From a virus: a stretch of DNA of 64,000 nt. Position 1 is the first letter of the stretch, and the number at the start of each line of letters is the position of its first letter. This document shows, in pieces, positions 1 to 64,000 of the stretch. Both the position numbers and the translations under genes were made by a program. Under the pieces are notes generated by a model. That model saw only the letters and a list, made by a program, of their open reading frames with translations. It was not told the DNA's origin and did not search any database. The stretch lies in IMG/VR virus record IMGVR_UViG_3300031759_000010, one strand, 5' to 3'.

Positions 1-135
1 CCGGCGACGGCTCCGGCTCCGGCTACGGCTCCGGCTACGGCTCCGGCTCCGGCGACGGCGACGGCTCCGGCGACGGCTCCGGCTCCGGCGACGGCTCCGG
101 CTACGGCTCCGGCTCCGGCGACGGCGACGGCTTTA
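1..135. repeat. Tandem hexanucleotide repeat (GGCTCC / GGCGAC / GGCTAC units) running off the left window edge
   Basis: Read directly: uninterrupted 6-nt units from nt 3. Plus frame 3 translates as (Gly-Ser/Asp/Tyr)n. Confidence 0.9.
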
Positions 136-152
136 TCATCTTGGAACCATAA
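1..152 (+). CDS. C-terminal end of a (Gly-X)n repeat protein, 5' truncated by the window
   Basis: Frame 3 is open from nt 3: GDGSGSGYGSGY...GDGDGFIILEP, then TAA at 150-152. No start is visible because the gene begins outside the window. Confidence 0.4.
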   Translation, partial: GDGSGSGYGSGYGSGSGDGDGSGDGSGSGDGSGYGSGSGDGDGFIILEP

Positions 153-375
153 CCACGACACCCGCTGCACTTCGTGTGTGGCGGGTGTTACAAGGAAAGC
201 GCATGAGCGGAGACTGCCTGTTTCTGGCCCTGGGCGAGAAGGAGAGATGAATGACAAGAGCGCTTACAAGGTTTTTGTCCGGCCTGATGGCTGCCGGGGT
301 ATGGCTTTCGATCCTCGCCGCTTTGTACTTTATCGAATTCTGTGTGTTGTATGGATGGGGATGGTGGAGGAAATT

Positions 376-609
376 ATGACTGACGACGCGAATAACATTG
401 GCGAGGCCACTGAAGGCCAGAAGGCGAAGACAAGACCATGCAGGTGGTTCGAAGGACACGACTGGATCTACCTGGGCATCAATCCTGCCGTATACGGGAA
501 AAGGGGACCATTCGATCCTCGCACCGACGAAGAGAGAACCTATATGGCAAAGACATATGTTTTCTCTCAGTGTGGAGATAATAAGGAAGAGCCATTGCAG
601 GAGTTTTGA
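376..609 (+). CDS. Hypothetical small protein
   Basis: ORF 178..609. The best-supported start is ATG 376, preceded by GGTGGAGG with 5-nt spacing. No recognisable domain. Confidence 0.4.
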   Translation: MTDDANNIGEATEGQKAKTRPCRWFEGHDWIYLGINPAVYGKRGPFDPRTDEERTYMAKTYVFSQCGDNKEEPLQEF

Positions 610-708
610 TGCGTATAACAGCGAAAAGATGCAGCCAGAAAGTCTTTAGAGCCATACCTGGCGGAGCTAGGGTACAGAAGTGCAACCGCGCCGGAGAGGT
701 TTTGGAGG

Positions 709-966
709 ATGGCAGGTGCTGGTTCTCTGGCAGGACCATGCCGAACGCGAGCCAAAACGCCTGCCAGCGCATATCCGCTTCCGCATGACCTGTTGATGGA
801 ATACGGCGAGTCGTGCCTCATTGTCAAGCAGTGCGAGGATATGGAATCACTCGATCTGCTAACCACCGAGCAAAAGGCTTGGGGTGGTCAATGTCTCATG
901 GTCAAGAAACTCATCGAGCGCATCGCCGAACTTGAGTACAAGTCTAACAATGAGGGCCTTGACTGA
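709..966 (+). CDS. Hypothetical small protein (start uncertain)
   Basis: 85-aa ORF co-oriented with neighbouring small plus-strand genes. No clear RBS. Confidence 0.3.
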   Translation: MAGAGSLAGPCRTRAKTPASAYPLPHDLLMEYGESCLIVKQCEDMESLDLLTTEQKAWGGQCLMVKKLIERIAELEYKSNNEGLD

Positions 967-990
967 GAAGTTGAGAGAGGGGAAAACAGA

Positions 991-1200
991 ATGACAGCCA
1001 CCGAGGCTATGGACAAAGCCCTGCAAACATTTGGGCGGAGGGCGCACATCTCAGACCGTTTTTGGAGGGAAGACCCCAATCAGAGGTTTTTGGTAACGGA
1101 CTGCGACGAGATCTATGGCATAGGTGCATCCTGGGAAGCTGCATTTGAGGATGCACAGAGCATCACACTGCGAGACAGGACACTTCGGGGAGAGTTATGA
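991..1200 (+). CDS. Hypothetical small protein
   Basis: 69-aa ORF with GAGAGGGGAA upstream of the ATG. Its stop overlaps the next start (ATGA at 1197-1200). Confidence 0.5.
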   Translation: MTATEAMDKALQTFGRRAHISDRFWREDPNQRFLVTDCDEIYGIGASWEAAFEDAQSITLRDRTLRGEL

Positions 1201-1448
1201 ACAGGGAACAGATTGAAACCCTCACAGCCAAGAATCATCGCTGTAACCGCAAGACTTGCACCTGTAACTGTGAACGGAGATTTTCCCCAAATGGCGCTAT
1301 GATTATCGGCCCGGACCCGCGAGCATGTGTCCCATGCAAGCACTACGTCGGCGAGATCATTCCAGAACCAGGCAAGAAGACCCGTGAATGGTATCAGGAG
1401 AACGATCCGCAATCACTGGTGGATTCGATAAACGGGGCCAACATCTGA
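1197..1448 (+). CDS. Hypothetical Cys-rich small protein
   Basis: 83-aa ORF, ATGA-coupled to the upstream gene. Contains CNRKTCTCNC and CVPC cysteine clusters. Confidence 0.5.
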   Translation: MNREQIETLTAKNHRCNRKTCTCNCERRFSPNGAMIIGPDPRACVPCKHYVGEIIPEPGKKTREWYQENDPQSLVDSINGANI

Positions 1449-1499
1449 GCCGTAAATCTGAGGTTCGAGGTTGGTGGACAGGGTAACGGAGGAGTGAGC

Positions 1500-1676
1500 A
1501 TGGCCTATCATTTGCCGATGTTGCGGATTCGCTGCGAGTGGTGCAAGTTGCTCTTTTCTTGGCATCCGCAGATGGTTGATCTGTGCCGTAAGGGGATTCG
1601 CCGTTGCTGTGGACCGGCTTGCAGCGCAAGGCTAATCGTATGGGAGAAGTCGAACCGACCTAACAGGGTAAGATAA
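1500..1676 (+). CDS. Hypothetical zinc-ribbon-like small protein
   Basis: ORF 1494..1676. ATG 1500 is preceded by GGAGGAG. Cysteine pairs CEWC and CCGPAC. Confidence 0.45.
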   Translation: MAYHLPMLRIRCEWCKLLFSWHPQMVDLCRKGIRRCCGPACSARLIVWEKSNRPNRVR

Positions 1677-1749
1677 GTGTTACCGCAGACAGCGAACCCC
1701 CGGCATAGCCGAGGGCTGCTGAGAGAAAAGAATAGTTTGATGGGGTAGA

Positions 1750-2133
1750 TCAAACCCCAGACCAGTAGGATTCCATGGCAATGCCGATCTCCTGCCGGAT
1801 AAAGTCATCCAAAGGCATGCCAGCCTGCTGCGCCCAGTCATGAACGAGAAGAACCTGGTCGGCGTTTATCGTGACAGGCAGGGTGATGCTTCCATCCGGC
1901 GACGATGACGATCCCGCGATAGGTTTGGCTCCATGCTTGAGAATTGCAACCTGGGCTATCGCCTGATCCCTGGATGACCTTGCCGCCTCCAGCTCTTCGC
2001 GCAGCAGGCGTATTTCCTCAACAGCCAGATCTGGGACCAGGTGAGACCTTTCTTCCTCGTCGCGCACCCTAGCCATCTTCTCCGCAATCTCCGGTGTAAC
2101 CTCCACAAATGAAGCACTGGACCGTCTCGACAT
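1750..2133 (-). CDS. Hypothetical protein
   Basis: 127-aa ORF with GGAGGA just upstream of the ATG. Convergent with the plus-strand small genes. Confidence 0.55.
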   Translation of the reverse strand: MSRRSSASFVEVTPEIAEKMARVRDEEERSHLVPDLAVEEIRLLREELEAARSSRDQAIAQVAILKHGAKPIAGSSSSPDGSITLPVTINADQVLLVHDWAQQAGMPLDDFIRQEIGIAMESYWSGV

Positions 2134-2144
2134 CTATCCTCCAA

Positions 2145-2342
2145 TCACCGCGAACGCGATGACCCTCTCTTCTTATGATTGCGCCTGGCTGCACGTTTAT
2201 TCTTGAGAACCACCGCGATCCTTTGCCGGTCAGCCCTCTTTTTGCCGAACTTCTTTTTGGTTCTCGCGTAGGTCTTGCCCTTGCCGAACTCGCGGAAATT
2301 ATCCTTGGTTGCGGATTGCGATGAAGACTCGATCAACGGCAT
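2145..2342 (-). CDS. Small highly basic protein
   Basis: 65-aa ORF with AGGAGG 5 nt upstream of the ATG. Lys/Arg-rich sequence. Confidence 0.5.
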   Translation of the reverse strand: MPLIESSSQSATKDNFREFGKGKTYARTKKKFGKKRADRQRIAVVLKNKRAARRNHKKRGSSRSR

Positions 2343-2375
2343 AACCGCCTCCTGCGAGGATTATATCCCGAACCC

Positions 2376-2852
2376 CTACGCGGAGACAGGGTTGGAGATG
2401 TTCTGGTATTGTCCCAGCAAAGCCTCCATCGAGTGTCCCCCCTGCCCATATGAGTTTCCAGGTAGAGAGGCCCAGATGTTCGAGCAGGCCTCAATGGCCC
2501 CCTGCACATCCCCGGACTCCACCAATGAGACTGCCCCGCGTTCCCTCATCTGCTGAATAGCGACCGCATCCTGGCTGGCAGGAGAGTAGTCGGGAAGATG
2601 CAGTTGCGCCTTATACACATTCCAGTACCGGGCAAGCAACTGATAGCGTCCAGCGGCGGTCGAGATGAGACCTGGACGCACCGTCACCGCGCCGCCGTGG
2701 GCGAAGGGATGGTCTGTATAGTCGGTGAAAATGGACGGCCCGTTGACGCCGGTCACAATCACATCGTAACCGTTGTTTTGGGTGATGGGGCTGGTGCTGG
2801 TGCCCTCCGACCAAGCCACAAGGTCGAGAAACGCTTTCAGTTTTGGATCCAC
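2376..2852 (-). CDS. Endolysin, lambda R-type lytic transglycosylase (GH104-like)
   Basis: KAFLDLVAWSEGT...GYDVIV...TAAGRYQLL...SQDAVAIQQ...CSNIWASLPG aligns by eye along lambda R. GTG start at 2852 gives 158 aa, the same length as lambda R, and removes the overlap with the upstream gene. Confidence 0.9.
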   Translation of the reverse strand: MDPKLKAFLDLVAWSEGTSTSPITQNNGYDVIVTGVNGPSIFTDYTDHPFAHGGAVTVRPGLISTAAGRYQLLARYWNVYKAQLHLPDYSPASQDAVAIQQMRERGAVSLVESGDVQGAIEACSNIWASLPGNSYGQGGHSMEALLGQYQNISNPVSA

Positions 2853-2880
2853 AGAAACTCTTTCCCGCCGCCTGCATCTC

Positions 2881-3573
2881 CTACTTCGCCAGTATCGCGA
2901 CCTTCCACGCAATCTCCAAGCCTGCCATGATTTTCTGCCAGGCAGTCATAGGGCGCGGATGGTCAATCGCCTCTTCCACATGGTCGGACACGCGCTTGCC
3001 GTCCTGCATGATGCTATCCCCTGAAACCGTCATACCTTCCACATGCTGCAAGGTGCGCGGAATGGCCGGATCTGTCACCACCACATCCGCGTCCTTCACG
3101 AAGCCACGAAATTGGCTCAGGACGGGCGGCAGGGCCTCCAATGACTGTTTCCCCTCCCGAAGGTCGGCCGACGCCTCTCCGGTCAACGTGGTGAGCCCCA
3201 TGGCCACCGTATGCAGGTCTGCCGATGCCGATGTAAGGGCGGCGGTCGCCCCGGAAATAAGCGCTCCGGTTTGTCTCACCTGGGCCGCTGACTGACCCGC
3301 CATAATGCCGATATTCTTTTCCGTCTGGCTCAGTTGGGCGATAGGGCCACAGGTCTCTGATCCATGGAACCCGGTGCAGGGCGCGTCAATCTGGTCCAGG
3401 GTTGCGTCCAGCTTGGCGGAGGTGCCGCTGATGGCCTGTAGGGTAACGGTAGCCTGTCGCCCGGTTGCCGCCCATTCCTGCATGGTAAAAGCCGCGTAGT
3501 AGCAGACACCTATGATGGAGAGCAGGGTGAGACAGCAACAGATGCCGATGACGTTTTGTAGGCTGCGATTCAT
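2881..3573 (-). CDS. N-terminally membrane-anchored protein, possibly lysis-associated
   Basis: ORF 2881..3606. ATG 3573 forms an ATGA overlap with the HNH stop. Hydrophobic segment VIGICCCLTLLSIIGVCYYAAF. Lies immediately upstream of the endolysin. Confidence 0.55.
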   Translation of the reverse strand: MNRSLQNVIGICCCLTLLSIIGVCYYAAFTMQEWAATGRQATVTLQAISGTSAKLDATLDQIDAPCTGFHGSETCGPIAQLSQTEKNIGIMAGQSAAQVRQTGALISGATAALTSASADLHTVAMGLTTLTGEASADLREGKQSLEALPPVLSQFRGFVKDADVVVTDPAIPRTLQHVEGMTVSGDSIMQDGKRVSDHVEEAIDHPRPMTAWQKIMAGLEIAWKVAILAK

Positions 3574-3998
3574 TGCCTCATACCTCTGCGATATTTTTCG
3601 AACCAAAATTCTACGGGTGTTGGGTCAATAATCAACTTCCCGAACCTCATCAGATGGCGAACATGTGAGTATGTTTTGATTTTTGGGACGCTTCTGGCAA
3701 AGTACGCAAGCACTTGCCGAAAACCCTCTACATCTGATGCCCCCTTCAAAATGTTACAGGCCACGCATGATGGATATAGGTTTTCTCGCCTGTCATTTTG
3801 CGGAGCAAAGAGTTTGCCGGTGGAGCGCATGTTGGGGTAATTCGACCGAGAAACTTCTCCTGGCACATACACGCTCTCCCGACGCACAGGTTCTACATGG
3901 TCAAGATGCCATTTTCCGCTCAGCTCATCGCCGCAGTATGCACATTTGCCGCCAAACATTAAGCGTATAGATTCCCGTTCCGTGGGGCTTATTCTCAC
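3570..3998 (-). CDS. HNH endonuclease
   Basis: CAYCG...HLDHVEPV...N...CVACNILKG is an HNH/zinc-finger signature. The start (GTG 3998 or ATG 3959) is uncertain. Confidence 0.8.
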   Translation of the reverse strand: MRISPTERESIRLMFGGKCAYCGDELSGKWHLDHVEPVRRESVYVPGEVSRSNYPNMRSTGKLFAPQNDRRENLYPSCVACNILKGASDVEGFRQVLAYFARSVPKIKTYSHVRHLMRFGKLIIDPTPVEFWFEKYRRGMRQ

Positions 3999-4159
3999 TC
4001 CTTGCCGCCTTTGTGTTCACTGGAGCACCGCTGGGCGAGTCGTCCATACCGAGCAGGGAGCGCTAAACTATCGGCTCGTCACAGCGTTACCGCTCAGAGC
4101 CTTTACCCCAAACCACCTTCGCTCCTAGGTGATTAGCATCCCTCGACTCGCCACAGCCT

Positions 4160-4195
4160 AAAAAGACGGGCGGCACCGTCCCAAGCGCCGCCCGT
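4160..4195 (-). terminator. Rho-independent terminator
   Basis: On the minus strand: 9-bp stem ACGGGCGGC/GCCGCCCGT followed by CTTTTT, just downstream of CDS 4211..4633. Confidence 0.6.
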
Positions 4196-4210
4196 GTGGA
4201 GGGGTGCAAC

Positions 4211-4633
4211 TTAGGCCGCAGGAATTGCTGCTGCAATCGCTGCCGCAATCGCGTTCACTTCGCCGACGATCTTTGTCACCGTGGAAACCGACTTGGGGTT
4301 TTTGACGCCAGTATCTGCCAGCAATGTGCTGAGGTTCGATGCCACTGCGCTGAAGACGCTTGCCACGCTGGGCGTTGCGCCGAAGTCGTTAATCAGGCCG
4401 CTGGCTGCGGTGAGATCCGATTGTACTGTTCCGATGATCTTGGCAACCAATGCGCCAGCCGGTTCCCCCGCCTCAAGGGTGACGACGGTTTGCAGGGCGG
4501 GCCCGGCATAGGTCAGGACGGTATCCACGACGCGCTCGATGGTTGGCGCAACGCCTTCGAGCTTGAGAAGCTCTTTCTCGGCCCACGCCGCGAAAGTATG
4601 TTCTGCGTTTACGATGTTGCTGAAGATGCTCAT
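4211..4633 (-). CDS. Hypothetical Ala-rich protein
   Basis: 140-aa ORF with GAGAGGAA upstream of the ATG. No recognisable domain. Confidence 0.55.
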   Translation of the reverse strand: MSIFSNIVNAEHTFAAWAEKELLKLEGVAPTIERVVDTVLTYAGPALQTVVTLEAGEPAGALVAKIIGTVQSDLTAASGLINDFGATPSVASVFSAVASNLSTLLADTGVKNPKSVSTVTKIVGEVNAIAAAIAAAIPAA

Positions 4634-4661
4634 ATTCCTCTCGATTCCTGTTACGGTTTTG

Positions 4662-4886
4662 TTACGGTTTAGGGCTTGGGTCAGACTTCACGCCAGGCAA
4701 CGGTGAGGCCTGAAGATACCCGGCGGCATGCACGAGAGCCAAGGCCCCGCACACCTCCGCCAGCTTGCCGATTCCCTGATGGAAGTTGAATGTTGTCGGG
4801 TCCACCACAATCAAAGCAACACCACCTGCCGCTGCTGAAATGGTAGCCGAAATAAGCCCTCTGAGCCAAATTAAAAAAGTCTGCAT
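4662..4886 (-). CDS. Holin-like small membrane protein (two predicted TM segments)
   Basis: ORF 4662..4928. ATG 4886 is preceded by GGAGAAAG. Hydrophobic stretches LISATISAAAGGVALIVV and LAEVCGALALVHAAGYL. Lies in the lysis neighbourhood. Confidence 0.5.
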   Translation of the reverse strand: MQTFLIWLRGLISATISAAAGGVALIVVDPTTFNFHQGIGKLAEVCGALALVHAAGYLQASPLPGVKSDPSPKP

Positions 4887-5001
4887 TTCTTTCTCCGTTT
4901 CCGTAAACACCGCCAGCAAGGAACCCAACCCCCACTGGTTTCGTATCCGCCCTTATTGTCGCACTCGCGGCAGATAAACAGCGATCTCAGCCAGTTCAAC
5001 A

Positions 5002-5352
5002 TCACCCGCACTCTCCGAACGCTTTCAAAATAGCGCATACGCTGAAGGGATGAGACACGAAGTACAGGCGCGGAACTCTCAGCATGGTGGTTTTGCCGCG
5101 CACTTCGAGACTGGTGAAATACAGCGTCAGGGCGGCGATCAGAATTCCAAGCAAGCCCGCAATCACTTTTCCCCAAAACACGGATGCGCTGCCATAAGCC
5201 TTGATCTCGGCGAGAGAAACATCGACATTTTGAATATGCTCCACCAGTCCCTCCTTTCCGTTCCCGTTGATAGCCCCGTGTAGCTGTTTGAGAGCCATTT
5301 TCACAGTCCCCCACTGCTCCTCAAAAGTGCCCTCAATCTCCAAATCAGCCAC
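5002..5352 (-). CDS. Membrane protein (holin/antiholin candidate)
   Basis: 116-aa ORF with GTG start after GGAGAG. One clear TM segment, VFWGKVIAGLLGILIAALTLYF. Confidence 0.45.
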   Translation of the reverse strand: MADLEIEGTFEEQWGTVKMALKQLHGAINGNGKEGLVEHIQNVDVSLAEIKAYGSASVFWGKVIAGLLGILIAALTLYFTSLEVRGKTTMLRVPRLYFVSHPFSVCAILKAFGECG

Positions 5353-5434
5353 ATTGGCTCTCCGTATCTATTCTCTACCCCTCCCCGGTTTCACGGCGCG
5401 ATTACTGCACTTGCGGGGTAGTTACAGCTCCACA

Positions 5435-8400
5435 CTACTGAGACAGCTTCGATGCCTGCACGAGAATCGCGTTACCCTGCGCCCCGCCCAGGCTTCCTCC
5501 TGTGGTTGTTATTGTGGTTGAGCAAGCGCTTCCGCTCACATAGGTCCAACTGGTCGGCTCCGATGTATAACCGTACCCCGTATTCAGCATGGTAAATCCG
5601 GTTACCGCACCACTCGACACGTTCACGGTCAACTGGCCATTGGATCCACCGCCGCCGCTTGCTGCCACCACGCAGGTTCCCGTTCCGGTCGGAGTGCCGC
5701 CGCTTGAGTAGGTGGGTATTCCGATGCCCGTTGCCGTGAAATTGAATCCTGTGAGTAGGGTCTTACTGCCGCTGATCGCCACAGGCGCCTTCGTGCTCGG
5801 ACCGCAGGAACCAGCTCCGCTTTGCAGCAGTGATTTCTGTGTTGCAATCACCGAGGTCGATGACGGGAATGTGAGATCCCATGTCACCTGTCCGCCGCCT
5901 CCCGATTGGCTGGTGGGCAACGAATTTGAAAAATTGCAGTTGAAGATCACCGTGTGAGAACCAGCCGTGCCGTAATTCGAACTCACGATCAAGCTCGGTG
6001 CGGTGGCGGTGGTCCACTCGGCAAATTGCACAGTGTTGGAGTATGTTGCGTTCGCGGCCGGAGTCAACGTCGGCGCGTTGTAGGAGGCGTAGACGTAGTT
6101 GCCAGCCGCATCCGACGTGTTCGCGCATCCCAGAAAGATCGTTCCGCCGCTGCTCCACGTTCCACCGAGGGAAGCAAAGTTCAACGTGTTACTTACCACC
6201 GAAGTAACCGCGTAATAGCTTGTGCCGCTTGTATTCAGACCCGCCGGAGACGCCCCCGTAACACCAACCAGCGATCCAACTACAAACGCCGGAGGCAGGG
6301 AGCCAACCGTCAGGCTGGTTGCCGTTCCCCCCGTAATCGCCGTCGAGGCAATGCCTGTATCCGATCCACGGGCGCAAATCAAGTCACCGCCCGCAAATGT
6401 CACGGTGGGAGTGACCGCCGTGACCGCTGTCGCGACATAGGCCGTGGTGGCTATCTTTGTGCTGTTGTCACCGGCTGTTTGTGTGGGAGCCGTCGGAGAC
6501 CCGGTAAGGGCCGGACTGACCGCCGCTACTGGAGATCCGCTCCCTGTTGTGGCTGTTACCGTGGCCGTGCCCGATGCGAAAACGGGGACGCCTGTCGCCG
6601 ATCCATTGTTTGCCCCGAGCCCTCCAACCGAGGTGGGCACCGCGCTTGCCGCCACAGCCAGCGAGGGCGTAGTGGTGGAATTGGTGACGGTGGGAACAAG
6701 CCATGTCGGCCAGCTCCCCGAAGGAGCCGCAAAGCTGGTGAGCGCAGAAGAATACTGCGATACCGCTCCAAACCCAGGATATGTCAGCGACGTTTGGGAG
6801 CTGATGAACATGTCATCGATCCACACGGTCCCAGGAGCATCGATAAACATCGTCATTCCAGCCCCCGAGTCTGTTGCGCTTGACACGCAGGGCGTTGAGT
6901 AATAGGTCCATACCGTTGTGCTTTTGACAGACACTACGCCCGCGCAATACTGGTTTGTATTGCTGGTGTTGATCAACCTGACAGTGACTCCCTCTGAACC
7001 ACCATCCCCCTTCATCCAGAAAGACAGGATGTATTGCTGCCCGGATGTTACGTTGATTGAACCCTGATAAACGCTCGCATAGGATCCGCCGGTCATGGTC
7101 AACTCCTGCGAGTAGGAGCCGGTCACAGCGTTGGCGGCCGTTGTGGTAACCACCGTGATCGTGACAGGGCTTCCGGTGCAGGTTGCGGTGCCGCTGGTGC
7201 AGGTTGCCGTGGTTGGTGGTGACGTGCAACTACTTCCGCTTCCCGTAATCACCGCGCTGCTGAACGAACCGCTCGACAGTGTAACAGTAGCCGTTGCTCC
7301 AGAGCATCCGTTATTGAAGTTGGTCAGAAGGATTGTTCCCGATCCCGAAAAACCTCCACCTCCGCTTACTCCAGTTACTGACGCCAGTTCCAACGTTCCA
7401 TCTTGCAGATAGGTGCAGCTTGCGCCCGTCCCGCAGTATCCGGCCCAGCTTCCACCATAGGACGTAGTTCCTCCCGATGCGGTTGCGGTAATGCCTCCAC
7501 TCTCGAATCCGTTGTTCGTGAGCAGGTTGGCGTTGGTCAGATAGGCGGGGCTGAGTGCGGAGGTTACAGGGAGGCCCGACACATTTGTGCTGTATGTCGG
7601 AAGCCAGGTCGCGTTTCCGTTGTACCCACCGGCACCCTGTGTTGATGAGGTGATCTGCACATTGTTTGCTTCGTCATTGATAATCAGATGGCTATTGCGG
7701 GCCGTGGTGTTCGTAGCCGATGTTCCAAGATTGCCGCTGGCAACATCCACGCAATAGGCTCCATCGGAAACCGTTCCCGCCTGCTCCGCACAGGTGGTGC
7801 GAATGAGGTTGACCGCTCCAATGCCGGATCCCACCCTGATATAGGGAACCGTGTTCTTGTTGGTTAGCTGGGTGGTTGGACCTTCGGAATATGTGTTTAT
7901 GAAGCTAAGTTCCTGGGTGTAATTGTTGCCCTGAATGTAAAGGGCATACTGGCCGAATGGAGGGTGGGTGGTCTGAAGATTGCGGAACCACAGTCCGGCC
8001 GTATAGCTGCCGGTGAGGGTGGAGGTGATTGTGACCGTTGCCGGGCAGGTCGCTGTTCCGCTGGCGCAAGTGGCGGAAGTCGGCGCATAGGAGCAGAGGT
8101 TTCCTGAAAGATTGGTGACTGCCGACAGGAAGTTACCACTTGAATCCAATTGAACGGTTGCGGTCGATCCGGCGCATCCATTGTTGAAGTTGCTCAGGGT
8201 CACATATCCAGGCCCCGCCAATCCGCTTCCACTTATGCCGGTGACGTGGTTAAGACCAACCTTGCCGATGATCGTCGTGGGCATGCTGTTTGTCGAAGAC
8301 GAACTGTCACATGTCACGCTGTCGAACGAGGCGGAAGTAGAGACGTCATAAAAAGCGCACGATGGAGCTGTCTGAGTCAGAACGCCAATCTGCGAGAAGT

Positions 8401-9874
8401 TGTTGTTGCCCCACATATGGGCGAGGGTCAGAGCGGCATCGGAGTTCGAGAAGGTCACGTTGGATGCGGTGAAAATCCAGAACCGGGAAGCCTCGATCCA
8501 GTTGGGATTGTTTCCGACCACCTCGTTCGCCGCCGTGCATACGAACCCATCCATTGTCTGCGCGGGCCCGATCACGGTGTTCGAAAGCATCGAGTCCATC
8601 CGGAAGCCAGCCTGATCGCCTGGTCCCGTTCCATCGAAAGAGCACTTATTGTGCAGGCGCACCGCGCAGGTGGTTGTGCTGTTCAGACCCTGCCAGTGCC
8701 AGAACTGCGAAGCGGGAAGCAGGACGTGAACACCCACTCCAGCACTCGATCCACACTCAATCTCTCCGGCGAAGTCGGTGCTGGGATAGAAATTGGACGC
8801 ATCCAGCGTACCGCCGCCGCTGTTGATGGTTGTATTGTCGGCCGCGTTGAATTGGTTATCCGGAGTCGCCCCGGCGAAGTTCTCGGGACGGAACAGGTGC
8901 TGCTGGGTGGCGTAAAACGCTCCACCTGCTGTTGTGTCAAAACATATCTGGTCCGCAGGGCAAATGGCCGACGTGAAGTAGAATTTCGCCAAAGACGCCG
9001 GTTGAATCGAACCGCCCGGGTAGAACTGGATATTGGGGGCCTGGCAGGTCTGGGCAGGAACCGCCGTCCATGGGGTTGTGATCAACAGCGTGGAATTGTT
9101 GGCGTATGCCGCCGCGCAAGCCAGGGCAAGAGTGCTGTACTGCGATGCGTCAAGGAACTCCGGGGCAGGACCAAGCGCCGTCGTTCCGGTGTACATCGGA
9201 ATCTGTCCAATTGTTCCCGATCCAATGCCGCCTCCGCCGCCCGACGAATACTGCGGAATGTTCAGCACGTTGCCGATATACGTCGCCGCGCCCGATGTCC
9301 CGGATGTGGTCAGTGTGAACGGAGTCGCTTTTGCGTTGAACGTGTTCCAGTCAGTCGAGGAGAGCCAGCCATTCGATGATGTGGTGGCTTGGGGAAGAGA
9401 GATGTTGGGGGTGGTTCCGCCGCTCGACACAAGAGGACTCGTGGCGGTGACTGTCGTGATCGTCCCGGAAGATCCGCCATTCTGGTAGCTGCTGTATATC
9501 GTGGTTGACGTTGGGTTGGTCTGCATCAGATAGAACGAGGATCCGGATACGAACGCAGAGAACCACCCATTCTGGTCCGTCGTCAACGGATTGGGCAGAG
9601 GTATCGTTTCAGCCACGTCGGCATAGAGGGAAGACAGCGGGGTGCAGGGAACACCAGAGGCCCCATAGGGGCAGATTCTGACCGTCGCGTAGGGGGCTGG
9701 CACACCAGACAGCGTGACGACCTGATTAGAGATCACCGCTGTCGCCTGGGCCATCAGGCGAGAGGAAGCCAGTGCGAGGAAGATCAAAAGTGATATTCCT
9801 GCTGCCCTTTTTGCTGTTACACCTGCGGCAAAGCGCTTGATTAACATATTCACCATCGTTTTCAATCCTGTCAT
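5435..9874 (-). CDS. Large tail fibre / receptor-binding protein with signal-peptide-like N-terminus
   Basis: ORF 5435..9904. ATG 9874 is preceded by GGGAGGAGGAAG. Thr/Ser/Gly-rich beta-type sequence with three internal Cys-containing repeat modules. The segment SFWMKGDGG...VWIDDMFIS looks like a carbohydrate-binding module. Confidence 0.7.
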   Translation of the reverse strand: MTGLKTMVNMLIKRFAAGVTAKRAAGISLLIFLALASSRLMAQATAVISNQVVTLSGVPAPYATVRICPYGASGVPCTPLSSLYADVAETIPLPNPLTTDQNGWFSAFVSGSSFYLMQTNPTSTTIYSSYQNGGSSGTITTVTATSPLVSSGGTTPNISLPQATTSSNGWLSSTDWNTFNAKATPFTLTTSGTSGAATYIGNVLNIPQYSSGGGGGIGSGTIGQIPMYTGTTALGPAPEFLDASQYSTLALACAAAYANNSTLLITTPWTAVPAQTCQAPNIQFYPGGSIQPASLAKFYFTSAICPADQICFDTTAGGAFYATQQHLFRPENFAGATPDNQFNAADNTTINSGGGTLDASNFYPSTDFAGEIECGSSAGVGVHVLLPASQFWHWQGLNSTTTCAVRLHNKCSFDGTGPGDQAGFRMDSMLSNTVIGPAQTMDGFVCTAANEVVGNNPNWIEASRFWIFTASNVTFSNSDAALTLAHMWGNNNFSQIGVLTQTAPSCAFYDVSTSASFDSVTCDSSSSTNSMPTTIIGKVGLNHVTGISGSGLAGPGYVTLSNFNNGCAGSTATVQLDSSGNFLSAVTNLSGNLCSYAPTSATCASGTATCPATVTITSTLTGSYTAGLWFRNLQTTHPPFGQYALYIQGNNYTQELSFINTYSEGPTTQLTNKNTVPYIRVGSGIGAVNLIRTTCAEQAGTVSDGAYCVDVASGNLGTSATNTTARNSHLIINDEANNVQITSSTQGAGGYNGNATWLPTYSTNVSGLPVTSALSPAYLTNANLLTNNGFESGGITATASGGTTSYGGSWAGYCGTGASCTYLQDGTLELASVTGVSGGGGFSGSGTILLTNFNNGCSGATATVTLSSGSFSSAVITGSGSSCTSPPTTATCTSGTATCTGSPVTITVVTTTAANAVTGSYSQELTMTGGSYASVYQGSINVTSGQQYILSFWMKGDGGSEGVTVRLINTSNTNQYCAGVVSVKSTTVWTYYSTPCVSSATDSGAGMTMFIDAPGTVWIDDMFISSQTSLTYPGFGAVSQYSSALTSFAAPSGSWPTWLVPTVTNSTTTPSLAVAASAVPTSVGGLGANNGSATGVPVFASGTATVTATTGSGSPVAAVSPALTGSPTAPTQTAGDNSTKIATTAYVATAVTAVTPTVTFAGGDLICARGSDTGIASTAITGGTATSLTVGSLPPAFVVGSLVGVTGASPAGLNTSGTSYYAVTSVVSNTLNFASLGGTWSSGGTIFLGCANTSDAAGNYVYASYNAPTLTPAANATYSNTVQFAEWTTATAPSLIVSSNYGTAGSHTVIFNCNFSNSLPTSQSGGGGQVTWDLTFPSSTSVIATQKSLLQSGAGSCGPSTKAPVAISGSKTLLTGFNFTATGIGIPTYSSGGTPTGTGTCVVAASGGGGSNGQLTVNVSSGAVTGFTMLNTGYGYTSEPTSWTYVSGSACSTTITTTGGSLGGAQGNAILVQASKLSQ

Positions 9875-10112
9875 CTCTGCTTCCTCCTCCCATCCCTCTG
9901 GCACGAGCGTGATCGAAGGTCATATCATCGAGTTCAAAGTAATGGAGACACGACGGGCACACCCCATTCTGCCTCTTCCACATCTCCGCCAATCTCCGCC
10001 TGTATTCCATGCGTCCGGCCGTGTTGTTCAGGCAAACCTCCCGCCCGTCCCGGGTCTTTTTGGTCGCCGCCTGCGTCTTCGGTTTCGTAAACCGCTTCCT
10101 CATGAACCTCAT
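9726..10112 (-). CDS. HNH endonuclease
   Basis: CPSC...FDHARARGMGG...DDRIEN...LCRRCNSKKG is an HNH signature. GGGAGGA lies 5 nt upstream of ATG 10112. It overlaps both neighbouring ORFs (see findings). Confidence 0.75.
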   Translation of the reverse strand: MRFMRKRFTKPKTQAATKKTRDGREVCLNNTAGRMEYRRRLAEMWKRQNGVCPSCLHYFELDDMTFDHARARGMGGGSRDDRIENDGEYVNQALCRRCNSKKGSRNITFDLPRTGFLSPDGPGDSGDL

Positions 10113-10851
10113 CGTCGTCCTCCCGGCTTACATCCAACAGCTTCCGATACACCGACCTGACGCGCTCCAGGGCAAGATGAGTCCAATCCCTCTCATCCTC
10201 CATGCCACCCCTTTTTCCCAGCGAACGGTAGACCCCCTCGATCAAGCGAATCGCATCGTTCAGGTCGCCCAAGACGCTGTTGTCCTGAATCTTGTCGGCC
10301 ACCGCAAACTCCAGGGCCTGTCCAATTGAGCTGAGATTGTGCCTGTCTTTGAACTCTTGCAGGTTCCTGAAGATGGACCCCTTGGCTGTTGCCGGAACGC
10401 GAATCGACAAGGGGGTCATGGGAACCCTCTCCGGGCCGGGAATAATGCGATTCCGGTCCTCGATTTTCCTTGCCAACTGAGAAAAGCTGTCCGCCTGAGC
10501 CTCTTGGGCCCATGGGAACTGGGTGCGAATCTCAGGCTTTACGTCCAGAAGGAGAAGAGCCTGGCCGACAGGGATCTTTTCCAGCTCGGAAAGGGGGAGG
10601 GAGGAAAGAGCTTGTCCGATGGCAACCGCCTGGAACCACCAGGTCTTGCCAATCCCCAAGCTCAACATGTATGCGTGTTCGTTTTTGTAGCCCAGCTCGG
10701 CAAATCCGTCATTCAGCTTGAGCCGCCAGCCATAATAGGCCAAATGGGCGAAGGATAGGTTGTATTCCCTGACCGACTGGCGGATGTTCTTATCCAGTTC
10801 CCGGATCTCCGAGACGGCAGGGGCCGACACAACATGAAGAGAGGCGCTCAT
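9934..10851 (-). CDS. Hypothetical protein with low-complexity acidic C-terminal tail
   Basis: 305-aa ORF. The last ~60 aa overlap the HNH gene in another frame. No domain recognised. Confidence 0.5.
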   Translation of the reverse strand: MSASLHVVSAPAVSEIRELDKNIRQSVREYNLSFAHLAYYGWRLKLNDGFAELGYKNEHAYMLSLGIGKTWWFQAVAIGQALSSLPLSELEKIPVGQALLLLDVKPEIRTQFPWAQEAQADSFSQLARKIEDRNRIIPGPERVPMTPLSIRVPATAKGSIFRNLQEFKDRHNLSSIGQALEFAVADKIQDNSVLGDLNDAIRLIEGVYRSLGKRGGMEDERDWTHLALERVRSVYRKLLDVSREDDDEVHEEAVYETEDAGGDQKDPGRAGGLPEQHGRTHGIQAEIGGDVEEAEWGVPVVSPLL

Positions 10852-11339
10852 AGCCCCAAATTTAGCATGAGGACAGAAAAAAGTAACGAGTTGAGGCTTT
10901 TATCCTCTCTTAGACAATAGTACGGCTTTCCCCTTTGGAGTAGAGACTCGCACGGGGTTGGGTGAAAGAAGCAGCCCTACCAAGAAGTAATCGAGTCCCG
11001 TATTGGTTTTTTGGTCTACTCGTTTTCGCCGGGTCGCAAGCCGTCATCGTTGCCCGGTAAACCGCTCTCGCGGAAACCGTTGGTTCTCAATTACCGCGCT
11101 CCCCTTTGGCCTCCCCTTCGGCAGCATGGCCATCTAAAGAGGAAGTTCAATTCCTGGCGCAGATTAACCTTCTTGTTGCCAATATCTTTGTTGGAAAACG
11201 CTCTTCTCCTGTACCGTTCCAACCCTCGGGGGAGGATCGCCATGCCCGAGACGGGCCAAGGAGGATAAGGGATACTGGAAGGACCGGATTGTCGTTGCAG
11301 TGCCCATAAAACAACCTTGAGTGGCTACAGAATAACAGG

Positions 11340-11560
11340 AGGCTTGATTTTGTCCAGCGTTAGTGCGAAGATTGTTCTGCGGGGTGATTGTTTCACTCCT
11401 TCCCATATGACTCCTTGAGCAGAATCACATGGTCACCCCGCTCATCCCCCAAAAAAGCACAAAAAGAGCCCCCAGGTTGACATCCTCCCCTCCCTGAAGG
11501 AAGGGGATTCCTACGAGGGCGGCTTACGCCGCTCTTTCGGAGGGTTCCTGCTGCTGACGG
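11340..11560 (-). ncRNA. Candidate TnpB omega (right-end) RNA scaffold
   Basis: In this family the guide RNA overlaps the tnpB 3' end and right end. Here there is a 9-bp hairpin at 11486-11507 and a 9-bp long-range helix (11379-11387 with 11433-11441). Extent and guide are unknown. Confidence 0.3.
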
Positions 11561-12711
11561 CTTACATCGCCGTTCACTTCACAGGCTAACCGGGCGTGTC
11601 CCGCCCTTAGTACGTTGATTGCGCCGACTAGATCAGCGTTCTCCGCAAAGCCACATTCGACGCAAGCAAATTCTGCCTGTGTCTTGCGGTTTTCTCCTGA
11701 GACATGGCCACAATGTGGGCACGTCCGGGAAGTGTTCTGCGGTGGCACGGCCAGGAATAGGCCGCCCACCCAGAGCATTTTGTACTCCAGTTGCCGCCGG
11801 AATTCCGCCCAGCCCTGGTCGAGTATCGACCTGTTGAGACCGGCTTTGGCGCGGACGTTCCTGCCGGGTTGTTCGACAGTGCCAGCAGCAGACCGGGACA
11901 TATTGCTTACCTGCAAGTCTTCGACGACGACCATCGCGTGGTTTTTGCTGATGGTGGTAGAGGCTTTGTGCAGGTAGTCCCGACGGGCGTTGGCAATGCG
12001 AACATGGATGCGCTGGACTTGGGCTTTGGCCTTCTTCCAGTTGTTGCTGAACTTCTTCTTGCGGCTCATGGTCTGCTGCGCTTTACGCAGATCAGCAGCG
12101 TACCGCTTGAAGATGTTGAGAGGCGGATAGACGGTTCCATCCGAGAGCGTGGCAAAGCGCACAATCCCCATGTCGATGCCCACGGCAGCGCCCTGGGCGA
12201 CCGGCTGCTCGATTTCGCGCACGGTCTGAATAGAGATGAACCACTTGCCGTTGCTTGCGCTTACAGTGACATTTCTGACGGTGCCCAGCACCTCGCGGCT
12301 ATTGCGATACCGAACCCATCCGAGCTTGGGCAGGAAGATACGGTCGTTAGCCTGGTCCAGCTTGAAGCCTTGCGGGAAACGGAAACTATCTCCGAGCCCA
12401 CGCTTCTTGAATCGCGGGTATTCGGTTCGCTTCTCAAAGAAGTTGATGAAGGCGCGATCCAGGTTCTTGAGCGAGTGCTGCAGGGCTTGCGAAGGAGATT
12501 CCTTGAGCCACTCAAACTCGCTTTTCCATGCTGGAAGCAGGTTAGCCATCTCCACATAGCTGATGAACTTGTTTCCCGTTTCATGGTTGGCTGTTTGCAA
12601 CGCCAAGGCCTTGTTGAACACAAATCTGCATGACCCGGCAAAGCGGCGCATATCGCGCTCCTGATTACCGTCTGGCATGAGTTCAAACTTGAAAGCCTGA
12701 AGCCGTTGCAT
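11524..12711 (-). CDS. tnpB: TnpB (IS605 OrfB-type RNA-guided nuclease)
   Basis: N-terminus QAFKFELMPD, RuvC-like segments and the C-terminal zinc ribbon CPHCGH...CVECG. The ORF extends to 12879, but ATG 12711 gives the family-typical N-terminus. Confidence 0.9.
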   Translation of the reverse strand: MQRLQAFKFELMPDGNQERDMRRFAGSCRFVFNKALALQTANHETGNKFISYVEMANLLPAWKSEFEWLKESPSQALQHSLKNLDRAFINFFEKRTEYPRFKKRGLGDSFRFPQGFKLDQANDRIFLPKLGWVRYRNSREVLGTVRNVTVSASNGKWFISIQTVREIEQPVAQGAAVGIDMGIVRFATLSDGTVYPPLNIFKRYAADLRKAQQTMSRKKKFSNNWKKAKAQVQRIHVRIANARRDYLHKASTTISKNHAMVVVEDLQVSNMSRSAAGTVEQPGRNVRAKAGLNRSILDQGWAEFRRQLEYKMLWVGGLFLAVPPQNTSRTCPHCGHVSGENRKTQAEFACVECGFAENADLVGAINVLRAGHARLACEVNGDVSRQQQEPSERAA

Positions 12712-12733
12712 GACTTTATTGTATACTTGGTCT

Positions 12734-13156
12734 ATGCAGGGAAGCAATGATATTCGACATGGACGGCATTGTGTATTCAATATGCACGTACACTTGGTCT
12801 TTGTCACGAAATACCGGCGCGAAGTCTTCACCAAAGAGGTGCTTGACGATCTGCGAAGCATCTTTTCCGGTGTCTGCAACGACTTTGAAGCGGAACTGGT
12901 GGAATTCGATGGCGAAGACGACCATGTACACCTGCTCGTGAACTACCCCCCAAAGGTGGCTGTATCCAACCTCGTGAACAGTCTGAAAGGGGTGTCAAGC
13001 CGCATGATTCGCCAAAAGATGTACCCAAGCATCCGAAAGAAGCTATGGGGTGGGGCATTGTGGTCGCCAAGCTACTTCGCTGGCAGTTGCGGAGGCGCAC
13101 CCATCTCCGTCATTCGCCAGTACATAGAGCAACAACAGATAAACCCCGGAGGCTGA
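12734..13156 (+). CDS. tnpA: IS200/IS605 TnpA (Y1 HUH transposase)
   Basis: HCVFNMHVHLVFVTKYRR, HUH motif DHVHLLV, and SPSYFAGSCGGAPISVIRQYIEQQ with the catalytic Tyr region. Confidence 0.9.
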   Translation: MQGSNDIRHGRHCVFNMHVHLVFVTKYRREVFTKEVLDDLRSIFSGVCNDFEAELVEFDGEDDHVHLLVNYPPKVAVSNLVNSLKGVSSRMIRQKMYPSIRKKLWGGALWSPSYFAGSCGGAPISVIRQYIEQQQINPGG

Positions 13157-13284
13157 GTTGCGTTCATTCTCGCTGTGTGTCTATTTTACCACACCTTTAA
13201 GGCGGGAGAGGGGGATGTGGATCCAGTACGACGCACCGGCCGGGCTGAGAATCCGCATCCCGCACACCTTGCAAATATCGATCC

Positions 13285-13503
13285 TTACCGGCGAACCCAT
13301 GGGCACCTCAACCTCAAGCTGCGATGCAGGTATCTCCCGGGAGACTCTGCCTGTTCAAGTTCGTTGGCGTCCCGCGGAGTGGCTCCGGTATAAAATCCGC
13401 TTTCGCCGGAGTAAAAGGTGACATGAAGCTCACCCCGCTCCTCGTCGTACTCGGCTGAGGACACGTTGGTGCTTTCGGAAATATCCAGTTTTCTCAAGGC
13501 CAT
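13285..13503 (-). CDS. KTSC-domain small protein
   Basis: VSSAEYDEERGELHVTF..G..Y.Y.G...DANELEQAESPGRYL matches the KTSC pattern. TGATG coupling to the upstream gene. The stop abuts the presumed IS left end. Confidence 0.6.
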   Translation of the reverse strand: MALRKLDISESTNVSSAEYDEERGELHVTFYSGESGFYTGATPRDANELEQAESPGRYLHRSLRLRCPWVRR

Positions 13504-14708
13504 CACTTCTTCTCCCGGGTCTTCACAATCGACCCTTCAATTTCAACCCGGACACCAGGGTAAAGGTCTCCCTCGCTCCCCTTCGCCTTCGCCGCCGCAT
13601 CCAAAACCGACTTGACCGGCGCAACACATGCCGATGTCGGGTATCCGGTGGTGGCTTTTACCTGAATCCCCTCTGCGATATCCAAAATCAAGGACTCAAT
13701 GTCGTCCACTACGGCAACAAACTTTTTCTTGACGCCAATGCCGCCGGTCTTCGGAGGGAGGATGTCAACATGATCGGCGAAAACCGGCACCGGCATGGCC
13801 ACAATCCCCGTATCGGCCATGATCTCCGCCGCTCTCTCGGGGTCTTCGGAGGCCAATTGAGCCCTCAAGGCCTCGGTCTGCCTCTCTTGCTCCGCCTTGG
13901 CCGCAAACCGGGCCGCTTCGAGGTTCTGCTGCCTCTCTATGGCTGCCAGGCGCTCCGCCTCAGCACGGAAGCGGTAAATCGCTTTACCTAGCCTCGCAGT
14001 TGCCTCGTCGATTGGGTTGAGAATCCTGTTTTCGTCGTCTTTGTAAGCCTTCCATGTTTCGTAGTGCGAACGGGTAACCGGCTGAATCTCTCCGGCGATG
14101 GCGCTGTAGAGATCTTTGCCTTTTTTGAACTCCTCCTCTGCCGCGACCAAGGTGTCGCTGTCCAGAATCAGCAGACCGTCGGCGCTGTTGATATAGCTCA
14201 GGGCCAGGTCGCAGAGTTGCTCGATTCTCTCCGCCGGAATGAACATCGCGGAGGTGGTTTGAGGCATTGGCTCCGCTTTTGCCAGAGCCACGCCAACCAC
14301 CGGCCTTTCGGGGGCAACCTCGCCCTCCTCGGGGACATCCCACTCCGACATATCCTGCTTCTTGAATTCCGCCTCAATGGTCGCAATTACATCATCAAAT
14401 GGAGACACAATCAACCCCTTAAAATCGTCGCTGGTAATGTAGGTTTCATCGATAGAATCGCCAAGGGGAGGAATCTCTCCGAGGGAAAGGTGATTCTTGC
14501 GGACAACAGTGTTGTAGAACCTCCCGGCGCTGGAGGCGTGTTTGAAGTCGTACCACGTTTTATATTGAACCCCGGCGTAGCCATAGGTGCGCTTCTCGGG
14601 GTCTTTTTTGCTTCCGTGGAGGGTGACGCTCAACTGACCCGCCTGGGGATCGTAGTCGGCGCGATCAATCAGCTCCGACGCAAACTTGTACACCTCGACC
14701 GACAACAT
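13503..14708 (-). CDS. Hypothetical protein with KTSC-like N-terminus and central coiled coil
   Basis: ATG 14708 is preceded by GGAG. N-terminus YDPQAGQLSVTLH...YGYAGVQYKTWYDFKHASSAGRFYN. Lies in the recombination neighbourhood. Confidence 0.6.
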   Translation of the reverse strand: MLSVEVYKFASELIDRADYDPQAGQLSVTLHGSKKDPEKRTYGYAGVQYKTWYDFKHASSAGRFYNTVVRKNHLSLGEIPPLGDSIDETYITSDDFKGLIVSPFDDVIATIEAEFKKQDMSEWDVPEEGEVAPERPVVGVALAKAEPMPQTTSAMFIPAERIEQLCDLALSYINSADGLLILDSDTLVAAEEEFKKGKDLYSAIAGEIQPVTRSHYETWKAYKDDENRILNPIDEATARLGKAIYRFRAEAERLAAIERQQNLEAARFAAKAEQERQTEALRAQLASEDPERAAEIMADTGIVAMPVPVFADHVDILPPKTGGIGVKKKFVAVVDDIESLILDIAEGIQVKATTGYPTSACVAPVKSVLDAAAKAKGSEGDLYPGVRVEIEGSIVKTREKK

Positions 14709-14714
14709 AAGCAC

Positions 14715-14726
14715 TCCGTATACGGA
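14715..14726 (-). promoter_or_regulatory. Perfect 12-bp palindrome TCCGTATACGGA immediately after a TAG stop (copy 1 of 3)
   Basis: The identical 15-mer TAGTCCGTATACGGA (minus strand) also occurs at 32320-32334 and 58738-58752. Confidence 0.7.
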
Positions 14727-15371
14727 CTATTGCTTCACAATTTCTTCTCGTATGTTCTGCCCGAGATCCATGCGCGTGTACGCTACACCGAGAGCGAAGA
14801 TGAACCTCTGTGCGTCCTGAAAGTCGCGATGGACAATAGTCTTCGCCTTTCCCCTGGAATCAACATGGCAAACCACGCGCGTATACCTGCCAGGCGTGGG
14901 GCTCCCGGTCAGAGCAATTTCCTGCGCCGCCAGTTGTATGCCCGCCGTCTTGGGGGGCGCACATGTGAACTTCAGCTCCACGATTGTCTTCCGGCCGCCC
15001 ATCATCCCCACCCTGTCAATAGTACACGCGAACGCCATTCCGTACACGGAAGAAATCAGCGGCAGCTCTACGCTCTCCGGGACGAAGTTCTCTCTCTCTT
15101 TCCATTCCTTGTATCCTCCAAAACGAATCAACTCATCCTCCGGAGCCCATGGTGGAGGGAGTTCGCCCTCGGCATCATACTGCTCGGTGAGGAAGTGCGC
15201 GTTTCCGCCGCGCCGCGCCGCGTTCTCAACAACGGACGGGTTTATGTTGTCAAAATGCGAATACCGCACCAAGGAGATGATTTGGGTTACCGATGGAACC
15301 CAAACACCCGCATCAGTGCGGTACTCATGATTGCCGTCGTCGAAGGTGCCGCCCTGAATCTTCCTGATCAC
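14727..15371 (-). CDS. PD-(D/E)XK (Cas4/RecB-like) exonuclease
   Basis: GNHEY N-terminal motif and IDRVG...x13...VELKF (D...ExK). GTG 15371 forms a GTGA overlap with the upstream stop. Confidence 0.7.
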   Translation of the reverse strand: MIRKIQGGTFDDGNHEYRTDAGVWVPSVTQIISLVRYSHFDNINPSVVENAARRGGNAHFLTEQYDAEGELPPPWAPEDELIRFGGYKEWKERENFVPESVELPLISSVYGMAFACTIDRVGMMGGRKTIVELKFTCAPPKTAGIQLAAQEIALTGSPTPGRYTRVVCHVDSRGKAKTIVHRDFQDAQRFIFALGVAYTRMDLGQNIREEIVKQ

Positions 15372-16390
15372 TTTTTGTGTTCCACGATCCACTTCTTCAG
15401 CAACTCGTACTGTCCAAGTGTAACGCAATACCACACGCCGATTCCGGGCTCATGCTTGTATCCGATGGAGGCCATATAAGCGCTCAAGGCATCCTTGTCA
15501 ACGCCGCCCGGCTTGCCGACCAGGGCCATCTGGCTCAACTCGCGCGCCTGGTCCGTCGTGATGCGCTTGTCGAGATCCGGGCTATGAATCTCCCCATCCG
15601 TCGATGCCGTAGAACTGGTCTCTCCCGCGCTCGTACTCTTCGTCGTATTCGCGGGAGCGGTAGGGTTTGGCGGAGGCGCTTCAACATGCTTTCCGTTCTC
15701 CAGCCACGCGCGAAGGGTTTTGGCGACCTTCGGGTCGGACAGGTTGAGAACCTCTCCATCGAAGAGGCCGGTGCGGTTTTTGGATACCACGGCGCGATGG
15801 TCCATCTGCACATCCCACACCAAGGAGAACTCGTAATCCATGCCGTCGCGCTGAATCGGGGCCAGACCGATCTTCACCGGCTTGGAGCGGCCCTTTTCGT
15901 CCTGTTGAAGAGCGTACTCCTGCTTGGAGCGCATGGTCGCAATGAGATGAATGGGGGATTGCTGGAGCTTCTGCTTGAAGCTCTCATGCTCGGGCGTGAA
16001 GGAGGCCCAGTTGGTATAACTGTTGCTCCCCGGACGCTTGTCAAGCTCCTCCTTGCGCCGGAGAATTCCGCCCACTCCGTCCCATTGAGGGGTGATTGAG
16101 TCGATGATCACAACATCATATCCAGCCTCGATAACGGCATCGATTGCCTGGTTGTATCTCGCCGTCGTAAACGGCTCATGAAGGGGGATGGTGTCAAAAT
16201 CCCAACGGTCAGCATAGAGAGATGCCGACTCGTTCTCCGTGTCGATGACGCAGATCCTGGCATCCGGCCACATGTTTCTGGCAAGCACCAAGGCTCCCCA
16301 CGTCTTTCCGCTGCCGCTTGGGCCCTGAACGCCAATCTTCAGCTTGACCGAACGCTTCTCCGCTTTGCGTGGAACAAATTCACCTGCCAT
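15368..16390 (-). CDS. Sak4-like RecA-fold ATPase (AAA_24-type)
   Basis: Walker A GPSGSGKT and Walker B YDVVIIDSI. ATG 16390 is preceded by GGAGA. Confidence 0.8.
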   Translation of the reverse strand: MAGEFVPRKAEKRSVKLKIGVQGPSGSGKTWGALVLARNMWPDARICVIDTENESASLYADRWDFDTIPLHEPFTTARYNQAIDAVIEAGYDVVIIDSITPQWDGVGGILRRKEELDKRPGSNSYTNWASFTPEHESFKQKLQQSPIHLIATMRSKQEYALQQDEKGRSKPVKIGLAPIQRDGMDYEFSLVWDVQMDHRAVVSKNRTGLFDGEVLNLSDPKVAKTLRAWLENGKHVEAPPPNPTAPANTTKSTSAGETSSTASTDGEIHSPDLDKRITTDQARELSQMALVGKPGGVDKDALSAYMASIGYKHEPGIGVWYCVTLGQYELLKKWIVEHKK

Positions 16391-16475
16391 ATTTTCTCCA
16401 AGCACATCAATGAGGTTTTTGGGTCAATAAAGCGGGGTGCCAGCTACCGCGCTGACACCCCTATCGTAGTTGTGG

Positions 16476-16781
16476 TTAGCTAGTGGTCAACTGTGCTTCG
16501 AGCTTCTTCAGCTCAGCCTCAAGCTCGGCCTTCTTCTGGGCCGGTGTCTTCAGGCTGTCGATACGGGCCGTCAGCTCACGCTTGCGGGCCTCCAGCTTGT
16601 CTGCGACACGAGAACGAATCTCGCGCTTCAAACTTGCAAGCTGAATTCCAACAAACTCCGGCTCGTCCAGTTGAAGAGCGTCATACTCGGCGCGAATCGC
16701 CTTTCCGAAGGCACACAGAGAGACAAGCTCGTCAACGTCCATGCGGTCTGCGGAAAAGTTCTTGAAAGTGCTGATGTTCAC
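16476..16781 (-). CDS. Coiled-coil protein
   Basis: 101-aa ORF, GTGA-coupled to the upstream gene. Heptad-like charged sequence. Confidence 0.55.
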   Translation of the reverse strand: MNISTFKNFSADRMDVDELVSLCAFGKAIRAEYDALQLDEPEFVGIQLASLKREIRSRVADKLEARKRELTARIDSLKTPAQKKAELEAELKKLEAQLTTS

Positions 16782-18241
16782 GCGTATACCTTATCCTTTC
16801 TCGTGTCTTTCAGCACGTCGTTGAGCGAGAGCAGAGGGGTGGCCATAATTTCATCGGCCAAACCATACACCCGGGTTCTCATTGTTGCCGCGAGGTTGGG
16901 AATCGAAAAATAATCCACTCCCCCGCGAATATCGAACGTCTGCATTTCGATACCGGCCCTGTTCATCGATCCCGACAGGTTCATCGAGCCGCCGCTGCAC
17001 TGATAGAAGTACACCGGAATTTCCTTGCCGACAAACTCCGCGTAGCGCTTGTACACATCCGCGAAATAGGGCGCGGTGTTTTCGTCGCCATCGGAGACAA
17101 TCGCGATCCCATCGATTTCGACCTTCTCCGACAACATCCGGTTCAGTCCGCACCCAATGGAGGTTCCACCGACAGCCCTGATGTGCCGAGTTGCCTTCTG
17201 AATTTCATCCAGGGGCATCCCGGTGACATCCACGGTTACCGGAGCGGTATCGAAGAACACCAGGTAGACCTTCCCCTGACAGATCTTGCTCAGGGTTGCA
17301 GCTACATGCTTCGCCGCCTCAATGGCGCTTCCCATGCTGCCGCTCTTGTCAGCCAAAACCAGCCAGTTCCCCTCGGGTCCGCCAAGCGCAGCAATCTGCT
17401 TGTCCTGCAAGCCGCGCAGCTTCTCCTTCAAGCCGCTATCGGAGACCGCTTCGGCCGCCCGGGTGGTCTTCAGGGTGTTCTTTTTGCTTGTCGCCGCCCT
17501 CTGGAGAGCCTCATCGAAGGCTCCACGGAGAGACGGGTTGCTCTTCAGGCCGAGCTTCTCCAACATCTTGACGTTGGTGGTAAGCTCGGTCGGCGTCATG
17601 CGCTCAATCAGGGCCCTGACAAGATCCGGCTGTTTTGCTTTCTCTCCCAACGCGCCCATGGCGATCAGGAAAGGGATCTTGAAGTGCATGATTGCCCCTG
17701 CGGCCTCGGTCGGCGACATCTCCGCCAGATGAGCAACGGCCTCAAACACGGAACCGCGAGGACGCTCTCCCTTGAAGAGAATCTTGTCCGCGTAAGCAGA
17801 CGGCGCTACATGCCCAAGAGCATACAGCTCCTTCAATGTGCCGCGATGCTGTACGGCCAGGTGGTCCCAGCCCTTCTGAGACTCCTTCTCGCGCAAATAT
17901 GCCTCTACCAGGCGGCGCAACTCCCGCATCTTGCCCTTGGGGCGTACCTCCAGGGCAAAACGATACGCTCTCGCCAGTTCACGCGGCCCCAGAAGGGCAA
18001 TATGCGCGAAGCTGTTGTCAAGCAGTTCGGGGTCGTTCTCATAGGCCAACCCGACGACCGGAAGAGCCACCTTCGAATCGCGAATCTGCCCTTTGAGGCG
18101 ATCCCATGCGATCAGGTGCTGGAAAAACTCGCCTTCCTGCTGGACTGCAACCTTACCGATAGGCAAATAGTCCTTCAGGGAGCCATGCGGTGACCGAGAC
18201 AACTCGGACACGATTCTGTTTCTCGTGATTCCAGTTTCCAT
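16778..18241 (-). CDS. vWA-domain protein with TROVE/Ro60-like N-terminal region
   Basis: C-terminal vWA domain with MIDAS LADKSGSM...GGTS...SDGDEN. N-terminal helical region resembles Rsr/Ro60 by eye, for example QHRGTLKELYALGHVAPS versus the Ro ..RDLLRLSHPKP segment. Strong RBS GAGGAGGA. Confidence 0.6.
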   Translation of the reverse strand: METGITRNRIVSELSRSPHGSLKDYLPIGKVAVQQEGEFFQHLIAWDRLKGQIRDSKVALPVVGLAYENDPELLDNSFAHIALLGPRELARAYRFALEVRPKGKMRELRRLVEAYLREKESQKGWDHLAVQHRGTLKELYALGHVAPSAYADKILFKGERPRGSVFEAVAHLAEMSPTEAAGAIMHFKIPFLIAMGALGEKAKQPDLVRALIERMTPTELTTNVKMLEKLGLKSNPSLRGAFDEALQRAATSKKNTLKTTRAAEAVSDSGLKEKLRGLQDKQIAALGGPEGNWLVLADKSGSMGSAIEAAKHVAATLSKICQGKVYLVFFDTAPVTVDVTGMPLDEIQKATRHIRAVGGTSIGCGLNRMLSEKVEIDGIAIVSDGDENTAPYFADVYKRYAEFVGKEIPVYFYQCSGGSMNLSGSMNRAGIEMQTFDIRGGVDYFSIPNLAATMRTRVYGLADEIMATPLLSLNDVLKDTRKDKVYA

Positions 18242-18267
18242 GTATTCATCCTCCTCTCGATGAAAAG

Positions 18268-18810
18268 TTACGGAAGTGTGCGGTTCCTCAGATAATCAAC
18301 GTAGAAGTCATAGTCGTAACCCTCGGAAGCGCAAAATTCTTTCGGATCTCGTCCCCCCTTCAATTTATTCTCCCTGCGGCAACAACTCAGGTAGTTGGCG
18401 GTGCTGTTTTCTCCACCCATCTCCAGCGGAATAAAATGATCCACCGTCATCTGCACATCGCCCATCTTCCGGCCGCAATACCCACACTTGAAGCCGTCGG
18501 CAACCCACACCTTCTGCTGCACCGCGCCGCTGATTTCGTAGCGCAATTTGCGGTGAAAGGCCTTGGCTGGCATCACCAGAACTTCAGGGTTGTCGCTGCG
18601 CTGAAGGAAGTCAGTCCACTCTTCCATATCCAAATGGCACACGGCTGCACCCCTATTGAGATCCATACTGGTGCCGGGGAGCATGAGGACAGCCTGAGCG
18701 CCTTCGCCGCCAACCACAACACCCTCGATCTTCAAGAGATTGCCGATGTCGCCCTTCAAGGCGGAACGGTGCGCCAAGTCTAACTGGTAGAATCTGTCAA
18801 AACTGGACAT
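18268..18810 (-). CDS. HNH-domain protein with unknown ~90-aa N-terminal domain
   Basis: CGYCG...VDHFIPLEMGGENSTANYLSCCRRENKLKG. ATG 18810 is preceded by AAGGAGGGG. Confidence 0.8.
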   Translation of the reverse strand: MSSFDRFYQLDLAHRSALKGDIGNLLKIEGVVVGGEGAQAVLMLPGTSMDLNRGAAVCHLDMEEWTDFLQRSDNPEVLVMPAKAFHRKLRYEISGAVQQKVWVADGFKCGYCGRKMGDVQMTVDHFIPLEMGGENSTANYLSCCRRENKLKGGRDPKEFCASEGYDYDFYVDYLRNRTLP

Positions 18811-18825
18811 TTCCCCTCCTTTGAA

Positions 18826-18858
18826 GGACAAAACAAGCCCCCACTCGCCGAAGTGGGG
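18826..18858 (-). terminator. Rho-independent terminator closing the ncRNA locus
   Basis: Minus strand: CCCCACT-TCGGCG-AGTGGGG followed by GCTTGTTTTG. Confidence 0.7.
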
Positions 18859-18863
18859 AAGGG

Positions 18864-18977
18864 TGGCGGGGCTTCCCGTTATGAGCGGGAAACGCTCTTT
18901 CGAGCGGTCAAACCATGTAGCTCCTGACAGTGGTAGACGAATCTACAAGTCGTCTGAAGTTCCTGTTTAGAAGCCCC
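18864..18977 (-). ncRNA. Structured RNA candidate closed by an 8-bp terminal helix followed by GCCA
   Basis: GGGGCTTC (18977-18970) pairs with GAAGCCCC (18875-18868), followed by G-CCA. Internal hairpins are AGACGA/TCGTCT, CGCTC-GAAA-GAGCG and TTCCCG-CTCATAA-CGGGAA. It does not fold as a canonical cloverleaf. Confidence 0.35.
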
Positions 18978-18989
18978 GATAAAATTTCT

Positions 18990-19116
18990 GGCGTTAAGTT
19001 GTTTCTGGTTGTTTTCGCGCTTGACCTTCAAGCTAACCCCCCTCATGGTGGAGGGCGAAGGAATCGAACCTTCAACTCGGTCTCCCAAGGACATGTAACC
19101 AAATACAGTGAACGCC
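18990..19116 (-). ncRNA. Circularly permuted tRNA-like RNA (YrlA / bacterial Y-RNA-type candidate)
   Basis: Order on the minus strand: closing helices GGCGTT/AACGCC and TTTGGTT/AACCAGA; T-arm GAAGG-TTCGATT-CCTTC; acceptor-like hairpin GCCCTCC-ACCATGA-GGGGGGT; TA; D-arm GCTT-GAAGGTC-AAGC. Confidence 0.5.
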
Positions 19117-19125
19117 AAACCTACA

Positions 19126-19187
19126 GCGGAAGTCGAACCGGCTTTATTAGATTCATCAATGAGTCATGTAAGCCGATTCAGTACCGC
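19126..19187 (-). other. Extended imperfect RNA hairpin between the tRNA and the permuted tRNA-like element
   Basis: GAATCGGC (19179-19172) pairs with GCCGGTTC (19142-19135), with outer GCGG/CCGC pairs. It contains a T-loop-like GGTTCGACT but no acceptor stem. Confidence 0.25.
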
Positions 19188-19230
19188 CAAAACAAAAAAT
19201 ACTCCGTCAAATCTGTCAGCTATTACCGCT

Positions 19231-19306
19231 TGGTAAATGAAATGGGATTTGAACCCACTACCCTTCGCTTATTATGCAAATGCTCTACCGAGTGAGCTAT
19301 TCATTC
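19231..19306 (-). tRNA. tRNA, 76 nt, encoded CCA, anticodon AAU (Ile by canonical numbering)
   Basis: Hand-folded cloverleaf: acceptor GAATGAA/TTCATTT, D-arm GCTC-ACTCGGTA-GAGC, anticodon arm TTTGC-ATAATAA-GCGAA, T-arm GTGGG-TTCAAAT-CCCAT, then A-CCA. Confidence 0.85.
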
Positions 19307-19510
19307 GTGTAAGCTGCCAAGCAGACGGAATCTCTCAAAACCAAAACTCAAAACCTTCCTCATCTTGCCACTATCCCCAAACCAAGTCAAGAAAACTTTG
19401 GTAACCTGCGGGGCAACCAGTTCCTGGAAGAACCTTGAGGCCACCCCGCAAAACACACCGTCAGGAGATGATTTCAATGTACCACAATTCTGCGGCTACA
19501 ATGGAAAAAT

Positions 19511-20218
19511 ATGAAGGATTTTTCTTTCGTCGGCGCGAAGGAGGCCCTGTGGAGTGGAGATGGCATCCCCATTGTCATCATGGCTGAGGAACTGGGCACC
19601 ACCGAGGAAACGGTCGAGAAGCTCATCCAGTATGGCTACCTGCACATTGTCCGAGACCACAAACTGCGGCAGTTGAGGCTTGTGGGGCGTCCCAAGATGG
19701 CCGGAATGACCTGGCTCAGGCAGGCCATGGGCCCCTTGCCGATGGTCCCCATCGTTCCCCTCAAGTACGCGGCAGAGATGCTCGACATGAAGGAGAGGCC
19801 CCTCAGAAAGATGATCTTGGAGCACAACATCGTGCTTTATATCGACCCTCTTCTGGGAGAAATGATGACCATAGCCTCATTTCACAGGCTTTTCAATGTC
19901 ATCTATCCGTGGCATGAGAGGACAAGATTCGACCGTCAAATGTTCCTGAACATCCTCTGCGGAATCGATAGCGGCAGCGCGGAGAAGTTTGTCCGGCCGC
20001 TACCCTATGACCAGAAACTTGAGCAGGAACTGCGCCGGATCTCGCTCCTTCCCCAGCCGGAGAGAACGCTTCGCGCGATGGAGGTCTACGAGGCGTTCAG
20101 GGACGCGAAAAAGATCAGCGATGTCGTCAAGGTTGCCAAGAAGACACCGCTCCAGTCAAGGGTGGAAAGAATGATGAAGGGTCTCAAGCAGAAAATCGAG
20201 AAGGACAATCAGGATTGA
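19511..20218 (+). CDS. Putative DNA-binding protein (two HTH-like segments)
   Basis: 235-aa ORF, the only plus-strand gene in this region. IMAEELGTTEETVEKLIQYGYL and LKYAAEMLDMKERPLRKMILEH resemble MerR/excisionase-type HTHs. Confidence 0.55.
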   Translation: MKDFSFVGAKEALWSGDGIPIVIMAEELGTTEETVEKLIQYGYLHIVRDHKLRQLRLVGRPKMAGMTWLRQAMGPLPMVPIVPLKYAAEMLDMKERPLRKMILEHNIVLYIDPLLGEMMTIASFHRLFNVIYPWHERTRFDRQMFLNILCGIDSGSAEKFVRPLPYDQKLEQELRRISLLPQPERTLRAMEVYEAFRDAKKISDVVKVAKKTPLQSRVERMMKGLKQKIEKDNQD

Positions 20219-20439
20219 TCCTCATCCTCGGGGTCTTCCTTTTTCTTCCCCTTGTGGGGCTCAGGCTCGTCGTCCTCATCCTCTTCATCGAGAATATCGG
20301 CCAGTTCCAAGGCTGGGCGGCGCACATCGAACGGATCAACTCTTCCCTTGACGTAGACGCGGCATTTCTTCGCCCCGGTCTCCTGGATGGCAATGATGCA
20401 GCACTCGCTGATAAACAGACCCTCTTCAACCTCGATCAT
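20209..20439 (-). CDS. Small protein with highly acidic C-terminus
   Basis: 76-aa ORF, ATGA-type coupled to the 1505-aa gene stop. Tail DILDEEDEDDEPEP...EDPEDEDQS. Confidence 0.5.
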   Translation of the reverse strand: MIEVEEGLFISECCIIAIQETGAKKCRVYVKGRVDPFDVRRPALELADILDEEDEDDEPEPHKGKKKEDPEDEDQS

Positions 20440-23400
20440 TGGAAGCTCCTTAGTTTTTCTCTCAACTCGTCCAGTTTAGCCTTGTCGGCATCGGTCAGAA
20501 GGGTTGAGTCAAGAAGTTCAAATGACTCATTTGAGTTAACGAATCCCTTAACCGAACCCCCTACTTTGAGGGCGGCGGTGCCGTCTCCCGGCCCTGAAGA
20601 ACCTTTTTTATTCCACTGGGCCCCTGCCGAACGAACGCGTCCCACAACTCCCGGATCTGTTTTTCTGAGGGAAGCCCAGTCTGGTTTTGGTTTTCTTGCT
20701 TCATCGATGAAACCCTCCTTCAACCGCCTTACTGCGTTGGTGGTGTGAGTCAGTTTCTGGAAACCCTGCACCCCGTACTCACGATACACCTGCTGGAAGA
20801 ACTTGAGAAGATAGGCTGTCGCCTCGTCAACCGTCAGACCGAATTCGCTCGGCTTGTCTGACATCAGCTTCGCGGTTGCCTCAAAAACACGCTGCTCAAC
20901 GCCGTTTTCAGACATGTCGCTCTTGTCCGGGTATCCGTTAGTCTCCAAATACAGCTCCAAGGGCTTGGGAATGGATTTGTCCATTTCCTTCATGCCGTAA
21001 ACCGACAACAGCCCCAGGTTCATCCTGATTTTCACAAGGCTTTCCTGCCACTTGTGATTCAGCTCTTCACGAAGAACGGCCAGTACGCTGTGAATCTTCT
21101 CTCCGCGAGGAAGAAAGGAAACAATAGCCCCTCCATCATAATTCTGCCCAATCCTCAAGAGCTTATTCAGCTCCTCTGGAGGGTTCATGATCTTCGCTTG
21201 GTTGAAGTAGTGCTTGTATGCGTCGGGACTAATCGAGCATCCGCGCGATTCGTAGTCCAGGTTCTCCTTGCCGTCAAATGTGGTATTCAGCGCCCTCAAT
21301 CCCTTGCGGCTCAGGAACACAATCTTCGTTCCGTCGGAGGATTTACGCACCTCACCCAACCCACGACCATCAAGGTCGAGGTATTTTTTAACTGCCATAT
21401 CGCGCTTCAACACAAGCGGAAGATTCGCCCGCATCCAGTCCTGATGACGCTTCAGCCACTTGTCGGTTCCGAATTGCGCGTCCGGGGTCTCTGGAGGAGC
21501 CATCTTCTTCAATTGCTCGGATATCTCCTCCAACTCCTTCTTGGCGGCAGCAACTTCCTTTGGACCGGCGGTATTCGGGTCCACATAGATCTTGTTGAAG
21601 AACGGCTGGTCGAGGTCGGCGGAGCGGTAGATGAGGTTTTGGTGGAATCCGGGAACAGGGACTTCTCCGCCAGGATGTACGCCTCCGTCACCACCCTGTT
21701 GTCCTCTGGCGTGAGCCATTTCGGAACGCAGTTCTTCGCCCCCAAAAATATCGGGTGAAGATTCGCTTCTCCCACGGCTTTCCCGATAGATTTGAAGCGG
21801 TCCACTAAGGTCTTCGCGTATTCTTGTGCTGTCATTGGGGTCTGCATAAATCTTCCTCAGCTCGTTGAGAGCCTTGACCTCCATCTCACCCAGGGACCGG
21901 GCTATTCTCACCTCTCCAGTGGTAAACGACTGGTTGTGCCCTTTATAGGTGTCGTGAAGAATCTCATGTTTGATGGTGTGCCACACCGAGCTTGCGGCCT
22001 GGTATGGATTTTCTCCGATTTGATTAAATGGATCAATGAAAATTGTCGCCTTTGACGTGTCGGCCGGATTGGGAATATACACGCCGTGAACCTTGTCGGA
22101 AAACACAATCCCGATACGATCTATTCCGGACCCGGTTCCATGAATCTCCGACCCCTTCAGCATGTCAATGGCCCCGCGGGCCAAACTCTGAATCTTGGAC
22201 GCGATTTTAATCACCTGGGCATTGGCGGAAATCTCTTTCATCTCCTCCAGAGTGAACCTTTGCCCCGAGTCGAACAGCGGAATATCCTTCCGCCCCTTGA
22301 AGGTGGGAAGGCTGTTGTAGATACCGGCAACGGTGTTCCGATGGCCCTGCACGACAGGATCAATCACCCTCTCCTGAATCAGCTTTTTGATATCGCTCGA
22401 AGCCTCATCGCGAAGCGACTCCCTGTTCAGCAAGAACGGATAATCCGGATTGCCCTCGGGGACGGTGGCGTGAACGTCTATAGCCACGCGCGAAGGAAGG
22501 CCCCTCACCCCCTCCGGGACGTCCATGTACATCATGAACTGGTAAATTCCGTTGTTGTGGACCTCGACGTTTAGCTTGTTCCACCTGTCAAAAGCCTTGT
22601 CACCCTTGACCTTGCTGATATACAGGTCCATATCAGCGCCCTGATAGTGCTCTGTGCTGTCCGGGGCGCTTGGAAGCTGCTTGGCCTCCTCTGGGCCTAC
22701 CTCGTGCCCATTACTAATCACCTTGATGGTTGCCGGAGGGCGAAGAGACAGCCTTGAAGAACCCAGGTATTCGTAAGCCCCGTACATGTACGCATTGTCG
22801 GGGAGCTTGCAAAGCACAGAGGTTCCGGTCGGCTCAGGGGTGGACAGTTTTTCGGTGTGAATATCAACACCGCCACCCAACAGGTCTTCCGGGGTAGCCT
22901 CGAAGGTATGGCGATAAAGAGATCCACCCTCATTGACAACCGTTGTCACCTTGATGCTCTTGCTCATCATGAGCGGAGCCGCCTTGGCCAGACCAAAACC
23001 TCCGGAGGCGGTAACATCATCACGTTTACCGCTGGAGCCGAGATCGGTAAACACCGTCTCCAGCTCATTCTTGGTCATCCCCTTGCCGGTGTCCTTGACC
23101 TGAATGGTGTGTTCATAGTCATCGACAGACACCGTGACGTTCTTATCTCCTGACTCTCCGCGCACCGCGTCCATGGCGTTCTGAACCAGCTCTTTCGTGA
23201 TAACCATCGAGCTGTTTGAGCCATAAAGACTGGACCCGAGAAGTTTGCCGAGAGCAGCGGGATCAGCGCCCAGCTTCAGCTTACCCTCGGAAGAACGAGC
23301 CTCCTGAACGCCAGAACCATCCTGTGGATCCGACACCTTGAACATGGGGGCGTCGGCGGTTCCGCCGATCTTGTCCACCCTGCCAAACCTCTTCTCCAGC

Positions 23401-24953
23401 TCGGACTTCAAGAGGCTGCCATTCAGACCGGCAAACTTACGCGGCGTCTTGGGCAGGTTCACAAAGGCATCCCCACCCGGTTTCACGGCATCGCGGATCT
23501 GATCGAGGGTTTTGCCAAGCATTTCCGGAGAAGACTGAACATTCAAGACGTTTGAGGCGTACACATGGTCGTACTTCCGGCTCAGGGCGTCAAAATCATG
23601 AAAACCAGGCCTTGCATTGGAGCCAAAATCGTGCGCCGTGACATTAAGGCCCCTCCCTCTTAGATCGCGGGCGTGACCGGCATCCACTCCGGCACCAAAA
23701 TCAAGAATCGACTCCCCGGGACGAGCGATAGAGGCCACATGCCTCGGCACAACAGCGTTTTTCCCAACCGCGCCAGAGGAGCGAGAGGTTTTGTTCGCAA
23801 CAGACACATCCTCGGGGCTGAATTGGGGCTGAGGGGCCATCTTGGTATCAACCTTCCCCTCTATAGGTGCCACCGGAGCCTCAGATTTGACCTCTGTGGC
23901 CTCCGTGGAGGCTTTGGCTGGCGACATATCCTTCTTGAGGTGAGAGCCGCTTAAAAAGGCAAAAAGAGCATCCACGCTGGAGGTTGTAACCTCCTCGGAG
24001 AAGCTGATCGCATCACCCTTCTTTGCGGCTTTGACTGCCTTCTGGAACCCCTCGGCGGCCGACTTCGCCATGCTGTAGGTAAAACCAAGGTCCACCATCA
24101 TCCTGACCAGGCGGAATGGGGCCATTACCGTCATCAGGCCAATAAGGGCGAGATTCTCTGGATTGCTCAGGCCATCAGCAACCTGACGCCCGCCCGCCTC
24201 AACCCCGCGAACCATGTTGACCACCGACCAGCCGCGATCTTTGATCTCGTCAATCTTCTTCTGGTCGTTCGCGTTGTAGACGTTGATCAGGTCACGCAGC
24301 GGGCTGCTGGTCATCGCCTTATATTTCTCGGCCTCGGCCTCCGGTACACCCTTGCTGATCAGGTACTTCTTGTTTTCTTCTGGCGTGAGTTCCGGACCGG
24401 CGTACTTTTCCAACCCCTTCACCAGCTTCGGCAGAAGCGGCTCCGACATGGCGGGAAAAGTCGCGTTCTCTATAGTCTTGACGTCCGGTGCCGGGGCCCC
24501 GCGCAGCTTCATCTGCCGCTGGTGCTCCGACTCCTCGGTGGTGATTCCGGTTGGAGTCGGAGACTTCCAGTGAATCTGACCCTTGTGCTTGGCGATAGCC
24601 GCAGCAATATGCTCATCCGGCATCTCGTCCGGAAACTTCCAGGGAGACAGAATGTTGGACATGTGGAGCTGGCGCTGGTGCTCCGACTCCTCGGTGGTGA
24701 TTCCGGTTGGAGTCGGAGACTTCCAGTGAATCTGAGCGGCGCGGCTCTTGGCAATCTTCGGAGACAGAATGTTGGGCATGTGGAGCTGGCGCTGGTGCTC
24801 CGACTCCTCGGTGGTGATTCCGGTTGGAGTCGGAGACTTCCAGTGAATCTGACCCTTGTGCTTGGCGATAGCCGCAGCAATATGCTCATCCGGCATCTCG
24901 TCCGGAAACTTGACCACGCCCAACCCGTCCACCTTGACCAGCTTGTCGCTCAT
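20436..24953 (-). CDS. Polyvalent giant virion-type protein: N-terminal triple repeat + SAM-methyltransferase + GHKL (HATPase_c-like) ATPase + HExxH metallopeptidase-like region
   Basis: Motif I ILDFGAGVD (nt ~23680). GHKL motifs ELVQNAMDAV, VKDTGKGM and SGGFGLAKAA (nt ~22950-23200). HEILH (nt ~21950). Confidence 0.8.
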   Translation of the reverse strand: MSDKLVKVDGLGVVKFPDEMPDEHIAAAIAKHKGQIHWKSPTPTGITTEESEHQRQLHMPNILSPKIAKSRAAQIHWKSPTPTGITTEESEHQRQLHMSNILSPWKFPDEMPDEHIAAAIAKHKGQIHWKSPTPTGITTEESEHQRQMKLRGAPAPDVKTIENATFPAMSEPLLPKLVKGLEKYAGPELTPEENKKYLISKGVPEAEAEKYKAMTSSPLRDLINVYNANDQKKIDEIKDRGWSVVNMVRGVEAGGRQVADGLSNPENLALIGLMTVMAPFRLVRMMVDLGFTYSMAKSAAEGFQKAVKAAKKGDAISFSEEVTTSSVDALFAFLSGSHLKKDMSPAKASTEATEVKSEAPVAPIEGKVDTKMAPQPQFSPEDVSVANKTSRSSGAVGKNAVVPRHVASIARPGESILDFGAGVDAGHARDLRGRGLNVTAHDFGSNARPGFHDFDALSRKYDHVYASNVLNVQSSPEMLGKTLDQIRDAVKPGGDAFVNLPKTPRKFAGLNGSLLKSELEKRFGRVDKIGGTADAPMFKVSDPQDGSGVQEARSSEGKLKLGADPAALGKLLGSSLYGSNSSMVITKELVQNAMDAVRGESGDKNVTVSVDDYEHTIQVKDTGKGMTKNELETVFTDLGSSGKRDDVTASGGFGLAKAAPLMMSKSIKVTTVVNEGGSLYRHTFEATPEDLLGGGVDIHTEKLSTPEPTGTSVLCKLPDNAYMYGAYEYLGSSRLSLRPPATIKVISNGHEVGPEEAKQLPSAPDSTEHYQGADMDLYISKVKGDKAFDRWNKLNVEVHNNGIYQFMMYMDVPEGVRGLPSRVAIDVHATVPEGNPDYPFLLNRESLRDEASSDIKKLIQERVIDPVVQGHRNTVAGIYNSLPTFKGRKDIPLFDSGQRFTLEEMKEISANAQVIKIASKIQSLARGAIDMLKGSEIHGTGSGIDRIGIVFSDKVHGVYIPNPADTSKATIFIDPFNQIGENPYQAASSVWHTIKHEILHDTYKGHNQSFTTGEVRIARSLGEMEVKALNELRKIYADPNDSTRIREDLSGPLQIYRESRGRSESSPDIFGGEELRSEMAHARGQQGGDGGVHPGGEVPVPGFHQNLIYRSADLDQPFFNKIYVDPNTAGPKEVAAAKKELEEISEQLKKMAPPETPDAQFGTDKWLKRHQDWMRANLPLVLKRDMAVKKYLDLDGRGLGEVRKSSDGTKIVFLSRKGLRALNTTFDGKENLDYESRGCSISPDAYKHYFNQAKIMNPPEELNKLLRIGQNYDGGAIVSFLPRGEKIHSVLAVLREELNHKWQESLVKIRMNLGLLSVYGMKEMDKSIPKPLELYLETNGYPDKSDMSENGVEQRVFEATAKLMSDKPSEFGLTVDEATAYLLKFFQQVYREYGVQGFQKLTHTTNAVRRLKEGFIDEARKPKPDWASLRKTDPGVVGRVRSAGAQWNKKGSSGPGDGTAALKVGGSVKGFVNSNESFELLDSTLLTDADKAKLDELREKLRSFQ
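24518..24909. repeat. Three in-frame coding repeats at the 5' end of the 1505-aa gene
   Basis: A 60-nt core (GCTGGTGCTCCGACTCC...CAGTGAATCTGA) occurs at 24518, 24674 and 24791. A second ~59-nt module occurs at 24578 and 24851. Together they encode IHWKSPTPTGITTEESEHQRQ repeats. Confidence 0.9.
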
Positions 24954-27013
24954 GGGAAAACCGCCAGCAACTTCCTCAACCTGTCCGTGGAGCGCTGCAA
25001 TTCTAAAGCATGCTCCGAGGATCTCTTTTTCTCTTCATCCCTTTTCTCTATGTACTCCATGGAGTAATCTCTTCCGGAGAGTGAAGCGGAGTCGGGGACG
25101 GTGGATAGACGATCATACCAACTCATATCGTTGTTGCCCATCTCAGCCTTCTCCCTGCCAGCATCCTCTTCAGCCCGCTCAACGGCGCGGTCAATGTTGT
25201 CCTTGGATGGGCGCCACGCTCCACGGAGAGCATCCATCCCGGAAACTCCCAACCCAAAGGGAGCAATCACCATGCCAAGGCGGGCGGTTTTGTATGCCTC
25301 CCTCAAAGCTGCATCCTTGTCTCCACCTGTTTCGGCATATGACTGAATCAGGGCCGTAATGGCGTCCTGCGATACACCCTTGCTGCAACTTGCTGCCTCC
25401 CTGGACATCTTGTACTTCTTAACGGCACTCGCGAGGTCGGCTATCTTCTCGGACTTGAATACAAAGCCGATGGATTCATACAGCGAGTCCAGACTGCGAC
25501 CGCCAATTTCAAACTCTATAATGTCGCCCAGCATCTCCCCCACCGGGCCGCCGGAGCGGGTAGGCACCTCGTCCAAATAGTCCCGAATAGCCTTCCGTAT
25601 CGAGTTGGACGAAGACGGCTTGCTCATCTCCATCAGCTTGTCCGTGCCAATTTGCTTTTGCAGCTTCTTGGGAACCCAGTCGTATGACTTGGATTCGCTA
25701 TCCTTTCCTAGGCCGGAGAAAAACAGACGCGCCGTCTTGCGAATCAACCCGTTCGCTATCGCTCCGATGCGGGTCTCCTCCATCTCCTTCTCCCACTCCG
25801 GCTGATATCCCTCGGGAAGCGGGGCGATTTCACTCGGAACATCCTCATTCCGGTACTTCTTCGCCATTCTTACCTGCGACAAAAACTCGCTGTTGGGGTG
25901 CCTTCCGTGCGCCTCATCTTGTCTGTAGCGGCTCAGCTCCCACTCATCGGGGAACTTGTACCCGTTCCGCACATAATCCTGCACCGCCCCTAACTCGACA
26001 TTCACGGGATCCTTGGACAACGCACTGTCTCCCGGCTTTATCATCCTGTACGTTCCCGGATTGGTTCCCGGGCCTGCGGTCACCACGTCTCCAGAATGAC
26101 GAGCCAAATTCACCTCTTCATCTGAGGGGAGCTTTTGCAAAGTTGCCGCCCATGCTTTTGGAGACACAAAATGAGACTGCGCTCTCTGTGCCGCAGTCAT
26201 TGGAGGCGTGGCGCTGATGTTGTACTGTATCTTGCCTCTTGAATTAACGATGTCCTCTGGATTCTTGTCCAGCCAATACTCTCCGTTGGCGTTGTAGTTT
26301 CCGCCATTCCTGTAGGCCTGAAACCCACCCTGCTTCAGGTGAAGGTAAACAGCATACTCTTCAGAATCTTTCTCCGCAGTCGGGCCATCGAAAATTCCCA
26401 AGTGCTGGCCGGTGACCCTTGCGCGATCAAAAGCCTGTTCCTCGGTGAGGATGTGGCCAGCGGGAGTAATGCCTGGAGTTACCATCCACTTCGTGGTGCC
26501 GGGGATAGGCGTGTTGTAGCTGAACAGCGACCCCGATTGTCCATTGGGAAAATGAACCGACGGGCGCTTGGTGATGTCAATCGTTCCCGGCGCAATCATC
26601 CCCTTCGCCTTGCTTGGCCCCGTGTTCTTCCAGGTGTTAAAAAGAGGAACATCTTCCGGGCGCGGCTTCTCTCCGACGCTATATGCGCCGTCATAGGTTT
26701 TTTCGGGAGACTTCTTGGGCTCCTTTTGAGACGGAAGGAGGGGATTCACGGGAGGAGTGGCTGGAGGAGGAAGTTTGGTTTCTGTTCCAGCGCCACGGAA
26801 CTGCGGAGACTGCCAGTGGGTCTGGCGCTTCTGCTGCTCCGTCATGACCGGGGGAGCCTGGCTCACGGGAGTGCGTGGCGGAGGGGCAGATGACTGCATC
26901 CGCGCATCGTTGCCTGTGCCAACGACCGTAGGCGATGCCCAGTGCGTGTGCTGCCTCTGCCAGTCCGTCATGTTCTGGCCCAGCGTAGTGTCGAGGTTGT
27001 TGTTGTCTTCCAT
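24950..27013 (-). CDS. Large hypothetical protein (probable internal virion protein)
   Basis: 687-aa ORF coupled at both ends. The N-terminus carries QRQHTHWASP and QKRQTHWQSP motifs related to the repeats of the neighbouring gene. Confidence 0.7.
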   Translation of the reverse strand: MEDNNNLDTTLGQNMTDWQRQHTHWASPTVVGTGNDARMQSSAPPPRTPVSQAPPVMTEQQKRQTHWQSPQFRGAGTETKLPPPATPPVNPLLPSQKEPKKSPEKTYDGAYSVGEKPRPEDVPLFNTWKNTGPSKAKGMIAPGTIDITKRPSVHFPNGQSGSLFSYNTPIPGTTKWMVTPGITPAGHILTEEQAFDRARVTGQHLGIFDGPTAEKDSEEYAVYLHLKQGGFQAYRNGGNYNANGEYWLDKNPEDIVNSRGKIQYNISATPPMTAAQRAQSHFVSPKAWAATLQKLPSDEEVNLARHSGDVVTAGPGTNPGTYRMIKPGDSALSKDPVNVELGAVQDYVRNGYKFPDEWELSRYRQDEAHGRHPNSEFLSQVRMAKKYRNEDVPSEIAPLPEGYQPEWEKEMEETRIGAIANGLIRKTARLFFSGLGKDSESKSYDWVPKKLQKQIGTDKLMEMSKPSSSNSIRKAIRDYLDEVPTRSGGPVGEMLGDIIEFEIGGRSLDSLYESIGFVFKSEKIADLASAVKKYKMSREAASCSKGVSQDAITALIQSYAETGGDKDAALREAYKTARLGMVIAPFGLGVSGMDALRGAWRPSKDNIDRAVERAEEDAGREKAEMGNNDMSWYDRLSTVPDSASLSGRDYSMEYIEKRDEEKKRSSEHALELQRSTDRLRKLLAVFP

Positions 27014-29337
27014 TACGCAGCCTCAATTTGTCCAGTCTCGTGATTATAGACGTGAGTGTAGTTCTTCGATTGCGGTTCGGGTGCCTTCTCCTTGCCGCCC
27101 TCGGGGGACTCTACATCTTTCAGCTTCTCCTCTTTCTTGGGCTCCTCTTTTTTCTTGGGAGCCGGAGAAACACCACGCGCCACAATCATCAGACGCCGCA
27201 TGGCAACCCTCAGCTCCGCAGGAGTTTTTGCCTTGCTCAGGGCCCTCATGGCGCTCACTCCGTCAATATCGGTCATGGCGATAACCAGCCTCTGCTCTCC
27301 AATCTTCTGGATGGCAAAACCAAGCAACGCGCCCATCTCGAACCCTGTCGCAAGAGAACCGGAGAGCATACCAATGCCGCCTCCAATGGCTCCACCCACG
27401 GCCGCTCCAGTGAGATTCCCAGACAACCCGGAGATAAAGTGCGTGATTGCACGAGAGCGGGAGATTGACTCGCCGGAACTCATTCCCGGGGTGGCATCCT
27501 GAGAGCGCTTGATAATCTCCGCGCACTCGCGAAGGTTGGTAATCTGCCTGGCGTTGAACGCCTCTTCAAGAATACCGTCATCATACAAGGTGTTCAGAGT
27601 CCTGACCAGCCTCCTGCCCTGCATCTCGGTAGGAACCTGCTTGATAAGTGGATCCTTGATGACACCTTCAGGAGTTCCCTCGGTGTCCTTCTTTAAAGCA
27701 TCGGAGATCTCGGAAAGAGCATACCCCTTCGACCATAGCTTGTTTGCCTCCATCCAGTTCTCATACATATCCGAGTCCTTGAAGGCAACCTTGGCATCCT
27801 CATTCATGGTCCTGATTTCTTTTCCGACCTCGTAAGAGGTTTTTGCGTCATTCGCGTCCAGCGCCGCTCTTTGCATCTTGAGAAGCTGCGAGCGAACCTC
27901 CATATACGTTTGCAGTGGCTGTTTCGCCATCTTCATCGGCTCGATGCGAAGGTTTCCTTCCTTGATGGCCTTCTCTATCGTTGACTGGCCGTAATCGAGT
28001 TTGTGAACCAGGTTGCCGTTCCTGTCAACAAGGAAATTCTTCTCCTCTTCTGCGGAATCAATTTTGATGCCAAATTTCTCGGCCCTCGCAATGGCCGTCT
28101 TGACCAAGGAGCTGGCATCCGCCCAATCCTTTGGAACGTATTCCAAAGAGCGGTCCATGGCAGCATAGATCGGCTTGGCTCTCATAAAAGACGCGGTTGC
28201 CGCATCCTTCATGGCCGCCCCGGGCTCATATTGAATCGGCCCGGTCATGCCGGAGGTTTCACGGGCAACATCGCGAATCACCTGCTTCAGGGCTGCCTGC
28301 TGTGCCAGTCCAACCTTTGCCCAATGCTTTCTTCCAACACCAGACTTCTTCAGGTTGGTTGCGATGTCTCCGGCGCGGCTTTGCGGGTCTTTTTCTATGA
28401 TGGTAACTGGAACCTTTGTTCCGTTGATATCAACCTCGGATGGCTTGATATCTCCGACGACCTTCTCTACCACCTTGTCGCCAATCTTTGATGCGGCCTC
28501 TTTGACGAACTCTTTTCCCGGGAACCTTTTTAATCCTAAAGCATAGAGGGGTATATCCACCAACCCGCGCCCCCACGCCCCGGAGATGTCTCCGCGATCC
28601 ATGGCATCGTTGATGTTAAGAGCTACCCCGGCAATTCCAGCAATAGGAGTGACAGATGCCGCTAAAGTAGTACCGCCGCGAATATACTCCAGCATTTTGA
28701 CAAGATCATTACCTTTCGGGATATCATTGTGCGCCTGAACGATATACCTCTCTGCCTCTTCCGCAGCCGCCTGGCGCGACCCCATTTCGGATTTCGCAAA
28801 GCGCTCTGCGGCAATCGCGGCCGGAGCGACAGGAGGATCCACCTTGAACATGATTTTCTCTGCGGGAGTCGCAGGCGGAGCAAGCATGGATGCCGCCCCC
28901 TCCGGAATACCCTTCAGTTCCGCTTTTACGTTCGCCCAAAGTCCAACAGGGGGCGCGTTCTCTTTTTCCACCTTAGGGCCATGTGCAACATCGTGCTCAT
29001 ACTGCCTCTTCAGGTCCGGGTCAGTGAAGTCATATCCAAGCTCTTTGGCCTCCCCCACCTTTCCATACAGAACACTCACCGGCTTGCCGCCGCCCTTGGG
29101 GCGCATCAGGTAGTGGCCCTGCGGCTCCTTGTCTTTCTGTTGATCGGCCCAATACGTCTCTTGCAGCTTCGAGACATTGCTCTTGATCCTTTCATCATCA
29201 AGATGAGCATACTCCGGAAAGGCTGACCTGAACTTGGCGGGGTCAGACATGTTTTCCAAGATGCGTCCATCGCCCCAATCCTTGAGGCCCGGATACCTCT
29301 TGCGAACATCCTCTATTGGATTCCAACGATCAGGCAT
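27013..29337 (-). CDS. Large hypothetical protein with C-terminal Gly-rich hydrophobic segment
   Basis: 774-aa ORF with TAATG coupling. Contains LTGAAVGGAIGGGIGMLSGSLATGFEMGALLGFAI near the C-terminus. Confidence 0.7.
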   Translation of the reverse strand: MPDRWNPIEDVRKRYPGLKDWGDGRILENMSDPAKFRSAFPEYAHLDDERIKSNVSKLQETYWADQQKDKEPQGHYLMRPKGGGKPVSVLYGKVGEAKELGYDFTDPDLKRQYEHDVAHGPKVEKENAPPVGLWANVKAELKGIPEGAASMLAPPATPAEKIMFKVDPPVAPAAIAAERFAKSEMGSRQAAAEEAERYIVQAHNDIPKGNDLVKMLEYIRGGTTLAASVTPIAGIAGVALNINDAMDRGDISGAWGRGLVDIPLYALGLKRFPGKEFVKEAASKIGDKVVEKVVGDIKPSEVDINGTKVPVTIIEKDPQSRAGDIATNLKKSGVGRKHWAKVGLAQQAALKQVIRDVARETSGMTGPIQYEPGAAMKDAATASFMRAKPIYAAMDRSLEYVPKDWADASSLVKTAIARAEKFGIKIDSAEEEKNFLVDRNGNLVHKLDYGQSTIEKAIKEGNLRIEPMKMAKQPLQTYMEVRSQLLKMQRAALDANDAKTSYEVGKEIRTMNEDAKVAFKDSDMYENWMEANKLWSKGYALSEISDALKKDTEGTPEGVIKDPLIKQVPTEMQGRRLVRTLNTLYDDGILEEAFNARQITNLRECAEIIKRSQDATPGMSSGESISRSRAITHFISGLSGNLTGAAVGGAIGGGIGMLSGSLATGFEMGALLGFAIQKIGEQRLVIAMTDIDGVSAMRALSKAKTPAELRVAMRRLMIVARGVSPAPKKKEEPKKEEKLKDVESPEGGKEKAPEPQSKNYTHVYNHETGQIEAA

Positions 29338-29343
29338 AGATTA

Positions 29344-30987
29344 TTACCATCCATCAGGCATAGATTTCGGAGCAGAACCCGCAGGTGCCGGTTGCGTAAC
29401 AACTCCGGGAGTTATCCTCTTCCTGTTCAACGAAGATGATCCAACTGCCGAAACAGCATCAGGGTTGAACTCTTCAGCGCCAGACAAAAATGCCTCGCGC
29501 CTTGCTTTCATTTTATCTGCCGCAGATTTGATGATGGAGGCCATCTGCTTCCGTTGGGTGTCGTCGTAAAGAGTACCGCTTCCCCATCTCTCCGCATTAG
29601 CGGTCGCAGCATCCGCCCATCCACGAGAACCCTGAATCAACTTTTGTTCCTGTTGCGTAAAGCGAATACCAGCACCACTCCCGGGAGCAGCATCCTTGGC
29701 AACCTCAAAGAAGGCAAGCGTAAGCGCAACATCTCCCGGGCCGGTCGGATTGGATATGTAATCATCGGCAGCGCTTGCGGTGGTTTCAATCTTATCCATT
29801 GGGGCAAGTTGCTTCTGAAAAGCGAGAAAGTCTTTCAGGTTTGTCTCAGACCTCCTCAACTGATAATTCAAGTCGGCCAAGTGGGATGCGTGGCCCGCCA
29901 ACGCCATGCGCTTGGAAGCATACGGGTTCTTGCTGTCGTAGCGAGACTTGTAAAACTGTCCCTCCTCGTTCCACCCCCACTCACTCACTGGCTTGCTGAT
30001 AGACTTCGCAAACAGTTCTTTGTCCTGATCCTCCGCGCTCTTCTTGGCTGTCGAGGCAAACGTCAGACCTGGAGGGATGCTGGAGCTTACCTTTCCACTT
30101 GGATCCTTGTACTCCCCACTGTTCTCGTTATAGAAGTATGGGTAGTGCTGCCCAGACTCGTCCACCATGTCAAGTTTCTTCCACTTTTCCTTCTCGACGA
30201 TTGGAGAAAGGGTCTCTGTCAATCTCTGCAATTCACCATCTTCTTCTTCACCCCGGTGGCTCTTCAACAGTAAGGCCTCGCGCCTGTCCATCAGTTCTTT
30301 GGTCTTCTTCGCGGATGAGAATTGCGAGTCTTCTAGTTGAATCGCCTGCGCCGCCTGGTGAGCTTGCTGCGCCACTCCAAGAAGGGTTCCATAGACCGGC
30401 GGAGGCATCTTTGACCACATCTCGATGATTCCCTCCCGCTTCGTGGCGGGATCGGGAGACTGGGCCTTCTGCTGAGGAGTCATTTCATCCTGCTTCTTGC
30501 CGCCCTTTTTCTTTTTCCCGTCATCCCATTGCGACACGCGAAACTGCTTGACCTTTCCCCACGCGTTATCCACCAGAGCCTTGTCGTCATGAAGGAGCTT
30601 GAAGTCCTCGTCAGTCATGCCCTCCGGCTTCTGGTTGGGGTTCTGCATGAGCTTCTGGATGTCTTCCGGCTTGACGCTCTTCTGAACGGCACCGGCAATC
30701 GTCCCCTGGAGCTTCTGCGCCGCCATCGTGTAGAGGGCGACATTGGTCTTGTCGGTACGATCAAGCTCCTTGGCTTGCTTCTCCTGAGCCTGTGCCCTTC
30801 CAGCCATGATGCCGCGCATCACGGAATCAAGGACAGATGCCACGCCTCCAGCCTTGGTCGGAGCCACCGAAAACTGCTTCGTCTCCGGAGCAGGAATAGG
30901 AGAAGGACTCGGCTCCCTCAGCGGAGGAAGCTCTGGTGCTTGATAAGGAGTCGGATTGGTTGGATCATACTGTGCCACATTTGCCAT
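29344..30987 (-). CDS. Large hypothetical protein (Pro-rich N-terminus)
   Basis: 547-aa ORF with GGAGA upstream of the ATG. Confidence 0.7.
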   Translation of the reverse strand: MANVAQYDPTNPTPYQAPELPPLREPSPSPIPAPETKQFSVAPTKAGGVASVLDSVMRGIMAGRAQAQEKQAKELDRTDKTNVALYTMAAQKLQGTIAGAVQKSVKPEDIQKLMQNPNQKPEGMTDEDFKLLHDDKALVDNAWGKVKQFRVSQWDDGKKKKGGKKQDEMTPQQKAQSPDPATKREGIIEMWSKMPPPVYGTLLGVAQQAHQAAQAIQLEDSQFSSAKKTKELMDRREALLLKSHRGEEEDGELQRLTETLSPIVEKEKWKKLDMVDESGQHYPYFYNENSGEYKDPSGKVSSSIPPGLTFASTAKKSAEDQDKELFAKSISKPVSEWGWNEEGQFYKSRYDSKNPYASKRMALAGHASHLADLNYQLRRSETNLKDFLAFQKQLAPMDKIETTASAADDYISNPTGPGDVALTLAFFEVAKDAAPGSGAGIRFTQQEQKLIQGSRGWADAATANAERWGSGTLYDDTQRKQMASIIKSAADKMKARREAFLSGAEEFNPDAVSAVGSSSLNRKRITPGVVTQPAPAGSAPKSMPDGW

Positions 30988-31047
30988 TTTTATCTCCTAC
31001 GTCCTAATTCACCGACCGCCAACACCACCAAATATGCCACCACCACC

Positions 31048-31659
31048 TCACTTTCCACCGCCACCGCCCCCATGGGCAATACCGGCCGCGCCCATGGTGG
31101 CGGCATCTCCAGCCAGAGAAGTAAACGCCCCCAGCGTCTGACCCTTCTGCTGAAGCTGAAGCTGTTGGGTTTCAAGCTGCTGGCTCCCCATGGTTGAGGA
31201 GAGGTTTCCTGCGGCACTGGTTCCCTGGATACCAAGACTTCCCGCTCCCTGTGAAAGGCCTACAGTCTGAGATCCTATCTGGCCGAGCGCATTGAAGGAT
31301 CCCAGGTAACCCTGCGTGGCAGCCGCGCCCACGTCTGCCCCCTGCTTGGCAGATACGCCCTCCAAGGCGAGATTCTTTTCGCCGCCCGCCGGAGCGTTCT
31401 GCATGATGTTTTGTTTGGCACCGGCCGCAGCCTCGTTGACCTGTTGCTCGATAGGAGCAATGGCCGTGTGAATCGCGGAGGGAGATCCGCTGGCTTCAGC
31501 CTGATAAAACTGATTGGCGGCGCTGATACCCTGAATCCCGGTCTCGTACATCTGGTTCGACTGGGACATGAAGTTGTTGGCATTCCGCGTCAGAGCGTTG
31601 ACATCTGCCGTCTGGGCGCTGGTAGTGCTTGGGGATATCCCGATATTTGGTTTTCCCAC
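31048..31659 (-). CDS. Gly/Ala/Gln-rich low-complexity protein (start uncertain)
   Basis: 203-aa ORF ending in GGGGGGK. No purine-rich RBS before GTG 31659. Confidence 0.45.
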   Translation of the reverse strand: MGKPNIGISPSTTSAQTADVNALTRNANNFMSQSNQMYETGIQGISAANQFYQAEASGSPSAIHTAIAPIEQQVNEAAAGAKQNIMQNAPAGGEKNLALEGVSAKQGADVGAAATQGYLGSFNALGQIGSQTVGLSQGAGSLGIQGTSAAGNLSSTMGSQQLETQQLQLQQKGQTLGAFTSLAGDAATMGAAGIAHGGGGGGK

Positions 31660-31663
31660 AGGA

Positions 31664-31678
31664 GGTTACCTCAGTAAC
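31664..31678. promoter_or_regulatory. Operator-like inverted repeat GGTTACC-TCA-GTAAC
   Basis: Intergenic. Same architecture as 57206-57220 (GGTTACC-AAA-GTAAC). Confidence 0.45.
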
Positions 31679-31704
31679 ATCCTAGACCAAAACACCGGCA
31701 ACGA

Positions 31705-32319
31705 CTAGGTTTGCAGCATCCATTGTGTCAAACGAATCTCAAAATCCTCTCGGGAAAGAGTGGAGATAACACCTCCCACCAAGCCATCTCCTCGGGCAAT
31801 CATCTTGGGAACTGTCGCCAGATCCCTGAAGCCAAACCGTTTCAGGTAGTTGGCGGACAGATGATTGTCTTCGTAGCGCTGTGCGTGGATATAGAGCAGG
31901 TTCATCTCATTGAAGAGGTGAGAAATTCCGAGCCAGGTCATAATCTCCTGGTCTTCTGTCCCCCACGTCCACCGAATGAAACCGTAGGCCCCAAAAGCGG
32001 AGCGCTCCTTGCCGCCCATCACGGATACCGTCCAAACCATCCCGCCGGTTCTGAAGACGTCCCCCTCCCACTTGCCCATAATCACCATGGGCTGCATGGC
32101 TAGATAGGTAGTTATCGCGTCGAAGGATAGATCTTTCACGCCGCAAAACATGGCCTGGAGGTTTTCCCGGCGATAAACAGAGCGCCTGCCACCGGCCAAG
32201 GCAAAATAGAGGTTGCCGAGGAATCCGTCTGGAAAGATGGGATTATTGCGGTCGTACCGGATCGCCTGCCAATCACCAATCCGGTAGTTCTCTTTCTTTA
32301 GTTCGTCGAAGATGGACAT
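31705..32319 (-). CDS. Hypothetical protein, possibly GNAT-fold acyltransferase
   Basis: 204-aa ORF. The C-terminal NYLKRFGFRDLATVP resembles the GNAT beta-strand/helix end. The assignment is weak. Confidence 0.45.
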   Translation of the reverse strand: MSIFDELKKENYRIGDWQAIRYDRNNPIFPDGFLGNLYFALAGGRRSVYRRENLQAMFCGVKDLSFDAITTYLAMQPMVIMGKWEGDVFRTGGMVWTVSVMGGKERSAFGAYGFIRWTWGTEDQEIMTWLGISHLFNEMNLLYIHAQRYEDNHLSANYLKRFGFRDLATVPKMIARGDGLVGGVISTLSREDFEIRLTQWMLQT

Positions 32320-32331
32320 TCCGTATACGGA
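32320..32331 (-). promoter_or_regulatory. Palindrome TCCGTATACGGA after a TAG stop (copy 2 of 3)
   Basis: Flanked directly by the TAG stop (32332-32334) and the ATG of the next gene (32317-32319). Confidence 0.7.
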
Positions 32332-32595
32332 CTACTGTGGACGCCCGGGGATGGCGATATTCGATGGGCCGGAAAGTTCGCGCACCGCGTGGTTCAGAGT
32401 CGCCACAACGTTCATCAGCAGAACCGTCCTCTGGTCAGCGATGGCCAGCTCACGCTTGCCGATGGCATCGGTAACCACATCATCAAGAAACAGCTTGATC
32501 TGGTTGACAGCCCGGGCGATCTGGGCAACAGATGCCCCTGGCTCCAGAGTGATGGACGGAAGAGTATTACCGACAGGCATCGTTACAAGCGACAC
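32332..32595 (-). CDS. Hypothetical small protein
   Basis: ORF 32332..32709. GTG 32595 is preceded by AGGAGGAAAT and avoids overlap with the upstream gene. Confidence 0.5.
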   Translation of the reverse strand: MSLVTMPVGNTLPSITLEPGASVAQIARAVNQIKLFLDDVVTDAIGKRELAIADQRTVLLMNVVATLNHAVRELSGPSNIAIPGRPQ

Positions 32596-32603
32596 ATTTC
32601 CTC

Positions 32604-32975
32604 CTAAAACGTCAAAACATTTCCCTTGAGAGATTCTACAGCATCCGACATGGCCGTAACCTCGCGGCTGCGCCCCATCTCTCCGGCGTGACGATCCCTC
32701 AACCAGCACCCGATAGCCCTTTGGATGCTTTCCTTGGTGGGAGATCCTGCTCCGTGGTAGTTGCTGATCAGAGAATCCACATCAATCCATGCAGGCTCAC
32801 ACACGCCATTCACATGAACATGAACAGCAATCTCGCCGGTCTGCCGATCAAACTCCGAATTGAGAATCCGCAACATGCCTATAGCATGGCACGGCCGCTG
32901 CGTCAAAGTCAAAACATTTCTGCGGTCAATTCGTCTGATCGATTGTCTAGCTCGGTGCCGTGAAAGCCGTAACAA
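32604..32975 (-). CDS. Hypothetical protein (start uncertain, possibly ATG 32876)
   Basis: 123-aa ORF. The first third overlaps the upstream gene. Confidence 0.4.
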   Translation of the reverse strand: MLRLSRHRARQSIRRIDRRNVLTLTQRPCHAIGMLRILNSEFDRQTGEIAVHVHVNGVCEPAWIDVDSLISNYHGAGSPTKESIQRAIGCWLRDRHAGEMGRSREVTAMSDAVESLKGNVLTF

Positions 32976-33423
32976 TGCCGTTCTTGAAGGTCAATGACCC
33001 GTTCGATCCGCCGCCTGTCAGCTTGGCCAGAACCACGGTTCCACTCGCCCCACTCTGCGTCAACTGATTGAATTGAAGCTGGAGTCCGGTGAGACCCTTC
33101 AGGGCGCTCGGTCCGCCAAGGTCCAACTGGGGGCCGAGGGCTGGGGCGCTATACGAACTGTTCGCGTGAGACAGAGAAACGGCATCCGTGGGGTTCTCTG
33201 GCTTTGCCAGGCCCGTTAGCTTACCCCCGGCCACATCCACACCGGCAGGAAGAACGGACGGGCCTACGGCCCCATTCGCCAGATTGGCGGCGTTGACAAT
33301 CTGATCCATGAACTGGTTGAAATATGCCAACCCCCCCTCTGGAGCCAAATCCTCGGGGCGGAAGTTGGGCCTTTGAATAGGAACCGGATTGCTCTTTGTG
33401 GGCGCAACACTGCCTTTTGCCAT
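32947..33423 (-). CDS. Tail-fibre-like protein
   Basis: AGGAGG RBS. GGKLTGLAKPENPTDAVSLSHAN is the common N-terminal motif of phage fibre/spike proteins. Confidence 0.6.
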   Translation of the reverse strand: MAKGSVAPTKSNPVPIQRPNFRPEDLAPEGGLAYFNQFMDQIVNAANLANGAVGPSVLPAGVDVAGGKLTGLAKPENPTDAVSLSHANSSYSAPALGPQLDLGGPSALKGLTGLQLQFNQLTQSGASGTVVLAKLTGGGSNGSLTFKNGIVTAFTAPS

Positions 33424-33431
33424 ATATCCTC

Positions 33432-33641
33432 CTACGCCATCAAGCCGACGCTGCGGCTCGGTCTACGCCGGTCCTCATACCACTTCTCGCAGTCTGTAAG
33501 GCGATGAATGGAGAGTTCGAAGATATCGCGGCTCTCCATATGAGCCGCCCCGCACGAGTTGCAGTACGGGTGGTGGTCAATAAGCCACACGCAGCGCTTG
33601 CGGCGATTGTTGCACTTGAAGCAAAGGAGCCTTACGGTCAT
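33432..33641 (-). CDS. Small zinc-ribbon protein
   Basis: CFKC...CNSC. ATGA-coupled to the stop of the 1442-aa gene. Confidence 0.5.
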   Translation of the reverse strand: MTVRLLCFKCNNRRKRCVWLIDHHPYCNSCGAAHMESRDIFELSIHRLTDCEKWYEDRRRPSRSVGLMA

Positions 33642-36600
33642 GTCGTCAAATCCGCCTGTTTATATCCAACCGACTCAAGGCAGGCCTTCCACCAAAGCTG
33701 AGGAGACTGCCACATTTGGAAGCCCGTAGACCCCGAGGCGATGTTTCCCACCATTCTGAAGTCGCGCAGCTTGATTGCCGGGAAACGAACGCGCACCGTC
33801 GCGCGTCCAGGTTCTGCCGGGAGAGTGAAAGTGTAATAGGGGACCGTTGATCCGTCGGCATACAAGCCAAACGTCACGGCCAGTGCACTCGTGTAATCAA
33901 ACACGCACTGCTTGACCAGCTTGTTAAGCTCGGTCCCGCCAAGAATCCAGTAAGTGTCAAACGTGTAGCGGAACGCCGCCAGCTCGGCCGCGTATACGTT
34001 CTCCTGATAGAGAATAGGAGCCACGGTGACCGGCATGGTGTGAGTCAGAGACATGCGGTACCCCTGCTGCCCAAGACCGGCATTGACCTCAAGCTGCACT
34101 TTCTGGCGAGAGGTTGTTGACGCCGTGGCCAGCGGGACGGTAACCGAACCATCATCGAAGGTCAGCGAAGTCGTCATCACCTGACCCTGGGTGTTTACGT
34201 CCGTCTCGATCACGTTCCACTGCTTCGGATAGTGGGGCTTCCCAAGATCCTGATATGGCATCTGGATTGCGATGTTGATTGGGTTCTTGAGAAGGTATCC
34301 CGAGTACCACCCTCCATCGTCGTAATCCATTGAGTACACCTGATCCTGAACAATGGCGTAGTTCCCGGCGGAGATGAGATATGAGCCCAAAAAGGTGTTT
34401 GTGTCGCGCTCCCACAACATCGCCGTCATCGGCAAAGAGTCGTTCCTGAAGCGCTTGTATACCGTGTCGTAGATCAGGCGATAACGCAAACCGCTCAGAG
34501 AGATGTAGGAAACATACACCTCGTTGTTGTAGTAGCACATCACATCGTTTGCGGCTTGAGAGTTGTCGGCCAGAGGAAGTGGCGTGAGTGGATTGTTGCG
34601 GTATACCCACTCCACGGGAAGGCTCATATACGCGCCCTCCGAACCTTTGAACTCGCGCAGCCCGTCCGCCGCACGATACCAGATTGCCCCCTCCGTCTGA
34701 GTCCACCCTTGCTGGGCCACAATGCCATGCTGTGAGCCCGTTGGCTGCGCGATGGGGTTTGCCCCACCCTGGATGACATACCAGGTCGTCAGAGTGCCAA
34801 CAAAGAGCGTTCCGCGCCAGTTGATCACCGCGTTGATTGGATCCGACGGGGTGGATACGTTCAGGTAGTTCTCTGGACCAAAGTTTTCCGGCTGCCCCGG
34901 CTTCGAGAAGTAAAGATATCCGGGGTTGTTTTTGTCTCCGGCCAGCCACACGCGATTGTACGCAAGGGCGCACAGGTTACATGGTTGGCGAGGAACGGCA
35001 TAGACGTTTACCGGCTCTCCCTGATTGTGCTTCAGGCGGAGGATCGCATAAAACGTGGTCGTCGTGCTGGTTGTTCCTCCAACCTGAGTAATTGCCACCT
35101 CCTCCAGGTTTGAAGGGTTGCCGACAATAACAATTTGATTGACGACCAATCCCGAATACACGCCATTGACTGTCACCGCCTGCGGAGAAAAGGTGCTATA
35201 GGCGGAGTTAAGACCAGCCTGGGTGGTGGACAGTGCGAGTGTGGTCTGAATCGGGTTCACGAGAGAGCTTGTGACCGGCGGGTCGTTGTCTTCCACCAGA
35301 ATCTGCGCCTGACCAACATAGGAATCGGAGATCACATCCTTGAACACATATTGGCCGCCGCCGGTAATGTTGGGAATCTGTCCCACCTGAACCCAGTCCT
35401 GGGAAAGAACTCCGCCACGGCGATAGTTGCGAACATGAGTCACCTGCGGATCGGAAGAATACTGGCCAGTCACCCGAACAGCCTGACGAAGAACCGTCAG
35501 CGGATCTGTTGAGGCGAGATATCCGAAATCCTCATTGAAGGTCTGTTCTGGACACGGAGAAGACTCCGTTCCGGTGTTCGCGTTGTAATAGGTTTGGCGG
35601 TAATCGTACCCCACTCCAGCAAAAGACGATAGACCATACCCCCACTGCAAATACAGGCCGTTGACAGAAAACGTAACCCCCCCTGTATTGGTGTTGGTGG
35701 TAACGCCAAGGGTCCACCCGGTGACGTTCGACCAATTCAATCCGGGTTGACCGGCCTGTCCGACCGGCAAAAAATCTCCCCTCCTCATGTAGCAAGCAGA
35801 CCAGGAACCAGCGCCTGAAGAGATATTAGATGGCTGAATCTGTGCCGAGATAGACCCCGGAGGCTGACCAGTAACCAGGTTGAGGCTGTCAGCTAGAATC
35901 TGCTGCTCCGTTGCCGAATATGCCAGTTGGGTCTCTGCGACCGCCTGCTGGTAATAGGCTGGCGAAATGAACTTGGTGTAGTAGTTGACCGGATTGCCTA
36001 GATTGCTTGCCCCAACCCAGAATTGAAGCTGAATCTGAGACACATTGATAGGTGCCGATGTAAGGAGCGTTAACACAATCAGGTCGTCATCGGTAACCTG
36101 ATTGTTCTGGTTCAGGTCAAGGGCAACCGTTCTTGAGATGGTTCCAGTTGTTGGGGTTGATCCGCTACTTGCCGCCACGGTCCCAGACCACGCGCCAATA
36201 GGAAAACTGTTCAACGTGCTCGATGCGGTTCCGCTGTCAGAGGTAGACCCAACAGCTCCCGGGGTAAACGACGAATTGCTTGCCGTAAAGGTCGATCCGG
36301 TCGAGGCCACCGTGAACAGAAGACCATTCATCTGAAGCCCAATGGTTGTGCTTAGTCCGGCGATCAAAACCACCTGTCCAGAAACAAAGGAATTGGACGC
36401 AGTAACAAAGCTGACCACATTCCCGGCCGACACAGAGTACGATGTAATCGCCGCCGACACGGTAGACCCAACAGGAACCCACTGATAGAAACCCCAAGCC
36501 GTCATCTGAGATGGATAGGGAGTCGTGTACTGGTTGGACAAAGCGCAGGCATATGGAGACGACGCTCCTCCAGTAACATACCCCCCAGTGGCTCCAATGA

Positions 36601-37966
36601 TCGTTGCCGAAGTAAATGGAATGGTGAATGTGTTCGATGTCGGTGTGGCGGCAACCTGATAAAAACCATCCACTAAATCGCTGGAGGAGGCATAAATTCC
36701 AATCATGCTTCCAGCAGATAATCCGTGGGCGGTTGTCGTGGTGACAAGGAGTTGCGTATACAGCCCCCCCACCAAGGTCTGCGCTGTAACGGTGGAGATG
36801 GGAACATTGATCGTGGTGTTGGTGTTAAGAATTGACACCATGCCGTTCTGAACAGGACCAAATGCTCCGGGGTTGGAAACGGTGATTACGGCCCCGGTGA
36901 TTGAGGCGCTGCACGAGATGATGTTGTAGCTGAACGCTGTCGCTTGACACGTTACATTCAAATACACCGTATTGATGTTTGCCACGGAAAACGTCGCAGC
37001 CCCTCCGGCAGACACGACATTTCCGGTTATCGTATTCGAGTAGCTGTTCAAGGGTATCCATGTGACCCCAGAGTCCAGGCTATACTCATACGTCGCCGTA
37101 GCGTTGCCGTTGGCGTTGCTGGAAAATGAGAAGCTTACGCTTCCAAACACCTGCACGGTGACGGTCTGTCCAGACACCGGAACCAGAGAAGGAAAACCAT
37201 AAACATTTGCTCCCGCCTGCGGGCCCACGCTCCCGGGAACGCTTATCGAAACAGAAGAAATGTTCGTCGATGATGTTGGGGTATACTGAGAGCCTCCTCC
37301 GCCAGCCGGAGATATCTGCGAAAACTGACTGAAATCCGTAACCATAGAACCGGACGATGCGTTAAGGGTTTCAATGTTCGACCACCCCCACCCGGTCACG
37401 CTTGCTGATACGCTGTACGGGTTTGATATATTCGCAAACGAGTCGATCATCGACAGAAGCGGCGCATACGGAATAGAGTTCACCGTATACGGAGACATGT
37501 CGATGCCTGTCAACTGTGAAGCTGAAAGGCTGCCGTTGTCTTTGATTGAAACGCTCTGGTCGTAGATGAACAGGTATGGCTGGCTGGTCTCAAAACAGGC
37601 AGTAATCAGGGAATCGAATGGCTTTCCAGACATCCCTGAGTAAATAGACGTGTAGCTTCCCTGAGAGTTTCCGGAGATGCGGTAAAGACTCCCGTCAGAT
37701 GTCCCCGCATACCGCCACGCGCTGCCTTGATAGGTCAGCCGGGCAAGCGATGTCACAGGGTATGAGAAGTAGTAGTTGTTGGCGGTGACGGCGTTGCGAT
37801 TGATCACAAGCGTACCGTACCGCGAGGACATGGACGTCTCTTCGCGAACCTGACAGTTCAGGGTCGTCAGATATGTGTACTCGGGAGCGCGGTCCGTGAT
37901 ATCCCGCGCAATCAAACCCTTCGATGAATAAAGGTACGATACCGGCCGGTAGGCTGTGTCTGTCAT
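33638..37966 (-). CDS. Giant tail/baseplate structural protein
   Basis: 1442-aa ORF with Ser/Thr/Gly-rich beta-type sequence. Lies in the tail module and is coupled at both ends. Confidence 0.75.
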   Translation of the reverse strand: MTDTAYRPVSYLYSSKGLIARDITDRAPEYTYLTTLNCQVREETSMSSRYGTLVINRNAVTANNYYFSYPVTSLARLTYQGSAWRYAGTSDGSLYRISGNSQGSYTSIYSGMSGKPFDSLITACFETSQPYLFIYDQSVSIKDNGSLSASQLTGIDMSPYTVNSIPYAPLLSMIDSFANISNPYSVSASVTGWGWSNIETLNASSGSMVTDFSQFSQISPAGGGGSQYTPTSSTNISSVSISVPGSVGPQAGANVYGFPSLVPVSGQTVTVQVFGSVSFSFSSNANGNATATYEYSLDSGVTWIPLNSYSNTITGNVVSAGGAATFSVANINTVYLNVTCQATAFSYNIISCSASITGAVITVSNPGAFGPVQNGMVSILNTNTTINVPISTVTAQTLVGGLYTQLLVTTTTAHGLSAGSMIGIYASSSDLVDGFYQVAATPTSNTFTIPFTSATIIGATGGYVTGGASSPYACALSNQYTTPYPSQMTAWGFYQWVPVGSTVSAAITSYSVSAGNVVSFVTASNSFVSGQVVLIAGLSTTIGLQMNGLLFTVASTGSTFTASNSSFTPGAVGSTSDSGTASSTLNSFPIGAWSGTVAASSGSTPTTGTISRTVALDLNQNNQVTDDDLIVLTLLTSAPINVSQIQLQFWVGASNLGNPVNYYTKFISPAYYQQAVAETQLAYSATEQQILADSLNLVTGQPPGSISAQIQPSNISSGAGSWSACYMRRGDFLPVGQAGQPGLNWSNVTGWTLGVTTNTNTGGVTFSVNGLYLQWGYGLSSFAGVGYDYRQTYYNANTGTESSPCPEQTFNEDFGYLASTDPLTVLRQAVRVTGQYSSDPQVTHVRNYRRGGVLSQDWVQVGQIPNITGGGQYVFKDVISDSYVGQAQILVEDNDPPVTSSLVNPIQTTLALSTTQAGLNSAYSTFSPQAVTVNGVYSGLVVNQIVIVGNPSNLEEVAITQVGGTTSTTTTFYAILRLKHNQGEPVNVYAVPRQPCNLCALAYNRVWLAGDKNNPGYLYFSKPGQPENFGPENYLNVSTPSDPINAVINWRGTLFVGTLTTWYVIQGGANPIAQPTGSQHGIVAQQGWTQTEGAIWYRAADGLREFKGSEGAYMSLPVEWVYRNNPLTPLPLADNSQAANDVMCYYNNEVYVSYISLSGLRYRLIYDTVYKRFRNDSLPMTAMLWERDTNTFLGSYLISAGNYAIVQDQVYSMDYDDGGWYSGYLLKNPINIAIQMPYQDLGKPHYPKQWNVIETDVNTQGQVMTTSLTFDDGSVTVPLATASTTSRQKVQLEVNAGLGQQGYRMSLTHTMPVTVAPILYQENVYAAELAAFRYTFDTYWILGGTELNKLVKQCVFDYTSALAVTFGLYADGSTVPYYTFTLPAEPGRATVRVRFPAIKLRDFRMVGNIASGSTGFQMWQSPQLWWKACLESVGYKQADLTT

Positions 37967-39075
37967 TTCTTTACCCCCATCGCCGCTCCCTGCTCACCCT
38001 CGAAAAACCTCTGTACGATAGCAATCCCGCGATCCACTCTCATCTTGCAATACCCCGCGCGTTGCGGAGAAGCCCATATTCCATCCTTCGAACAGGCATA
38101 CTCCAGCGCCTTCCATTTCGCCAGATACACCAAGCAGTCAGGAAGAACGAACCCGTCAGCCAGGGTCAGTGTGTCGTTGTCGCGGATGCTGTACGTCAGG
38201 TTTATGGGAAAATTACTCTGCGGCTTCGCGTTCAAGCCCCACTTATAATTCCCAGCCCTATCCTCAAACCAAGATGTCGGCGGGATAAACGTATCGTTCC
38301 TCCATGTCCTCTCCTGCATTGTCTGCTCCTCCTGGGTAATCTCATAGAGGCGGTTAAACAATGCGAAGGATGCCGTAGCCGATGATGCCGATCCATATTG
38401 GATATAGGTTATTGTCGTCAAGGAAACGACAGAGGCGACACTGAACGCACCCAGGAACGACGTATCGGGAGACGACGCGTAAACCGTGAACGTCTGCCCT
38501 TGAGTCATGCCGTGATTATAAGGAAACACGGCGGTCACGGTTCCCGTTCCGTTCCTTGTCAGAGCAACCATTGTCAGCGATTGCGTGGACAAGGACACCC
38601 GCTCCATCTCCACCATGTTCGCCGGAGAACTCTGGAATATCTGACCAAACACAGCCGTCGCCGGAGACTGCGAATACACCACGGGGAGCTGGGAAAGAAT
38701 CTCATTTTGGGCGCGAGACAGGTAGCTTAAAAACTCGGCCTGGGTGTAGATTGGATCGGTTGCCTGCTGAAGCGGCCAAGTGGCCCCACTGACCACCACT
38801 CCGGCGGCATGAGCATAAACAAAACTTGCAGATACAGTGCTCGAAGACACCGCAGTCAAGGTGATAACCTCGTTGCCGTTCGTCGCATCAGTGACCAGAA
38901 GTTGAGCCCCCACATACACCGCATATGTGGGGATCCCAAAAGACGACAACGCAAAGACATTTGGACCCACCGTTACAGGATTGGACAATGTTGCATAGAC
39001 TATCGGCTGAACGAGGTGAAGAGAGCACTCGATCAAAACATCGTTCGCCAGCCTGTATCCATTGCCGGGGATCAC
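37963..39075 (-). CDS. Tail/baseplate structural protein
   Basis: 370-aa ORF with GTG start after GAGGTG. Position within the tail module. Confidence 0.6.
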   Translation of the reverse strand: MIPGNGYRLANDVLIECSLHLVQPIVYATLSNPVTVGPNVFALSSFGIPTYAVYVGAQLLVTDATNGNEVITLTAVSSSTVSASFVYAHAAGVVVSGATWPLQQATDPIYTQAEFLSYLSRAQNEILSQLPVVYSQSPATAVFGQIFQSSPANMVEMERVSLSTQSLTMVALTRNGTGTVTAVFPYNHGMTQGQTFTVYASSPDTSFLGAFSVASVVSLTTITYIQYGSASSATASFALFNRLYEITQEEQTMQERTWRNDTFIPPTSWFEDRAGNYKWGLNAKPQSNFPINLTYSIRDNDTLTLADGFVLPDCLVYLAKWKALEYACSKDGIWASPQRAGYCKMRVDRGIAIVQRFFEGEQGAAMGVKK

Positions 39076-39100
39076 CTTGCACCTCGAATGTCAGTTGCGG

Positions 39101-39457
39101 TTAGAGACTGGCAACCGTCTCCGGCATGATCAGCCTCTGCTTCTCGGAGTTGGTAACCTCGGGAAAAAGCGGAGCGCCTTCCTTTTCCTCAGCGCTGACC
39201 GCATCGGGGTGCTCTGCCAGATATGCCTCCTTGGAGGCCGGGAAGTGCCCCTTGCCGCCACAAAGATTGCAGGTGGACTCCATGGTTCCAACAGATCCGC
39301 CAACCGAAACCACTGTCTTCCCCTTGCCATCACAGTTCAGGCAAAGAGCCACATAGCCACGGTCAAAACAGTGCTGACAAAACACATGGCTCACTCCCTG
39401 GTTGGGAAGGCACAGTCCACACTTACTGACCGGCCCACGATAATCGCTCAGATTCAT
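39101..39457 (-). CDS. DnaJ-type CxxCxGxG zinc-finger protein
   Basis: Strong RBS GAGGAGGAAG. Motifs CLNCDGKG and CNLCGGKG, plus CGLC and CQHC. Confidence 0.65.
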   Translation of the reverse strand: MNLSDYRGPVSKCGLCLPNQGVSHVFCQHCFDRGYVALCLNCDGKGKTVVSVGGSVGTMESTCNLCGGKGHFPASKEAYLAEHPDAVSAEEKEGAPLFPEVTNSEKQRLIMPETVASL

Positions 39458-39469
39458 ACTTCCTCCTCG

Positions 39470-40168
39470 TTACCTTTGATCCGGAGCCTGTCCCCGGTCT
39501 GCTGCCGCGCCAACCCCGCGCGTGAAAATGTAGGGGTCGCGGCGATCCTCGATGGCGGTCATGCGCTTCATATCCGCCAAGAACCCATCATACAGGCTGA
39601 TGGCTGTCTGAAACTCAATTCCGCTCTCCTTGAAGCGAAGGTAGTGGGCGGCATACTTCTCTACCGCCTGGACGAATTCATCGTGAAGATTGATGGTCTG
39701 GGTACCCAGGAACGGCCACGCCGTCTGTATGGGGCTCTGGATGCCGGTAATGGTCACATTCTGAGCCTGTGGGACACATGGCCACACGAAAAATTTGGTG
39801 AACCCCAAGGGCCCCCACCGCATGATTGTCTGGCCGGGCGTCACGTCATTCTCCCAGTCAGACCCATTCCCCGACTGAAGAAAATCCATGTCCCTCAAGG
39901 TCCACTTCCACACCTGAGACGCCGGGCCCTGAATATCGGTAATCGCCAACACCCCTGTCGGCATTGTCTGCCAGGGAGTATTGGGGGCGATGGACATCAC
40001 CTGTGTCACAGTTTGGGTGGGGCGGCCGACAAGAAGGGTGGCCTCACATAGAGCCTCATTGATTGCGGTGAATATCTCGAAGGACTCGCTCCAGAAAACG
40101 GGAGCCCCGCGTACTTCCTCAACGCGATCCTCAACAAGATACGCGGACTGCTGCACCGTTATCGACAT
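39470..40168 (-). CDS. Structural protein (unknown)
   Basis: 232-aa ORF tightly packed in the virion module. Confidence 0.6.
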   Translation of the reverse strand: MSITVQQSAYLVEDRVEEVRGAPVFWSESFEIFTAINEALCEATLLVGRPTQTVTQVMSIAPNTPWQTMPTGVLAITDIQGPASQVWKWTLRDMDFLQSGNGSDWENDVTPGQTIMRWGPLGFTKFFVWPCVPQAQNVTITGIQSPIQTAWPFLGTQTINLHDEFVQAVEKYAAHYLRFKESGIEFQTAISLYDGFLADMKRMTAIEDRRDPYIFTRGVGAAADRGQAPDQR

Positions 40169-40170
40169 GA

Positions 40171-40755
40171 TTAGCCCTGCGTCATCTGCACAACAACCTT
40201 GTCCCCGTTTGCGCCGTTGATCCAGAACTCCGTCGTGTTGTACGCATGCGCCTTATCCGTGGTCGGAGTCTGAAAGACATTGAACACATAGGTTCCGGTC
40301 GAGGGATTGGTCAAAATCGAATAGGTCTGCGTACTCGCGGCTCCAGTTGTCCAATCCCTGCCCAAGTAAATAAGGGCGGAGTTTCCCTGAACCGGGGCGA
40401 CTGTCACCGTCTGGATCGCCTCATTGAGAAGAACATACGCACCACTCGGAACAGAGGCGTTCAAGCCTTTTACCGAGATGGTCGAGGCAGCCGAATTGAG
40501 GCCCGTAATCAGACCAACGTTCGGCTGGATGCTGGAGTTGTAAAGAGTGCTGCTCGTTCCGCATATGATCATCTGCCCGATGCGGAACCCCATCATCGAG
40601 GTCAGGGCCAGGGTTGTCTGGGACTGGTTTGCGCCAGTCACGTTTCCCGCGAATTGATCGTATACCGGCGTAGCTGCCGCGCTCGTCGTCGTGCCAAACA
40701 ACGGCTGCGCCGACCCATTCAATGTCAACAATCCACCAAAACCATAAATCGGCAT
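40171..40755 (-). CDS. Structural protein (unknown)
   Basis: 194-aa ORF tightly packed in the virion module. Confidence 0.6.
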   Translation of the reverse strand: MPIYGFGGLLTLNGSAQPLFGTTTSAAATPVYDQFAGNVTGANQSQTTLALTSMMGFRIGQMIICGTSSTLYNSSIQPNVGLITGLNSAASTISVKGLNASVPSGAYVLLNEAIQTVTVAPVQGNSALIYLGRDWTTGAASTQTYSILTNPSTGTYVFNVFQTPTTDKAHAYNTTEFWINGANGDKVVVQMTQG

Positions 40756-40756
40756 C

Positions 40757-41086
40757 TTACCGCTCCTTGCGCCTGGGCTCAGACTTATAGCTGGTCCCGT
40801 TCAGTACGCCGCCCATGCTCTCTCTCACGTTGTCCATGACGCTGGCTTTGACTTCAATCATCTTCCCCGGCGGCACGCCAATTGATGTCCAAACCCCAGA
40901 CCTGTCCATCTTCTCCGCTTTTTTCTGATAGGCAGGATTGGTCTCCCACTTCAACTTGGTCTTCAAGCGGCTCTGGTCAATCGCGAAGCTCGACTCCGGA
41001 GAAATAGAATCCCTGGTTGCCTCAACGCCCCAATCGGAGGCGTTGCGGCGGTTGCGGAGCCCGTAAAAGTCATCAATCTTCGGCAT
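40757..41086 (-). CDS. Hypothetical virion-module protein
   Basis: 109-aa ORF abutting its neighbours. Confidence 0.55.
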   Translation of the reverse strand: MPKIDDFYGLRNRRNASDWGVEATRDSISPESSFAIDQSRLKTKLKWETNPAYQKKAEKMDRSGVWTSIGVPPGKMIEVKASVMDNVRESMGGVLNGTSYKSEPRRKER

Positions 41087-41472
41087 CAGCTTCTCCTTAG
41101 ATACTTCGTGTCGATTCCGCGCTCAACCAGCCGCGAAGTTACATATTCCCTGCGGTCCCTGATGTTCTTGTACAGCCCAGAGTCAAAGGTGTTTGCCTTC
41201 TGGTCCGGAGGGATATAGTTCTCACCGTAAGATGTCACGGCGTGGACAAAGTGATACTTCTCCTCAGCCTTGCTCATATCCCTCAAGCTGTTCACGACTA
41301 TCGGCCTTCCGTTTTCATCGTGAGCATGCTCAAGAACCAGGCCCTGATACGGAGAATTCACGTTGTCGGCAGAGTGGTCTTTTCCCAAGCATCCGCAATC
41401 GGTTCCAATCCACTCTTTGCCACGAAGGGCCCGGCGGTATTGTGGCACCTGACATCTATCGCAAACCTGCAT
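41086..41472 (-). CDS. Hypothetical virion-module protein
   Basis: ORF 41086..41583. ATG 41472 gives TAATG coupling with the upstream stop. Confidence 0.55.
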   Translation of the reverse strand: MQVCDRCQVPQYRRALRGKEWIGTDCGCLGKDHSADNVNSPYQGLVLEHAHDENGRPIVVNSLRDMSKAEEKYHFVHAVTSYGENYIPPDQKANTFDSGLYKNIRDRREYVTSRLVERGIDTKYLRRS

Positions 41473-42482
41473 TACCAACCCTCTCCCAACGGTCCCCATC
41501 CACCCATGGTGGCGGGTGAGGCGTGAGTCGCATCCCAATAAGCCCCGCCGGGGTTGAACATCGGCAACTGCTCCGACTTCCACTCCACATTCTGGCGGTA
41601 CAGATTCTCATCAGCCCTTGCCATCTGGTCGAGTTCAGAATTGAACTCCCCCATCAACTGAGCCGCTCTCTGAAGATTATAGTACGGATTCTTCTTGGGG
41701 CCGCGCCAGGTTAGCGCCTGGGCTATCGCATGCTTGGCAACAATGTCTCCGCGAATAAACGGAGGCAGGTTATCGGTATCGTAGACCAGATTCGGAGGCT
41801 GTATGTAGGCCGAGTAGGGGAAGCTCTGCTGGATAATCGGCACCGGATACATCTCGATGACATAGTTGCCGTATTGGTCGGGGGCGGTCGGAGCAATGCC
41901 ATACGGAGAGAACTGCTGCGCCCTCCATGGATCAGTCGAATCCAGGGTCTTCTGATTGAGATTCGTCCACATCCTGTAACCCAGCAACAGGTTCTTCATT
42001 TCGTAGACGTATTTGATGTTCCCGCCGATGTTGTAATAATACTGGGCAATGAAGTATCCCCAGGTGCCGCTATTCCATCCCCACGGCAGATTTATGGTCA
42101 GGGAGGTGGTCGAGTTCACGGCCGTGATGGTGTAGATCGGCGCGTTATAGCCAACGCGAAACTGCCTGCCAACCATTGAACTCGTCCAGGTGGTTCCCGT
42201 TCCGGTAACCGATTGGGATCCATTCGCCACCGTGGCTGTGCCGATATTGTAGACCTGCGGAGAATTGACCTGCCCGTTGATCATCAAGCCGAACCAGTTG
42301 CGCCGGTCATAGATGACGCGCACCGCCTCGTTCACAAAGATGCCAGCCTGCGATCCCCCGGTGTCTGGATTCTCTGACGCCACTCTTCCCTGCAATTGTC
42401 CATAATTATATTGCTGACTGTAAGGAGGCGAAGAGTTAGGCAATAATTGACCACTTGGTTGTGGTGGTGCTGGTAACGGCAT
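41472..42482 (-). CDS. Structural protein (unknown)
   Basis: 336-aa ORF with a Pro/Gln-rich N-terminus. Confidence 0.6.
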   Translation of the reverse strand: MPLPAPPQPSGQLLPNSSPPYSQQYNYGQLQGRVASENPDTGGSQAGIFVNEAVRVIYDRRNWFGLMINGQVNSPQVYNIGTATVANGSQSVTGTGTTWTSSMVGRQFRVGYNAPIYTITAVNSTTSLTINLPWGWNSGTWGYFIAQYYYNIGGNIKYVYEMKNLLLGYRMWTNLNQKTLDSTDPWRAQQFSPYGIAPTAPDQYGNYVIEMYPVPIIQQSFPYSAYIQPPNLVYDTDNLPPFIRGDIVAKHAIAQALTWRGPKKNPYYNLQRAAQLMGEFNSELDQMARADENLYRQNVEWKSEQLPMFNPGGAYWDATHASPATMGGWGPLGEGW

Positions 42483-42492
42483 GTCTTACCTC

Positions 42493-43398
42493 CTATCCTG
42501 CCACTACTTGAAGTTTACCGCACATTACCAGAAAACCAATCTTTTCAGCTTCATGATGAAGCTTCTTGTGCTCCGAATTTGTAACTATCTTAAAGTTCTC
42601 CACGCGGTTGTCCTGGTGATCTCCATTGATGTGATGGATATGTTCGCTAGGCTTTAGTTTTCTTCCGATATGGACCTCCATGATATACCTATGCTCTGGA
42701 ATCCATTTCCCATCCTCCGCCCTAACGCACCACTCGTTACTGCTTGGCCACCACCTGCGAGATCCAATTGTTCCGCTCGAAAGGCTTGATTGGTACTTCC
42801 CTTGGCACTCCTTACCGCAGAGCATATTATTCCTCTTCCACGACTTGCTCCTGTCTTTAGGTATAGGATTCCCGCAGTATATGCACTTCTTTTCCGGGTA
42901 GGCGTCATGCCACTTTTGCTCTGCAATCCTCTTCTTCAACAGCACCGCGCACCGCACCTTACAGCACACCTTTTCCGAGGAAGGTATAACATCGAACTTA
43001 TCCCCACACTCCACACACTCGCGGGTTTCAATCTTTCTCATAATCACAGAACGGCACTTTCTGCTGCATGTTTTTCTTAAGTTATCCTCACACTGGCTTA
43101 TCCAAAAACTACCCCCGCACGCGAGGCACTTCTTTTCGATCTTCTTGCCGCTTCCCGGCCTGTATAGGCGACGATAATTGCGATTCGCGCAGGATTTGCT
43201 GTGATACTTCCTCCTTCCAATATGGCTCGGAACAACGCGCATCATAACCCCGCATCCCAAGCATGGAATCTCGACACTATTTCTTGCCCTCCACCTATAA
43301 GAACACGACTTACCGCAAGTGGGGCGATCTGCATCTCTTTCGGCAACAATAAAATTGTTACCACATACCTCACAGCGTTTTTCTACCATCTTAGCCAT
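42493..43398 (-). CDS. Free-standing HNH homing-endonuclease-like protein with multiple zinc ribbons
   Basis: Repeated CxxC pairs. C-terminal HIHHINGDHQDNRVENFKIVTNSEHKKLH. Visibly more AT-rich than the flanking structural genes. Confidence 0.8.
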   Translation of the reverse strand: MAKMVEKRCEVCGNNFIVAERDADRPTCGKSCSYRWRARNSVEIPCLGCGVMMRVVPSHIGRRKYHSKSCANRNYRRLYRPGSGKKIEKKCLACGGSFWISQCEDNLRKTCSRKCRSVIMRKIETRECVECGDKFDVIPSSEKVCCKVRCAVLLKKRIAEQKWHDAYPEKKCIYCGNPIPKDRSKSWKRNNMLCGKECQGKYQSSLSSGTIGSRRWWPSSNEWCVRAEDGKWIPEHRYIMEVHIGRKLKPSEHIHHINGDHQDNRVENFKIVTNSEHKKLHHEAEKIGFLVMCGKLQVVAG

Positions 43399-43505
43399 GA
43401 GGTTATTTTACAACAAAACAATTACTCCTGAGGCATGTTTCGTCCTCATACACCAAGGGGCTGACCGCTTATCGCAGCCAGCCCCGAAGCGGTTAAAGAT
43501 GCCAG

Positions 43506-43880
43506 TTAGTAGCCGTACACGATCAGACCAAACGGGAATCCGCTGAGATCGGTGCTGGCCGAAACTTCCGGCTGCAATCCGGCAGAAGACGCATCGCCAT
43601 ACGCGCTAACCGCGAAGCTCGTGCCTGTCGGCTGCTGACTCGTGTAGAAGGAGGAGGGCATGTTGACCATGAAGTCATATGATCCACCGGACACATACTT
43701 CTGGCCCAACAACTGAGCCCCAAAGATGTTTCCGTTCCCAAATCCAACCTGGGTCGGAGTGATCACCCACCCGCCAGTCGGATAATCCGAGACTGCCGGA
43801 GCACAGGTGACCATCTGTGCCTTCATCGAGGGCCCCACATAGAACAGGGTATCGGGAACAATTGTGATCGTAAGCGCCAT
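43506..43880 (-). CDS. Hypothetical virion-module protein
   Basis: 124-aa ORF downstream of the capsid-proximal genes. Confidence 0.55.
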   Translation of the reverse strand: MALTITIVPDTLFYVGPSMKAQMVTCAPAVSDYPTGGWVITPTQVGFGNGNIFGAQLLGQKYVSGGSYDFMVNMPSSFYTSQQPTGTSFAVSAYGDASSAGLQPEVSASTDLSGFPFGLIVYGY

Positions 43881-43889
43881 GACTTCTCC

Positions 43890-44774
43890 TTAAATCTGTT
43901 GCAACGCCGGGTTCAGAAGCACGTCGCAGGTGGTGTTGGTCGAAAGATTGGACCACGCCACGCCGAGGTAGTTCTGATACGGGTTGGCTGTTCCCTGGGC
44001 TGTGCGTACCACCGTAAACGCGTTCGTCGATGTCACCGACATAGACAAAGAGTCTCCGATGACCACCGAGGCCACAGCCGAAACGTTTGGCACCAGTCCG
44101 CCGACCGCGATCCAGCACCAGTTGCCATTCAAGGCAGCCGCTGTTGCACCAGAGGTCGTGTTGGCCAAAAGAACCCCGGCGCATGCGTTCGGGATCATGG
44201 CGGCGTTGTTGGTTGTTACGCCATACGCTTCGTTCGCGTATCCAGAAACCGTCGTGCATGTCGAGTCGGTGTAGTAAACACCGGCCGAGTAGGCCAGCAA
44301 CGTCGGGTTGTTCTGGCTCGAATAGCGCACATACTTCACAACCGGAGGAACGCCGTTCGGAACCTTGGAGCCAAAGAAGCAGGTCAACTGGGCCAAGGTA
44401 ACGCTGGTCGTCGTCGCCTTTGAGAGCGTCAGGGTTGTCGTGCTCGGGATGGCCGCAATCGTGGTGCCGGTAGGCACACCGGATCCGGTGACCGTCATTC
44501 CGACAGACAACTGGGTGGTGTTGGTTACGGCCGTCACGTTCACGGATGTGCTGGTCGTGCCAAGCACCGTGGTTGCCGGGGCATAGTTCGTGCTGAACCC
44601 GGAGTATTGGGTGAAATACTGCCACGGAAGGCCAGCATACACCGCGCCCGGAGGATTCAGTGCGCCATTCGGCCACTGGGTTTGGCTGGTCTGGCTGCCG
44701 GTCGCCACATAGGGGTCGATGGCGGTATACAGGTTTCCAGTCGAGATATTCGGGAAATCAATTCCGTAGCTCAT
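43890..44774 (-). CDS. Thr/Ser-rich structural protein (decoration or tail protein candidate)
   Basis: 294-aa ORF directly downstream of the capsid gene. Confidence 0.6.
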   Translation of the reverse strand: MSYGIDFPNISTGNLYTAIDPYVATGSQTSQTQWPNGALNPPGAVYAGLPWQYFTQYSGFSTNYAPATTVLGTTSTSVNVTAVTNTTQLSVGMTVTGSGVPTGTTIAAIPSTTTLTLSKATTTSVTLAQLTCFFGSKVPNGVPPVVKYVRYSSQNNPTLLAYSAGVYYTDSTCTTVSGYANEAYGVTTNNAAMIPNACAGVLLANTTSGATAAALNGNWCWIAVGGLVPNVSAVASVVIGDSLSMSVTSTNAFTVVRTAQGTANPYQNYLGVAWSNLSTNTTCDVLLNPALQQI

Positions 44775-44891
44775 TACATGTCTCCTTGAAGGTCTACTGT
44801 CCCATTAGTTGTTCCAACTGTTCAACCTCTTCTGACTTCTTGTAGTCGAGAAGGTTTTCTCCATCTACAATAGTCGGAACAACAGTTGTTT

Positions 44892-45866
44892 TTAGCCAGT
44901 TATACCCGTCAGCACAAAGCCGGTGCGCGGCATCGAAACAACGACGTCGCCGATAAAGCAAAGCTGTCCAGCGGCCTGCCATGCGTTCGGAAGCTCCTTG
45001 AAGCCGGTGAATCCGAAAGCAAACTGCTCCTGCGTCGAGATGTACACCGTGAGAGCGTTGGTGTTCATGCCGAACAGATAGCCAGCCGGGCAATACTGGT
45101 CAACCACAACACGCTGGCCGTTGAAGCGGAACGAGTTGAAGCCGATGTTCTGGGTGTTGTCCTCGCCAAAGTTATCCATAACGCGCTGCGCCGGGAGCAT
45201 CTTGGCCCACAGGGCGTTGTAGATGATCTGCGTGGTTGAGAACAGGTTCGGCTGCATGGGGCCAAACGTCGCCTGACCGTATGCCTTCTGAAGCGTGTTC
45301 AGGGAGACGATTCCACCCACGTTCAGGTAGTAACCGTTGATTCCAGCTGAGGCTCCAGTACCAACCAGCGACCGCGACACGTTGCCGTAGGAGGGATAGT
45401 TGGTGCCGTCGTCATATGCGGCCTGTAGGCCGTCCAGCGCGATGATCGAGGAGTTTGTTCCCTGGCCATCCAGATAGAAGTCGGTAACCAGGTTGGTTGC
45501 CATCGCCTGACCGCCGTTCACCATCTGCTGCTCGACGTAGCCCATCACACCAGCGCCGCCATGGTTAATGGCAAGCTGCGCCTCGTCGATGGTCACGTTG
45601 ACGTAATACTGCTTCGGGTTGAAGGTCATCGCAGTGTCAACCTGAACCTGCGAAATGTCGAAGGTTGAGCCGAAGGTAGTCGCCCCGCCCTTCAGCGGTG
45701 CATACTGGAACGGCTGCTGAATCCAGGTGCCGCCGTTGTAATCGGCTGTCCGATCACCCTTGAACATCAAGTAGAAAACTGGCGAATACTTATAATAGTT
45801 GTCCGCCATCTCCGGCACGATGAATGGGAGGGTGATCGCATTGATGTTGTTGTAATTCAGCGCCAT
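44892..45866 (-). CDS. Major capsid protein candidate
   Basis: 324-aa ORF immediately downstream of a scaffold-like gene. Size and composition are typical of HK97-fold capsid proteins. The call rests on synteny. Confidence 0.65.
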   Translation of the reverse strand: MALNYNNINAITLPFIVPEMADNYYKYSPVFYLMFKGDRTADYNGGTWIQQPFQYAPLKGGATTFGSTFDISQVQVDTAMTFNPKQYYVNVTIDEAQLAINHGGAGVMGYVEQQMVNGGQAMATNLVTDFYLDGQGTNSSIIALDGLQAAYDDGTNYPSYGNVSRSLVGTGASAGINGYYLNVGGIVSLNTLQKAYGQATFGPMQPNLFSTTQIIYNALWAKMLPAQRVMDNFGEDNTQNIGFNSFRFNGQRVVVDQYCPAGYLFGMNTNALTVYISTQEQFAFGFTGFKELPNAWQAAGQLCFIGDVVVSMPRTGFVLTGITG

Positions 45867-45882
45867 TGCTCATTCTCCTTGG

Positions 45883-46542
45883 TTAGCTTGCCCGTTCCAA
45901 CTGGGACAGCTTCTCGTTCAATACTTCAGCCCGCGTCTTGCCATCAGCGTTCACGGCCCGCCCAAAAGCCTTCAGGGCCCCACGGACCCCGGTTGCTGCC
46001 GCAGGAGTAACCCCGGGAATCGACTGAGAAGAACTCTTCTCCTTCGCTTTCTCCTCCGCGCGGCGCTCAACCTCAAGCTCCGTGTGGCGGTCGCGGGTCC
46101 ACTCCTTGTAGGCTTCCTTCGGAGACGAGAAAGTCCTCCCCGAGTCACCCACAAACTTGTTCAAGGCTTCCAAATCAAGATCCTCGCCAAAGAGCTGCTT
46201 GTGCTCGTTGCGGATCTGCATGGTGTCGTCAGCCATCCTGATCGCGCGGCCGAGAAAGGCAGAGCCCTCAGCCTGAACAACAGCCTTGGCTTGCTCTTTT
46301 GCGATCTCGCTAAACTTCGGCGTCAGAGATGTCTCAAAATCTGTAAACGATGTCTTCAGGGTCTTGGTCAAATCTTCCAAGGTGAAACCAGAAATAGAGC
46401 CAGACTCAGGAATACCCCTTCCATCGTCCAGATAGGTGACCAGCTCTTCGCCGCGCACCAACTTGTCCGCAAGGCCTGCCGCCTGAATCTTGGCGATTGC
46501 GTCTTCCCCGAGAACACCCTTCAGCTCGTCAATGATTGCCAT
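45883..46542 (-). CDS. Scaffolding protein candidate
   Basis: 219-aa charged, helical-looking protein between the portal side and the capsid gene. Confidence 0.5.
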   Translation of the reverse strand: MAIIDELKGVLGEDAIAKIQAAGLADKLVRGEELVTYLDDGRGIPESGSISGFTLEDLTKTLKTSFTDFETSLTPKFSEIAKEQAKAVVQAEGSAFLGRAIRMADDTMQIRNEHKQLFGEDLDLEALNKFVGDSGRTFSSPKEAYKEWTRDRHTELEVERRAEEKAKEKSSSQSIPGVTPAAATGVRGALKAFGRAVNADGKTRAEVLNEKLSQLERAS

Positions 46543-46559
46543 AAAATCCTATCCTCCTG

Positions 46560-46949
46560 TTACGCGCCCGGAACAGCCTCGGGACCTGGTTGCGGCGGAG
46601 GAGCCGAAGCCTCAGCCGGTGGGGGTGCTTGTCCGCCAGGAGCGCCGCCGCCATCAAGAACGGAGGGATCCTGCTTCATAGAGGTTGCAACAAATTTCTT
46701 GAGGCTATCCTTGGCCGCATCCAGATTTGGATCCGGCTTTCCGCCAAGTTTGGCTTCGAGCTTCTTGAAAACCTCAAACACGGCCTTCAATGCCTCGATA
46801 ACCTCGTCACCTGCCCCACCCTTCTTAGCCGGAGGAGGCGCTTGACGCATGGACGCGACCCTGGAGTAGTAGTCCGGGGGGGTGGACCCAGAAGGCCCCC
46901 CACCGCTGCCGCCGCCGAAGCTGTCCGCTACTACGTTTGCGTTTGCCAT
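46560..46949 (-). CDS. Gly/Pro/Ala-rich hypothetical protein
   Basis: 129-aa ORF with low-complexity termini. Confidence 0.45.
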   Translation of the reverse strand: MANANVVADSFGGGSGGGPSGSTPPDYYSRVASMRQAPPPAKKGGAGDEVIEALKAVFEVFKKLEAKLGGKPDPNLDAAKDSLKKFVATSMKQDPSVLDGGGAPGGQAPPPAEASAPPPQPGPEAVPGA

Positions 46950-46957
46950 CTTGTCCC

Positions 46958-47137
46958 TTACTGGTTATCCGGGTAGGCGTTCTTCACGTTGGGAGAGATA
47001 CCCTTGGCCGGGATCTTTCCGGCATCGTGATAGGACACGCCAATTGCATGAAACACACCCTTCTTCAGCTTTGCCGTCTTGGCTGCTGGTCCGAAGGTGT
47101 CTTCCGTCGCCTTGTTGGTCTCAACAAACTTCTTCAT
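46958..47137 (-). CDS. Unlisted 59-aa ORF (MKKFVETNKATEDTFGPAAK...)
   Basis: Hand-translated. ATG 47137 is preceded by GGAGAA; TAA at 46958-46960. It falls below the ORF-track length cut-off. Confidence 0.4.
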   Translation of the reverse strand: MKKFVETNKATEDTFGPAAKTAKLKKGVFHAIGVSYHDAGKIPAKGISPNVKNAYPDNQ

Positions 47138-47154
47138 CTGGATTCTCCAGTTGT

Positions 47155-47186
47155 GAGGGGGATGTCTCCATCCCCCTCTTGGTTTT
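47155..47186 (+). terminator. Perfect 10-bp stem hairpin with T-tract on the plus strand
   Basis: GAGGGGGATG-TCTC-CATCCCCCTC followed by TTGGTTTT. No plus-strand gene lies upstream, so its role is unclear. Confidence 0.4.
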
Positions 47187-47333
47187 AAATCTGCTGCGTG
47201 ATTACTTCACGCGCTTTGCGCTACGCTTGCCGTGGCGCTTTCCACCCTTGCGGCCCTTGTGACGTGCCATATGGATGTACTCCTTTCGTGAAAGGATCGG
47301 CGTTTTTAACGTGCCCGTCTCCACGAACACCAA

Positions 47334-47351
47334 AGTAACCAAACATGGTTA
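47334..47351. promoter_or_regulatory. Inverted repeat GTAACC-N6-GGTTAC upstream of the plus-strand sugar-modification operon
   Basis: Uses the same hexamer half-sites as the 31664 and 57206 elements, in the inverse arrangement. Confidence 0.35.
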
Positions 47352-47469
47352 CCTTGGAGTTGATTTAACTGTACCCAATCAGATTGGCGTGTCAAGAGAT
47401 ACGTCCAAATTGACATCTTTTTTCCTCGACCCGTTCTGCGCCAGAGTAAAATGTTCTTGCGGAGGAGAC

Positions 47470-48645
47470 GTGCCACATAAAATCCTTGTTCTCTCGGACT
47501 TACCGACATCCAGCTCTGGATTAGCGAAAATATCGCGCGAACTGGCGTGCAGAATCAATAAGATGGAAGATTTCGAGGTTGCCAGTTATGGGTCTGGAGG
47601 AATCGCCTCCAAGCGCTTCCCGTGGCCACAATGCGAACTGGCTGGTCCAAATGCTCTTGCCCCTCAAAATCTCCCAGAAGCATGGACAGACTTCGCCGGA
47701 AATGAAAGAGGAACCCTGCTTACGATATGGAATCCGGGATGGCTCGGGTGGCTTACGCATCCAGAGCTTCTGCCGGACGGGAAGCTGAAAAACTTCATCC
47801 AATCCGATCCATTTGATGTTTGGGCATACCTCCCCCTGGACGCCGAAGGCCCGGACGGCCGCGTACCACTGGGAATTGCGAATATCATCAAGAGGTTCGA
47901 CCGGCCCCTGGCTTACACGCAATGGGAGGCCGACATGATCGACAAGACCATCGGCGGCAACATAGAACATCTTCCACATGGAACCGACTCGTCAATCTTC
48001 TATCCGCGAGACAGAGAGTCATCCCGGTCCTCCCTGGTCAACTTGGTCACAGAAAAAGGCGACTATCCAATCAAAGATGGAACCCTGATGATTGGGGTTG
48101 TGGCCACAAACAGCGCCAGAAAGGATTGGCAACTGGCGTTCCAAGTTGGGCGGGAACTCGTGAATCGCGGACTCAATATCGGCCTCTGGTGCCACACGGA
48201 TGCCTATGTAAAATACTGGGATATCCCCGCCCTTATTGCCGAATACGGGTTGGATGGGAGGGTTATCGTCTCCAACAAACACCTCACCGACAACGAGGTG
48301 GCTACCTGCTTTTCCGCCTGCGACGTCACCTTTGGAATAGGTAGGGGCGAGGGGTGGGGATTACCCCTAAGCGAATCTCTTGCGGCCGGGACTCCGGTTG
48401 TTCATGGAAAATACGCCGGAGCCACCGAATTCATACCGCCCAATATGCTCGTTGAGCCCATAGCGCTTTTCAACGACGACTTCTACGGACACCAGAGGCC
48501 GGTCTTCAATGTGTCAGACTGGGCAGACAAAACCATCTTCGCGGCATCGCTCGGAACCGGAAAATCTCTCCTCGATCCCAAGTTCTACTGGGACAACTGC
48601 TGGGCGAGCTGGGAAGAGTGGCTGAAGAGAGGAATTGCCAAGTGA
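47470..48645 (+). CDS. Glycosyltransferase, GT4/GT1-type
   Basis: GRGEGWGLPLSESLAAGTPVV is the E-x7-E-type GT1 signature. GTG 47470 is preceded by GGAGGAG. The ORF extends upstream to 47275. Confidence 0.8.
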   Translation: MPHKILVLSDLPTSSSGLAKISRELACRINKMEDFEVASYGSGGIASKRFPWPQCELAGPNALAPQNLPEAWTDFAGNERGTLLTIWNPGWLGWLTHPELLPDGKLKNFIQSDPFDVWAYLPLDAEGPDGRVPLGIANIIKRFDRPLAYTQWEADMIDKTIGGNIEHLPHGTDSSIFYPRDRESSRSSLVNLVTEKGDYPIKDGTLMIGVVATNSARKDWQLAFQVGRELVNRGLNIGLWCHTDAYVKYWDIPALIAEYGLDGRVIVSNKHLTDNEVATCFSACDVTFGIGRGEGWGLPLSESLAAGTPVVHGKYAGATEFIPPNMLVEPIALFNDDFYGHQRPVFNVSDWADKTIFAASLGTGKSLLDPKFYWDNCWASWEEWLKRGIAK

Positions 48646-50051
48646 GAATCTGTCTGGTTACTCCACCCAGCCCATTCCTCCTCGACCAGCGGGTCTTTGT
48701 CTCTCTCGGAATCCTGAAGGTCGGAGCCGTACTTGAGCGCCAAGGGTTCTCCGTTGACCACGTTGACCTGACTGGAGTCTCCAACTACGAGGAGGCTATA
48801 AGGGACTACCCCCACAAAGACGCAATCTTCGCCCTCACGGCAACCACCCCTCAAATGCCATCCGCGATAGCCATCAGATCTGCCCTTGCAGGCTCTCGCA
48901 CCATCCTGGGAGGCCCACATACCACCCTAATCAACGCAGCGGCCAAGAAGGGCAACCAGAGGTCAGCAGAGATGCTGTCAGAGCTGGTCTCCATATTTGG
49001 AACAGTGGTCGCCGGAGATGGAGAGAAGTCAATTTTCACCGCCATACACCAGCGGGGGCTTATTGACGCCGACGACCCCAAGTCGATCCTCTGGAATACC
49101 TCCAAAGACTTCACAGATGACCCATGGCCAGCCCGTCACCTGGTGGACATGTCTTCCTACCACTACACGGTAGACGGAAGAAAGTCATACTCTCTGATCG
49201 GCCAAACCGGGTGCCCGATGCACTGCAACTTCTGCGGAGGAAGAAACTCTCCCATGTTGAGGCAGATTCGCAAGCGGTCCACAGAAAACATCGTCGCCGA
49301 AATGATGCACCTTCACGACGTGTATGGTGCCGATGGAGCCATGTTTTACGACGACGAACTCAATATCAACAAAAGCATCATCCCACTGATGAGGCAAATT
49401 GCCAACACCGGGGTTGACTGGCGTCTGCGCGGATTCGTGAAGTCTGAATTGTTCACCGAAGAGCAGGCGGAGTCGATGTATGCGGCCGGTTTTCGCTGGC
49501 TTCTCTGTGGATTCGAGGCGGCGCATCCGCGCATCCTCCGCAATATCGCCAAAAACGCCACCGTCCAAGACAACACTAACATGCTAAGAATCGCCCACAA
49601 GCACGGCTTAAAGGTCAAAGCCCTCATGAGCGTCGGCCACCCCGCAGAGAGCGAAGAGACAATCCTCGCCATGCGCGACTGGCTGCTCGACGAAAAGCCC
49701 GACGACTTCGACGTAACCGTGATCACTGTGTATCCGGGAACTCCGTACCATGACAGCGCTATCGAGGTCGCGCACCCGATATACAGGTTCGACACGTTTG
49801 GCGATTCTCTCTACTTTGAGAGCGTTGACTTCAACAAAGAGCAAGCCTTTTACAAGGGAAAGCCGGGAGAATACCGCTCCTATGTGTGGACAGACTTCAT
49901 TTCGCGCGAACGCCTGGCGCAGATGCGAGATGAGATAGAAGATGAGGTGCGGTCAAAACTGTCCATCCCTTACCCCACGGCGGCGGAAGCAGTAGCCTAT
50001 GAACACAGCATGGGCATGAGCCTGCCCACCAACATATTGAGGACAAAATGA
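48642..50051 (+). CDS. B12-binding-domain radical SAM enzyme
   Basis: GCPMHCNFCGG is the CxxxCxxC motif. The N-terminal ICLVTPPSPF...GILKVGAVLERQG is B12-binding-like. GTGA overlap with the upstream stop. Confidence 0.85.
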   Translation: MRICLVTPPSPFLLDQRVFVSLGILKVGAVLERQGFSVDHVDLTGVSNYEEAIRDYPHKDAIFALTATTPQMPSAIAIRSALAGSRTILGGPHTTLINAAAKKGNQRSAEMLSELVSIFGTVVAGDGEKSIFTAIHQRGLIDADDPKSILWNTSKDFTDDPWPARHLVDMSSYHYTVDGRKSYSLIGQTGCPMHCNFCGGRNSPMLRQIRKRSTENIVAEMMHLHDVYGADGAMFYDDELNINKSIIPLMRQIANTGVDWRLRGFVKSELFTEEQAESMYAAGFRWLLCGFEAAHPRILRNIAKNATVQDNTNMLRIAHKHGLKVKALMSVGHPAESEETILAMRDWLLDEKPDDFDVTVITVYPGTPYHDSAIEVAHPIYRFDTFGDSLYFESVDFNKEQAFYKGKPGEYRSYVWTDFISRERLAQMRDEIEDEVRSKLSIPYPTAAEAVAYEHSMGMSLPTNILRTK

Positions 50052-50581
50052 ACATTGAGAAAGCCCTCGCAACACCCGGATGGATGGGGGAAAGGGACCT
50101 GGAGTACCTTGCCCATGCCGCATCCAAATCCTCAACCATCGTTGAAGTAGGGTCGTGGATGGGACGCAGCACCCTGGCCCTGGCCTGCAATACCGCCGGA
50201 ACAATCTATGCCGTGGATACATGGCAAGGAACCGAACAGCAGGGCGACTTTTTGGCAGACAAGGATCCGGACTGGCTCCTTGGAGAATTCAGAAAATACA
50301 CCTCATGCGCGGCAAATATCATCATCTGCAAGGGGCCATCGGCAGATATCGCCGCATCCTTTCCAGACATCACCGCCGACCTGATCTTCATCGATGGGTA
50401 TCACACCTATGAAGGAGTGAGAGACGACATCCTGGCATGGAGACCCAAACTTCGCCCCGGAGGAATCCTCTGCGGACACGATTACGGAGCCCCGCCTTGG
50501 GATGGAGTCAAGCAGGCGGTGGATGAGCTGGTACCCAAGTTTCGCATTATCGATTCAATCTGGACTACGGAGGAAGAGTGA
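50048..50581 (+). CDS. Class I SAM-dependent methyltransferase (Methyltransf_24-like)
   Basis: IVEVGSWMGRSTLALA...LIFIDGYHTYEGV...GGILCGHDY. ATGA overlap with the upstream stop. Confidence 0.8.
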   Translation: MNIEKALATPGWMGERDLEYLAHAASKSSTIVEVGSWMGRSTLALACNTAGTIYAVDTWQGTEQQGDFLADKDPDWLLGEFRKYTSCAANIIICKGPSADIAASFPDITADLIFIDGYHTYEGVRDDILAWRPKLRPGGILCGHDYGAPPWDGVKQAVDELVPKFRIIDSIWTTEEE

Positions 50582-51228
50582 GCGATTACAAGATGTGGAT
50601 TCCATACCTTAACCGTCCCGACCTTCTCGATACGGCCGTAAGGTCATCTGAAGCCTACGGTTCAAACCGTATCATTATTGACAACTCCCCAGAAGGCCTG
50701 CCAACAGACACCTGGATGCACTGGCATGGAGTCTACGTTCTTCGCCCCCTGGTTCCCCTTTCATGCCCCCAAACCTTCAACTACATCATGAGGACGACAC
50801 AAGAACAGGGAGCAAACATCTGCATCTGGATGCACAACGACGCCGAGCCCCACCCAGGCGTATGCGAAGAGCTTCTCAAGATCGCGCGTCAGTCCAACCT
50901 TCAAGGCAGAAAGTGGGGAGTCCTGTGGACCCACTACGACACGCTGTCGGCTATCAACACAGATTTACTGTCGGCAGGCGTCGAGTGGGACACAACCTTT
51001 TGGCAGTATTTTTGCGACAACGACTTCTATCGGAGGGTTCGTCTGGCTGGATACGAGTGCATTGACACTGGTCTTCAGGTGAACCACCCCGGAAGCCAGA
51101 CCATCAACAGCGATCCAGCCATAAAACTGAAGAACAATGCAACCTTCATGCTCTACAGGGACTACTACATCCGCAAGTGGGGCGGAGAGCCGGGGCACGA
51201 AGCATTTACAACCCCATTCGGAGTCTAA
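50578..51228 (+). CDS. GT2-like glycosyltransferase
   Basis: IPYLNRPDLL...IIIDNSP, HNDAE (DxD-like) and CDNDFYRRVRLAGY. GTGA overlap with the upstream stop. Confidence 0.6.
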   Translation: MSDYKMWIPYLNRPDLLDTAVRSSEAYGSNRIIIDNSPEGLPTDTWMHWHGVYVLRPLVPLSCPQTFNYIMRTTQEQGANICIWMHNDAEPHPGVCEELLKIARQSNLQGRKWGVLWTHYDTLSAINTDLLSAGVEWDTTFWQYFCDNDFYRRVRLAGYECIDTGLQVNHPGSQTINSDPAIKLKNNATFMLYRDYYIRKWGGEPGHEAFTTPFGV

Positions 51229-53052
51229 CTACTTCTTCTTCCCAGATTCCTTTGCTTGGTGGGCAGCCTGCCCCATAGCCATGGCCATCTGCGCCTTCTT
51301 CGCGGACTCTTCGTCGAGGCGGCGCTGAATCAGTGAGATGTTCAGGTTCGCGTTGAACTTGGAGTTCAGGAACTCAAGGAAGGTGGTGTGATCAATCTCA
51401 CCCGCCCTGCGAAGCTGCGACATCTGCGCCAGCTCATCCGTGCGCTCAATCGCCAGCAAAGAACCACGGCGAATCGTAAACGACACGTTGCGAACGAAAT
51501 CCTCGGGCTCCATGGTGGCTGGGCAGAGGTGCTTGTAGTAGGGGTGGAAGTCGGAGTCGGTCAATCCCTTCGATCCATACTGAGCCACGCGCTTATCGGC
51601 CGTCTCAAACTGCAACATGTTGCTGACAACCATCACGCCGACCTCTTCCATAAAAGACTGGAGGCCGCGCCCATACAGGCGAATGTTTCCCGCCCGCGAG
51701 TTGACAATCATTTCCAGGGAATCGCCGCCCGGAATCTGTTTCTTCTGGAGGGTCTGGTTCACTGCCGCCGCGCCAGAGTTCATCGCCATCTCCTTGTCGA
51801 TTCCGTCACGCATCGGCATGGTGTAGTTGCCAAGCTCGGGAGGCTTGCGAAACTCAGGAGGACGAGGAGAGTTGTTGCGGTAGAAAATCTTGCCACCAGG
51901 GGCTCCGGGGTCAATTGAGTCTTTGTCCTGATCGCTAAACGCCGCCATAGGGGCCATCATCGTCGGCTCTATAGTGGAGTTGATTACATCCAGAACTCCT
52001 CCCTCAATCCGATTCAAAATAGCCTGCATGGCGCACAGGGGATCCATGATGCTTTGACCGGCAAACTTCCACGGAACGCGGAGTGGGCGATAGATCGCGA
52101 ACGGAAACCGGCCGTGCCAATATGGATTCGGCGCATCCTCAAGAACCCTTCCTCCGGCCACCGCCAACACGCGGCCACGAGGATACTTCGGCATGCCCGG
52201 TTCAACCCGATACGACCAGCAGGCGTTCGGATCTCCAATGATTATCGACTCCGACCCATCCCAAATGCTGTCGTCCTTAAACCAGAACTCCTTGTAAATC
52301 ACCTTGGGAAACTTGGTGGTTGGAGCCCCGGCCCCAGAGTTGGCCAATTTGGAGTGGATGTTCCTCATCAAAGGACTCAATTTGGCCCAGCGGCGAGAAG
52401 ACACAGCGTTCGGCCTTTGCGGGGTAGCCGACATCTCCGACTCGATGTCAGGCTGAACTCCGTAAGCAACCTCCCCAAACCGGCGGACCAGCCATGGCTT
52501 GGTAACCACCCGGCGAACAATGCAAACCTCAGCCTCGGCCTGAAGACGGCCAGAAGCGCCAATCTGAAGAAAATCGAGGGGCGACAGCGGCTGGAAATCG
52601 TTGCTTCCCATGCCGTTTCGCAGATAGGGGTTCCACTGAACCTTGACGGGACCATAGGAGATCAGGCCATACATGACCACCTGAACCAGTTCCTGCTCGA
52701 AATCGGACATATACGTCCAATCCGTGAGCATCCGATTCATCAGGCTTTCGACTTCAGAGTAGTTCTCGTCCGCATCGGTGAACTTGACCCGGACATCCGG
52801 CTGAATATCGGTGAGCATCGACGCCATCTCGACAAACTGACGAACAACGCGATTAGCCACCGGACGTGAGCGTCCGTGCCTGGCCGTTGAAGCCCACTGT
52901 TTTCCCTCAAGGAAGTCGATGACTCTCTGAACCTGTTTCGATTCGGGAGACGACATAAGCTCTGAATCGGCTTCCTCATAGACAGAATTTGCCCAATCGA
53001 GGACTTCGGCTTCCAGCTTAACTTCGGGGCGCTCTTGTAGGGAGGCGTTCAC
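51229..53052 (-). CDS. Portal protein candidate
   Basis: 607-aa ORF between the large terminase and the head genes. Called from size and synteny. Confidence 0.65.
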   Translation of the reverse strand: MNASLQERPEVKLEAEVLDWANSVYEEADSELMSSPESKQVQRVIDFLEGKQWASTARHGRSRPVANRVVRQFVEMASMLTDIQPDVRVKFTDADENYSEVESLMNRMLTDWTYMSDFEQELVQVVMYGLISYGPVKVQWNPYLRNGMGSNDFQPLSPLDFLQIGASGRLQAEAEVCIVRRVVTKPWLVRRFGEVAYGVQPDIESEMSATPQRPNAVSSRRWAKLSPLMRNIHSKLANSGAGAPTTKFPKVIYKEFWFKDDSIWDGSESIIIGDPNACWSYRVEPGMPKYPRGRVLAVAGGRVLEDAPNPYWHGRFPFAIYRPLRVPWKFAGQSIMDPLCAMQAILNRIEGGVLDVINSTIEPTMMAPMAAFSDQDKDSIDPGAPGGKIFYRNNSPRPPEFRKPPELGNYTMPMRDGIDKEMAMNSGAAAVNQTLQKKQIPGGDSLEMIVNSRAGNIRLYGRGLQSFMEEVGVMVVSNMLQFETADKRVAQYGSKGLTDSDFHPYYKHLCPATMEPEDFVRNVSFTIRRGSLLAIERTDELAQMSQLRRAGEIDHTTFLEFLNSKFNANLNISLIQRRLDEESAKKAQMAMAMGQAAHQAKESGKKK

Positions 53053-53096
53053 GCTTGGATTTTATCCTGACATCACTGTTTTGTCGCGAGTTACGT

Positions 53097-53630
53097 CTAT
53101 TCCTGTGAACCCTGCCCCTGTAGACCCTTGGCCGCATTGGCAAACAGGGCCGCCAAACGCTGGGAGTCGCGCGTAACCTGCTCGTTCTCGGCAACCAGAC
53201 GAGCGTTGTCCTCAACCACAGCCAAAATGTCCTCCTGCTTGCGAATGTTGGACTTTTGCAGCTTCCTCACCGTATCCCCGGTCAGAAACAAAAAGTCGTC
53301 ATCCAGCATGGTTGAGAGAACAGAGTTCAAGGTAGAGTTCACGCGCCCCGAGAATTTAGAGGAAAAGCGATTCCAGATATCCTTCCGCAGCCAGCACTCC
53401 GCCTTCACGTCCAGGGTAGGATTCGGAATCTCCTTGGTGACGAACGGCACCATGTCAGGGTGCATAGACTGAAGCTGCATATAGGGAATCTCGTGGCCAA
53501 CATCACACTTAAACAGGTGGGCAGAGCGCTTCAGGTTGACATCTCTCACCCCGCGCGTATCCCTGCACATTGGGCAATACATACCACTTTCCGCACTCAT
53601 GGGCGGTAAAAACTGACCCGTCGTCGCCAT
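53097..53630 (-). CDS. Hypothetical protein with N-terminal zinc ribbon
   Basis: Strong RBS GGAGGAG. Contains CPMC...CDVGH. Confidence 0.6.
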   Translation of the reverse strand: MATTGQFLPPMSAESGMYCPMCRDTRGVRDVNLKRSAHLFKCDVGHEIPYMQLQSMHPDMVPFVTKEIPNPTLDVKAECWLRKDIWNRFSSKFSGRVNSTLNSVLSTMLDDDFLFLTGDTVRKLQKSNIRKQEDILAVVEDNARLVAENEQVTRDSQRLAALFANAAKGLQGQGSQE

Positions 53631-53642
53631 TACTCCTCCAAA

Positions 53643-55856
53643 CTACCAATCATCATTGTAGCCGACCAACTCCTCCGCGCTCGATCCGGAACGGGCGGAC
53701 TCCCTCCAGTTGCGGAACGCAGAAACCATCTCGGGCGTTATCTCTTGATCTGGAACACCTAGAACCCTCTTTGCCTGATACTGTATGCTACTTCCGGAGT
53801 AGCCCGGCGGAGAGGATTGGTGAATCGGGGAAACCAGGGGGTTCGCTGCCGCAAAAGCCCAGTGAGGACTGACTGTGTATACCCCCTTCAGCCCCTTGAT
53901 CGCCCTCTCGGCGTCCTCCCGGCGCTGGAAAACACCATCCGCAATTGGACGCATCGCTGAGTCGCGGATAACCCACGGACCCTGCCACGAAAAAGGCAGA
54001 GATCCCCAAATCTTCCCCTCGGCATCGCGTGGCTGCGCCATCGCCAAACCTGGAGACTCTCTCACCGACTGTAGCGTCTCACGCAGGCAATAGAGACAAA
54101 TTGTCGAAGCCAGCACTCCGTCGTCGTTGGAATCAACACCCTCGTATCTCTTGCGCCCCGGCCCCTCGTCGAGGGTTGCGAAGTCGCCCATCTCATCCAA
54201 AAGATCATGTGAGTAGATGACAATCGAATCAGTCAGAAGGGCATCGCGCATCTCGTCAATCACCAGGTCGCGCGTCTTGATTGAAGTCACCCAGTGAAGG
54301 TAGGGGGTGAAGGTTGTTTGAACCCTGTCCTTATGTCTCGGCCTCCACAGGTTTGGATAGTCCATATCGACCAAGGCGTCTCCGGTGGTGATTCCGGGTC
54401 CATTGTATTCATTTGTCACCTCAGCCCCGTTATACCAATACCCCAGGGCGGCCACGATTCCGGCAAATCTCTTCGGCGATTCCCAGCCCCACCACTCGGC
54501 AACCTGAACGTCTTTCTGCCCCAGAGACCCGGCCATAAACACCTCAGCCACGCTATAGTCTCCGCCATTTCCAAGAGCAGCATCCGAGCCGACATAGTAA
54601 GACCTTCCCGGCTCAGGCAAATGCCAAACATGAAGACGGTGACCACCTTTTCCACGCTTGCGAACAGGAAGATCTTCCCCCGGATCCACGGCGCGAATAT
54701 CAAGCTCCTCGCGCTTTCCTCTGAGACGAATCTCTCCCGCATAAGCAGGATTCTTAGGGGCCCTCATTCTCTGCTCATCCATAGCATCGCGATCAAAGGC
54801 GCACAGGCCGGAGTTCTGGAACGCCTCTTCCGGGGTAATCGGGTAGGACTCCAGAAAACCGGCTTTGTTCTTTTTGGAACGCTTCAGGCCAAAATGGCGA
54901 AACTTCCAAAAACCGAGAGGAATTTCGTATTTTTGCTCCTTTTTCACCCGGTCATGAAACACCTGCTCAGTCTCGCTGAGGACGATATTGTCCGACTTTG
55001 AAACCGGAAGAAAATACTTCCTAACCCGATAGGTAGGAACAAATACCGGACGCCATCCGGTATCGCCAGCCACCGTATCTTGCCACCAATCGTAGAAAAG
55101 GCCATTCTTTCCCAGACCAGTTGATTCCATCACATAGAACCCATCAATAGCGTTCATTGAGGGAAGAATGTCAGCCTCAAAAACCTGAGCATCAGGCCAG
55201 CGCGAAACCTCGCTATAGTGGCCACTCCGTATGCTGCGGCCGATAGCCACGCCGCTCATCTTTTGAGCGTGAGAGATCTTCAACACAGATCCCAAGCCGG
55301 GATCGGACATAACCTGGTCCTCACCCTCGCGTTGAAAGTCAATACCTTCCGCGACCGACTTGTATCTCCACTCCGGCCTCATCCACCACGGGAGATTCTC
55401 ATACGCCTTCACAGACATCTTGTAGATGTGTGTGGACACAACTTTATCCTGAGCGACAATCAAGGTGAAGGTGTGGGGATAGAAGATCGTGCGGTGGAAC
55501 ATGTGCGCCTGAATATGTGTGCTGCCGCCAAACTGACGCCCCTTGAGAAGAATCAGCTTGCAGCATCCGTTGTTCTCCCACTCCTCCTTCATTGCCGCGC
55601 TGACGATCTCCTGCTGATCCCAGTACGGATACAGGGTTTTCAGTTCGCCATTTTCGGTTGTGATTGTAAAGTAGTTTTTCGTCCAGTAGTCGGGATCAAT
55701 GCACCTCTCCAGCTCCTCGTTGATCCAATCGTTTTCCGAGCGAGACAAGGCGGCGCTGGCCTCATCAACAGCATTGTTCCCGTGGAATCTTGCGAAGTGG
55801 CGCTCCAGCTCCTCGATGGCGTCGTTCAGGTCGGGGTCTTGTCTAGGAAGCCTCAT
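53643..55856 (-). CDS. Terminase large subunit
   Basis: Walker-A-like GRQFGGST. C-terminal nuclease-type segment YYVGSDAALGNGGDYSVAEVF. Size and position next to the portal fit. Confidence 0.8.
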   Translation of the reverse strand: MRLPRQDPDLNDAIEELERHFARFHGNNAVDEASAALSRSENDWINEELERCIDPDYWTKNYFTITTENGELKTLYPYWDQQEIVSAAMKEEWENNGCCKLILLKGRQFGGSTHIQAHMFHRTIFYPHTFTLIVAQDKVVSTHIYKMSVKAYENLPWWMRPEWRYKSVAEGIDFQREGEDQVMSDPGLGSVLKISHAQKMSGVAIGRSIRSGHYSEVSRWPDAQVFEADILPSMNAIDGFYVMESTGLGKNGLFYDWWQDTVAGDTGWRPVFVPTYRVRKYFLPVSKSDNIVLSETEQVFHDRVKKEQKYEIPLGFWKFRHFGLKRSKKNKAGFLESYPITPEEAFQNSGLCAFDRDAMDEQRMRAPKNPAYAGEIRLRGKREELDIRAVDPGEDLPVRKRGKGGHRLHVWHLPEPGRSYYVGSDAALGNGGDYSVAEVFMAGSLGQKDVQVAEWWGWESPKRFAGIVAALGYWYNGAEVTNEYNGPGITTGDALVDMDYPNLWRPRHKDRVQTTFTPYLHWVTSIKTRDLVIDEMRDALLTDSIVIYSHDLLDEMGDFATLDEGPGRKRYEGVDSNDDGVLASTICLYCLRETLQSVRESPGLAMAQPRDAEGKIWGSLPFSWQGPWVIRDSAMRPIADGVFQRREDAERAIKGLKGVYTVSPHWAFAAANPLVSPIHQSSPPGYSGSSIQYQAKRVLGVPDQEITPEMVSAFRNWRESARSGSSAEELVGYNDDW

Positions 55857-56469
55857 CGTCGTCCCCTTCCTCCAAGTCCTCCAGGTCGCCGTCCTCCAAA
55901 TCTATTCCAGCCTCCTCAAACTCTGCAACAATTTTCTCGGCGCGAGTCATTTGTGGAGGAGCCTCCAAGAGCATCGGATTATTCCCCGGAATCTGCTGAA
56001 CCTCCCGCTTTGCCCTTATCTCGCGAAGCCGCTGCTCAAAACTCATGCCGCCGCTTGCCCCAACCCCACTCGCCACATTTTGCTGCACATTGACCTGCGT
56101 GGATGGAACCCTCGGCCGGGTCACCTCAATCAACTCCCTCGCGGTATCGATTGCCTTCAGCCTCGTCAGATGGTCAGGAATCGACTCCTGCCTGCCGTCA
56201 GGAAATGTCCTCCACGTCTCAGCCACCATCGCGCTGCGAAGGGTGTTTTCCTGATCTTCAATCAGATTCAAGGCGAGATGATTGTAAGCAACATCCACCT
56301 CCTCCACGGAGGCGATGAAGCGATATGCCTCAACCCTGTCGATGGACTTTCGAATGGTCTCTACGGATGCCCGTTCCCGGGCCGCAATCTCCTCAAGAGG
56401 CTTCTCGCTGCGCCAGAGATACCAGCGCTGCCTGTCGCGCACCGTGGGCTTTTGTAGGGCCATTGTCAT
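55843..56469 (-). CDS. Terminase small subunit candidate (HTH protein)
   Basis: 208-aa ORF overlapping the terL start. N-terminal HTH-like PLEEIAARERASVETIRKSI and an acidic C-terminus. Confidence 0.45.
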   Translation of the reverse strand: MTMALQKPTVRDRQRWYLWRSEKPLEEIAARERASVETIRKSIDRVEAYRFIASVEEVDVAYNHLALNLIEDQENTLRSAMVAETWRTFPDGRQESIPDHLTRLKAIDTARELIEVTRPRVPSTQVNVQQNVASGVGASGGMSFEQRLREIRAKREVQQIPGNNPMLLEAPPQMTRAEKIVAEFEEAGIDLEDGDLEDLEEGDDDEAS

Positions 56470-57056
56470 TGAGTAAACAGCTCCCCGCCAACCATGCGAT
56501 CAAAAGCCTCCCCGGTCTCAGTCTCATCCACCGCATCGCGGTCATAGACAGAACGGCCAACCCTCGACTGCTCTGGAGAAGCTGACTCCGTAGCCCGCGC
56601 CGACTCTGACCACTCTGAGGGGGTTCCATCCGCAGCTCCCGCTGAAGATATCAACTCGCCAAGAGACTGGGCCACAAATTCAAGACGCTTCACGGCTGAA
56701 ACGTTTTGCTTTGACGCCTCCATCATGGCCTTGCCGTTCAGGTTCCTCAAGGCCCCACGAAACGCATCTTCAAACATCTTGAAGGTTTGACGCATTTCGC
56801 TGGACTGGGCATCCAGAATGGACTTCATATCCGCCCTGATGCCCTGGAACACACCCTTCCCCGACTCCATGGCTTTGCTCTGGGCCTCCAAGTGTTGAAC
56901 CTGAAGGGCGTCATAAGCCTCCAGAGCAACCCTCAAAGCCTTCACCTGCTTGTATACAAACCACGAGATCCACAGGGAGGCCGCCAGGGCCAAGCAGACC
57001 ACGATGAGAAAGATCCCCCCGATAAAGGCAAGAGCAACAACGCCGATAGTGTTCAT
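56466..57056 (-). CDS. Membrane-anchored coiled-coil protein
   Basis: N-terminal TM segment VVALAFIGGIFLIVVCLALAASLWISWFV. Confidence 0.55.
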   Translation of the reverse strand: MNTIGVVALAFIGGIFLIVVCLALAASLWISWFVYKQVKALRVALEAYDALQVQHLEAQSKAMESGKGVFQGIRADMKSILDAQSSEMRQTFKMFEDAFRGALRNLNGKAMMEASKQNVSAVKRLEFVAQSLGELISSAGAADGTPSEWSESARATESASPEQSRVGRSVYDRDAVDETETGEAFDRMVGGELFTQ

Positions 57057-57205
57057 AGGTTACAAAATAGCAGCACTTGTGCGGCATCGCAACGGGTTTA
57101 AGCGGGGACATGGCTGGGGGAGGATGCCCAGCAGGGAGGTCGGCGTCTCTCGGTGCCCCCGCTAAAAACAGTCTGCCCCACCACAACCATCCACGCAAGA
57201 GATAT

Positions 57206-57220
57206 GGTTACCAAAGTAAC
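57206..57220. promoter_or_regulatory. Operator-like inverted repeat GGTTACC-AAA-GTAAC in a divergent intergenic region
   Basis: Lies between minus gene start 57056 and plus gene start 57248. Followed by TTACCA direct repeats. Confidence 0.45.
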
Positions 57221-57247
57221 AATTACCAGAAATACCTTGCCAATTAG

Positions 57248-57439
57248 ATGTGCCCGGTAGAAAATGTGAACATGAACAAAGGCGAGCTTTTCCACATCAT
57301 CGACCAAGAAATTATCAGGCTGAAAAAAATCGCCGCGCGAGGAACTATTCCTCTTGTTGGAACTCAGTCTGGCATTGCCGCCCTCAATGAACTCAAGGTA
57401 AAGATCGAGGAGCTACTTGAACAAGTTCCGCAATCGTAA
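57248..57439 (+). CDS. Hypothetical small protein (start uncertain)
   Basis: 63-aa ORF. An internal ATG at 57272 is also possible. Confidence 0.35.
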   Translation: MCPVENVNMNKGELFHIIDQEIIRLKKIAARGTIPLVGTQSGIAALNELKVKIEELLEQVPQS

Positions 57440-57734
57440 GACCGGCGGCTTTGACAGCAAGAAAGAGTTCAATCGGGCTCAGGAACTCAGGCTCCTGGAA
57501 AAGGCAGGAGCCATCTCTGGTTTGGAGTTTCAGATCACCTTCGTTCTCATCCCAAAACAAGTGGACGACAAAGGAAAGACCATCGAGAGGGCCTGCTCCT
57601 ATGTCGCCGACTTCCAATATGTGGAGGATGGAAGGATTGTTGTCGAGGACTGCAAGGGGTTCCGCACTCCGGATTACATCTTGAAGCGGAAGATGATGCT
57701 TTACTTTTACAAGATCAGAATTCGGGAAACCTAA
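57417..57734 (+). CDS. DUF1064-family (PD-(D/E)XK-like) protein
   Basis: FDSKKEFNRAQEL...YVADFQYVEDGRIVVEDCKG..TPDYILKRKMM matches the DUF1064 pattern. TTG start after GAGGAG. Confidence 0.7.
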   Translation: MNKFRNRKTGGFDSKKEFNRAQELRLLEKAGAISGLEFQITFVLIPKQVDDKGKTIERACSYVADFQYVEDGRIVVEDCKGFRTPDYILKRKMMLYFYKIRIRET

Positions 57735-57912
57735 AGTGCATCTGGCTGGACCCAAGAAACCCCCTGGCATCCTTGGACCACTCAGAAAGCAACTTTTTCT
57801 CGCCACACGCCGGACACTCGTATACCCGCCCAAGACGAACCAGGCGAACACGAGACCTCCAAAGAAAACCAAACACGCGATGGCGATAGCAGAAATAGCC
57901 GCTCTTCTTCAT
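57715..57912 (-). CDS. 65-aa basic Cys-containing protein, ATGA-coupled to the Phd-like gene
   Basis: Internal ATG 57912 of ORF 57715..57984 overlaps the upstream TGA. Potential zinc ligands CYRH...CPAC. Confidence 0.4.
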   Translation of the reverse strand: MKKSGYFCYRHRVFGFLWRSRVRLVRLGRVYECPACGEKKLLSEWSKDARGFLGSSQMHFRFPEF

Positions 57913-58070
57913 TTTTCCTCTTTGTAGGGGATGATCTTTACGATTGGAGTTTTTACGGGTCTCACGCCAGCGCCACCATGGCAAATGATTACAGTTTTTC
58001 CAGACTCCACCTCCCTGAGAATCTTGTGCAGGATCTTCTTGGCCTGAGAAATCGTGTACACGCTGGGCAT
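57909..58070 (-). CDS. Phd/YefM-type antitoxin-like protein
   Basis: MPSVYTISQAKKILHKILREVESGKTVIICHGG resembles the Phd/YefM N-terminal fold pattern. Uses the internal ATG of ORF 57909..58124. Confidence 0.55.
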   Translation of the reverse strand: MPSVYTISQAKKILHKILREVESGKTVIICHGGAGVRPVKTPIVKIIPYKEEK

Positions 58071-58114
58071 AACCACTCCTTGAAGTATCCGCACAAACGG
58101 GGTACTATTACCAT

Positions 58115-58363
58115 GTGGAATCAAAAAAGTTTTTCAGTCCAGAAGATGCTGTTCTTATGATTCGGTCCAGGATGGGAGCAAGAAGCTCGTCGGCCTATGC
58201 CAGGGCCATGGGGGTTTCCCGCCAATTCATGTCCGATGTCTTGACAGGAAACCGTGGCCCCTCAAAAGAAATGCTTGCCTCGATTGGTTTGGAGCGGGTA
58301 ATCATGTACCGCCGCCTTCGCTACTCGGGGAAGCCTGCATCCCAATCTGACCCCGACGACTGA
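58115..58363 (+). CDS. XRE/Cro-type HTH regulator
   Basis: SAYARAMGVSRQFMSDVLTGNRGPSKEML. Divergent from the Phd-like gene. Confidence 0.6.
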   Translation: MESKKFFSPEDAVLMIRSRMGARSSSAYARAMGVSRQFMSDVLTGNRGPSKEMLASIGLERVIMYRRLRYSGKPASQSDPDD

Positions 58364-58722
58364 GGGTCGTCTTGAGCATCCTTGGGTTTGTTGCCGAGAA
58401 GCACCAGCTCGAACGCCATAATCTCCGTCCGGTACTTTTTCTCGCCCGTATTCTTGTCGTTCCAGCTCTGGGTGCGGAGCTTCCCCTCGATGTAAATCTT
58501 GTCGCCCTTGTGGACATAATCCCTGATCACTTCGGCCGTCTTCGAGAAGGTCACGATGTTGTGCCACTCGGTCCTGTCTGTCCAGTTACCACCAGAATCC
58601 TTTTCGCGCTCCGTGGTGGCAATAGAAAAGTTGGCAACAACCGTACCCCCGGGAGTTACCTTGACGTCTGGATCCTTGCCCACATGGCCAAGAATCTGCA
58701 CCTTGTTCACTGTCTTGCTCAT
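58321..58722 (-). CDS. ssb: Single-stranded DNA-binding protein
   Basis: NKVQILGHVGKDPDVK...TEWHNIV.F...A......KGDKIYIEGKLRTQSW is the OB-fold SSB signature, with an acidic C-terminal tail. Confidence 0.9.
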   Translation of the reverse strand: MSKTVNKVQILGHVGKDPDVKVTPGGTVVANFSIATTEREKDSGGNWTDRTEWHNIVTFSKTAEVIRDYVHKGDKIYIEGKLRTQSWNDKNTGEKKYRTEIMAFELVLLGNKPKDAQDDPQSSGSDWDAGFPE

Positions 58723-58737
58723 TCTTCCTCCTGTTTG

Positions 58738-58749
58738 TCCGTATACGGA
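58738..58749 (-). promoter_or_regulatory. Palindrome TCCGTATACGGA after a TAG stop (copy 3 of 3)
   Basis: Follows the TAG at 58750-58752. The SSB ATG lies 27 nt downstream, in frame. Confidence 0.7.
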
Positions 58750-59295
58750 CTACTGTCCGTTTTGTAAAATGCTCATCACTGTCTTCTGCATTACAGCAGA
58801 GAGTTCCAGTGGATTGAAGGTTGTAAGGGTTTCCACGCGTCCGCTTCCACCATGATCCATAAACCTGAAGACAATGACATCCTTGACGGCATCCATGTTC
58901 TCCATGGCCTTAATCATTAACCCCGTCAGGCTTCTGTCGCTCTTCAGCTCGGTCAACACTTCGTCTCCCTCTGCTGGCTTGGCATCCTCCTCCTCCTGGG
59001 CGTTCAGTAAGCCTTGGAGTATATCGCCGTGATTCGAAGACCCAATACACCCCGCAGGACAGGCCATAGAAAACTCCACGGGAACCCCACAAAAAAACAA
59101 TCTCTTATCCAGCTTGCGAAACGGATGAAGAATGGAAAAGTGAGAGCATGGGAATGGATCAGCTCCCCACTCAATCAGGTATGCAACAAGCTGGGAAGCG
59201 CTGGATGGATGAACCACAAGGCGCTCGATCTCCAGGCCCCGCCTACGCATACTCCAGATGGCATCTTTGAATGATTCAAACCTCATATCAGACAT
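58750..59295 (-). CDS. Hypothetical protein
   Basis: 181-aa ORF in the replication module. Confidence 0.6.
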   Translation of the reverse strand: MSDMRFESFKDAIWSMRRRGLEIERLVVHPSSASQLVAYLIEWGADPFPCSHFSILHPFRKLDKRLFFCGVPVEFSMACPAGCIGSSNHGDILQGLLNAQEEEDAKPAEGDEVLTELKSDRSLTGLMIKAMENMDAVKDVIVFRFMDHGGSGRVETLTTFNPLELSAVMQKTVMSILQNGQ

Positions 59296-59402
59296 GGTGA
59301 AAGTCTACCCCCTCATCGATTTGTAATCAACAAAACTTTGGTAACAAACAACCTCAGTGGCCCTTCTTTGCCTTGCGTAAGGCGTCCTTCGAAAACAGGG
59401 CA

Positions 59403-59720
59403 TCATCCCTTTCTTTTTTTCTGTTTTTCGATAATTGCAGCCCTCGCCTCGAAACGCTCCCTGCACTTAACCCTCTTCGCCTCGGCCTCGCGATAGTGGT
59501 CCGAGCAAAACACAAGAACCCCCACCTTGTACAAGCCGGTTTTTCCGCAATGACAGAGGCGGTGCTTGTATGCCGACTCCCCGAGACGAATGTATCCATG
59601 CTCGTTAACCAGGTGATCAGTAAACTCGGCGTGATTCACAAATGTCCTTTTTCCAAGACACTCCATACACGACGCCTCTTTCTTGCCGTAACTCGGAACA
59701 AAGCGCGGAAGCAGACTCAT
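59403..59720 (-). CDS. Zinc-finger protein
   Basis: CMEC...HLVNEH and CHC...CSDH ligand pairs. Abuts the DnaB stop. Confidence 0.55.
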   Translation of the reverse strand: MSLLPRFVPSYGKKEASCMECLGKRTFVNHAEFTDHLVNEHGYIRLGESAYKHRLCHCGKTGLYKVGVLVFCSDHYREAEAKRVKCRERFEARAAIIEKQKKRKG

Positions 59721-59722
59721 CG

Positions 59723-61075
59723 CTACCCTCTTTCAAACGTCGCAAAGTCGGTGTTGAATTTTGTTTTCACGTTGCCCGTAAACCCAAAACGCTGCTTGGG
59801 AACCACAATCATTCCGCTGGTTGAGTGGTACCCCTTCTCTTTGTCGTACTCCCTCCAGAGAAGGGCGATACAGTGGGCGTCGTTCTCAATCTGCCCACTC
59901 TCCCTCAAGTCGCGCATGGTTGGAAAAGAATTGTCGTCGCGGCGGCGCAGTTGACTCAAAAGCATCAGATGGGCCCCCGTTCCCTTGATTAGATCCGCAA
60001 GCCTCTTGGAACACTCCGCCACCTTCAGGCGCTCATCCTTGTTGCCGGGAACCGTAATCCTCTGAAGATAGTCCACGCCGACAAAACGAACTCCCTTGCG
60101 CTTGATGTGAAGACGGGCTGTAGCCAAAATCTCATTCAGACTCATGCCGCCGCGATCATAGATATCCAGAGGCCACTCTGCAATCTCCAAAGCCGCAGAA
60201 CGAATCCTCCTCACCTGCTCCTCGGTTGCCGTCCTTGGGAACCTGACAAACCGATATGGAACCTCGGCGACAATTGACCACATCTTGCCAAGAAGCTGGC
60301 TCTTGGTCATCTCCAGTGAATAGCAAACCGAAGGATAGCCGTTCCGGCCGGTGCGAATCAAAGCCTGTGCCAGAGCGGAACTCTTGCCAACCCCCGACTC
60401 GCCGCCAACCACCGTAACCTCTCCGGCAAACATACCCCCAGTCAACTCATCCATCTCTGGGGTCATGCCATAGGAAAGAGTTTCGTCGCTTTCCGCCTGC
60501 CGCCTGGACTCAAACTCATTCAGGGCGGCCATTGTTGCCTCAGAAACGTCCGTGCTGACACGATCAACGCTTCCGGCACCCTCAACTATCGAACCGATCT
60601 TCTCGCCCGCCCATGAGGCGATGTCGAGAGCTGGTTCCGATTGGTCCTGAGCCCGGTCCGCCATGGCACCCGACACGCGCATCAACTCGCGCAACATGGC
60701 GCGATCCTTCACGATGTCGATGTACTCCGCAATAACCGGACGGCGCGGAAGGCCCTCTGTCAGGGATGCCAGGTACGCAACCCCGCCAATAGCATCGATC
60801 TCCTTCCTGCGAGACAGCTCATTGACCAAGGTCACAAGATCGACCGACTTCTGTCCATCCACCAAGCCAACCATTGCGTGGAAGATGCGGCGATGCGAGT
60901 CGTATGCGAAGTCGTCCGAACAAAGAACCTCAGACGCCTCCAACAAAGCATTGTTGTCCAACAACACCGCCCCGAGAATCGTCTTCTCGGCGTGTTCGTT
61001 CATGGGAAGAGACTTGTAAGAAACATCAACAATCTCCGGGGCCTCCTCGGGAACCGACCAGTCATCGTATTTCAT
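59723..61075 (-). CDS. dnaB: Replicative DNA helicase, DnaB family
   Basis: N-terminal ILGAVLLDN...FYDSHRRIF-type segment, Walker A GGESGVGKS, and LLSQLRR...ESGQIENDA. Confidence 0.9.
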   Translation of the reverse strand: MKYDDWSVPEEAPEIVDVSYKSLPMNEHAEKTILGAVLLDNNALLEASEVLCSDDFAYDSHRRIFHAMVGLVDGQKSVDLVTLVNELSRRKEIDAIGGVAYLASLTEGLPRRPVIAEYIDIVKDRAMLRELMRVSGAMADRAQDQSEPALDIASWAGEKIGSIVEGAGSVDRVSTDVSEATMAALNEFESRRQAESDETLSYGMTPEMDELTGGMFAGEVTVVGGESGVGKSSALAQALIRTGRNGYPSVCYSLEMTKSQLLGKMWSIVAEVPYRFVRFPRTATEEQVRRIRSAALEIAEWPLDIYDRGGMSLNEILATARLHIKRKGVRFVGVDYLQRITVPGNKDERLKVAECSKRLADLIKGTGAHLMLLSQLRRRDDNSFPTMRDLRESGQIENDAHCIALLWREYDKEKGYHSTSGMIVVPKQRFGFTGNVKTKFNTDFATFERG

Positions 61076-61401
61076 TTGCCCCCCACAAACGAGACATTCG
61101 CCATCTCTGGATTAGAGAACCCCATCTTGGCGGCCCTTACCCGGCGAACCTCCACAAGAATCGTTCCAAGATCGGGAAGCGCAAACTCCCCCTGCTGGCG
61201 CGGCCTTTTTCCCAAGCACTCCAGGGCCGCGAGAACCTCATCCAAGGGCTCACTCGATAGAGCTTTCGAGAAGAGCGGCAGAAAGTTCTCTGGTATCGTT
61301 GCCTGGCGGTAACACGCCATCTCCGTCAACGCACACTTGATCTTGCCCAAGTGAATCGCGGAGCATTTGGATGTTGTGATTGATTTTTCCTGATTTTCCA
61401 T
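61072..61401 (-). CDS. Hypothetical protein (helicase-loader position; start uncertain)
   Basis: 109-aa ORF, ATGA-type coupled to dnaB. Its first ~50 codons overlap the initiator ORF. Confidence 0.4.
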   Translation of the reverse strand: MENQEKSITTSKCSAIHLGKIKCALTEMACYRQATIPENFLPLFSKALSSEPLDEVLAALECLGKRPRQQGEFALPDLGTILVEVRRVRAAKMGFSNPEMANVSFVGGK

Positions 61402-62116
61402 TCATTCCCCCTTCGATTGGCCGACCAAACTCCCCGGCGGCCCCATTCAACCAACTTGCCGCATACCGGATCCAGGCACTCAACGGATTGCCGTGGGCCA
61501 CAGGACTCCGTGCCCGATTCCGAAGAATTGCCCCCCACTGTTCCAGCGAAACGGTTGGGTTGGACTCCAGCCACACCTTCAAATCTTTTGCCTCGCGCCC
61601 GTTCCAAGGAGCGGGGATTCCGTTCCTGCTTTGGTAGTACCCGCAGAAGGCTTCCTTGAAGGGAGAGAACCGGGACGTGACCGCTTCAGCGGAATAGTTC
61701 TTCTTTCCTTCTTTTTCATTCTTATTGTTAGGGTAGCTATTAGCACCCACCCCCTTGCTATTAGCAACCGGGGGGTGGTAGCTATTAGCACCCACCCCCT
61801 TGCCAATAGAGCCGATATTGACCTGAAGGAGGATGTACTGGTTGGAGTCTCGCGCCCCATCCGACTGCCTCACCTCAACGCTTATCAGGAGGTGTTTTTC
61901 GAGATCCTTCAATCCATCAGACACGGTATCCTTCGACACCCCCAAGAGGGAGGCTAGGGTTGATTTGGACGGGAAGCAGGCCTGACTCGTTCCGTTGGCA
62001 AATGCAACCAGCCCCATGTACACGAGGTTGGCCTTCCACCCCAAACCCATTTTCAAGATCGATTTATTGAACCACGCAAAATCCCCATCGCGAAGATCAC
62101 GAATACTGTCAGCCAT
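61250..62116 (-). CDS. Replication initiator-like winged-helix protein
   Basis: ORF 61250..62476. ATG 62116 gives MADSIRDL...FPSKSTLASLLGVSKDTVSDGLKDLEKHLLI (wHTH). Iteron-like repeats lie inside the gene. Confidence 0.6.
   Translation of the reverse strand: MADSIRDLRDGDFAWFNKSILKMGLGWKANLVYMGLVAFANGTSQACFPSKSTLASLLGVSKDTVSDGLKDLEKHLLISVEVRQSDGARDSNQYILLQVNIGSIGKGVGANSYHPPVANSKGVGANSYPNNKNEKEGKKNYSAEAVTSRFSPFKEAFCGYYQSRNGIPAPWNGREAKDLKVWLESNPTVSLEQWGAILRNRARSPVAHGNPLSAWIRYAASWLNGAAGEFGRPIEGGMNGKSGKINHNIQMLRDSLGQDQVCVDGDGVLPPGNDTRELSAALLESSIE
61732..61803. repeat. Iteron-like direct repeats (27-nt, 2 copies, plus a partial third)
   Basis: GGTAGCTATTAGCACCCACCCCCTTGC occurs at 61732-61758 and 61777-61803. 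GCTATTAGCA also occurs at 61757-61766. An embedded inverted repeat is CCACCCCC/GGGGGTGG. Confidence 0.6.
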
Positions 62117-62491
62117 TACCGCTCCCAGCTTCTTTTGAGCACAACTCTCCCGTAGGCGCTGGACTTTCGGTCTGCGGATAAGGATGTGCCAATGGATTTC
62201 CCAGCTCGGGGTATTGCGGGGGCTGATTGGGCAACCAACCCCCGAAACCACTCCATCGGCTAGGCATCGGGTGATCAAGCCCGACAGTGACCACTTTAGG
62301 TCATCGCTTGTTTTTTTGTCAAGAGGGGGGGGTGGGCACTCTGTTTCATGGGGGGAATCAGAAAGAGGAAAAAGCCCCGTCCGGAACTCTCTTCCGGAAC
62401 CATAACGCGCCCACCTGCTCAGTGTACCACGTTTCTGTGGACAGCGAGGGGGTACCTGTACGATACCCCCAAGCACTCGTCGAACATGCTC

Positions 62492-63247
62492 TTATTTTAC
62501 GCGACGGCTCATCCCGGCAGCAGCCACCTTCCCGCCACGCACATGCGTCAGGAAGTCCTGTGTGTTTGATTGCAGGCTGGATGTGTATGCGGAGGTCGCA
62601 TCAGCCAGACAGCTCATGGTCATCCCCATGTTGGCCTGGTTGTACATAATTGAGTTCGCCGTCCTGATTCCCATCTGATCTCCCACTTGGTAGGCAGAGA
62701 TATCCGCTCCAAGGAAAACGAAGGTCCAGTTGCCCAAATCCTCCTTGGATTTGATCAGGGACTTGATCGCGGACAACGTAAACTCCCGCGAAGAATTCTC
62801 TTCCCCGTCGGTCAGGATCACGGTCAACACCTTGTCGTACTTCTTGCCCAGGTCGTCTACCGCCGCAACCGTTTTTCCGATGGCGTCATACAGAGCCGTC
62901 CACCCGTTGGGGGTATAGGTCTTCAGGTTGAGTTCCTGGACATCCTTGAGATCCACCGAGACATAGCGGGTCTCGTAAGAGGTATCGAATAAGGTGAGGC
63001 TGAACGCGTACTCGTTCTTCTTGTCCGCCTTCAGCGTGTTGATGTAGGAGTTGAATCCGCCGATGGTGTCGTTGATGCACGATTGCATCGATCCCGACCT
63101 GTCGAGCACAAAGTTGACCAGCATCTTACCGGCGGCTTTTGCGCTTTTTGCTGGAGACTTCCTTGGGCTTTTTGTTGCTGGCTTTTTGACTGCCTTCTTT
63201 GCTGGCATTGCTTCCTCCGATACTGCTGGTGAATGTTTCTGGAACAA
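62492..63247 (-). CDS. vWA-domain protein with Lys/Ala/Pro-rich N-terminal tail
   Basis: MIDAS LDRSGSM...GWTALYDA...LTDGEENSS. N-terminus PAKKAVKKPATKSPRKSPAKSAKAAGK. Confidence 0.75.
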   Translation of the reverse strand: MFQKHSPAVSEEAMPAKKAVKKPATKSPRKSPAKSAKAAGKMLVNFVLDRSGSMQSCINDTIGGFNSYINTLKADKKNEYAFSLTLFDTSYETRYVSVDLKDVQELNLKTYTPNGWTALYDAIGKTVAAVDDLGKKYDKVLTVILTDGEENSSREFTLSAIKSLIKSKEDLGNWTFVFLGADISAYQVGDQMGIRTANSIMYNQANMGMTMSCLADATSAYTSSLQSNTQDFLTHVRGGKVAAAGMSRRVK

Positions 63248-63518
63248 GGTACGATCTCGTCGCCCCCATGGAGCTAAGGATCGCAGGTCCAGGTTCGCGG
63301 CGCTGTTTGTAGACGTCGCAAAGATATTGAGGTGTCACGCCAATACTTCTTGCGTACTCGGCCTGCGTCTTACCCCCCTGCATGATTCTCATGATTTCAA
63401 GGAGTCCCTTGACGTCGGTGTTGTACATGATTTTGAGTATACCCTTCCTTGTGGTACATGGCAACTGTTTTTTTGTTTGGTTGACATCCATCGTCCGATA
63501 TGTGATGATGTGAACCAT
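63126..63518 (-). CDS. XRE-type HTH regulator (start uncertain, possibly ATG 63428)
   Basis: KTQAEYARSIGVTPQYLCDVYKQRREP. The 3' end overlaps the vWA gene start in another frame. Confidence 0.5.
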   Translation of the reverse strand: MVHIITYRTMDVNQTKKQLPCTTRKGILKIMYNTDVKGLLEIMRIMQGGKTQAEYARSIGVTPQYLCDVYKQRREPGPAILSSMGATRSYLVPETFTSSIGGSNASKEGSQKASNKKPKEVSSKKRKSRR

Positions 63519-63682
63519 GAGCTTCCGCGCCCATACCGCATTTACACCAGCGACGGCACAGCCGCGCCAGGGTAACGATATGTAAGCGCCGGGAGATCTC
63601 CAAGTTTCGAGACCCTCGGCCGCAAGGTTCGAGGGTTTTTAGTTGGGGTTGAATAATGGTAGCATGCGTGTTAATGTAAGGC

Positions 63683-64000
63683 ATGCGAAACGGCCTCTAT
63701 GAACTCGTCATCGCTCCAGAAGGATATCCCGGGAAGCTGTATCGAGGAAGATACTGCTATGAACACCACTTAGTGTGGTGGAAAAACACTGGGGAATTGG
63801 TAGTCGAGCCAATGCTCATTCACCACAAGAATGACCAAAAGCGCGACAATCGTTTTGAAAATTTGGAGAAGAAAGAACGCGCCAAGCATAGTAGCGACCA
63901 TACCAAAGAAAGAATGGGACCTCCTGGTTACGTTGAATTGAAATGCGCTTGGTGTGAAAAAACTTTTCAGATTCTTCGCAGAAATTTTGCTTTCAGAAGG
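63683..64000 (+). CDS. HNH homing-endonuclease-like protein, 3' truncated by the window
   Basis: Hand-translated from ATG 63683: MRNGLYELV...YEHHLVWWKNTGE...LIHHKNDQKRDNRFENLE. Open to the window end. Visibly AT-richer than its surroundings. Confidence 0.7.
   Translation, partial: MRNGLYELVIAPEGYPGKLYRGRYCYEHHLVWWKNTGELVVEPMLIHHKNDQKRDNRFENLEKKERAKHSSDHTKERMGPPGYVELKCAWCEKTFQILRRNFAFRR

Follow-up and report, generated by a model that had tools for sequence, protein, structure and literature searches.

A palindromic element found at the junctions of genes in an uncultured freshwater phage, a candidate binding site for a dimeric DNA-binding protein

Dispersed short sites in other phages and in plasmids

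The stoperators of mycobacteriophage L5 and further members of Cluster A are 13-bp sites of the gp71 repressor, which are found in short gaps between co-transcribed genes and away from promoters. Their effect is on transcription that runs across them; they are asymmetric, point in the direction of transcription and number ~24–30 or more per genome of a temperate phage. The sites described here differ in being symmetric and in counting four copies, and neither a repressor nor an integrase was identified in this phage. Stoperators were contrasted with two further types of mycobacteriophage repeat, the start-associated sequences (SAS) and the Cluster O repeats, in PMC3203893 and PMC4351075.

The Cluster O mycobacteriophages carry 17-bp dyad repeats, TGTTCGGNNNCCGAACA, of unknown function, for which a dimeric DNA-binding protein was predicted by the authors (PMC4351075). 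These repeats and the present element have in common invariant inverted arms, a dispersed distribution over short intergenic gaps and coding sequence, and no link to promoters. Moreover, Cluster O phages also encode ParB-like domain proteins (PMC4351075), as does the present phage, and their half-site, TGTTCGG, resembles TGTCCGT here. In contrast, they belong to other phage and host lineages, space their arms as 7-3-7 rather than 7-2-7 and possess more than 30 copies per genome, against four perfect and three near copies here (about ten times lower); the absorption of a stop codon at three copies is a trait of the present phage.

The SAS of Cluster K mycobacteriophages, GGGATAGGAGCCC, is likewise of unknown function (PMC3203893). 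As here, it is a short conserved motif that fills the gap between stop and start, often with the upstream stop within it, and it is kept across related phages before non-orthologous genes. However, it is asymmetric, used in one orientation, includes a Shine-Dalgarno core, lies 3–7 bp from the start and is present in 11–19 copies before non-structural genes only, whereas the element studied here is a perfect palindrome, found 0–16 nt from starts at junctions, with one perfect copy (S0) and the coding copies far from starts.

A further comparison is provided by the sites of ParB-family proteins, namely chromosomal parS, Noc-binding sites, the KorB operators of plasmid RK2 (as outlined in PMC11790492) and the SopB sites, of which prophage-plasmid N15 has four single palindromes, IR1–4 (PMC7205306). 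Shared features are a length of 14–18 bp, perfect or near-perfect palindromy, few copies, invariance among copies and relatives, the intragenic position of some copies, and a ParB-family helix-turn-helix (HTH) protein with CTP-binding boxes in the same genome. The architecture of parS (16 bp, 7-2-7, outer TGT...ACA) is matched here, but the sequence is not that of any parS, Noc-binding site or KorB operator characterised so far. Furthermore, ParB–parS partition systems have a ParA partner, and none was found in ~83 kb of this phage, for which binding is predicted. Plasmid-type partition is not an obvious need of the phage, because it looks virulent.

The palindrome and its copies

The analysis was based on a window of 64,000 nt from an uncultured freshwater phage, together with sister contigs, including L016, which extended the coverage to ~83 kb of a genome of 90 kb or more. 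The original prediction had reported the 15-mer TAGTCCGTATACGGA in three minus-strand copies (14715–14729, 32320–32334 and 58738–58752), each with a TAG that terminates the upstream ORF after a Gln codon, a 12-nt palindrome that begins on the very next base, and a downstream ATG 18, 12 or 27 nt past the TAG, in the same frame and with no intervening stop. All this was borne out, with CAA, CAG and CAG, respectively, as the Gln codons, and the recurrence proved non-random, as matches in shuffled sequences averaged 0.01 and the observed three were not reached in any of 100 shuffles. The additional copies of the 10-mer CCGTATACGG at 488–497 and 37483–37492 were also confirmed, and its tally of five exact and two one-mismatch copies compares with 0.86 expected. 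The stretch common to the second and third copies is 19 nt (ACAGTAG...) rather than 18, and the census, correct for the copies that it listed, had missed a one-mismatch copy at 15039–15050 and a fourth perfect copy, S0, outside the window.

The core of the site, TCCGTATACGGA, is the sole non-coding 12-mer with at least three repeats and the sole recurring 12-bp palindrome. The ideal form is the 18-bp perfect palindrome TTGTCCGTATACGGACAA, with the half-site consensus (T/C)(A/T)(G/T)TCCGTA, and the length of the perfect palindrome varies from 12 to 18 bp among the copies. Overall, four perfect and three near-perfect copies were found in ~83 kb, with the perfect sites, S0–S3, spaced approximately evenly at distances of 18–26 kb.

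At S1 (14715–14729, minus strand), the TAG (14727–14729) is the stop of a Cas4-like/PD-(D/E)xK exonuclease gene (14727–15371, minus strand; 214 aa in other gene calls) and is followed by the perfect palindrome TCCGTATACGGA at 14715–14726. Downstream is a 403-aa protein (13503–14714, minus strand), which has a KTSC domain at its N-terminus as well as an exonuclease-like region and starts at either GTG (14712–14714) or ATG (14706–14708). The originally reported spacing of 18 nt holds for the ATG; the alternative GTG immediately adjoins the palindrome, at 12 nt past the TAG. A 73-aa stand-alone KTSC-domain protein, a candidate binder, is encoded at 13285–13506 (minus strand).

At S2 (32320–32334, minus strand), the TAG terminates the gene of an 87-aa protein (32332–32595, minus strand) and precedes a perfect palindrome, which is abutted by the ATG (32317–32319) of a 204-aa gene (31705–32319, minus strand) that has no usable Shine-Dalgarno sequence. 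Both proteins are of unknown function, and the label "GNAT-like" originally given to the latter found no support in Pfam or PHROGs. S3 (58735–58752, minus strand) reads TAGTCCGTATACGGACAA and matches the ideal 18-bp palindrome at 17 of 18 positions. Its TAG is the stop of a 181-aa ORFan (58750–59295, minus strand), for which homologues were not found, and it is followed downstream by AGGAGGA and then by the ATG of the ssb gene (58321–58722, minus strand), which encodes the single-strand binding protein SSB. Gene calls on sister contigs independently agree on the 87-aa/204-aa and 181-aa/SSB pairs. Finally, S0 (19434–19451 of L016, ~7 kb beyond the window) is the 18-bp perfect palindrome TTGTCCGTATACGGACAA itself; it has no stop codon, differs in frame and is separated by ~215 nt from the next clear gene start downstream. 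Three of the four perfect copies wholly occupy gene junctions, and intergenic DNA amounts to ~5% in one 8.6-kb stretch by gene-call coordinates.

The three near copies lie within genes. That at 15039–15050 (minus strand) is read as TCC GTG TAC GGA inside the Cas4-like gene and encodes a conserved S-V-Y-G; that at 37482–37493 (minus strand), TCCGTATACGGT, matches 11 of 12 positions inside a 1442-aa gene and has an extra half-site, TCCGTAT, 21 nt downstream; and that at 487–498, GCCGTATACGGG, retains a perfect 10-bp core inside a small plus-strand gene.

Further genomic features include a permuted tmRNA (RF04321, 89 bits), 26 tRNAs that adjoin the window (27 phage tRNAs overall) and a replication initiator gene with its own iteron-like direct repeats at 61732–61809. 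The phage also encodes a resolvase. No integrase was seen and, with 26 tRNAs beside the window, the phage appears virulent.

Motif-bearing relatives and the stop codon

A search of GenBank phage nucleotide sequences returned zero matches, protein-seeded IMG/VR scans with the 181-aa, Cas4-like and ParB-like proteins retrieved no relatives, and a Cas4 profile scan of metagenome data found nothing. IMG/VR scans with a 14-mer yielded mostly single hits, which were screened for extra copies and for homology to window proteins without revealing a relative, and seven IMG/VR matches to the 15-mer, often with an ATG after it, were attributed to chance according to their ORF contexts. The motif-bearing relatives are known from contigs of only 4–12 kb.

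In one of these relatives (L020, 61% Cas4 identity), the Cas4/KTSC junction is a plain GTGA overlap without the palindrome or a fusion, so that the related-phage comparison proposed originally does not favour the fusion reading. Instead, one 12-mer (site B) is found 3 nt after a TAA and out of frame, upstream of a different KTSC gene, the orthologue of the 73-aa protein, which it directly precedes, and a second copy is located within Cas4, as the codons of the conserved SVYG. In a second relative (L187), the Cas4 and KTSC genes overlap by 4 nt according to the called coordinates. The Cas4 position homologous to 15039–15050 is a perfect palindrome in both. The motif is therefore conserved, with a position that is mobile between relatives. 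The seven perfect copies in the three phages display no covariation, though the proteins are only 44–62% identical. More distant relatives, at 38% identity in Cas4 (L306–L309) or 35–47% in terminase (L021–L023), have neither a copy nor any other recurrent palindrome.

The coding copy in the Cas4 gene appears to be constrained at the DNA level. Given the codon usage of the phage, the chance of SVYG being spelled exactly as the palindrome is 0.003. Among five homologues, the position is perfect in two and one base off in another two, and this four-codon run has the top synonymous-codon identity of the gene (0.625 vs 0.388).

These data bear on the programmed readthrough initially proposed, in which a stop-adjacent hairpin would promote suppression of the TAG to yield X-SVYG-linked fusion proteins. 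Its basis is that all three window sites consist of a TAG, a palindrome from the next base on and an in-frame ORF without an intervening stop, with upstream genes ending in Gln; a stop codon, an in-frame ORF after it and a nearby hairpin are indeed what known readthrough signals have. However, the constant TAG and frame hold for S1–S3 and fail at S0, which has no stop and another frame, and at site B of L020, with its out-of-frame TAA. The palindrome also occurs inside coding sequence, as in the Cas4 gene of the relatives, and at the orthologous Cas4/KTSC junctions the stop and the start overlap. The Cas4 homologues found, 20 in number, all span 201–233 aa, which shows that no fused form is among them. 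For this phage TAG is an everyday stop codon, used by 13 of 40 large ORFs, including those of terminase, portal and helicase, and none of the 27 phage tRNAs is a CUA (amber) suppressor. The stop-adjacent hairpins have little stability (–3.9 to –7.3 kcal/mol), begin with the base right after the stop and are lost in folds of longer contexts. The first base after a stop sits inside the mRNA channel of the ribosome, and a hairpin starting at that base would consequently be melted while the ribosome is on the stop; known stimulators of readthrough are found ~8 nt downstream. Besides, U follows each TAG here, and U after the stop is a strong termination context in bacteria. The sites thus lack what defines readthrough signals: a leaky context, a stable structure at the proper spacing, a frame kept in relatives and fused homologues. 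As to the frame, a stop and a start that both abut a 12-nt element are automatically in frame, as in S2, and in S1 if the GTG is used, so that only S3 represents an independent coincidence, with a chance of ~1/3. The shared frame is weak evidence and largely arithmetic, and we consider programmed readthrough highly improbable.

An RNA-processing site was another of the early suggestions; one for RNase III is at odds with junction stems of 4–5 bp, as there is no double-stranded RNA of ~20 bp. Rfam contained no family match at the sites. The alternative listed last in the original prediction, a protein-binding palindrome, fits the evidence best, and binding would explain the element as set out below.

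Candidate binding proteins and competing explanations

We propose, with middling confidence, that the copies form a small set of palindromes of invariant sequence, which serve in double-stranded DNA as sites for a dimeric sequence-specific protein and are either operator-like or parS-like. The anatomy, the sequence conservation, and the independence from stop codon and frame are established, while we infer from them that a protein binds, which protein this is and what follows from its binding, which might be silencing or a roadblock, genome organisation or partition. Since the genes are tightly packed, new copies would be tolerated mainly at junctions, where the palindrome itself would serve as the spacer. 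The upstream stop would be absorbed into a palindrome arm, because TAG alone among the stops keeps the conserved G beside TCCGTA and is one base from the ideal arm TTG; that TAG is the one-base variant of TTG is suggested by S0, a perfect 18-bp copy with no stop and another frame. An abutting start codon would then fall in frame by the arithmetic of the 12-nt core. Most likely, TAG and the shared frame are side effects of wedging the site between genes. As a precedent for such a site, the same 18-bp palindrome is present upstream of two Xre-antitoxin operons, like a typical HTH operator.

The most likely binder, as predicted from the gene content, is the ParB/Noc-type HTH protein of the phage. 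It comprises 272 aa and is encoded on a sister contig outside the window (14847–15665 of L016), 3.8 kb downstream of the best site, S0, within a co-oriented gene run. Its domains are ParB_N and HTH_ParB, and both the GxRRxRA box (as GHRRWRA) and the ENxxR box are present; its best relatives of solved structure in the PDB are Myxococcus ParB, Spo0J and Noc, and its best plasmid matches by identity are from Sphingomonas. With ParB as the binder, the sites would be loading sites similar to parS or the KorB operators. ParA was sought among the called genes of L016, L025 and L189 and the scanned proteins (~83 kb of a genome of at least 90 kb), and no ParA-type Pfam match was obtained. This binder fails to account for the junction preference, as ParB sites may equally well lie in genes. 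Second among the candidates are the KTSC-domain proteins. KTSC is described as DNA-binding in one paper (PMC9503650), and no literature was found on PDB entry 7X8C, a KTSC structure. The binder may also be a host rather than a phage protein, given that Hyphomicrobiales genomes contain conserved pairs of this 12-mer.

Accordingly, the palindrome TCCGTATACGGA could be a co-opted transcription-factor box of a probably alphaproteobacterial host, coupling the expression of ssb, the recombination module and further genes to a signal of the host, which we view as a rather unlikely but real possibility. The exact 12-mer occurs in pairs, mostly at a distance of 66 bp, within an intergenic region that is conserved and which in two contigs (L195 and L317) lies between nrdJ and a 23-aa Lys/Ala-rich ORF. 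Such pairs were found in ten Alphaproteobacteria MAGs, six of them with Hyphomicrobiales names (Aestuariivirga, Rhizobiales, Rhodobiaceae), and in six metagenome contigs. The best plasmid matches of the ParB-like protein by identity, from Sphingomonas, agree with such a host, as does the permuted tmRNA, a type that occurs in Alphaproteobacteria, some Betaproteobacteria and Cyanobacteria. Relatives with 38% Cas4 identity and no motif are likewise expected if their hosts differ. Nevertheless, a literature search found no operator with this sequence, the cellular sites are paired while the phage sites are single, and the same 12-mer is found in unrelated contexts, namely tandem repeats, the neighbourhood of a transposase fragment and toxin–antitoxin operators; identity over the 12-mer alone is therefore weak evidence.

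Control at the RNA level appears less probable still. In a translational operator, the hairpin UCCG-UAUA-CGGA would be bound in the mRNA by a phage protein, e.g. of the KTSC type, which would occlude the ribosome-binding site or start, or modulate termination–reinitiation. All four junction copies, including site B of L020, are 0–16 nt upstream of a start codon, which fits translational control too and to that extent speaks against the binding model. The 3' arm of S1 provides the GGAG of a Shine-Dalgarno sequence. At S2, with its ATG abutting the hairpin and no Shine-Dalgarno sequence, translation is probably coupled to termination at the stop 12 nt upstream. Moreover, KTSC genes are found directly downstream of S1 and site B of L020, and the hairpin is longer in S0 and S3 and stable in S0 (–13.6 kcal/mol). 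However, the best copy, S0, has no clear start codon close by, the Cas4 coding copies are ~315 nt from the next start and the 487–498 site is in an opposite-strand gene. The stems show strict sequence identity without compensatory changes, and the junction hairpins, with the energies given above, are absent from the minimum-energy folds of their 71-nt contexts, the z-scores of which are 0.0, 0.4 and –2.0. KTSC, for its part, is called DNA-binding in PMC9503650. We regard a translational operator as unlikely.

A phage-specific promoter or activator core, with TATAC(G) as a –10-like element and transcripts starting ~7 nt downstream, is improbable to a greater degree, and the same applies to its prediction of short-leader mRNAs at S3 and site B of L020 and nearly leaderless ones at S1 and S2. 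A start ~7 nt past TATACG would fall just before the Shine-Dalgarno sequence at S3 and site B, and at or near the ATG at S1, and TTTACA is found 17 nt upstream of TATACG at S3. On the other hand, a conserved –35 element is absent at S1 and S2, TATACG does not have the invariant final T, and neither a phage RNA polymerase nor a sigma factor was found among the scanned or Pfam-annotated proteins of the genome part examined. In addition, the coding copies and S0 misfit the geometry, and a promoter class in a genome of 90 kb or more would need to have more than four members. The promoter scan found nothing, with no sigma-70-like promoter beside any site, so the overlap of operator and promoter of the classical kind is not seen either.

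Several other types of element were considered and rejected. No terminator-like site was found at any copy, GTATAC is not depleted as a restriction or methylation site might be (19 copies vs ~12 expected), and no HNH gene stands beside any site as a homing endonuclease would suggest. Origin iterons were discarded because the replication initiator gene has direct repeats of its own, and an IS200/IS605 end hairpin because the TnpA/TnpB element (11.5–13.2 kb) is at least 1.4 kb from the nearest copy. A site for a small serine recombinase (res/hix) was dropped, as 18 bp is presumably too short for crossover and the half-site differs from what we take to be the consensus, TGTCYNNTA. We also dropped a MerR-type operator, for which we assume the form TCCGTAC-N4-GTACGGA, with a similar half-site but the wrong spacing.

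Returning to the proposed duplex DNA sites, a more specific and tentative version, to which we assign a minor share of probability, is that they load a ParB/Noc-type CTP-dependent clamp of a tRNA-rich, apparently virulent phage, which would spread to organise or silence the genome. Alternatively, as a variant held at the same low level, they would be boxes of an undescribed alphaproteobacterial regulon, represented by the paired boxes by nrdJ, into which the phage plugs its ssb and recombination genes.

For sequence scans, the present case serves as a caution that an apparent "stop + hairpin + in-frame start" can arise from a 12-nt palindromic operator between packed genes. The paired boxes of Hyphomicrobiales point to an undescribed cellular regulatory site of the same sequence, which could help in host assignment. 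If confirmed as a binding site, the element would provide a defined protein–DNA pair in a phage lineage of which hardly any genes are annotated, as well as a compact case for studying the role of the ParB-like proteins that are common in lytic phages.

The repeated palindrome and the adjoining TAG

The 15-mer TAGTCCGTATACGGA was found in three exact copies in the window, all on the minus strand (S1, 14715-14729; S2, 32320-32334; S3, 58738-58752), compared with 0.01 matches expected from shuffles, which bears out the recurrence noted in the original prediction; S2 and S3 share 19 nt, rather than the 18 nt given there. The 10-bp core CCGTATACGG was present in five exact and two one-mismatch copies, versus 0.86 expected. 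Within the window, the palindrome was the sole recurring 12-bp palindrome and, one coding tandem repeat aside, the sole 12-mer with at least three copies. As originally described, at all three sites an ORF with glutamine as its last codon closes on TAG, the palindrome starts on the very next base, and an ATG follows the TAG after 18 (S1), 12 (S2) or 27 nt (S3), in the same frame and without an intervening stop. Independent gene calls on contigs of the same phage were concordant for S2 (87 aa followed by 204 aa) and S3 (181 aa followed by SSB), and the label "GNAT-like" for the 204-aa protein found no support. At S1, the downstream 403-aa ORF has an alternative GTG start abutting the palindrome. 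Of note, S3 carries an additional half-site, ACGGAC, 4 nt upstream of the TAG (58749-58768), which can pair with GTCCGT (ACGGAC-AGUA-GUCCGU) to form an alternative hairpin that rivals the palindrome hairpin in the RNA fold.

A fourth copy, S0 (TTGTCCGTATACGGACAA), lies outside the window on the sister contig L016 (about -7.3 kb on the window's coordinate scale) and is a perfect 18-bp palindrome. It has no preceding stop codon, its frame differs (..S-C-P-Y-T-D-N..), provided that the surrounding 78-aa ORF is real, and the next clear gene, encoding a DUF932 protein, begins approximately 215 nt downstream. S3 (TAGTCCGTATACGGACAA) is identical to S0 at 17 of 18 positions, so that the "TAG" is a single-substitution variant (TTG to TAG) of the outer part of the left arm. 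Pooling of all arms gave the half-site (T/C)(A/T)(G/T)TCCGTA, and the stop is always TAG because no other stop codon keeps a G adjoining TCCGTA. Where stop and start both abut the 12-nt core, they are in frame by arithmetic, which applies to S2 and, given the GTG start, also to S1. This leaves S3 as the only independent coincidence of frame, which would arise by chance about one time in three.

Conservation in relatives and the readthrough reading

A profile of the Cas4-like nuclease, whose gene ends at S1, yielded 20 homologues of 201-233 aa. On one contig of a relative, L020, Cas4 is 61% and the KTSC protein 44% identical to those of the window phage. The original prediction had proposed checking whether relatives keep the TAG plus palindrome or fuse the genes: the orthologous Cas4-KTSC junction of L020 is a GTGA stop/start overlap that lacks the palindrome, and 0/20 homologues are fused to the downstream protein. 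L020 has two perfect TCCGTATACGGA copies within 4.2 kb. The intergenic one (site B) reads TAA-TAT-TCCGTATACGGA-AAATCAAGGAGGATTT-ATG ahead of a 72-aa KTSC gene, with a TAA stop that does not abut the palindrome and a stop-to-ATG distance of 34 nt, hence out of frame. The other is within the Cas4 gene and codes for a conserved S-V-Y-G. These four codons spell the perfect palindrome in L020 and in the related contig L187, and are one base off in the window (15039-15050) and in L310, and three bases off in L188. With the phage's own codon usage, the probability of SVYG being spelled exactly as the palindrome is 0.003; synonymous-codon identity across these codons is 0.625 versus a gene mean of 0.388, the top value among the invariant four-residue runs of the gene. 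No copies were found in more distant relatives (38% identity in Cas4; 35-47% in terminase). Among phages with proteins just 44-62% identical, the nucleotide sequence of the palindrome is conserved, and its position, adjacent stop codon and frame are not.

Programmed readthrough of the TAG, which would give fusion proteins, is very improbable. TAG terminates 13 of the 40 large minus-strand ORFs, including those for terminase, portal and helicase, and no CUA anticodon occurs among the 27 phage tRNAs. The stop-adjacent hairpins comprise 4-5 bp with a UAUA loop (-3.9 to -7.3 kcal/mol), are lost in minimum-energy folds of longer contexts, and start at the first base past the stop. A ribosome positioned on a stop codon covers the mRNA there, and known readthrough stimulators lie several nucleotides further downstream. 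An Rfam search at the sites returned no match. The recurrent element is real, but programmed readthrough does not stand as its meaning, given that S0 lacks a stop and L020 site B has an out-of-frame TAA. The repeat itself is confirmed, the readthrough interpretation is not, and the binders considered below are candidates.

The phage and its surroundings

The phage is uncultured, with 55% G+C and mainly minus-strand transcription, and has recognisable genes for terminase, SU10-type portal, DnaB helicase, SSB, Cas4-like exonuclease and several HNH proteins. Near-identical contigs, the longest of 90,480 nt, were present in a set of related metagenome samples (JGI and SRA), and no close relative was found among GenBank phages or IMG/VR. 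Sister contigs widened the view on both sides, L016 adding approximately 9.4 kb on the left and L189 about 9 kb on the right. The left extension contains ParB-like, resolvase, DUF932 and HNH genes. At L016 14847-16755, the ParB/Noc-type gene adjoins that of the resolvase, a small serine recombinase, with the DUF932 gene near, a plasmid-like maintenance set in an otherwise virulent-looking phage; neither ParA nor integrase was seen in the examined sequence (window and sister contigs). At L189 139-8223, directly beyond the window end (64000 corresponding to L189 ~8300), the right extension carries an array of 26 tRNA genes together with a tmRNA of the permuted type (Rfam RF04321, 89 bits; tag AAAFALPVAA) and a possibly ArfB-like protein of 125 aa with an RF-1 domain, an extensive translation gene set by phage standards. 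Permuted tmRNAs occur typically in Alphaproteobacteria and some other groups, and their presence here hints that the host is alphaproteobacterial. A solitary minus-strand tRNA-Ile with the unusual anticodon AAT is distant from the main array (19231-19306). Other features of the window include an IS200/IS605-type element just downstream of the KTSC genes (11524-13156), with a plus-strand TnpA Y1 transposase (12710-13156; Pfam E=2e-46) divergent from a minus-strand TnpB/Cas12f-like OrfB (11524 to ~12651), as well as a 126-nt coding repeat present three times in the gene of a 1505-aa protein (24513-24911) and 6/12/18-nt periodic CCGGCTACGGCT-type repeats at the very start (1-150).

A putative site for a dimeric protein

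Judged from sequence, the palindrome is most likely a binding site for a dimeric protein on double-stranded DNA; a protein-binding palindrome was among the possibilities listed originally. This reading is favoured by a strictly identical sequence that shows no compensatory changes, a dyad symmetry that reaches 18 bp, copies within coding sequence and in genes on both strands, and absence of both a terminator and an RNA family. No sigma-70-type promoter was found beside any copy, so classical promoter occlusion is not indicated. A translational operator acting in RNA remains a rival, as start codons lie 0-16 nt from the sites, the S1 3' arm contains GGAG and the S2 start lacks a Shine-Dalgarno sequence, but S0, the coding copies and the missing covariation fit it poorly. 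Another remaining rival is a phage-specific promoter in which TATACG would serve as a -10-like element; its geometry suits S3 and L020 site B, but the -35 element is not conserved and no polymerase factor was identified.

For a duplex-DNA site, one candidate binder is a 272-aa ParB/Noc-type protein with ParB_N and HTH_ParB domains and GHRRWRA and ENxxR boxes, whose best-matching solved structures are those of Myxococcus ParB, Spo0J and Noc. Its gene and S0 fall in one run of co-oriented genes, the gene lying 3.8 kb downstream, and the site shares with parS a 7-2-7 architecture and outer TGT...ACA, although its sequence differs. KTSC-domain proteins (73-aa; N-terminus of the 403-aa protein) are further candidates, their genes immediately following S1 and L020 site B; KTSC was described as DNA-binding in one paper (PMC9503650). 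The replication initiator (HTH_36, O-like or DnaD-like) is an unlikely binder because its gene contains 33-nt direct repeats of its own. These two repeats (GGTAGCTATTAGCACCCACCCCCTTGCTATTAG; 61732-61809), 94% identical and 45 nt apart, are probably origin iterons.

A host factor is a further candidate. A metagenome scan for GTCCGTATACGGACAA returned mainly single matches, as by chance, along with contigs in which two copies stand at a constant distance. When genomes were scanned for pairs of copies 40-66 nt apart, 13 loci in 12 MAGs were found; 10 are Alphaproteobacteria, including 6 named members of Hyphomicrobiales (Aestuariivirga, Rhizobiales, Rhodobiaceae). The conserved intergenic module comprises two TCCGTATACGGA boxes, usually 66 bp apart, on either side of an inner dyad (GATTCAGC...GCTGAATC). 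It was found at L317 7049-7126 (Aestuariivirga MAG), at other alphaproteobacterial loci among L312-L322, and in L195, L223, L228, L262, L275 and L303; in L195 and L317 its neighbours are nrdJ on one side and a 23-aa Lys/Ala-rich ORF on the other (MAKKAAKKPAKKAAKKKSAKKKI). The module matched no Rfam family and has the appearance of a regulatory site not yet described. Given these paired boxes in alphaproteobacterial MAGs and the permuted tmRNA, a host regulator with this specificity is a serious rival as the binder. The same 12-mer or 18-mer also occurs in unrelated settings, among them 23-bp iteron-like arrays, G+C-rich tandem repeats and beside a transposase gene fragment, so a common 12-mer is no proof of a common system. 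In two more of these settings, on unrelated metagenome contigs, an exact TTGTCCGTATACGGACAA precedes a hipB(Xre)-hipA (hipBA-like) operon by approximately 30 nt (L204 7412-7429) and an Xre-RES toxin-antitoxin operon by approximately 75 nt (L246 6285-6302), positions typical of autoregulatory operators. Separately, an unrelated 166-kb viral contig from IMG/VR (L112; 66% G+C) has at 1886-1939, just past a terminator-like hairpin, two 20-bp palindromes in tandem, ACGTTCCGTATACGGAACGT and GCGTTCCGTATACGGAACGC, which share this core and are 29 bp apart.

The sites are closer in character to the dyad repeats of Cluster O, the stoperators of L5, KorB operators or parS than to lambda-type operators. 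The closest described elements are the 17-bp Cluster O repeats (PMC4351075), the L5 stoperators, the dispersed ParB-family sites of N15 (PMC7205306) and RK2 (PMC11790492), and the Cluster K SAS, where upstream stop codons likewise fall inside the motif (PMC3203893). On these likenesses, the palindrome is an addition to the general kind of element represented by Cluster O repeats, SAS, stoperators and ParB sites, in an unstudied phage lineage.

What the first reader, a model, noticed from the sequence alone, without database searches (positions are those of the whole stretch)
16778..19306. Phage Ro60/TROVE-like vWA protein encoded beside a tRNA, a permuted tRNA-like RNA and an HNH protein
One minus-strand unit reads in this order:
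- a tRNA;
- about 370 nt of non-coding, highly structured sequence;
- a terminator;
- an HNH-domain protein;
- a 487-aa protein with a C-terminal vWA/MIDAS domain and an N-terminal helical region that resembles bacterial Rsr (Ro60).

Ro60 orthologues are known to be encoded next to their Y RNA partners. Bacterial YrlA-type Y RNAs are known to mimic tRNA. Here the same logic appears in a phage recombination/replication operon, together with an HNH nuclease, Sak4 and a Cas4-like nuclease. I do not know that combination as a described system. It could be an RNA-quality-control or tRNA-directed counter-defence module.
Basis: partly seen in the sequence, partly recalled or inferred. Interest (0 to 1): 0.75.

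Follow-up and report, generated by a model that had tools for sequence, protein, structure and literature searches.

The report
Divergent phage Ro60 with tRNA-like RNAs
A tailed phage encodes a very diverged relative of the RNA-binding protein Ro60 just downstream of four small tRNA-like RNAs that share one conserved stem "handle"; the kind of system is known, but this widespread, unannotated variant has an unusual modular RNA design.

Summary
On the minus strand lie a tRNA-model hit, about 370 nt of structured non-coding sequence, a terminator, an HNH gene and a 487-aa helical + vWA/MIDAS protein.

The protein is a distant Ro60 relative:
- Pfam TROVE does not detect it.
- A diverse family profile matches a Ro60 profile (97.9%, E 4e-13).
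- The best Foldseek matches are all Ro60 structures.

The non-coding stretch holds three well-supported tandem RNAs and one tentative one. All carry one conserved "handle":
- stem 1;
- an AC / ACUW internal loop;
- UGA:UCG plus stem 2;
- UUACAUG.

The handle is joined to different tRNA-like parts:
- a whole tRNA-Ile(AAU);
- no tRNA-like part at all;
- a circularly permuted tRNA, like YrlA;
- a tRNA shape with the handle in place of the anticodon arm (tentative).

Covariation supports the folds. A model of the RNA finds it upstream of the gene, on the same strand, in 42 of 44 related viral contigs. A search starting from the RNA hits only contigs that carry the gene.

Neighbour conservation differs by gene:
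- HNH accompanies the module in about half the relatives.
- A small 101-aa downstream gene does so in 39 of 52.
- Sak4 and the exonuclease do not.

Phage Ro60 with Y RNAs is already described, so this is a new variant of a known kind. Binding and function are inferred.

The parts
19201..19331 (-). Handle RNA unit 1. The handle is 5' UUCCGUC-UGC-UUGGCAGC-UUACACG and 3' GCUGACAG-AUU-UGACGGAG. It encloses a complete tRNA-like body, tRNA-Ile(AAU) at 19306-19231, with an encoded ACCA.
   Evidence: - ARAGORN and Rfam tRNA, 57.1 bits.
- Model R1, 27.8 bits, E 5e-7, full model length.
- The single-sequence fold gives the enclosing stem.
- In 24 orthologous units the handle pairs in 85% of cells against 58% when shuffled, and 12 of 14 pairs carry compensatory changes.
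19122..19191 (-). Handle RNA unit 2. It has the handle only (GGCGG-UACU-GAAUCGGCUU-ACAUG ... AAGCCGGUUC-GACUU-CCGCU) and a loop of about 25 nt, with no tRNA-like part. This resembles the short Y RNA YrlB.
   Evidence: - R1, 31.3 bits, E 7e-8, model positions 1-132 with the payload skipped.
- Minimum-free-energy fold z = -4.7, and 0 of 200 shuffles fold as well.
18988..19118 (-). Handle RNA unit 3. In order it has:
- the handle;
- UUACAUG;
- a small variable hairpin;
- a T arm;
- a 7-bp acceptor-like stem (G3:U70) closed by the loop ACCAUGA;
- UA;
- a D arm.

This is a circularly permuted tRNA, as in YrlA-type Y RNA.
   Evidence: - R1, 116.9 bits (it is a training sequence).
- Rfam YrlA, 19.4 bits, sub-threshold.
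- The minimum-free-energy fold equals the consensus, z = -3.9.
- Across 16 orthologues, 87% of cells are paired against 63% when shuffled, 25 of 31 pairs carry compensatory changes, and slid controls give 38-48%.
18866..18976 (-). Handle RNA unit 4 (tentative). It has an unpermuted tRNA shape:
- an acceptor-like stem GGGGCU/AGCCCC followed by GCCA;
- the handle as a closed hairpin (CGACUU-GUAGA-uucg-UCUAC-C-ACUG) where the anticodon arm would be;
- a GCUC-GAAA-GAGC hairpin;
- a T-like arm with a non-canonical loop.
   Evidence: - The motif order (CGACUW, then a hairpin, then ACUG...UACAUG) occurs once in the window on this strand. It occurs in 12 distinct related loci (14 locus ids, as L005/L006/L007 and L008/L041 are duplicate records), always on the gene strand.
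- In two relatives Rfam tRNA aligns such units end to end with a long insertion (L015:2845-2960 and L016:3005-3119).
- The single-sequence minimum-free-energy fold does not reproduce the model, so this unit is tentative.
18828..18859 (-). Intrinsic terminator-like hairpin (CCCCACUUCGGCGAGUGGGGG) with a U-tract. It ends the RNA array.
   Evidence: Terminator scan and the sequence itself.
18268..18831 (-). HNH-domain protein. It is 187 aa from the TTG, and probably 180 aa from the ATG at 18810. The first 75 residues or so match nothing known.
   Evidence: - Pfam HNH_5 and HNH and many PHROG HNH families.
- Only residues about 80-160 match phage HNH endonucleases or PDB HNH chains.
- Full-length homologues (49-66% identity) sit inside the module in about 22 loci. 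A further three hits are partial or distant.
16778..18241 (-). Diverged Ro60-like protein, 487 aa. It has a helical-repeat (TROVE-like) part at residues 1-286 and a vWA domain with a complete MIDAS motif.
   Evidence: - hhalign of family profile A7 against Ro60 profile A3: 97.9%, E 3.9e-13, residues 103-454 aligned to Ro60 144-538.
- The top 13 Foldseek matches are Ro60 structures.
- With the N-terminal part alone, the top 3 matches are Ro60, TMq 0.45-0.55.
- Pfam vWA_Ro60 gives weak hits in 15 of 41 members; TROVE hits 0 of 41.
- phrog_850 'RNA-binding protein', E 9e-9.
16476..16781 (-). Conserved 101-aa helical protein of unknown function. Its GTG start overlaps the Ro-like stop codon (GUGA).
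   Evidence: - Coordinates from the ORF list.
- Homologues lie immediately downstream of the Ro-like gene in 39 of 52 loci and in 7 of 15 loci found through the RNA.
- No Pfam, PHROG or PDB match of note.

Best explanation
This is a phage Ro60-Y RNA module of a highly diverged lineage.

The 487-aa protein is a Ro60 relative with a TROVE-like helical part and a MIDAS-bearing vWA domain. Just upstream, a separate transcription unit ends at its own terminator and encodes three well-supported non-coding RNAs and one tentative one.

Each RNA carries the same handle:
- stem 1;
- an asymmetric internal loop, 5' AC against 3' ACUW;
- UGA:UCG plus stem 2;
- the single-stranded motif YUAC-AUG.

The handle is fused to different tRNA-like parts:
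- a whole tRNA;
- nothing;
- a permuted tRNA;
- a tRNA shape with the handle in place of the anticodon arm.

Proposed mechanism:
- The handle is the docking site for the Ro-like protein.
- The tRNA-like part recruits host factors that recognise tRNA or Y RNA, such as RNase P, the CCA-adding enzyme, modification enzymes, PNPase or RNA-repair enzymes.
- The resulting particle redirects or blocks host RNA decay and quality control during infection, as shown in vitro for phiLo Ro60 with Yrl RNA and PNPase.

Shown here:
- homology and fold of the protein;
- conservation and covariation of the RNAs;
- reciprocal genomic linkage of RNA and gene.

Inferred, not shown:
- expression of the RNAs;
- protein-handle binding;
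- the partners recruited;
- the biological role.
For: Protein:
- A diverse 41-sequence profile aligns to a Ro60 profile over 341 columns, covering two thirds of the helical part plus the vWA domain. Probability 97.9%, E 3.9e-13.
- The 13 best Foldseek PDB matches of the full model are all Ro60 or TROVE, E 4e-9 to 9e-6.
- The N-terminal part alone matches phiLo Ro60, D. radiodurans Rsr and human Ro60 at TMq 0.45-0.55. Every other helical repeat protein scores 0.30 or less.
- The MIDAS residues are invariant.
- Pfam's Ro60-specific vWA model gives weak hits in 15 of 41 members.

RNA:
- The permuted unit pairs in 87% of cells against 63% in shuffles, with 25 of 31 pairs carrying compensatory changes.
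- The handle around the tRNA-type unit pairs in 85% against 58%, with 12 of 14 compensatory.
- Model R1 gives 147 hits, all on the gene's strand. Full-length hits lie upstream of the gene in 42 of 44 related loci. In the 64-kb window it finds nothing outside 18988-19331.
- R1 also matches the published YrlA region of mycobacteriophage Bxz1 over its tRNA-like core (38.8 bits, E 5e-7).
- Bxz1's own YrlA reaches only 32.5 bits on Rfam YrlA, and the orthologous unit in L005 reaches 27.9. Sub-threshold Rfam scores are therefore normal for phage Y RNAs.
- The YUAY motif that YrlA RNAs carry before the variable loop (PMC4201824) is present here as UUAC.

Linkage in the other direction:
- An IMG/VR-wide scan with a handle pattern found 15 stretches.
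- All 15 lie on contigs that carry the Ro-like gene, and 7 of those contigs were new.
Against: - No Pfam TROVE hit in any of 41 members.
- No PDB hit by sequence.
- Whole-chain TM-scores to Ro60 are low (0.33-0.39). The full AF2 model has pTM of only 0.55, so a closed ring is not demonstrated.
- The first 100 residues or so align to nothing in Ro60.
- The helical part is about 70-80 residues shorter than in canonical Ro60.
- The canonical Ro-binding motif GNCGAAN0-1G of bacterial Y RNAs is absent; the handle is different.
- No expression or binding data exist.
- Unit 4's proposed fold is not the single-sequence minimum-free-energy fold.
Confidence: 0.72

Rival explanations
1. The RNAs work without the Ro-like protein. 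On this view they are derivatives of the phage tRNA array that act directly on host tRNA-handling enzymes. They could be processed tRNAs, tRNA decoys, or CCA-ended molecules that can be aminoacylated, like the tRNA-like domain of tmRNA. The shared handle would be a processing or stability element, for example an RNase III, RNase E or RNase P guide. Adjacency to the gene would reflect only a shared genomic 'RNA island'.
For: - In relatives the module sits inside large tRNA arrays of up to 23 tRNAs.
- Several units encode NCCA after an acceptor stem, and some carry G3:U70.
- Rfam gives weak permuted-tmRNA matches on the T arm, acceptor and CCA part.
- One relative has a real permuted tmRNA nearby.
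- No binding data exist.
Against: - The window's phage has no tRNA array (one tRNA-model hit in 64 kb) yet keeps the RNAs beside the gene.
- Handle RNAs occur only near the gene: 42 of 44 loci, all on the same strand, and 15 of 15 contigs in the RNA-first scan.
- Ordinary tRNAs in the same arrays are packed a few nucleotides apart, which leaves no room for handles.
- Unit 2 has a handle but no tRNA-like part. The handle is therefore not merely a tRNA processing signal.
Confidence: 0.12
2. The HNH protein is a working subunit. The RNAs would tether a nuclease to the Ro-like ring, a phage counterpart of the Ro60-Y RNA-PNPase machine. The module would then be a three-part RNA- or DNA-cutting system, not Ro60 plus a selfish homing endonuclease.
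For: - Full-length HNH homologues, including the unique N-terminal 75 residues or so, are kept at 49-66% identity.
- They are always inside the module, either just upstream of the Ro-like gene or among the RNAs.
- Their divergence roughly tracks that of the Ro-like protein.
Against: - HNH is absent from about half of the loci. These include fairly close relatives: L013, L017, L019 and L020 share 56-62% Ro identity.
- The 101-aa downstream gene is kept far more often.
- From general knowledge, not tested here: free-standing HNH and GIY-YIG homing endonucleases typically lodge in phage tRNA gene clusters (T4 segB, the T5 tRNA region).
- A terminator separates the RNAs from the HNH gene.
Confidence: 0.2
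3. The protein is an ordinary vWA/MIDAS adaptor of the CoxE, ViaA or BatA type with an unrelated helical N-terminus. On this view the Ro60 resemblance comes only from the shared vWA domain.
For: - The only Pfam hits on the window protein are weak VWA_2 and VWA_CoxE.
- NCBIfam gives a faint ViaA hit.
- hhalign with the narrow alignment was weak: 27%, E 7e-4.
Against: - With a diverse profile the alignment to Ro60 extends about 190 residues upstream of the vWA domain into the helical part.
- The helical part alone retrieves only Ro60 structures at TM above 0.45.
- No MoxR or RavA-type ATPase gene is adjacent.
- The neighbouring RNAs are of the Y RNA type.
Confidence: 0.05

Closest known systems
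Mycobacteriophage Ro-like protein with YrlA RNAs (Bxz1 gp220, ET08; Chen et al. 2014, PMC4201824)
   Same: - A phage gene for a TROVE + vWA protein has one or two Y RNA-like genes a few hundred nucleotides upstream on the same strand.
- One RNA has a permuted tRNA-like core (variable hairpin, T arm, closed acceptor stem, D arm) preceded by YUAY.
- Model R1 matches the Bxz1 RNA core.
   Different: - Bxz1 gp220 hits Pfam TROVE and vWA_Ro60 strongly; this family hits TROVE in 0 of 41 members.
- The Bxz1 RNAs carry GCCGAG or GCCGAAG on the 5' strand and CCAUGU on the 3' strand. They lack the ACUGA / UCGACUW handle.
- This window has four units, with four different ways of joining handle and tRNA-like part.
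Thermus phage phiLo Ro60 with Yrl1 and Yrl2 (PMC12135203; PDB 9kop, 9l5y)
   Same: - It is the best or second-best structural match to the model.
- It is a short (about 460 aa) phage Ro60 with two Y-like RNAs upstream.
- It is reported to form a complex with host PNPase and to damp its activity.
   Different: - The phiLo Yrl RNAs are described as a stem, a bulge with a CGAA motif, and a stem. Apart from one paragraph citing earlier work, that paper does not mention tRNA (2 occurrences of the word, 1 of them in the reference list).
- Sequence identity to this protein is about 16%.
- No HNH or 101-aa partner is reported there.
Bacterial Rsr (Ro60) with YrlA/YrlB, as in the Salmonella rsr-yrlBA-rtcBA operon, and D. 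radiodurans Rsr-Y RNA-PNPase
   Same: - A long tRNA-mimicking Y RNA is paired with a short Y RNA that lacks the tRNA-like part (units 3 and 2 here).
- A Ro-binding stem takes the place of the anticodon stem.
   Different: - No RtcB, RtcA or PNPase gene is in the module.
- The handle sequence differs.
- Two unit types have no described bacterial counterpart: a whole tRNA with an anticodon arm held by its acceptor end, and an unpermuted CCA-ended form.
Permuted (two-piece) tmRNA genes
   Same: - Circular permutation of a tRNA-like domain.
- The 3' acceptor strand plus ACCA is followed by a spacer and then the 5' acceptor strand.
- G3:U70 is present in unit 3.
- Rfam gives weak matches.
   Different: - There is no mRNA-like tag reading frame and no pseudoknots.
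- Scores are far below threshold (17.5 against 47).
- A D arm is present.

Membership tests
Ro60 / Rsr (TROVE + vWA) | Sequence match to the Pfam TROVE domain (PF05731) | tested here: not met
   No hit at E <= 0.1-1 for the window protein, for 10 distant relatives, or for any of 41 diverse members. Canonical Ro60 proteins all carry it.
Ro60 / Rsr (TROVE + vWA) | Profile-level homology to Ro60 that reaches beyond the vWA domain into the helical region | tested here: met
   hhalign of A7 against A3: probability 97.9%, E 3.9e-13, query 103-454 aligned to Ro60 144-538. The first 100 residues or so are not aligned.
Ro60 / Rsr (TROVE + vWA) | Ro60 fold: a helical-repeat ring closed by a vWA domain | tested here: inconclusive
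   - The 13 best Foldseek matches are Ro60, but TM is 0.33-0.39 and rmsd 11-14 A.
- The N-terminal part alone gives TMq 0.45-0.55 to Ro60 against 0.30 or less for all others, with weak E-values of 0.016-0.028.
- Ring closure cannot be judged from a model with pTM 0.55.
Ro60 / Rsr (TROVE + vWA) | C-terminal vWA domain with a MIDAS motif (DxSxS ... T ... D) | tested here: met
   - D298, S300, S302, T360 and D384 are invariant in 41 diverse members.
- Pfam vWA_Ro60 (PF25045) gives weak hits in 15 of 41 members, best E 1e-4.
Ro60 / Rsr (TROVE + vWA) | Y RNA gene(s) within about 4 kb on the same strand (criterion of PMC4201824) | tested here: met
   - Three full-length R1 hits lie 750-1090 nt upstream in the window.
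- The same holds in 42 of 44 related loci.
Ro60 / Rsr (TROVE + vWA) | Physical binding of the protein to the Y RNA stem | not testable with these tools
   Needs immunoprecipitation or gel-shift. Only genomic linkage is shown.
YrlA-type Y RNA (Rfam RF02553) | Rfam gathering score (69 bits) | tested here: not met
   The window scores 19.4 bits. The published Bxz1 YrlA region also fails, at 32.5 bits, as does the L005 orthologue at 27.9.
YrlA-type Y RNA (Rfam RF02553) | Permuted tRNA-like domain: variable hairpin, T arm, closed acceptor-like stem, D arm | tested here: met
   - T arm 100% paired, acceptor-like stem 93%, D arm 73%.
- Compensatory changes occur in 13 of the 16 pairs of these three helices.
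- R1 matches the Bxz1 YrlA core.
YrlA-type Y RNA (Rfam RF02553) | Conserved YUAY before the variable loop | tested here: met
   (C/G)UUAC-AUG is nearly invariant in alignments A5 and A6. Bxz1 has GGUUAC and GGUUAU.
YrlA-type Y RNA (Rfam RF02553) | GNCGAAN0-1G motif near the 5' end (the presumed Ro-binding site) | tested here: not met
   The 5' strand reads ACUGA. A CGA-containing motif, (U)CGACU(A/U), lies on the 3' strand instead.
Ordinary tRNA gene (for 19306-19231) | Cloverleaf above the Rfam threshold, and a free-standing gene with a standard decoding anticodon | tested here: inconclusive
   - The cloverleaf is met, at 57.1 bits.
- It is enclosed by the family handle (R1 27.8 bits; covariation).
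- Orthologous units in L005, L015, L016, L017 and L021 lack an acceptor stem (Rfam model positions 7-64, or 5-66 in one L021 unit).
- The anticodon changes from locus to locus: tca, tgt, ctt, aat, ctg.
- From general knowledge: A34 in an Ile anticodon is not the bacterial norm.
Homing HNH endonuclease | HNH catalytic core; patchy presence among otherwise collinear relatives; cleavage of the endonuclease-free allele | tested here: inconclusive
   - The core is present.
- Presence is patchy, at about half of the loci.
- Divergence tracks the neighbouring gene.
- Cleavage is not testable here.
tmRNA / permuted tmRNA | Rfam threshold, a tag reading frame and pseudoknots | tested here: not met
   Permuted tmRNA scores 17.5 bits against 47. 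ARAGORN finds no tmRNA in the window.

The most novel reading that the evidence does not exclude
The shared handle may be a portable docking module. It would let one Ro-like protein display a changing set of tRNA mimics.

The set would include:
- tRNA bodies with complete anticodon arms whose anticodon differs from phage to phage;
- CCA-ended forms, some with G3:U70, that might be processed and even charged.

The particle could then act as a decoy or sponge for host enzymes that target tRNA, such as anticodon nucleases of defence systems, toxins or tRNA repair sensors. Alternatively it could chaperone the phage's own tRNA supply. Either way it would be a counter-defence device built on Ro60.
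Probability: 0.15. Interest if true: 0.85.

Novelty: new variant of a known kind. Interest (0 to 1): 0.6.

Why it matters
Ro60 and Y RNAs are conserved from bacteria to humans, and Ro60 is a major autoantigen. Even so, what the tRNA-like domain of bacterial Y RNAs does, and why phages carry the system, is still open.

- **Size of the family.** This lineage has 314 clusters at 50% identity with E <= 1e-30, and 962 with E <= 1e-3. It is almost entirely metagenomic: 2 hits among 50,697 deposited phage genomes. Standard annotation does not see it, so the real spread of Ro60 in viruses is underestimated.
- **RNA design.** The RNAs form a natural series in which one handle is joined to a tRNA shape in four topologies. 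These are at the acceptor end, at the anticodon position with open ends, at the anticodon position as a closed hairpin, and alone.
- **Use for experiments.** That series gives a ready-made set of variants for separating protein docking from tRNA mimicry.
- **A defined test.** It also gives a short candidate protein-binding motif to try.

Tried and rejected
Searches that gave nothing or too little:
- Pfam, NCBIfam and PDB sequence searches with the single protein or the narrow alignment gave only weak generic vWA hits or nothing.
- hhalign against a single Ro60 sequence gave nothing. With the narrow alignment A1 it was weak (27%). Only the diverse alignment built from the representative search gave a clear result.
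- A strict regular-expression scan for the handle found only 2 units in the window, against about 1 expected in shuffles. That is uninformative on its own, so I replaced it with the covariance model and the comparison across loci.

Ideas considered and set aside:
- The handle as a copy of the canonical bacterial Ro-binding motif. Rejected, because GNCGAA is absent.
- Homology of the handle to tmRNA (UUCGAC in the D-loop analogue) or to the 3' strand of vertebrate Y RNA stems (UUGACUAG). Both resemblances come from my memory of those sequences. Rfam gives no support for the tmRNA link. I left both as unverified.
- The 79-aa and 121-aa ORFs that overlap the RNA region as genes. Rejected, because the conservation pattern is base-pair covariation.
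- Sak4, the exonuclease, the KTSC protein and the divergent 235-aa ORF as parts of the module. Rejected, at 0-1 of 52 loci.

Weak point:
- Unit 4's tRNA-shaped model is not the single-sequence minimum-free-energy fold, so I kept it as tentative.

Full report
**1. What is there**

The window comes from a tailed phage. It has a major head protein at 44892-45866, a portal at 51229-53052, a large terminase at 53643-55856 and a DnaB-like helicase at 59723-61075.

On the minus strand between 19331 and 16476 the order is:
- a tRNA-model hit at 19306-19231: ARAGORN calls tRNA-Ile with anticodon AAU, and Rfam tRNA gives 57.1 bits;
- about 370 nt with no credible ORF, which folds better than all shuffles (z = -3.5);
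- a terminator-like hairpin with a U-tract at 18859-18838;
- an HNH ORF at 18831-18268, whose likely start is the ATG at 18810 after a strong ribosome-binding site;
- a 487-aa ORF at 18241-16778;
- a 101-aa ORF at 16781-16476, whose GTG start overlaps the preceding stop codon.

**2. The protein**

Direct family searches fail.
- Pfam gives only sub-threshold VWA_2 and VWA_CoxE.
- NCBIfam gives nothing useful.
- PDB sequence searches give no hit.
- PHROGs matches phrog_850 'RNA-binding protein' over the vWA part.

The protein belongs to a large family.
- 874 word-index hits, nearly all about 495 aa.
- An exhaustive search of 1.84 billion representatives found 962 clusters at E <= 1e-3 and 314 at E <= 1e-30.
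- Only 2 of 50,697 deposited phage genomes contain a relative.

Structure prediction and fold search point to Ro60.
- The AlphaFold2 model (pLDDT 80) has an all-helical part (residues 1-286) followed by a vWA fold.
- Its 13 best Foldseek matches in the PDB are all Ro60 or TROVE structures, aligned over nearly their full length. They include Thermus phage phiLo Ro60, D. radiodurans Rsr, and Xenopus and human Ro60 (E 4e-9 to 9e-6). Whole-chain TM-scores are low, at 0.33-0.39.
- The helical part modelled alone (pLDDT 87) again puts phiLo Ro60, Rsr and human Ro60 first, with TMq 0.45-0.55. Every other helical-repeat protein scores 0.30 or less.

Profile comparison confirms it.
- A profile of 25 canonical Ro60 proteins, all carrying Pfam TROVE and vWA_Ro60, was built around mycobacteriophage Bxz1 gp220.
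- Against the narrow family alignment it matched only weakly (27%).
- Against a diverse 41-member alignment (Neff 4.3) it matched at 97.9% probability, E 3.9e-13, over 341 columns. Residues 103-454 aligned to Ro60 144-538, which is well into the TROVE region.

Two further points:
- The MIDAS residues D298, S300, S302, T360 and D384 are invariant.
- Pfam TROVE hits none of the 41 members. The Ro60-specific vWA model hits 15 of them weakly.

I conclude that this is a distant branch of the Ro60 family with a shortened helical part. Ring closure is not established.

**3. The RNAs**

An nhmmer search with the non-coding stretch found conserved sequence upstream of the gene in most of 52 related IMG/VR loci. 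Reading those regions showed a repeated design:
- stem 1;
- ACUG(A);
- stem 2;
- (C)UUACAUG;
- a variable payload;
- stem 2';
- (U)CGACU(A/U);
- stem 1'.

Sixteen units whose payload is a permuted tRNA were aligned. That payload has a small hairpin, a T arm, an acceptor-like stem closed by a loop that often reads NCCA, then UA and a D arm.
- The hand-drawn structure pairs in 87.4% of cells, against 62.6% in column shuffles (0 of 500 shuffles reach it) and 38-48% when partners are slid.
- 25 of 31 pairs show compensatory changes.
- RNAalifold independently predicted the same helices.

A covariance model (R1) was searched over 487 kb.
- It gave 147 hits, all on the strand of the gene.
- Full-length hits lie upstream of the gene in 42 of 44 related loci.
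- In the window it hit only 18988-19118 (116.9 bits; a training sequence), 19122-19191 (31.3 bits) and 19201-19331 (27-28 bits). There were no other hits in 64 kb.

The window therefore carries these tandem units:
- **U1:** the handle enclosing the whole tRNA-Ile(AAU) and its ACCA.
- **U2:** the handle with only a loop of about 25 nt.
- **U3:** the handle with a permuted tRNA that has G3:U70 and ACCA in the closing loop.
- **U4 (tentative, about 18976-18866):** the handle as a closed hairpin inside a tRNA-shaped RNA that ends in GCCA.

Supporting evidence for the individual units:
- The U4 arrangement (CGACUW, then a hairpin, then ACUG...UACAUG) recurs in 12 distinct related loci, always on the gene strand.
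- In two of those loci Rfam's tRNA model aligns the unit end to end with a long insertion at the anticodon.
- The handle around tRNA-type units (24 sequences) pairs in 84.8% of cells against 58.0% shuffled, with 12 of 14 pairs compensatory.
- Single-sequence folds reproduce the model for U1-U3 but not for U4.

**4. Relation to known Y RNAs**

- Chen et al. (PMC4201824) define YrlA RNAs by four features: a 5' GNCGAAN0-1G motif; a YUAY that begins the variable loop; T, closed acceptor and D stem-loops; and a location within 4 kb of Ro60 on the same strand.
- The tRNA-like core, the YUAY (here UUAC) and the location are all met. The GNCGAA motif is not.
- Rfam YrlA gives 19.4 bits on the window and 27.9 bits on the L005 orthologue.
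- The published Bxz1 YrlA region itself reaches only 32.5 bits, so Rfam's threshold is not a fair test for phage Y RNAs.
- My model R1 matches the Bxz1 RNA over the tRNA-like core (38.8 bits, E 5e-7) but not over the handle.
- Bxz1's stems carry GCCGAG or GCCGAAG and CCAUGU instead.
- The RNAs are therefore YrlA-like in their tRNA mimicry but have a lineage-specific stem. That fits a protein this far diverged.

**5. Linkage and neighbours**

- An RNA-first scan of all IMG/VR contigs used the pattern ACTGANNNGCTTACATG-N85-115-CGACT. It found 15 stretches, and all lie on contigs that encode the Ro-like protein, 7 of them new.
- HNH homologues (49-66% identity, full length) occur in about 22-25 of 52 loci. 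They always sit inside the module.
- Only the HNH core resembles other phage HNH endonucleases. I cannot decide between a homing endonuclease and a working partner.
- The 101-aa gene is kept immediately downstream in 39 of 52 loci. It is the more faithful partner, and its function is unknown.
- Sak4, the PD-(D/E)XK-type exonuclease and the KTSC protein are not conserved neighbours, at 0-1 of 52 loci.
- In many relatives the module is embedded in tRNA arrays of up to 23 genes. The window's phage has no such array.

**6. Interpretation**

The best-supported reading is a phage Ro60-Y RNA ribonucleoprotein of a new, widespread lineage. I infer, but have not shown, that the handle is the protein's docking site and that the tRNA-like parts engage host tRNA- or RNA-decay factors. 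The analogies are:
- bacterial Ro60-Y RNA-PNPase;
- phiLo Ro60, whose complex with Yrl RNA and host PNPase reduced RNA degradation in vitro (PMC12135203).

Phage Ro60 with Y RNAs is an established kind, so this is a new variant and not a new category.

What is unusual:
- The protein is invisible to the TROVE model.
- There are up to six or seven units per locus.
- One handle is attached to a tRNA shape in four topologies.
- Some units have a full anticodon arm whose anticodon varies between phages.
- Encoded CCA ends are frequent.

These features leave room for a decoy or tRNA-display function. That idea is speculative.

Noticed in passing
window 11524-12879 (-): A 451-aa ORF matches transposase families very strongly (phrog_506, E 6e-117). 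An insertion-sequence-type transposase therefore sits inside the phage genome, close to the recombination genes.
   Followed up: no
window 20436-24953 (-): A 1505-aa ORF begins with three near-identical repeats that each contain the 25-residue core HKGQIHWKSPTPTGITTEESEHQRQ. The repeat period is uneven (72 and 51 aa between successive copies). The repeats are followed by a long region with no family assigned here.
   Followed up: no
window 16476-16781 (-), and L001-L052 at about 5450-5850: A 101-aa helical protein whose GTG start overlaps the Ro-like stop codon (GUGA) is kept directly downstream in 39 of 52 loci. That is more faithful than HNH. It has no known family.
   Followed up: partly
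L002, L004, L008, L010, L017 and others (flanks of the Ro-like gene): Relatives carry tRNA arrays of up to 23 genes on both sides of the module. These include suppressor-type anticodons (tta, cta, tca), which hints at stop-codon reassignment or suppression in some of these phages.
   Followed up: no
L012:57-346: A permuted (two-piece type) tmRNA gene scores 101 bits about 2 kb upstream of the handle RNAs in one relative.
   Followed up: no
L015:2845-2960 and L016:3005-3119: Rfam's tRNA model aligns end to end (positions 1-71) with 115-nt sequences. These are tRNA-shaped RNAs in which the handle hairpin replaces the anticodon loop. Annotation pipelines could take them for intron-containing tRNAs.
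   Followed up: partly
window 18988-19118 (-), and L003, L004, L005, L010, L015: Some units have a G3:U70 wobble pair plus A73-CCA in the acceptor-like stem. From general knowledge this is the identity set for alanine charging. It is not universal in the family.
   Followed up: no
LR756511.1, 285813-287216: A 595-kb uncultured 'huge phage' genome encodes a 33%-identical homologue of the Ro-like protein. It is the only substantial match in the deposited phage collection.
   Followed up: no
window 19511-20218 (+): A divergently oriented 235-aa ORF matches no Pfam or PHROG family and is not conserved near the module. The 180-nt gap between it and unit 1 presumably holds the promoter for the RNA array, but no sigma-70-like site was found.
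   Followed up: partly
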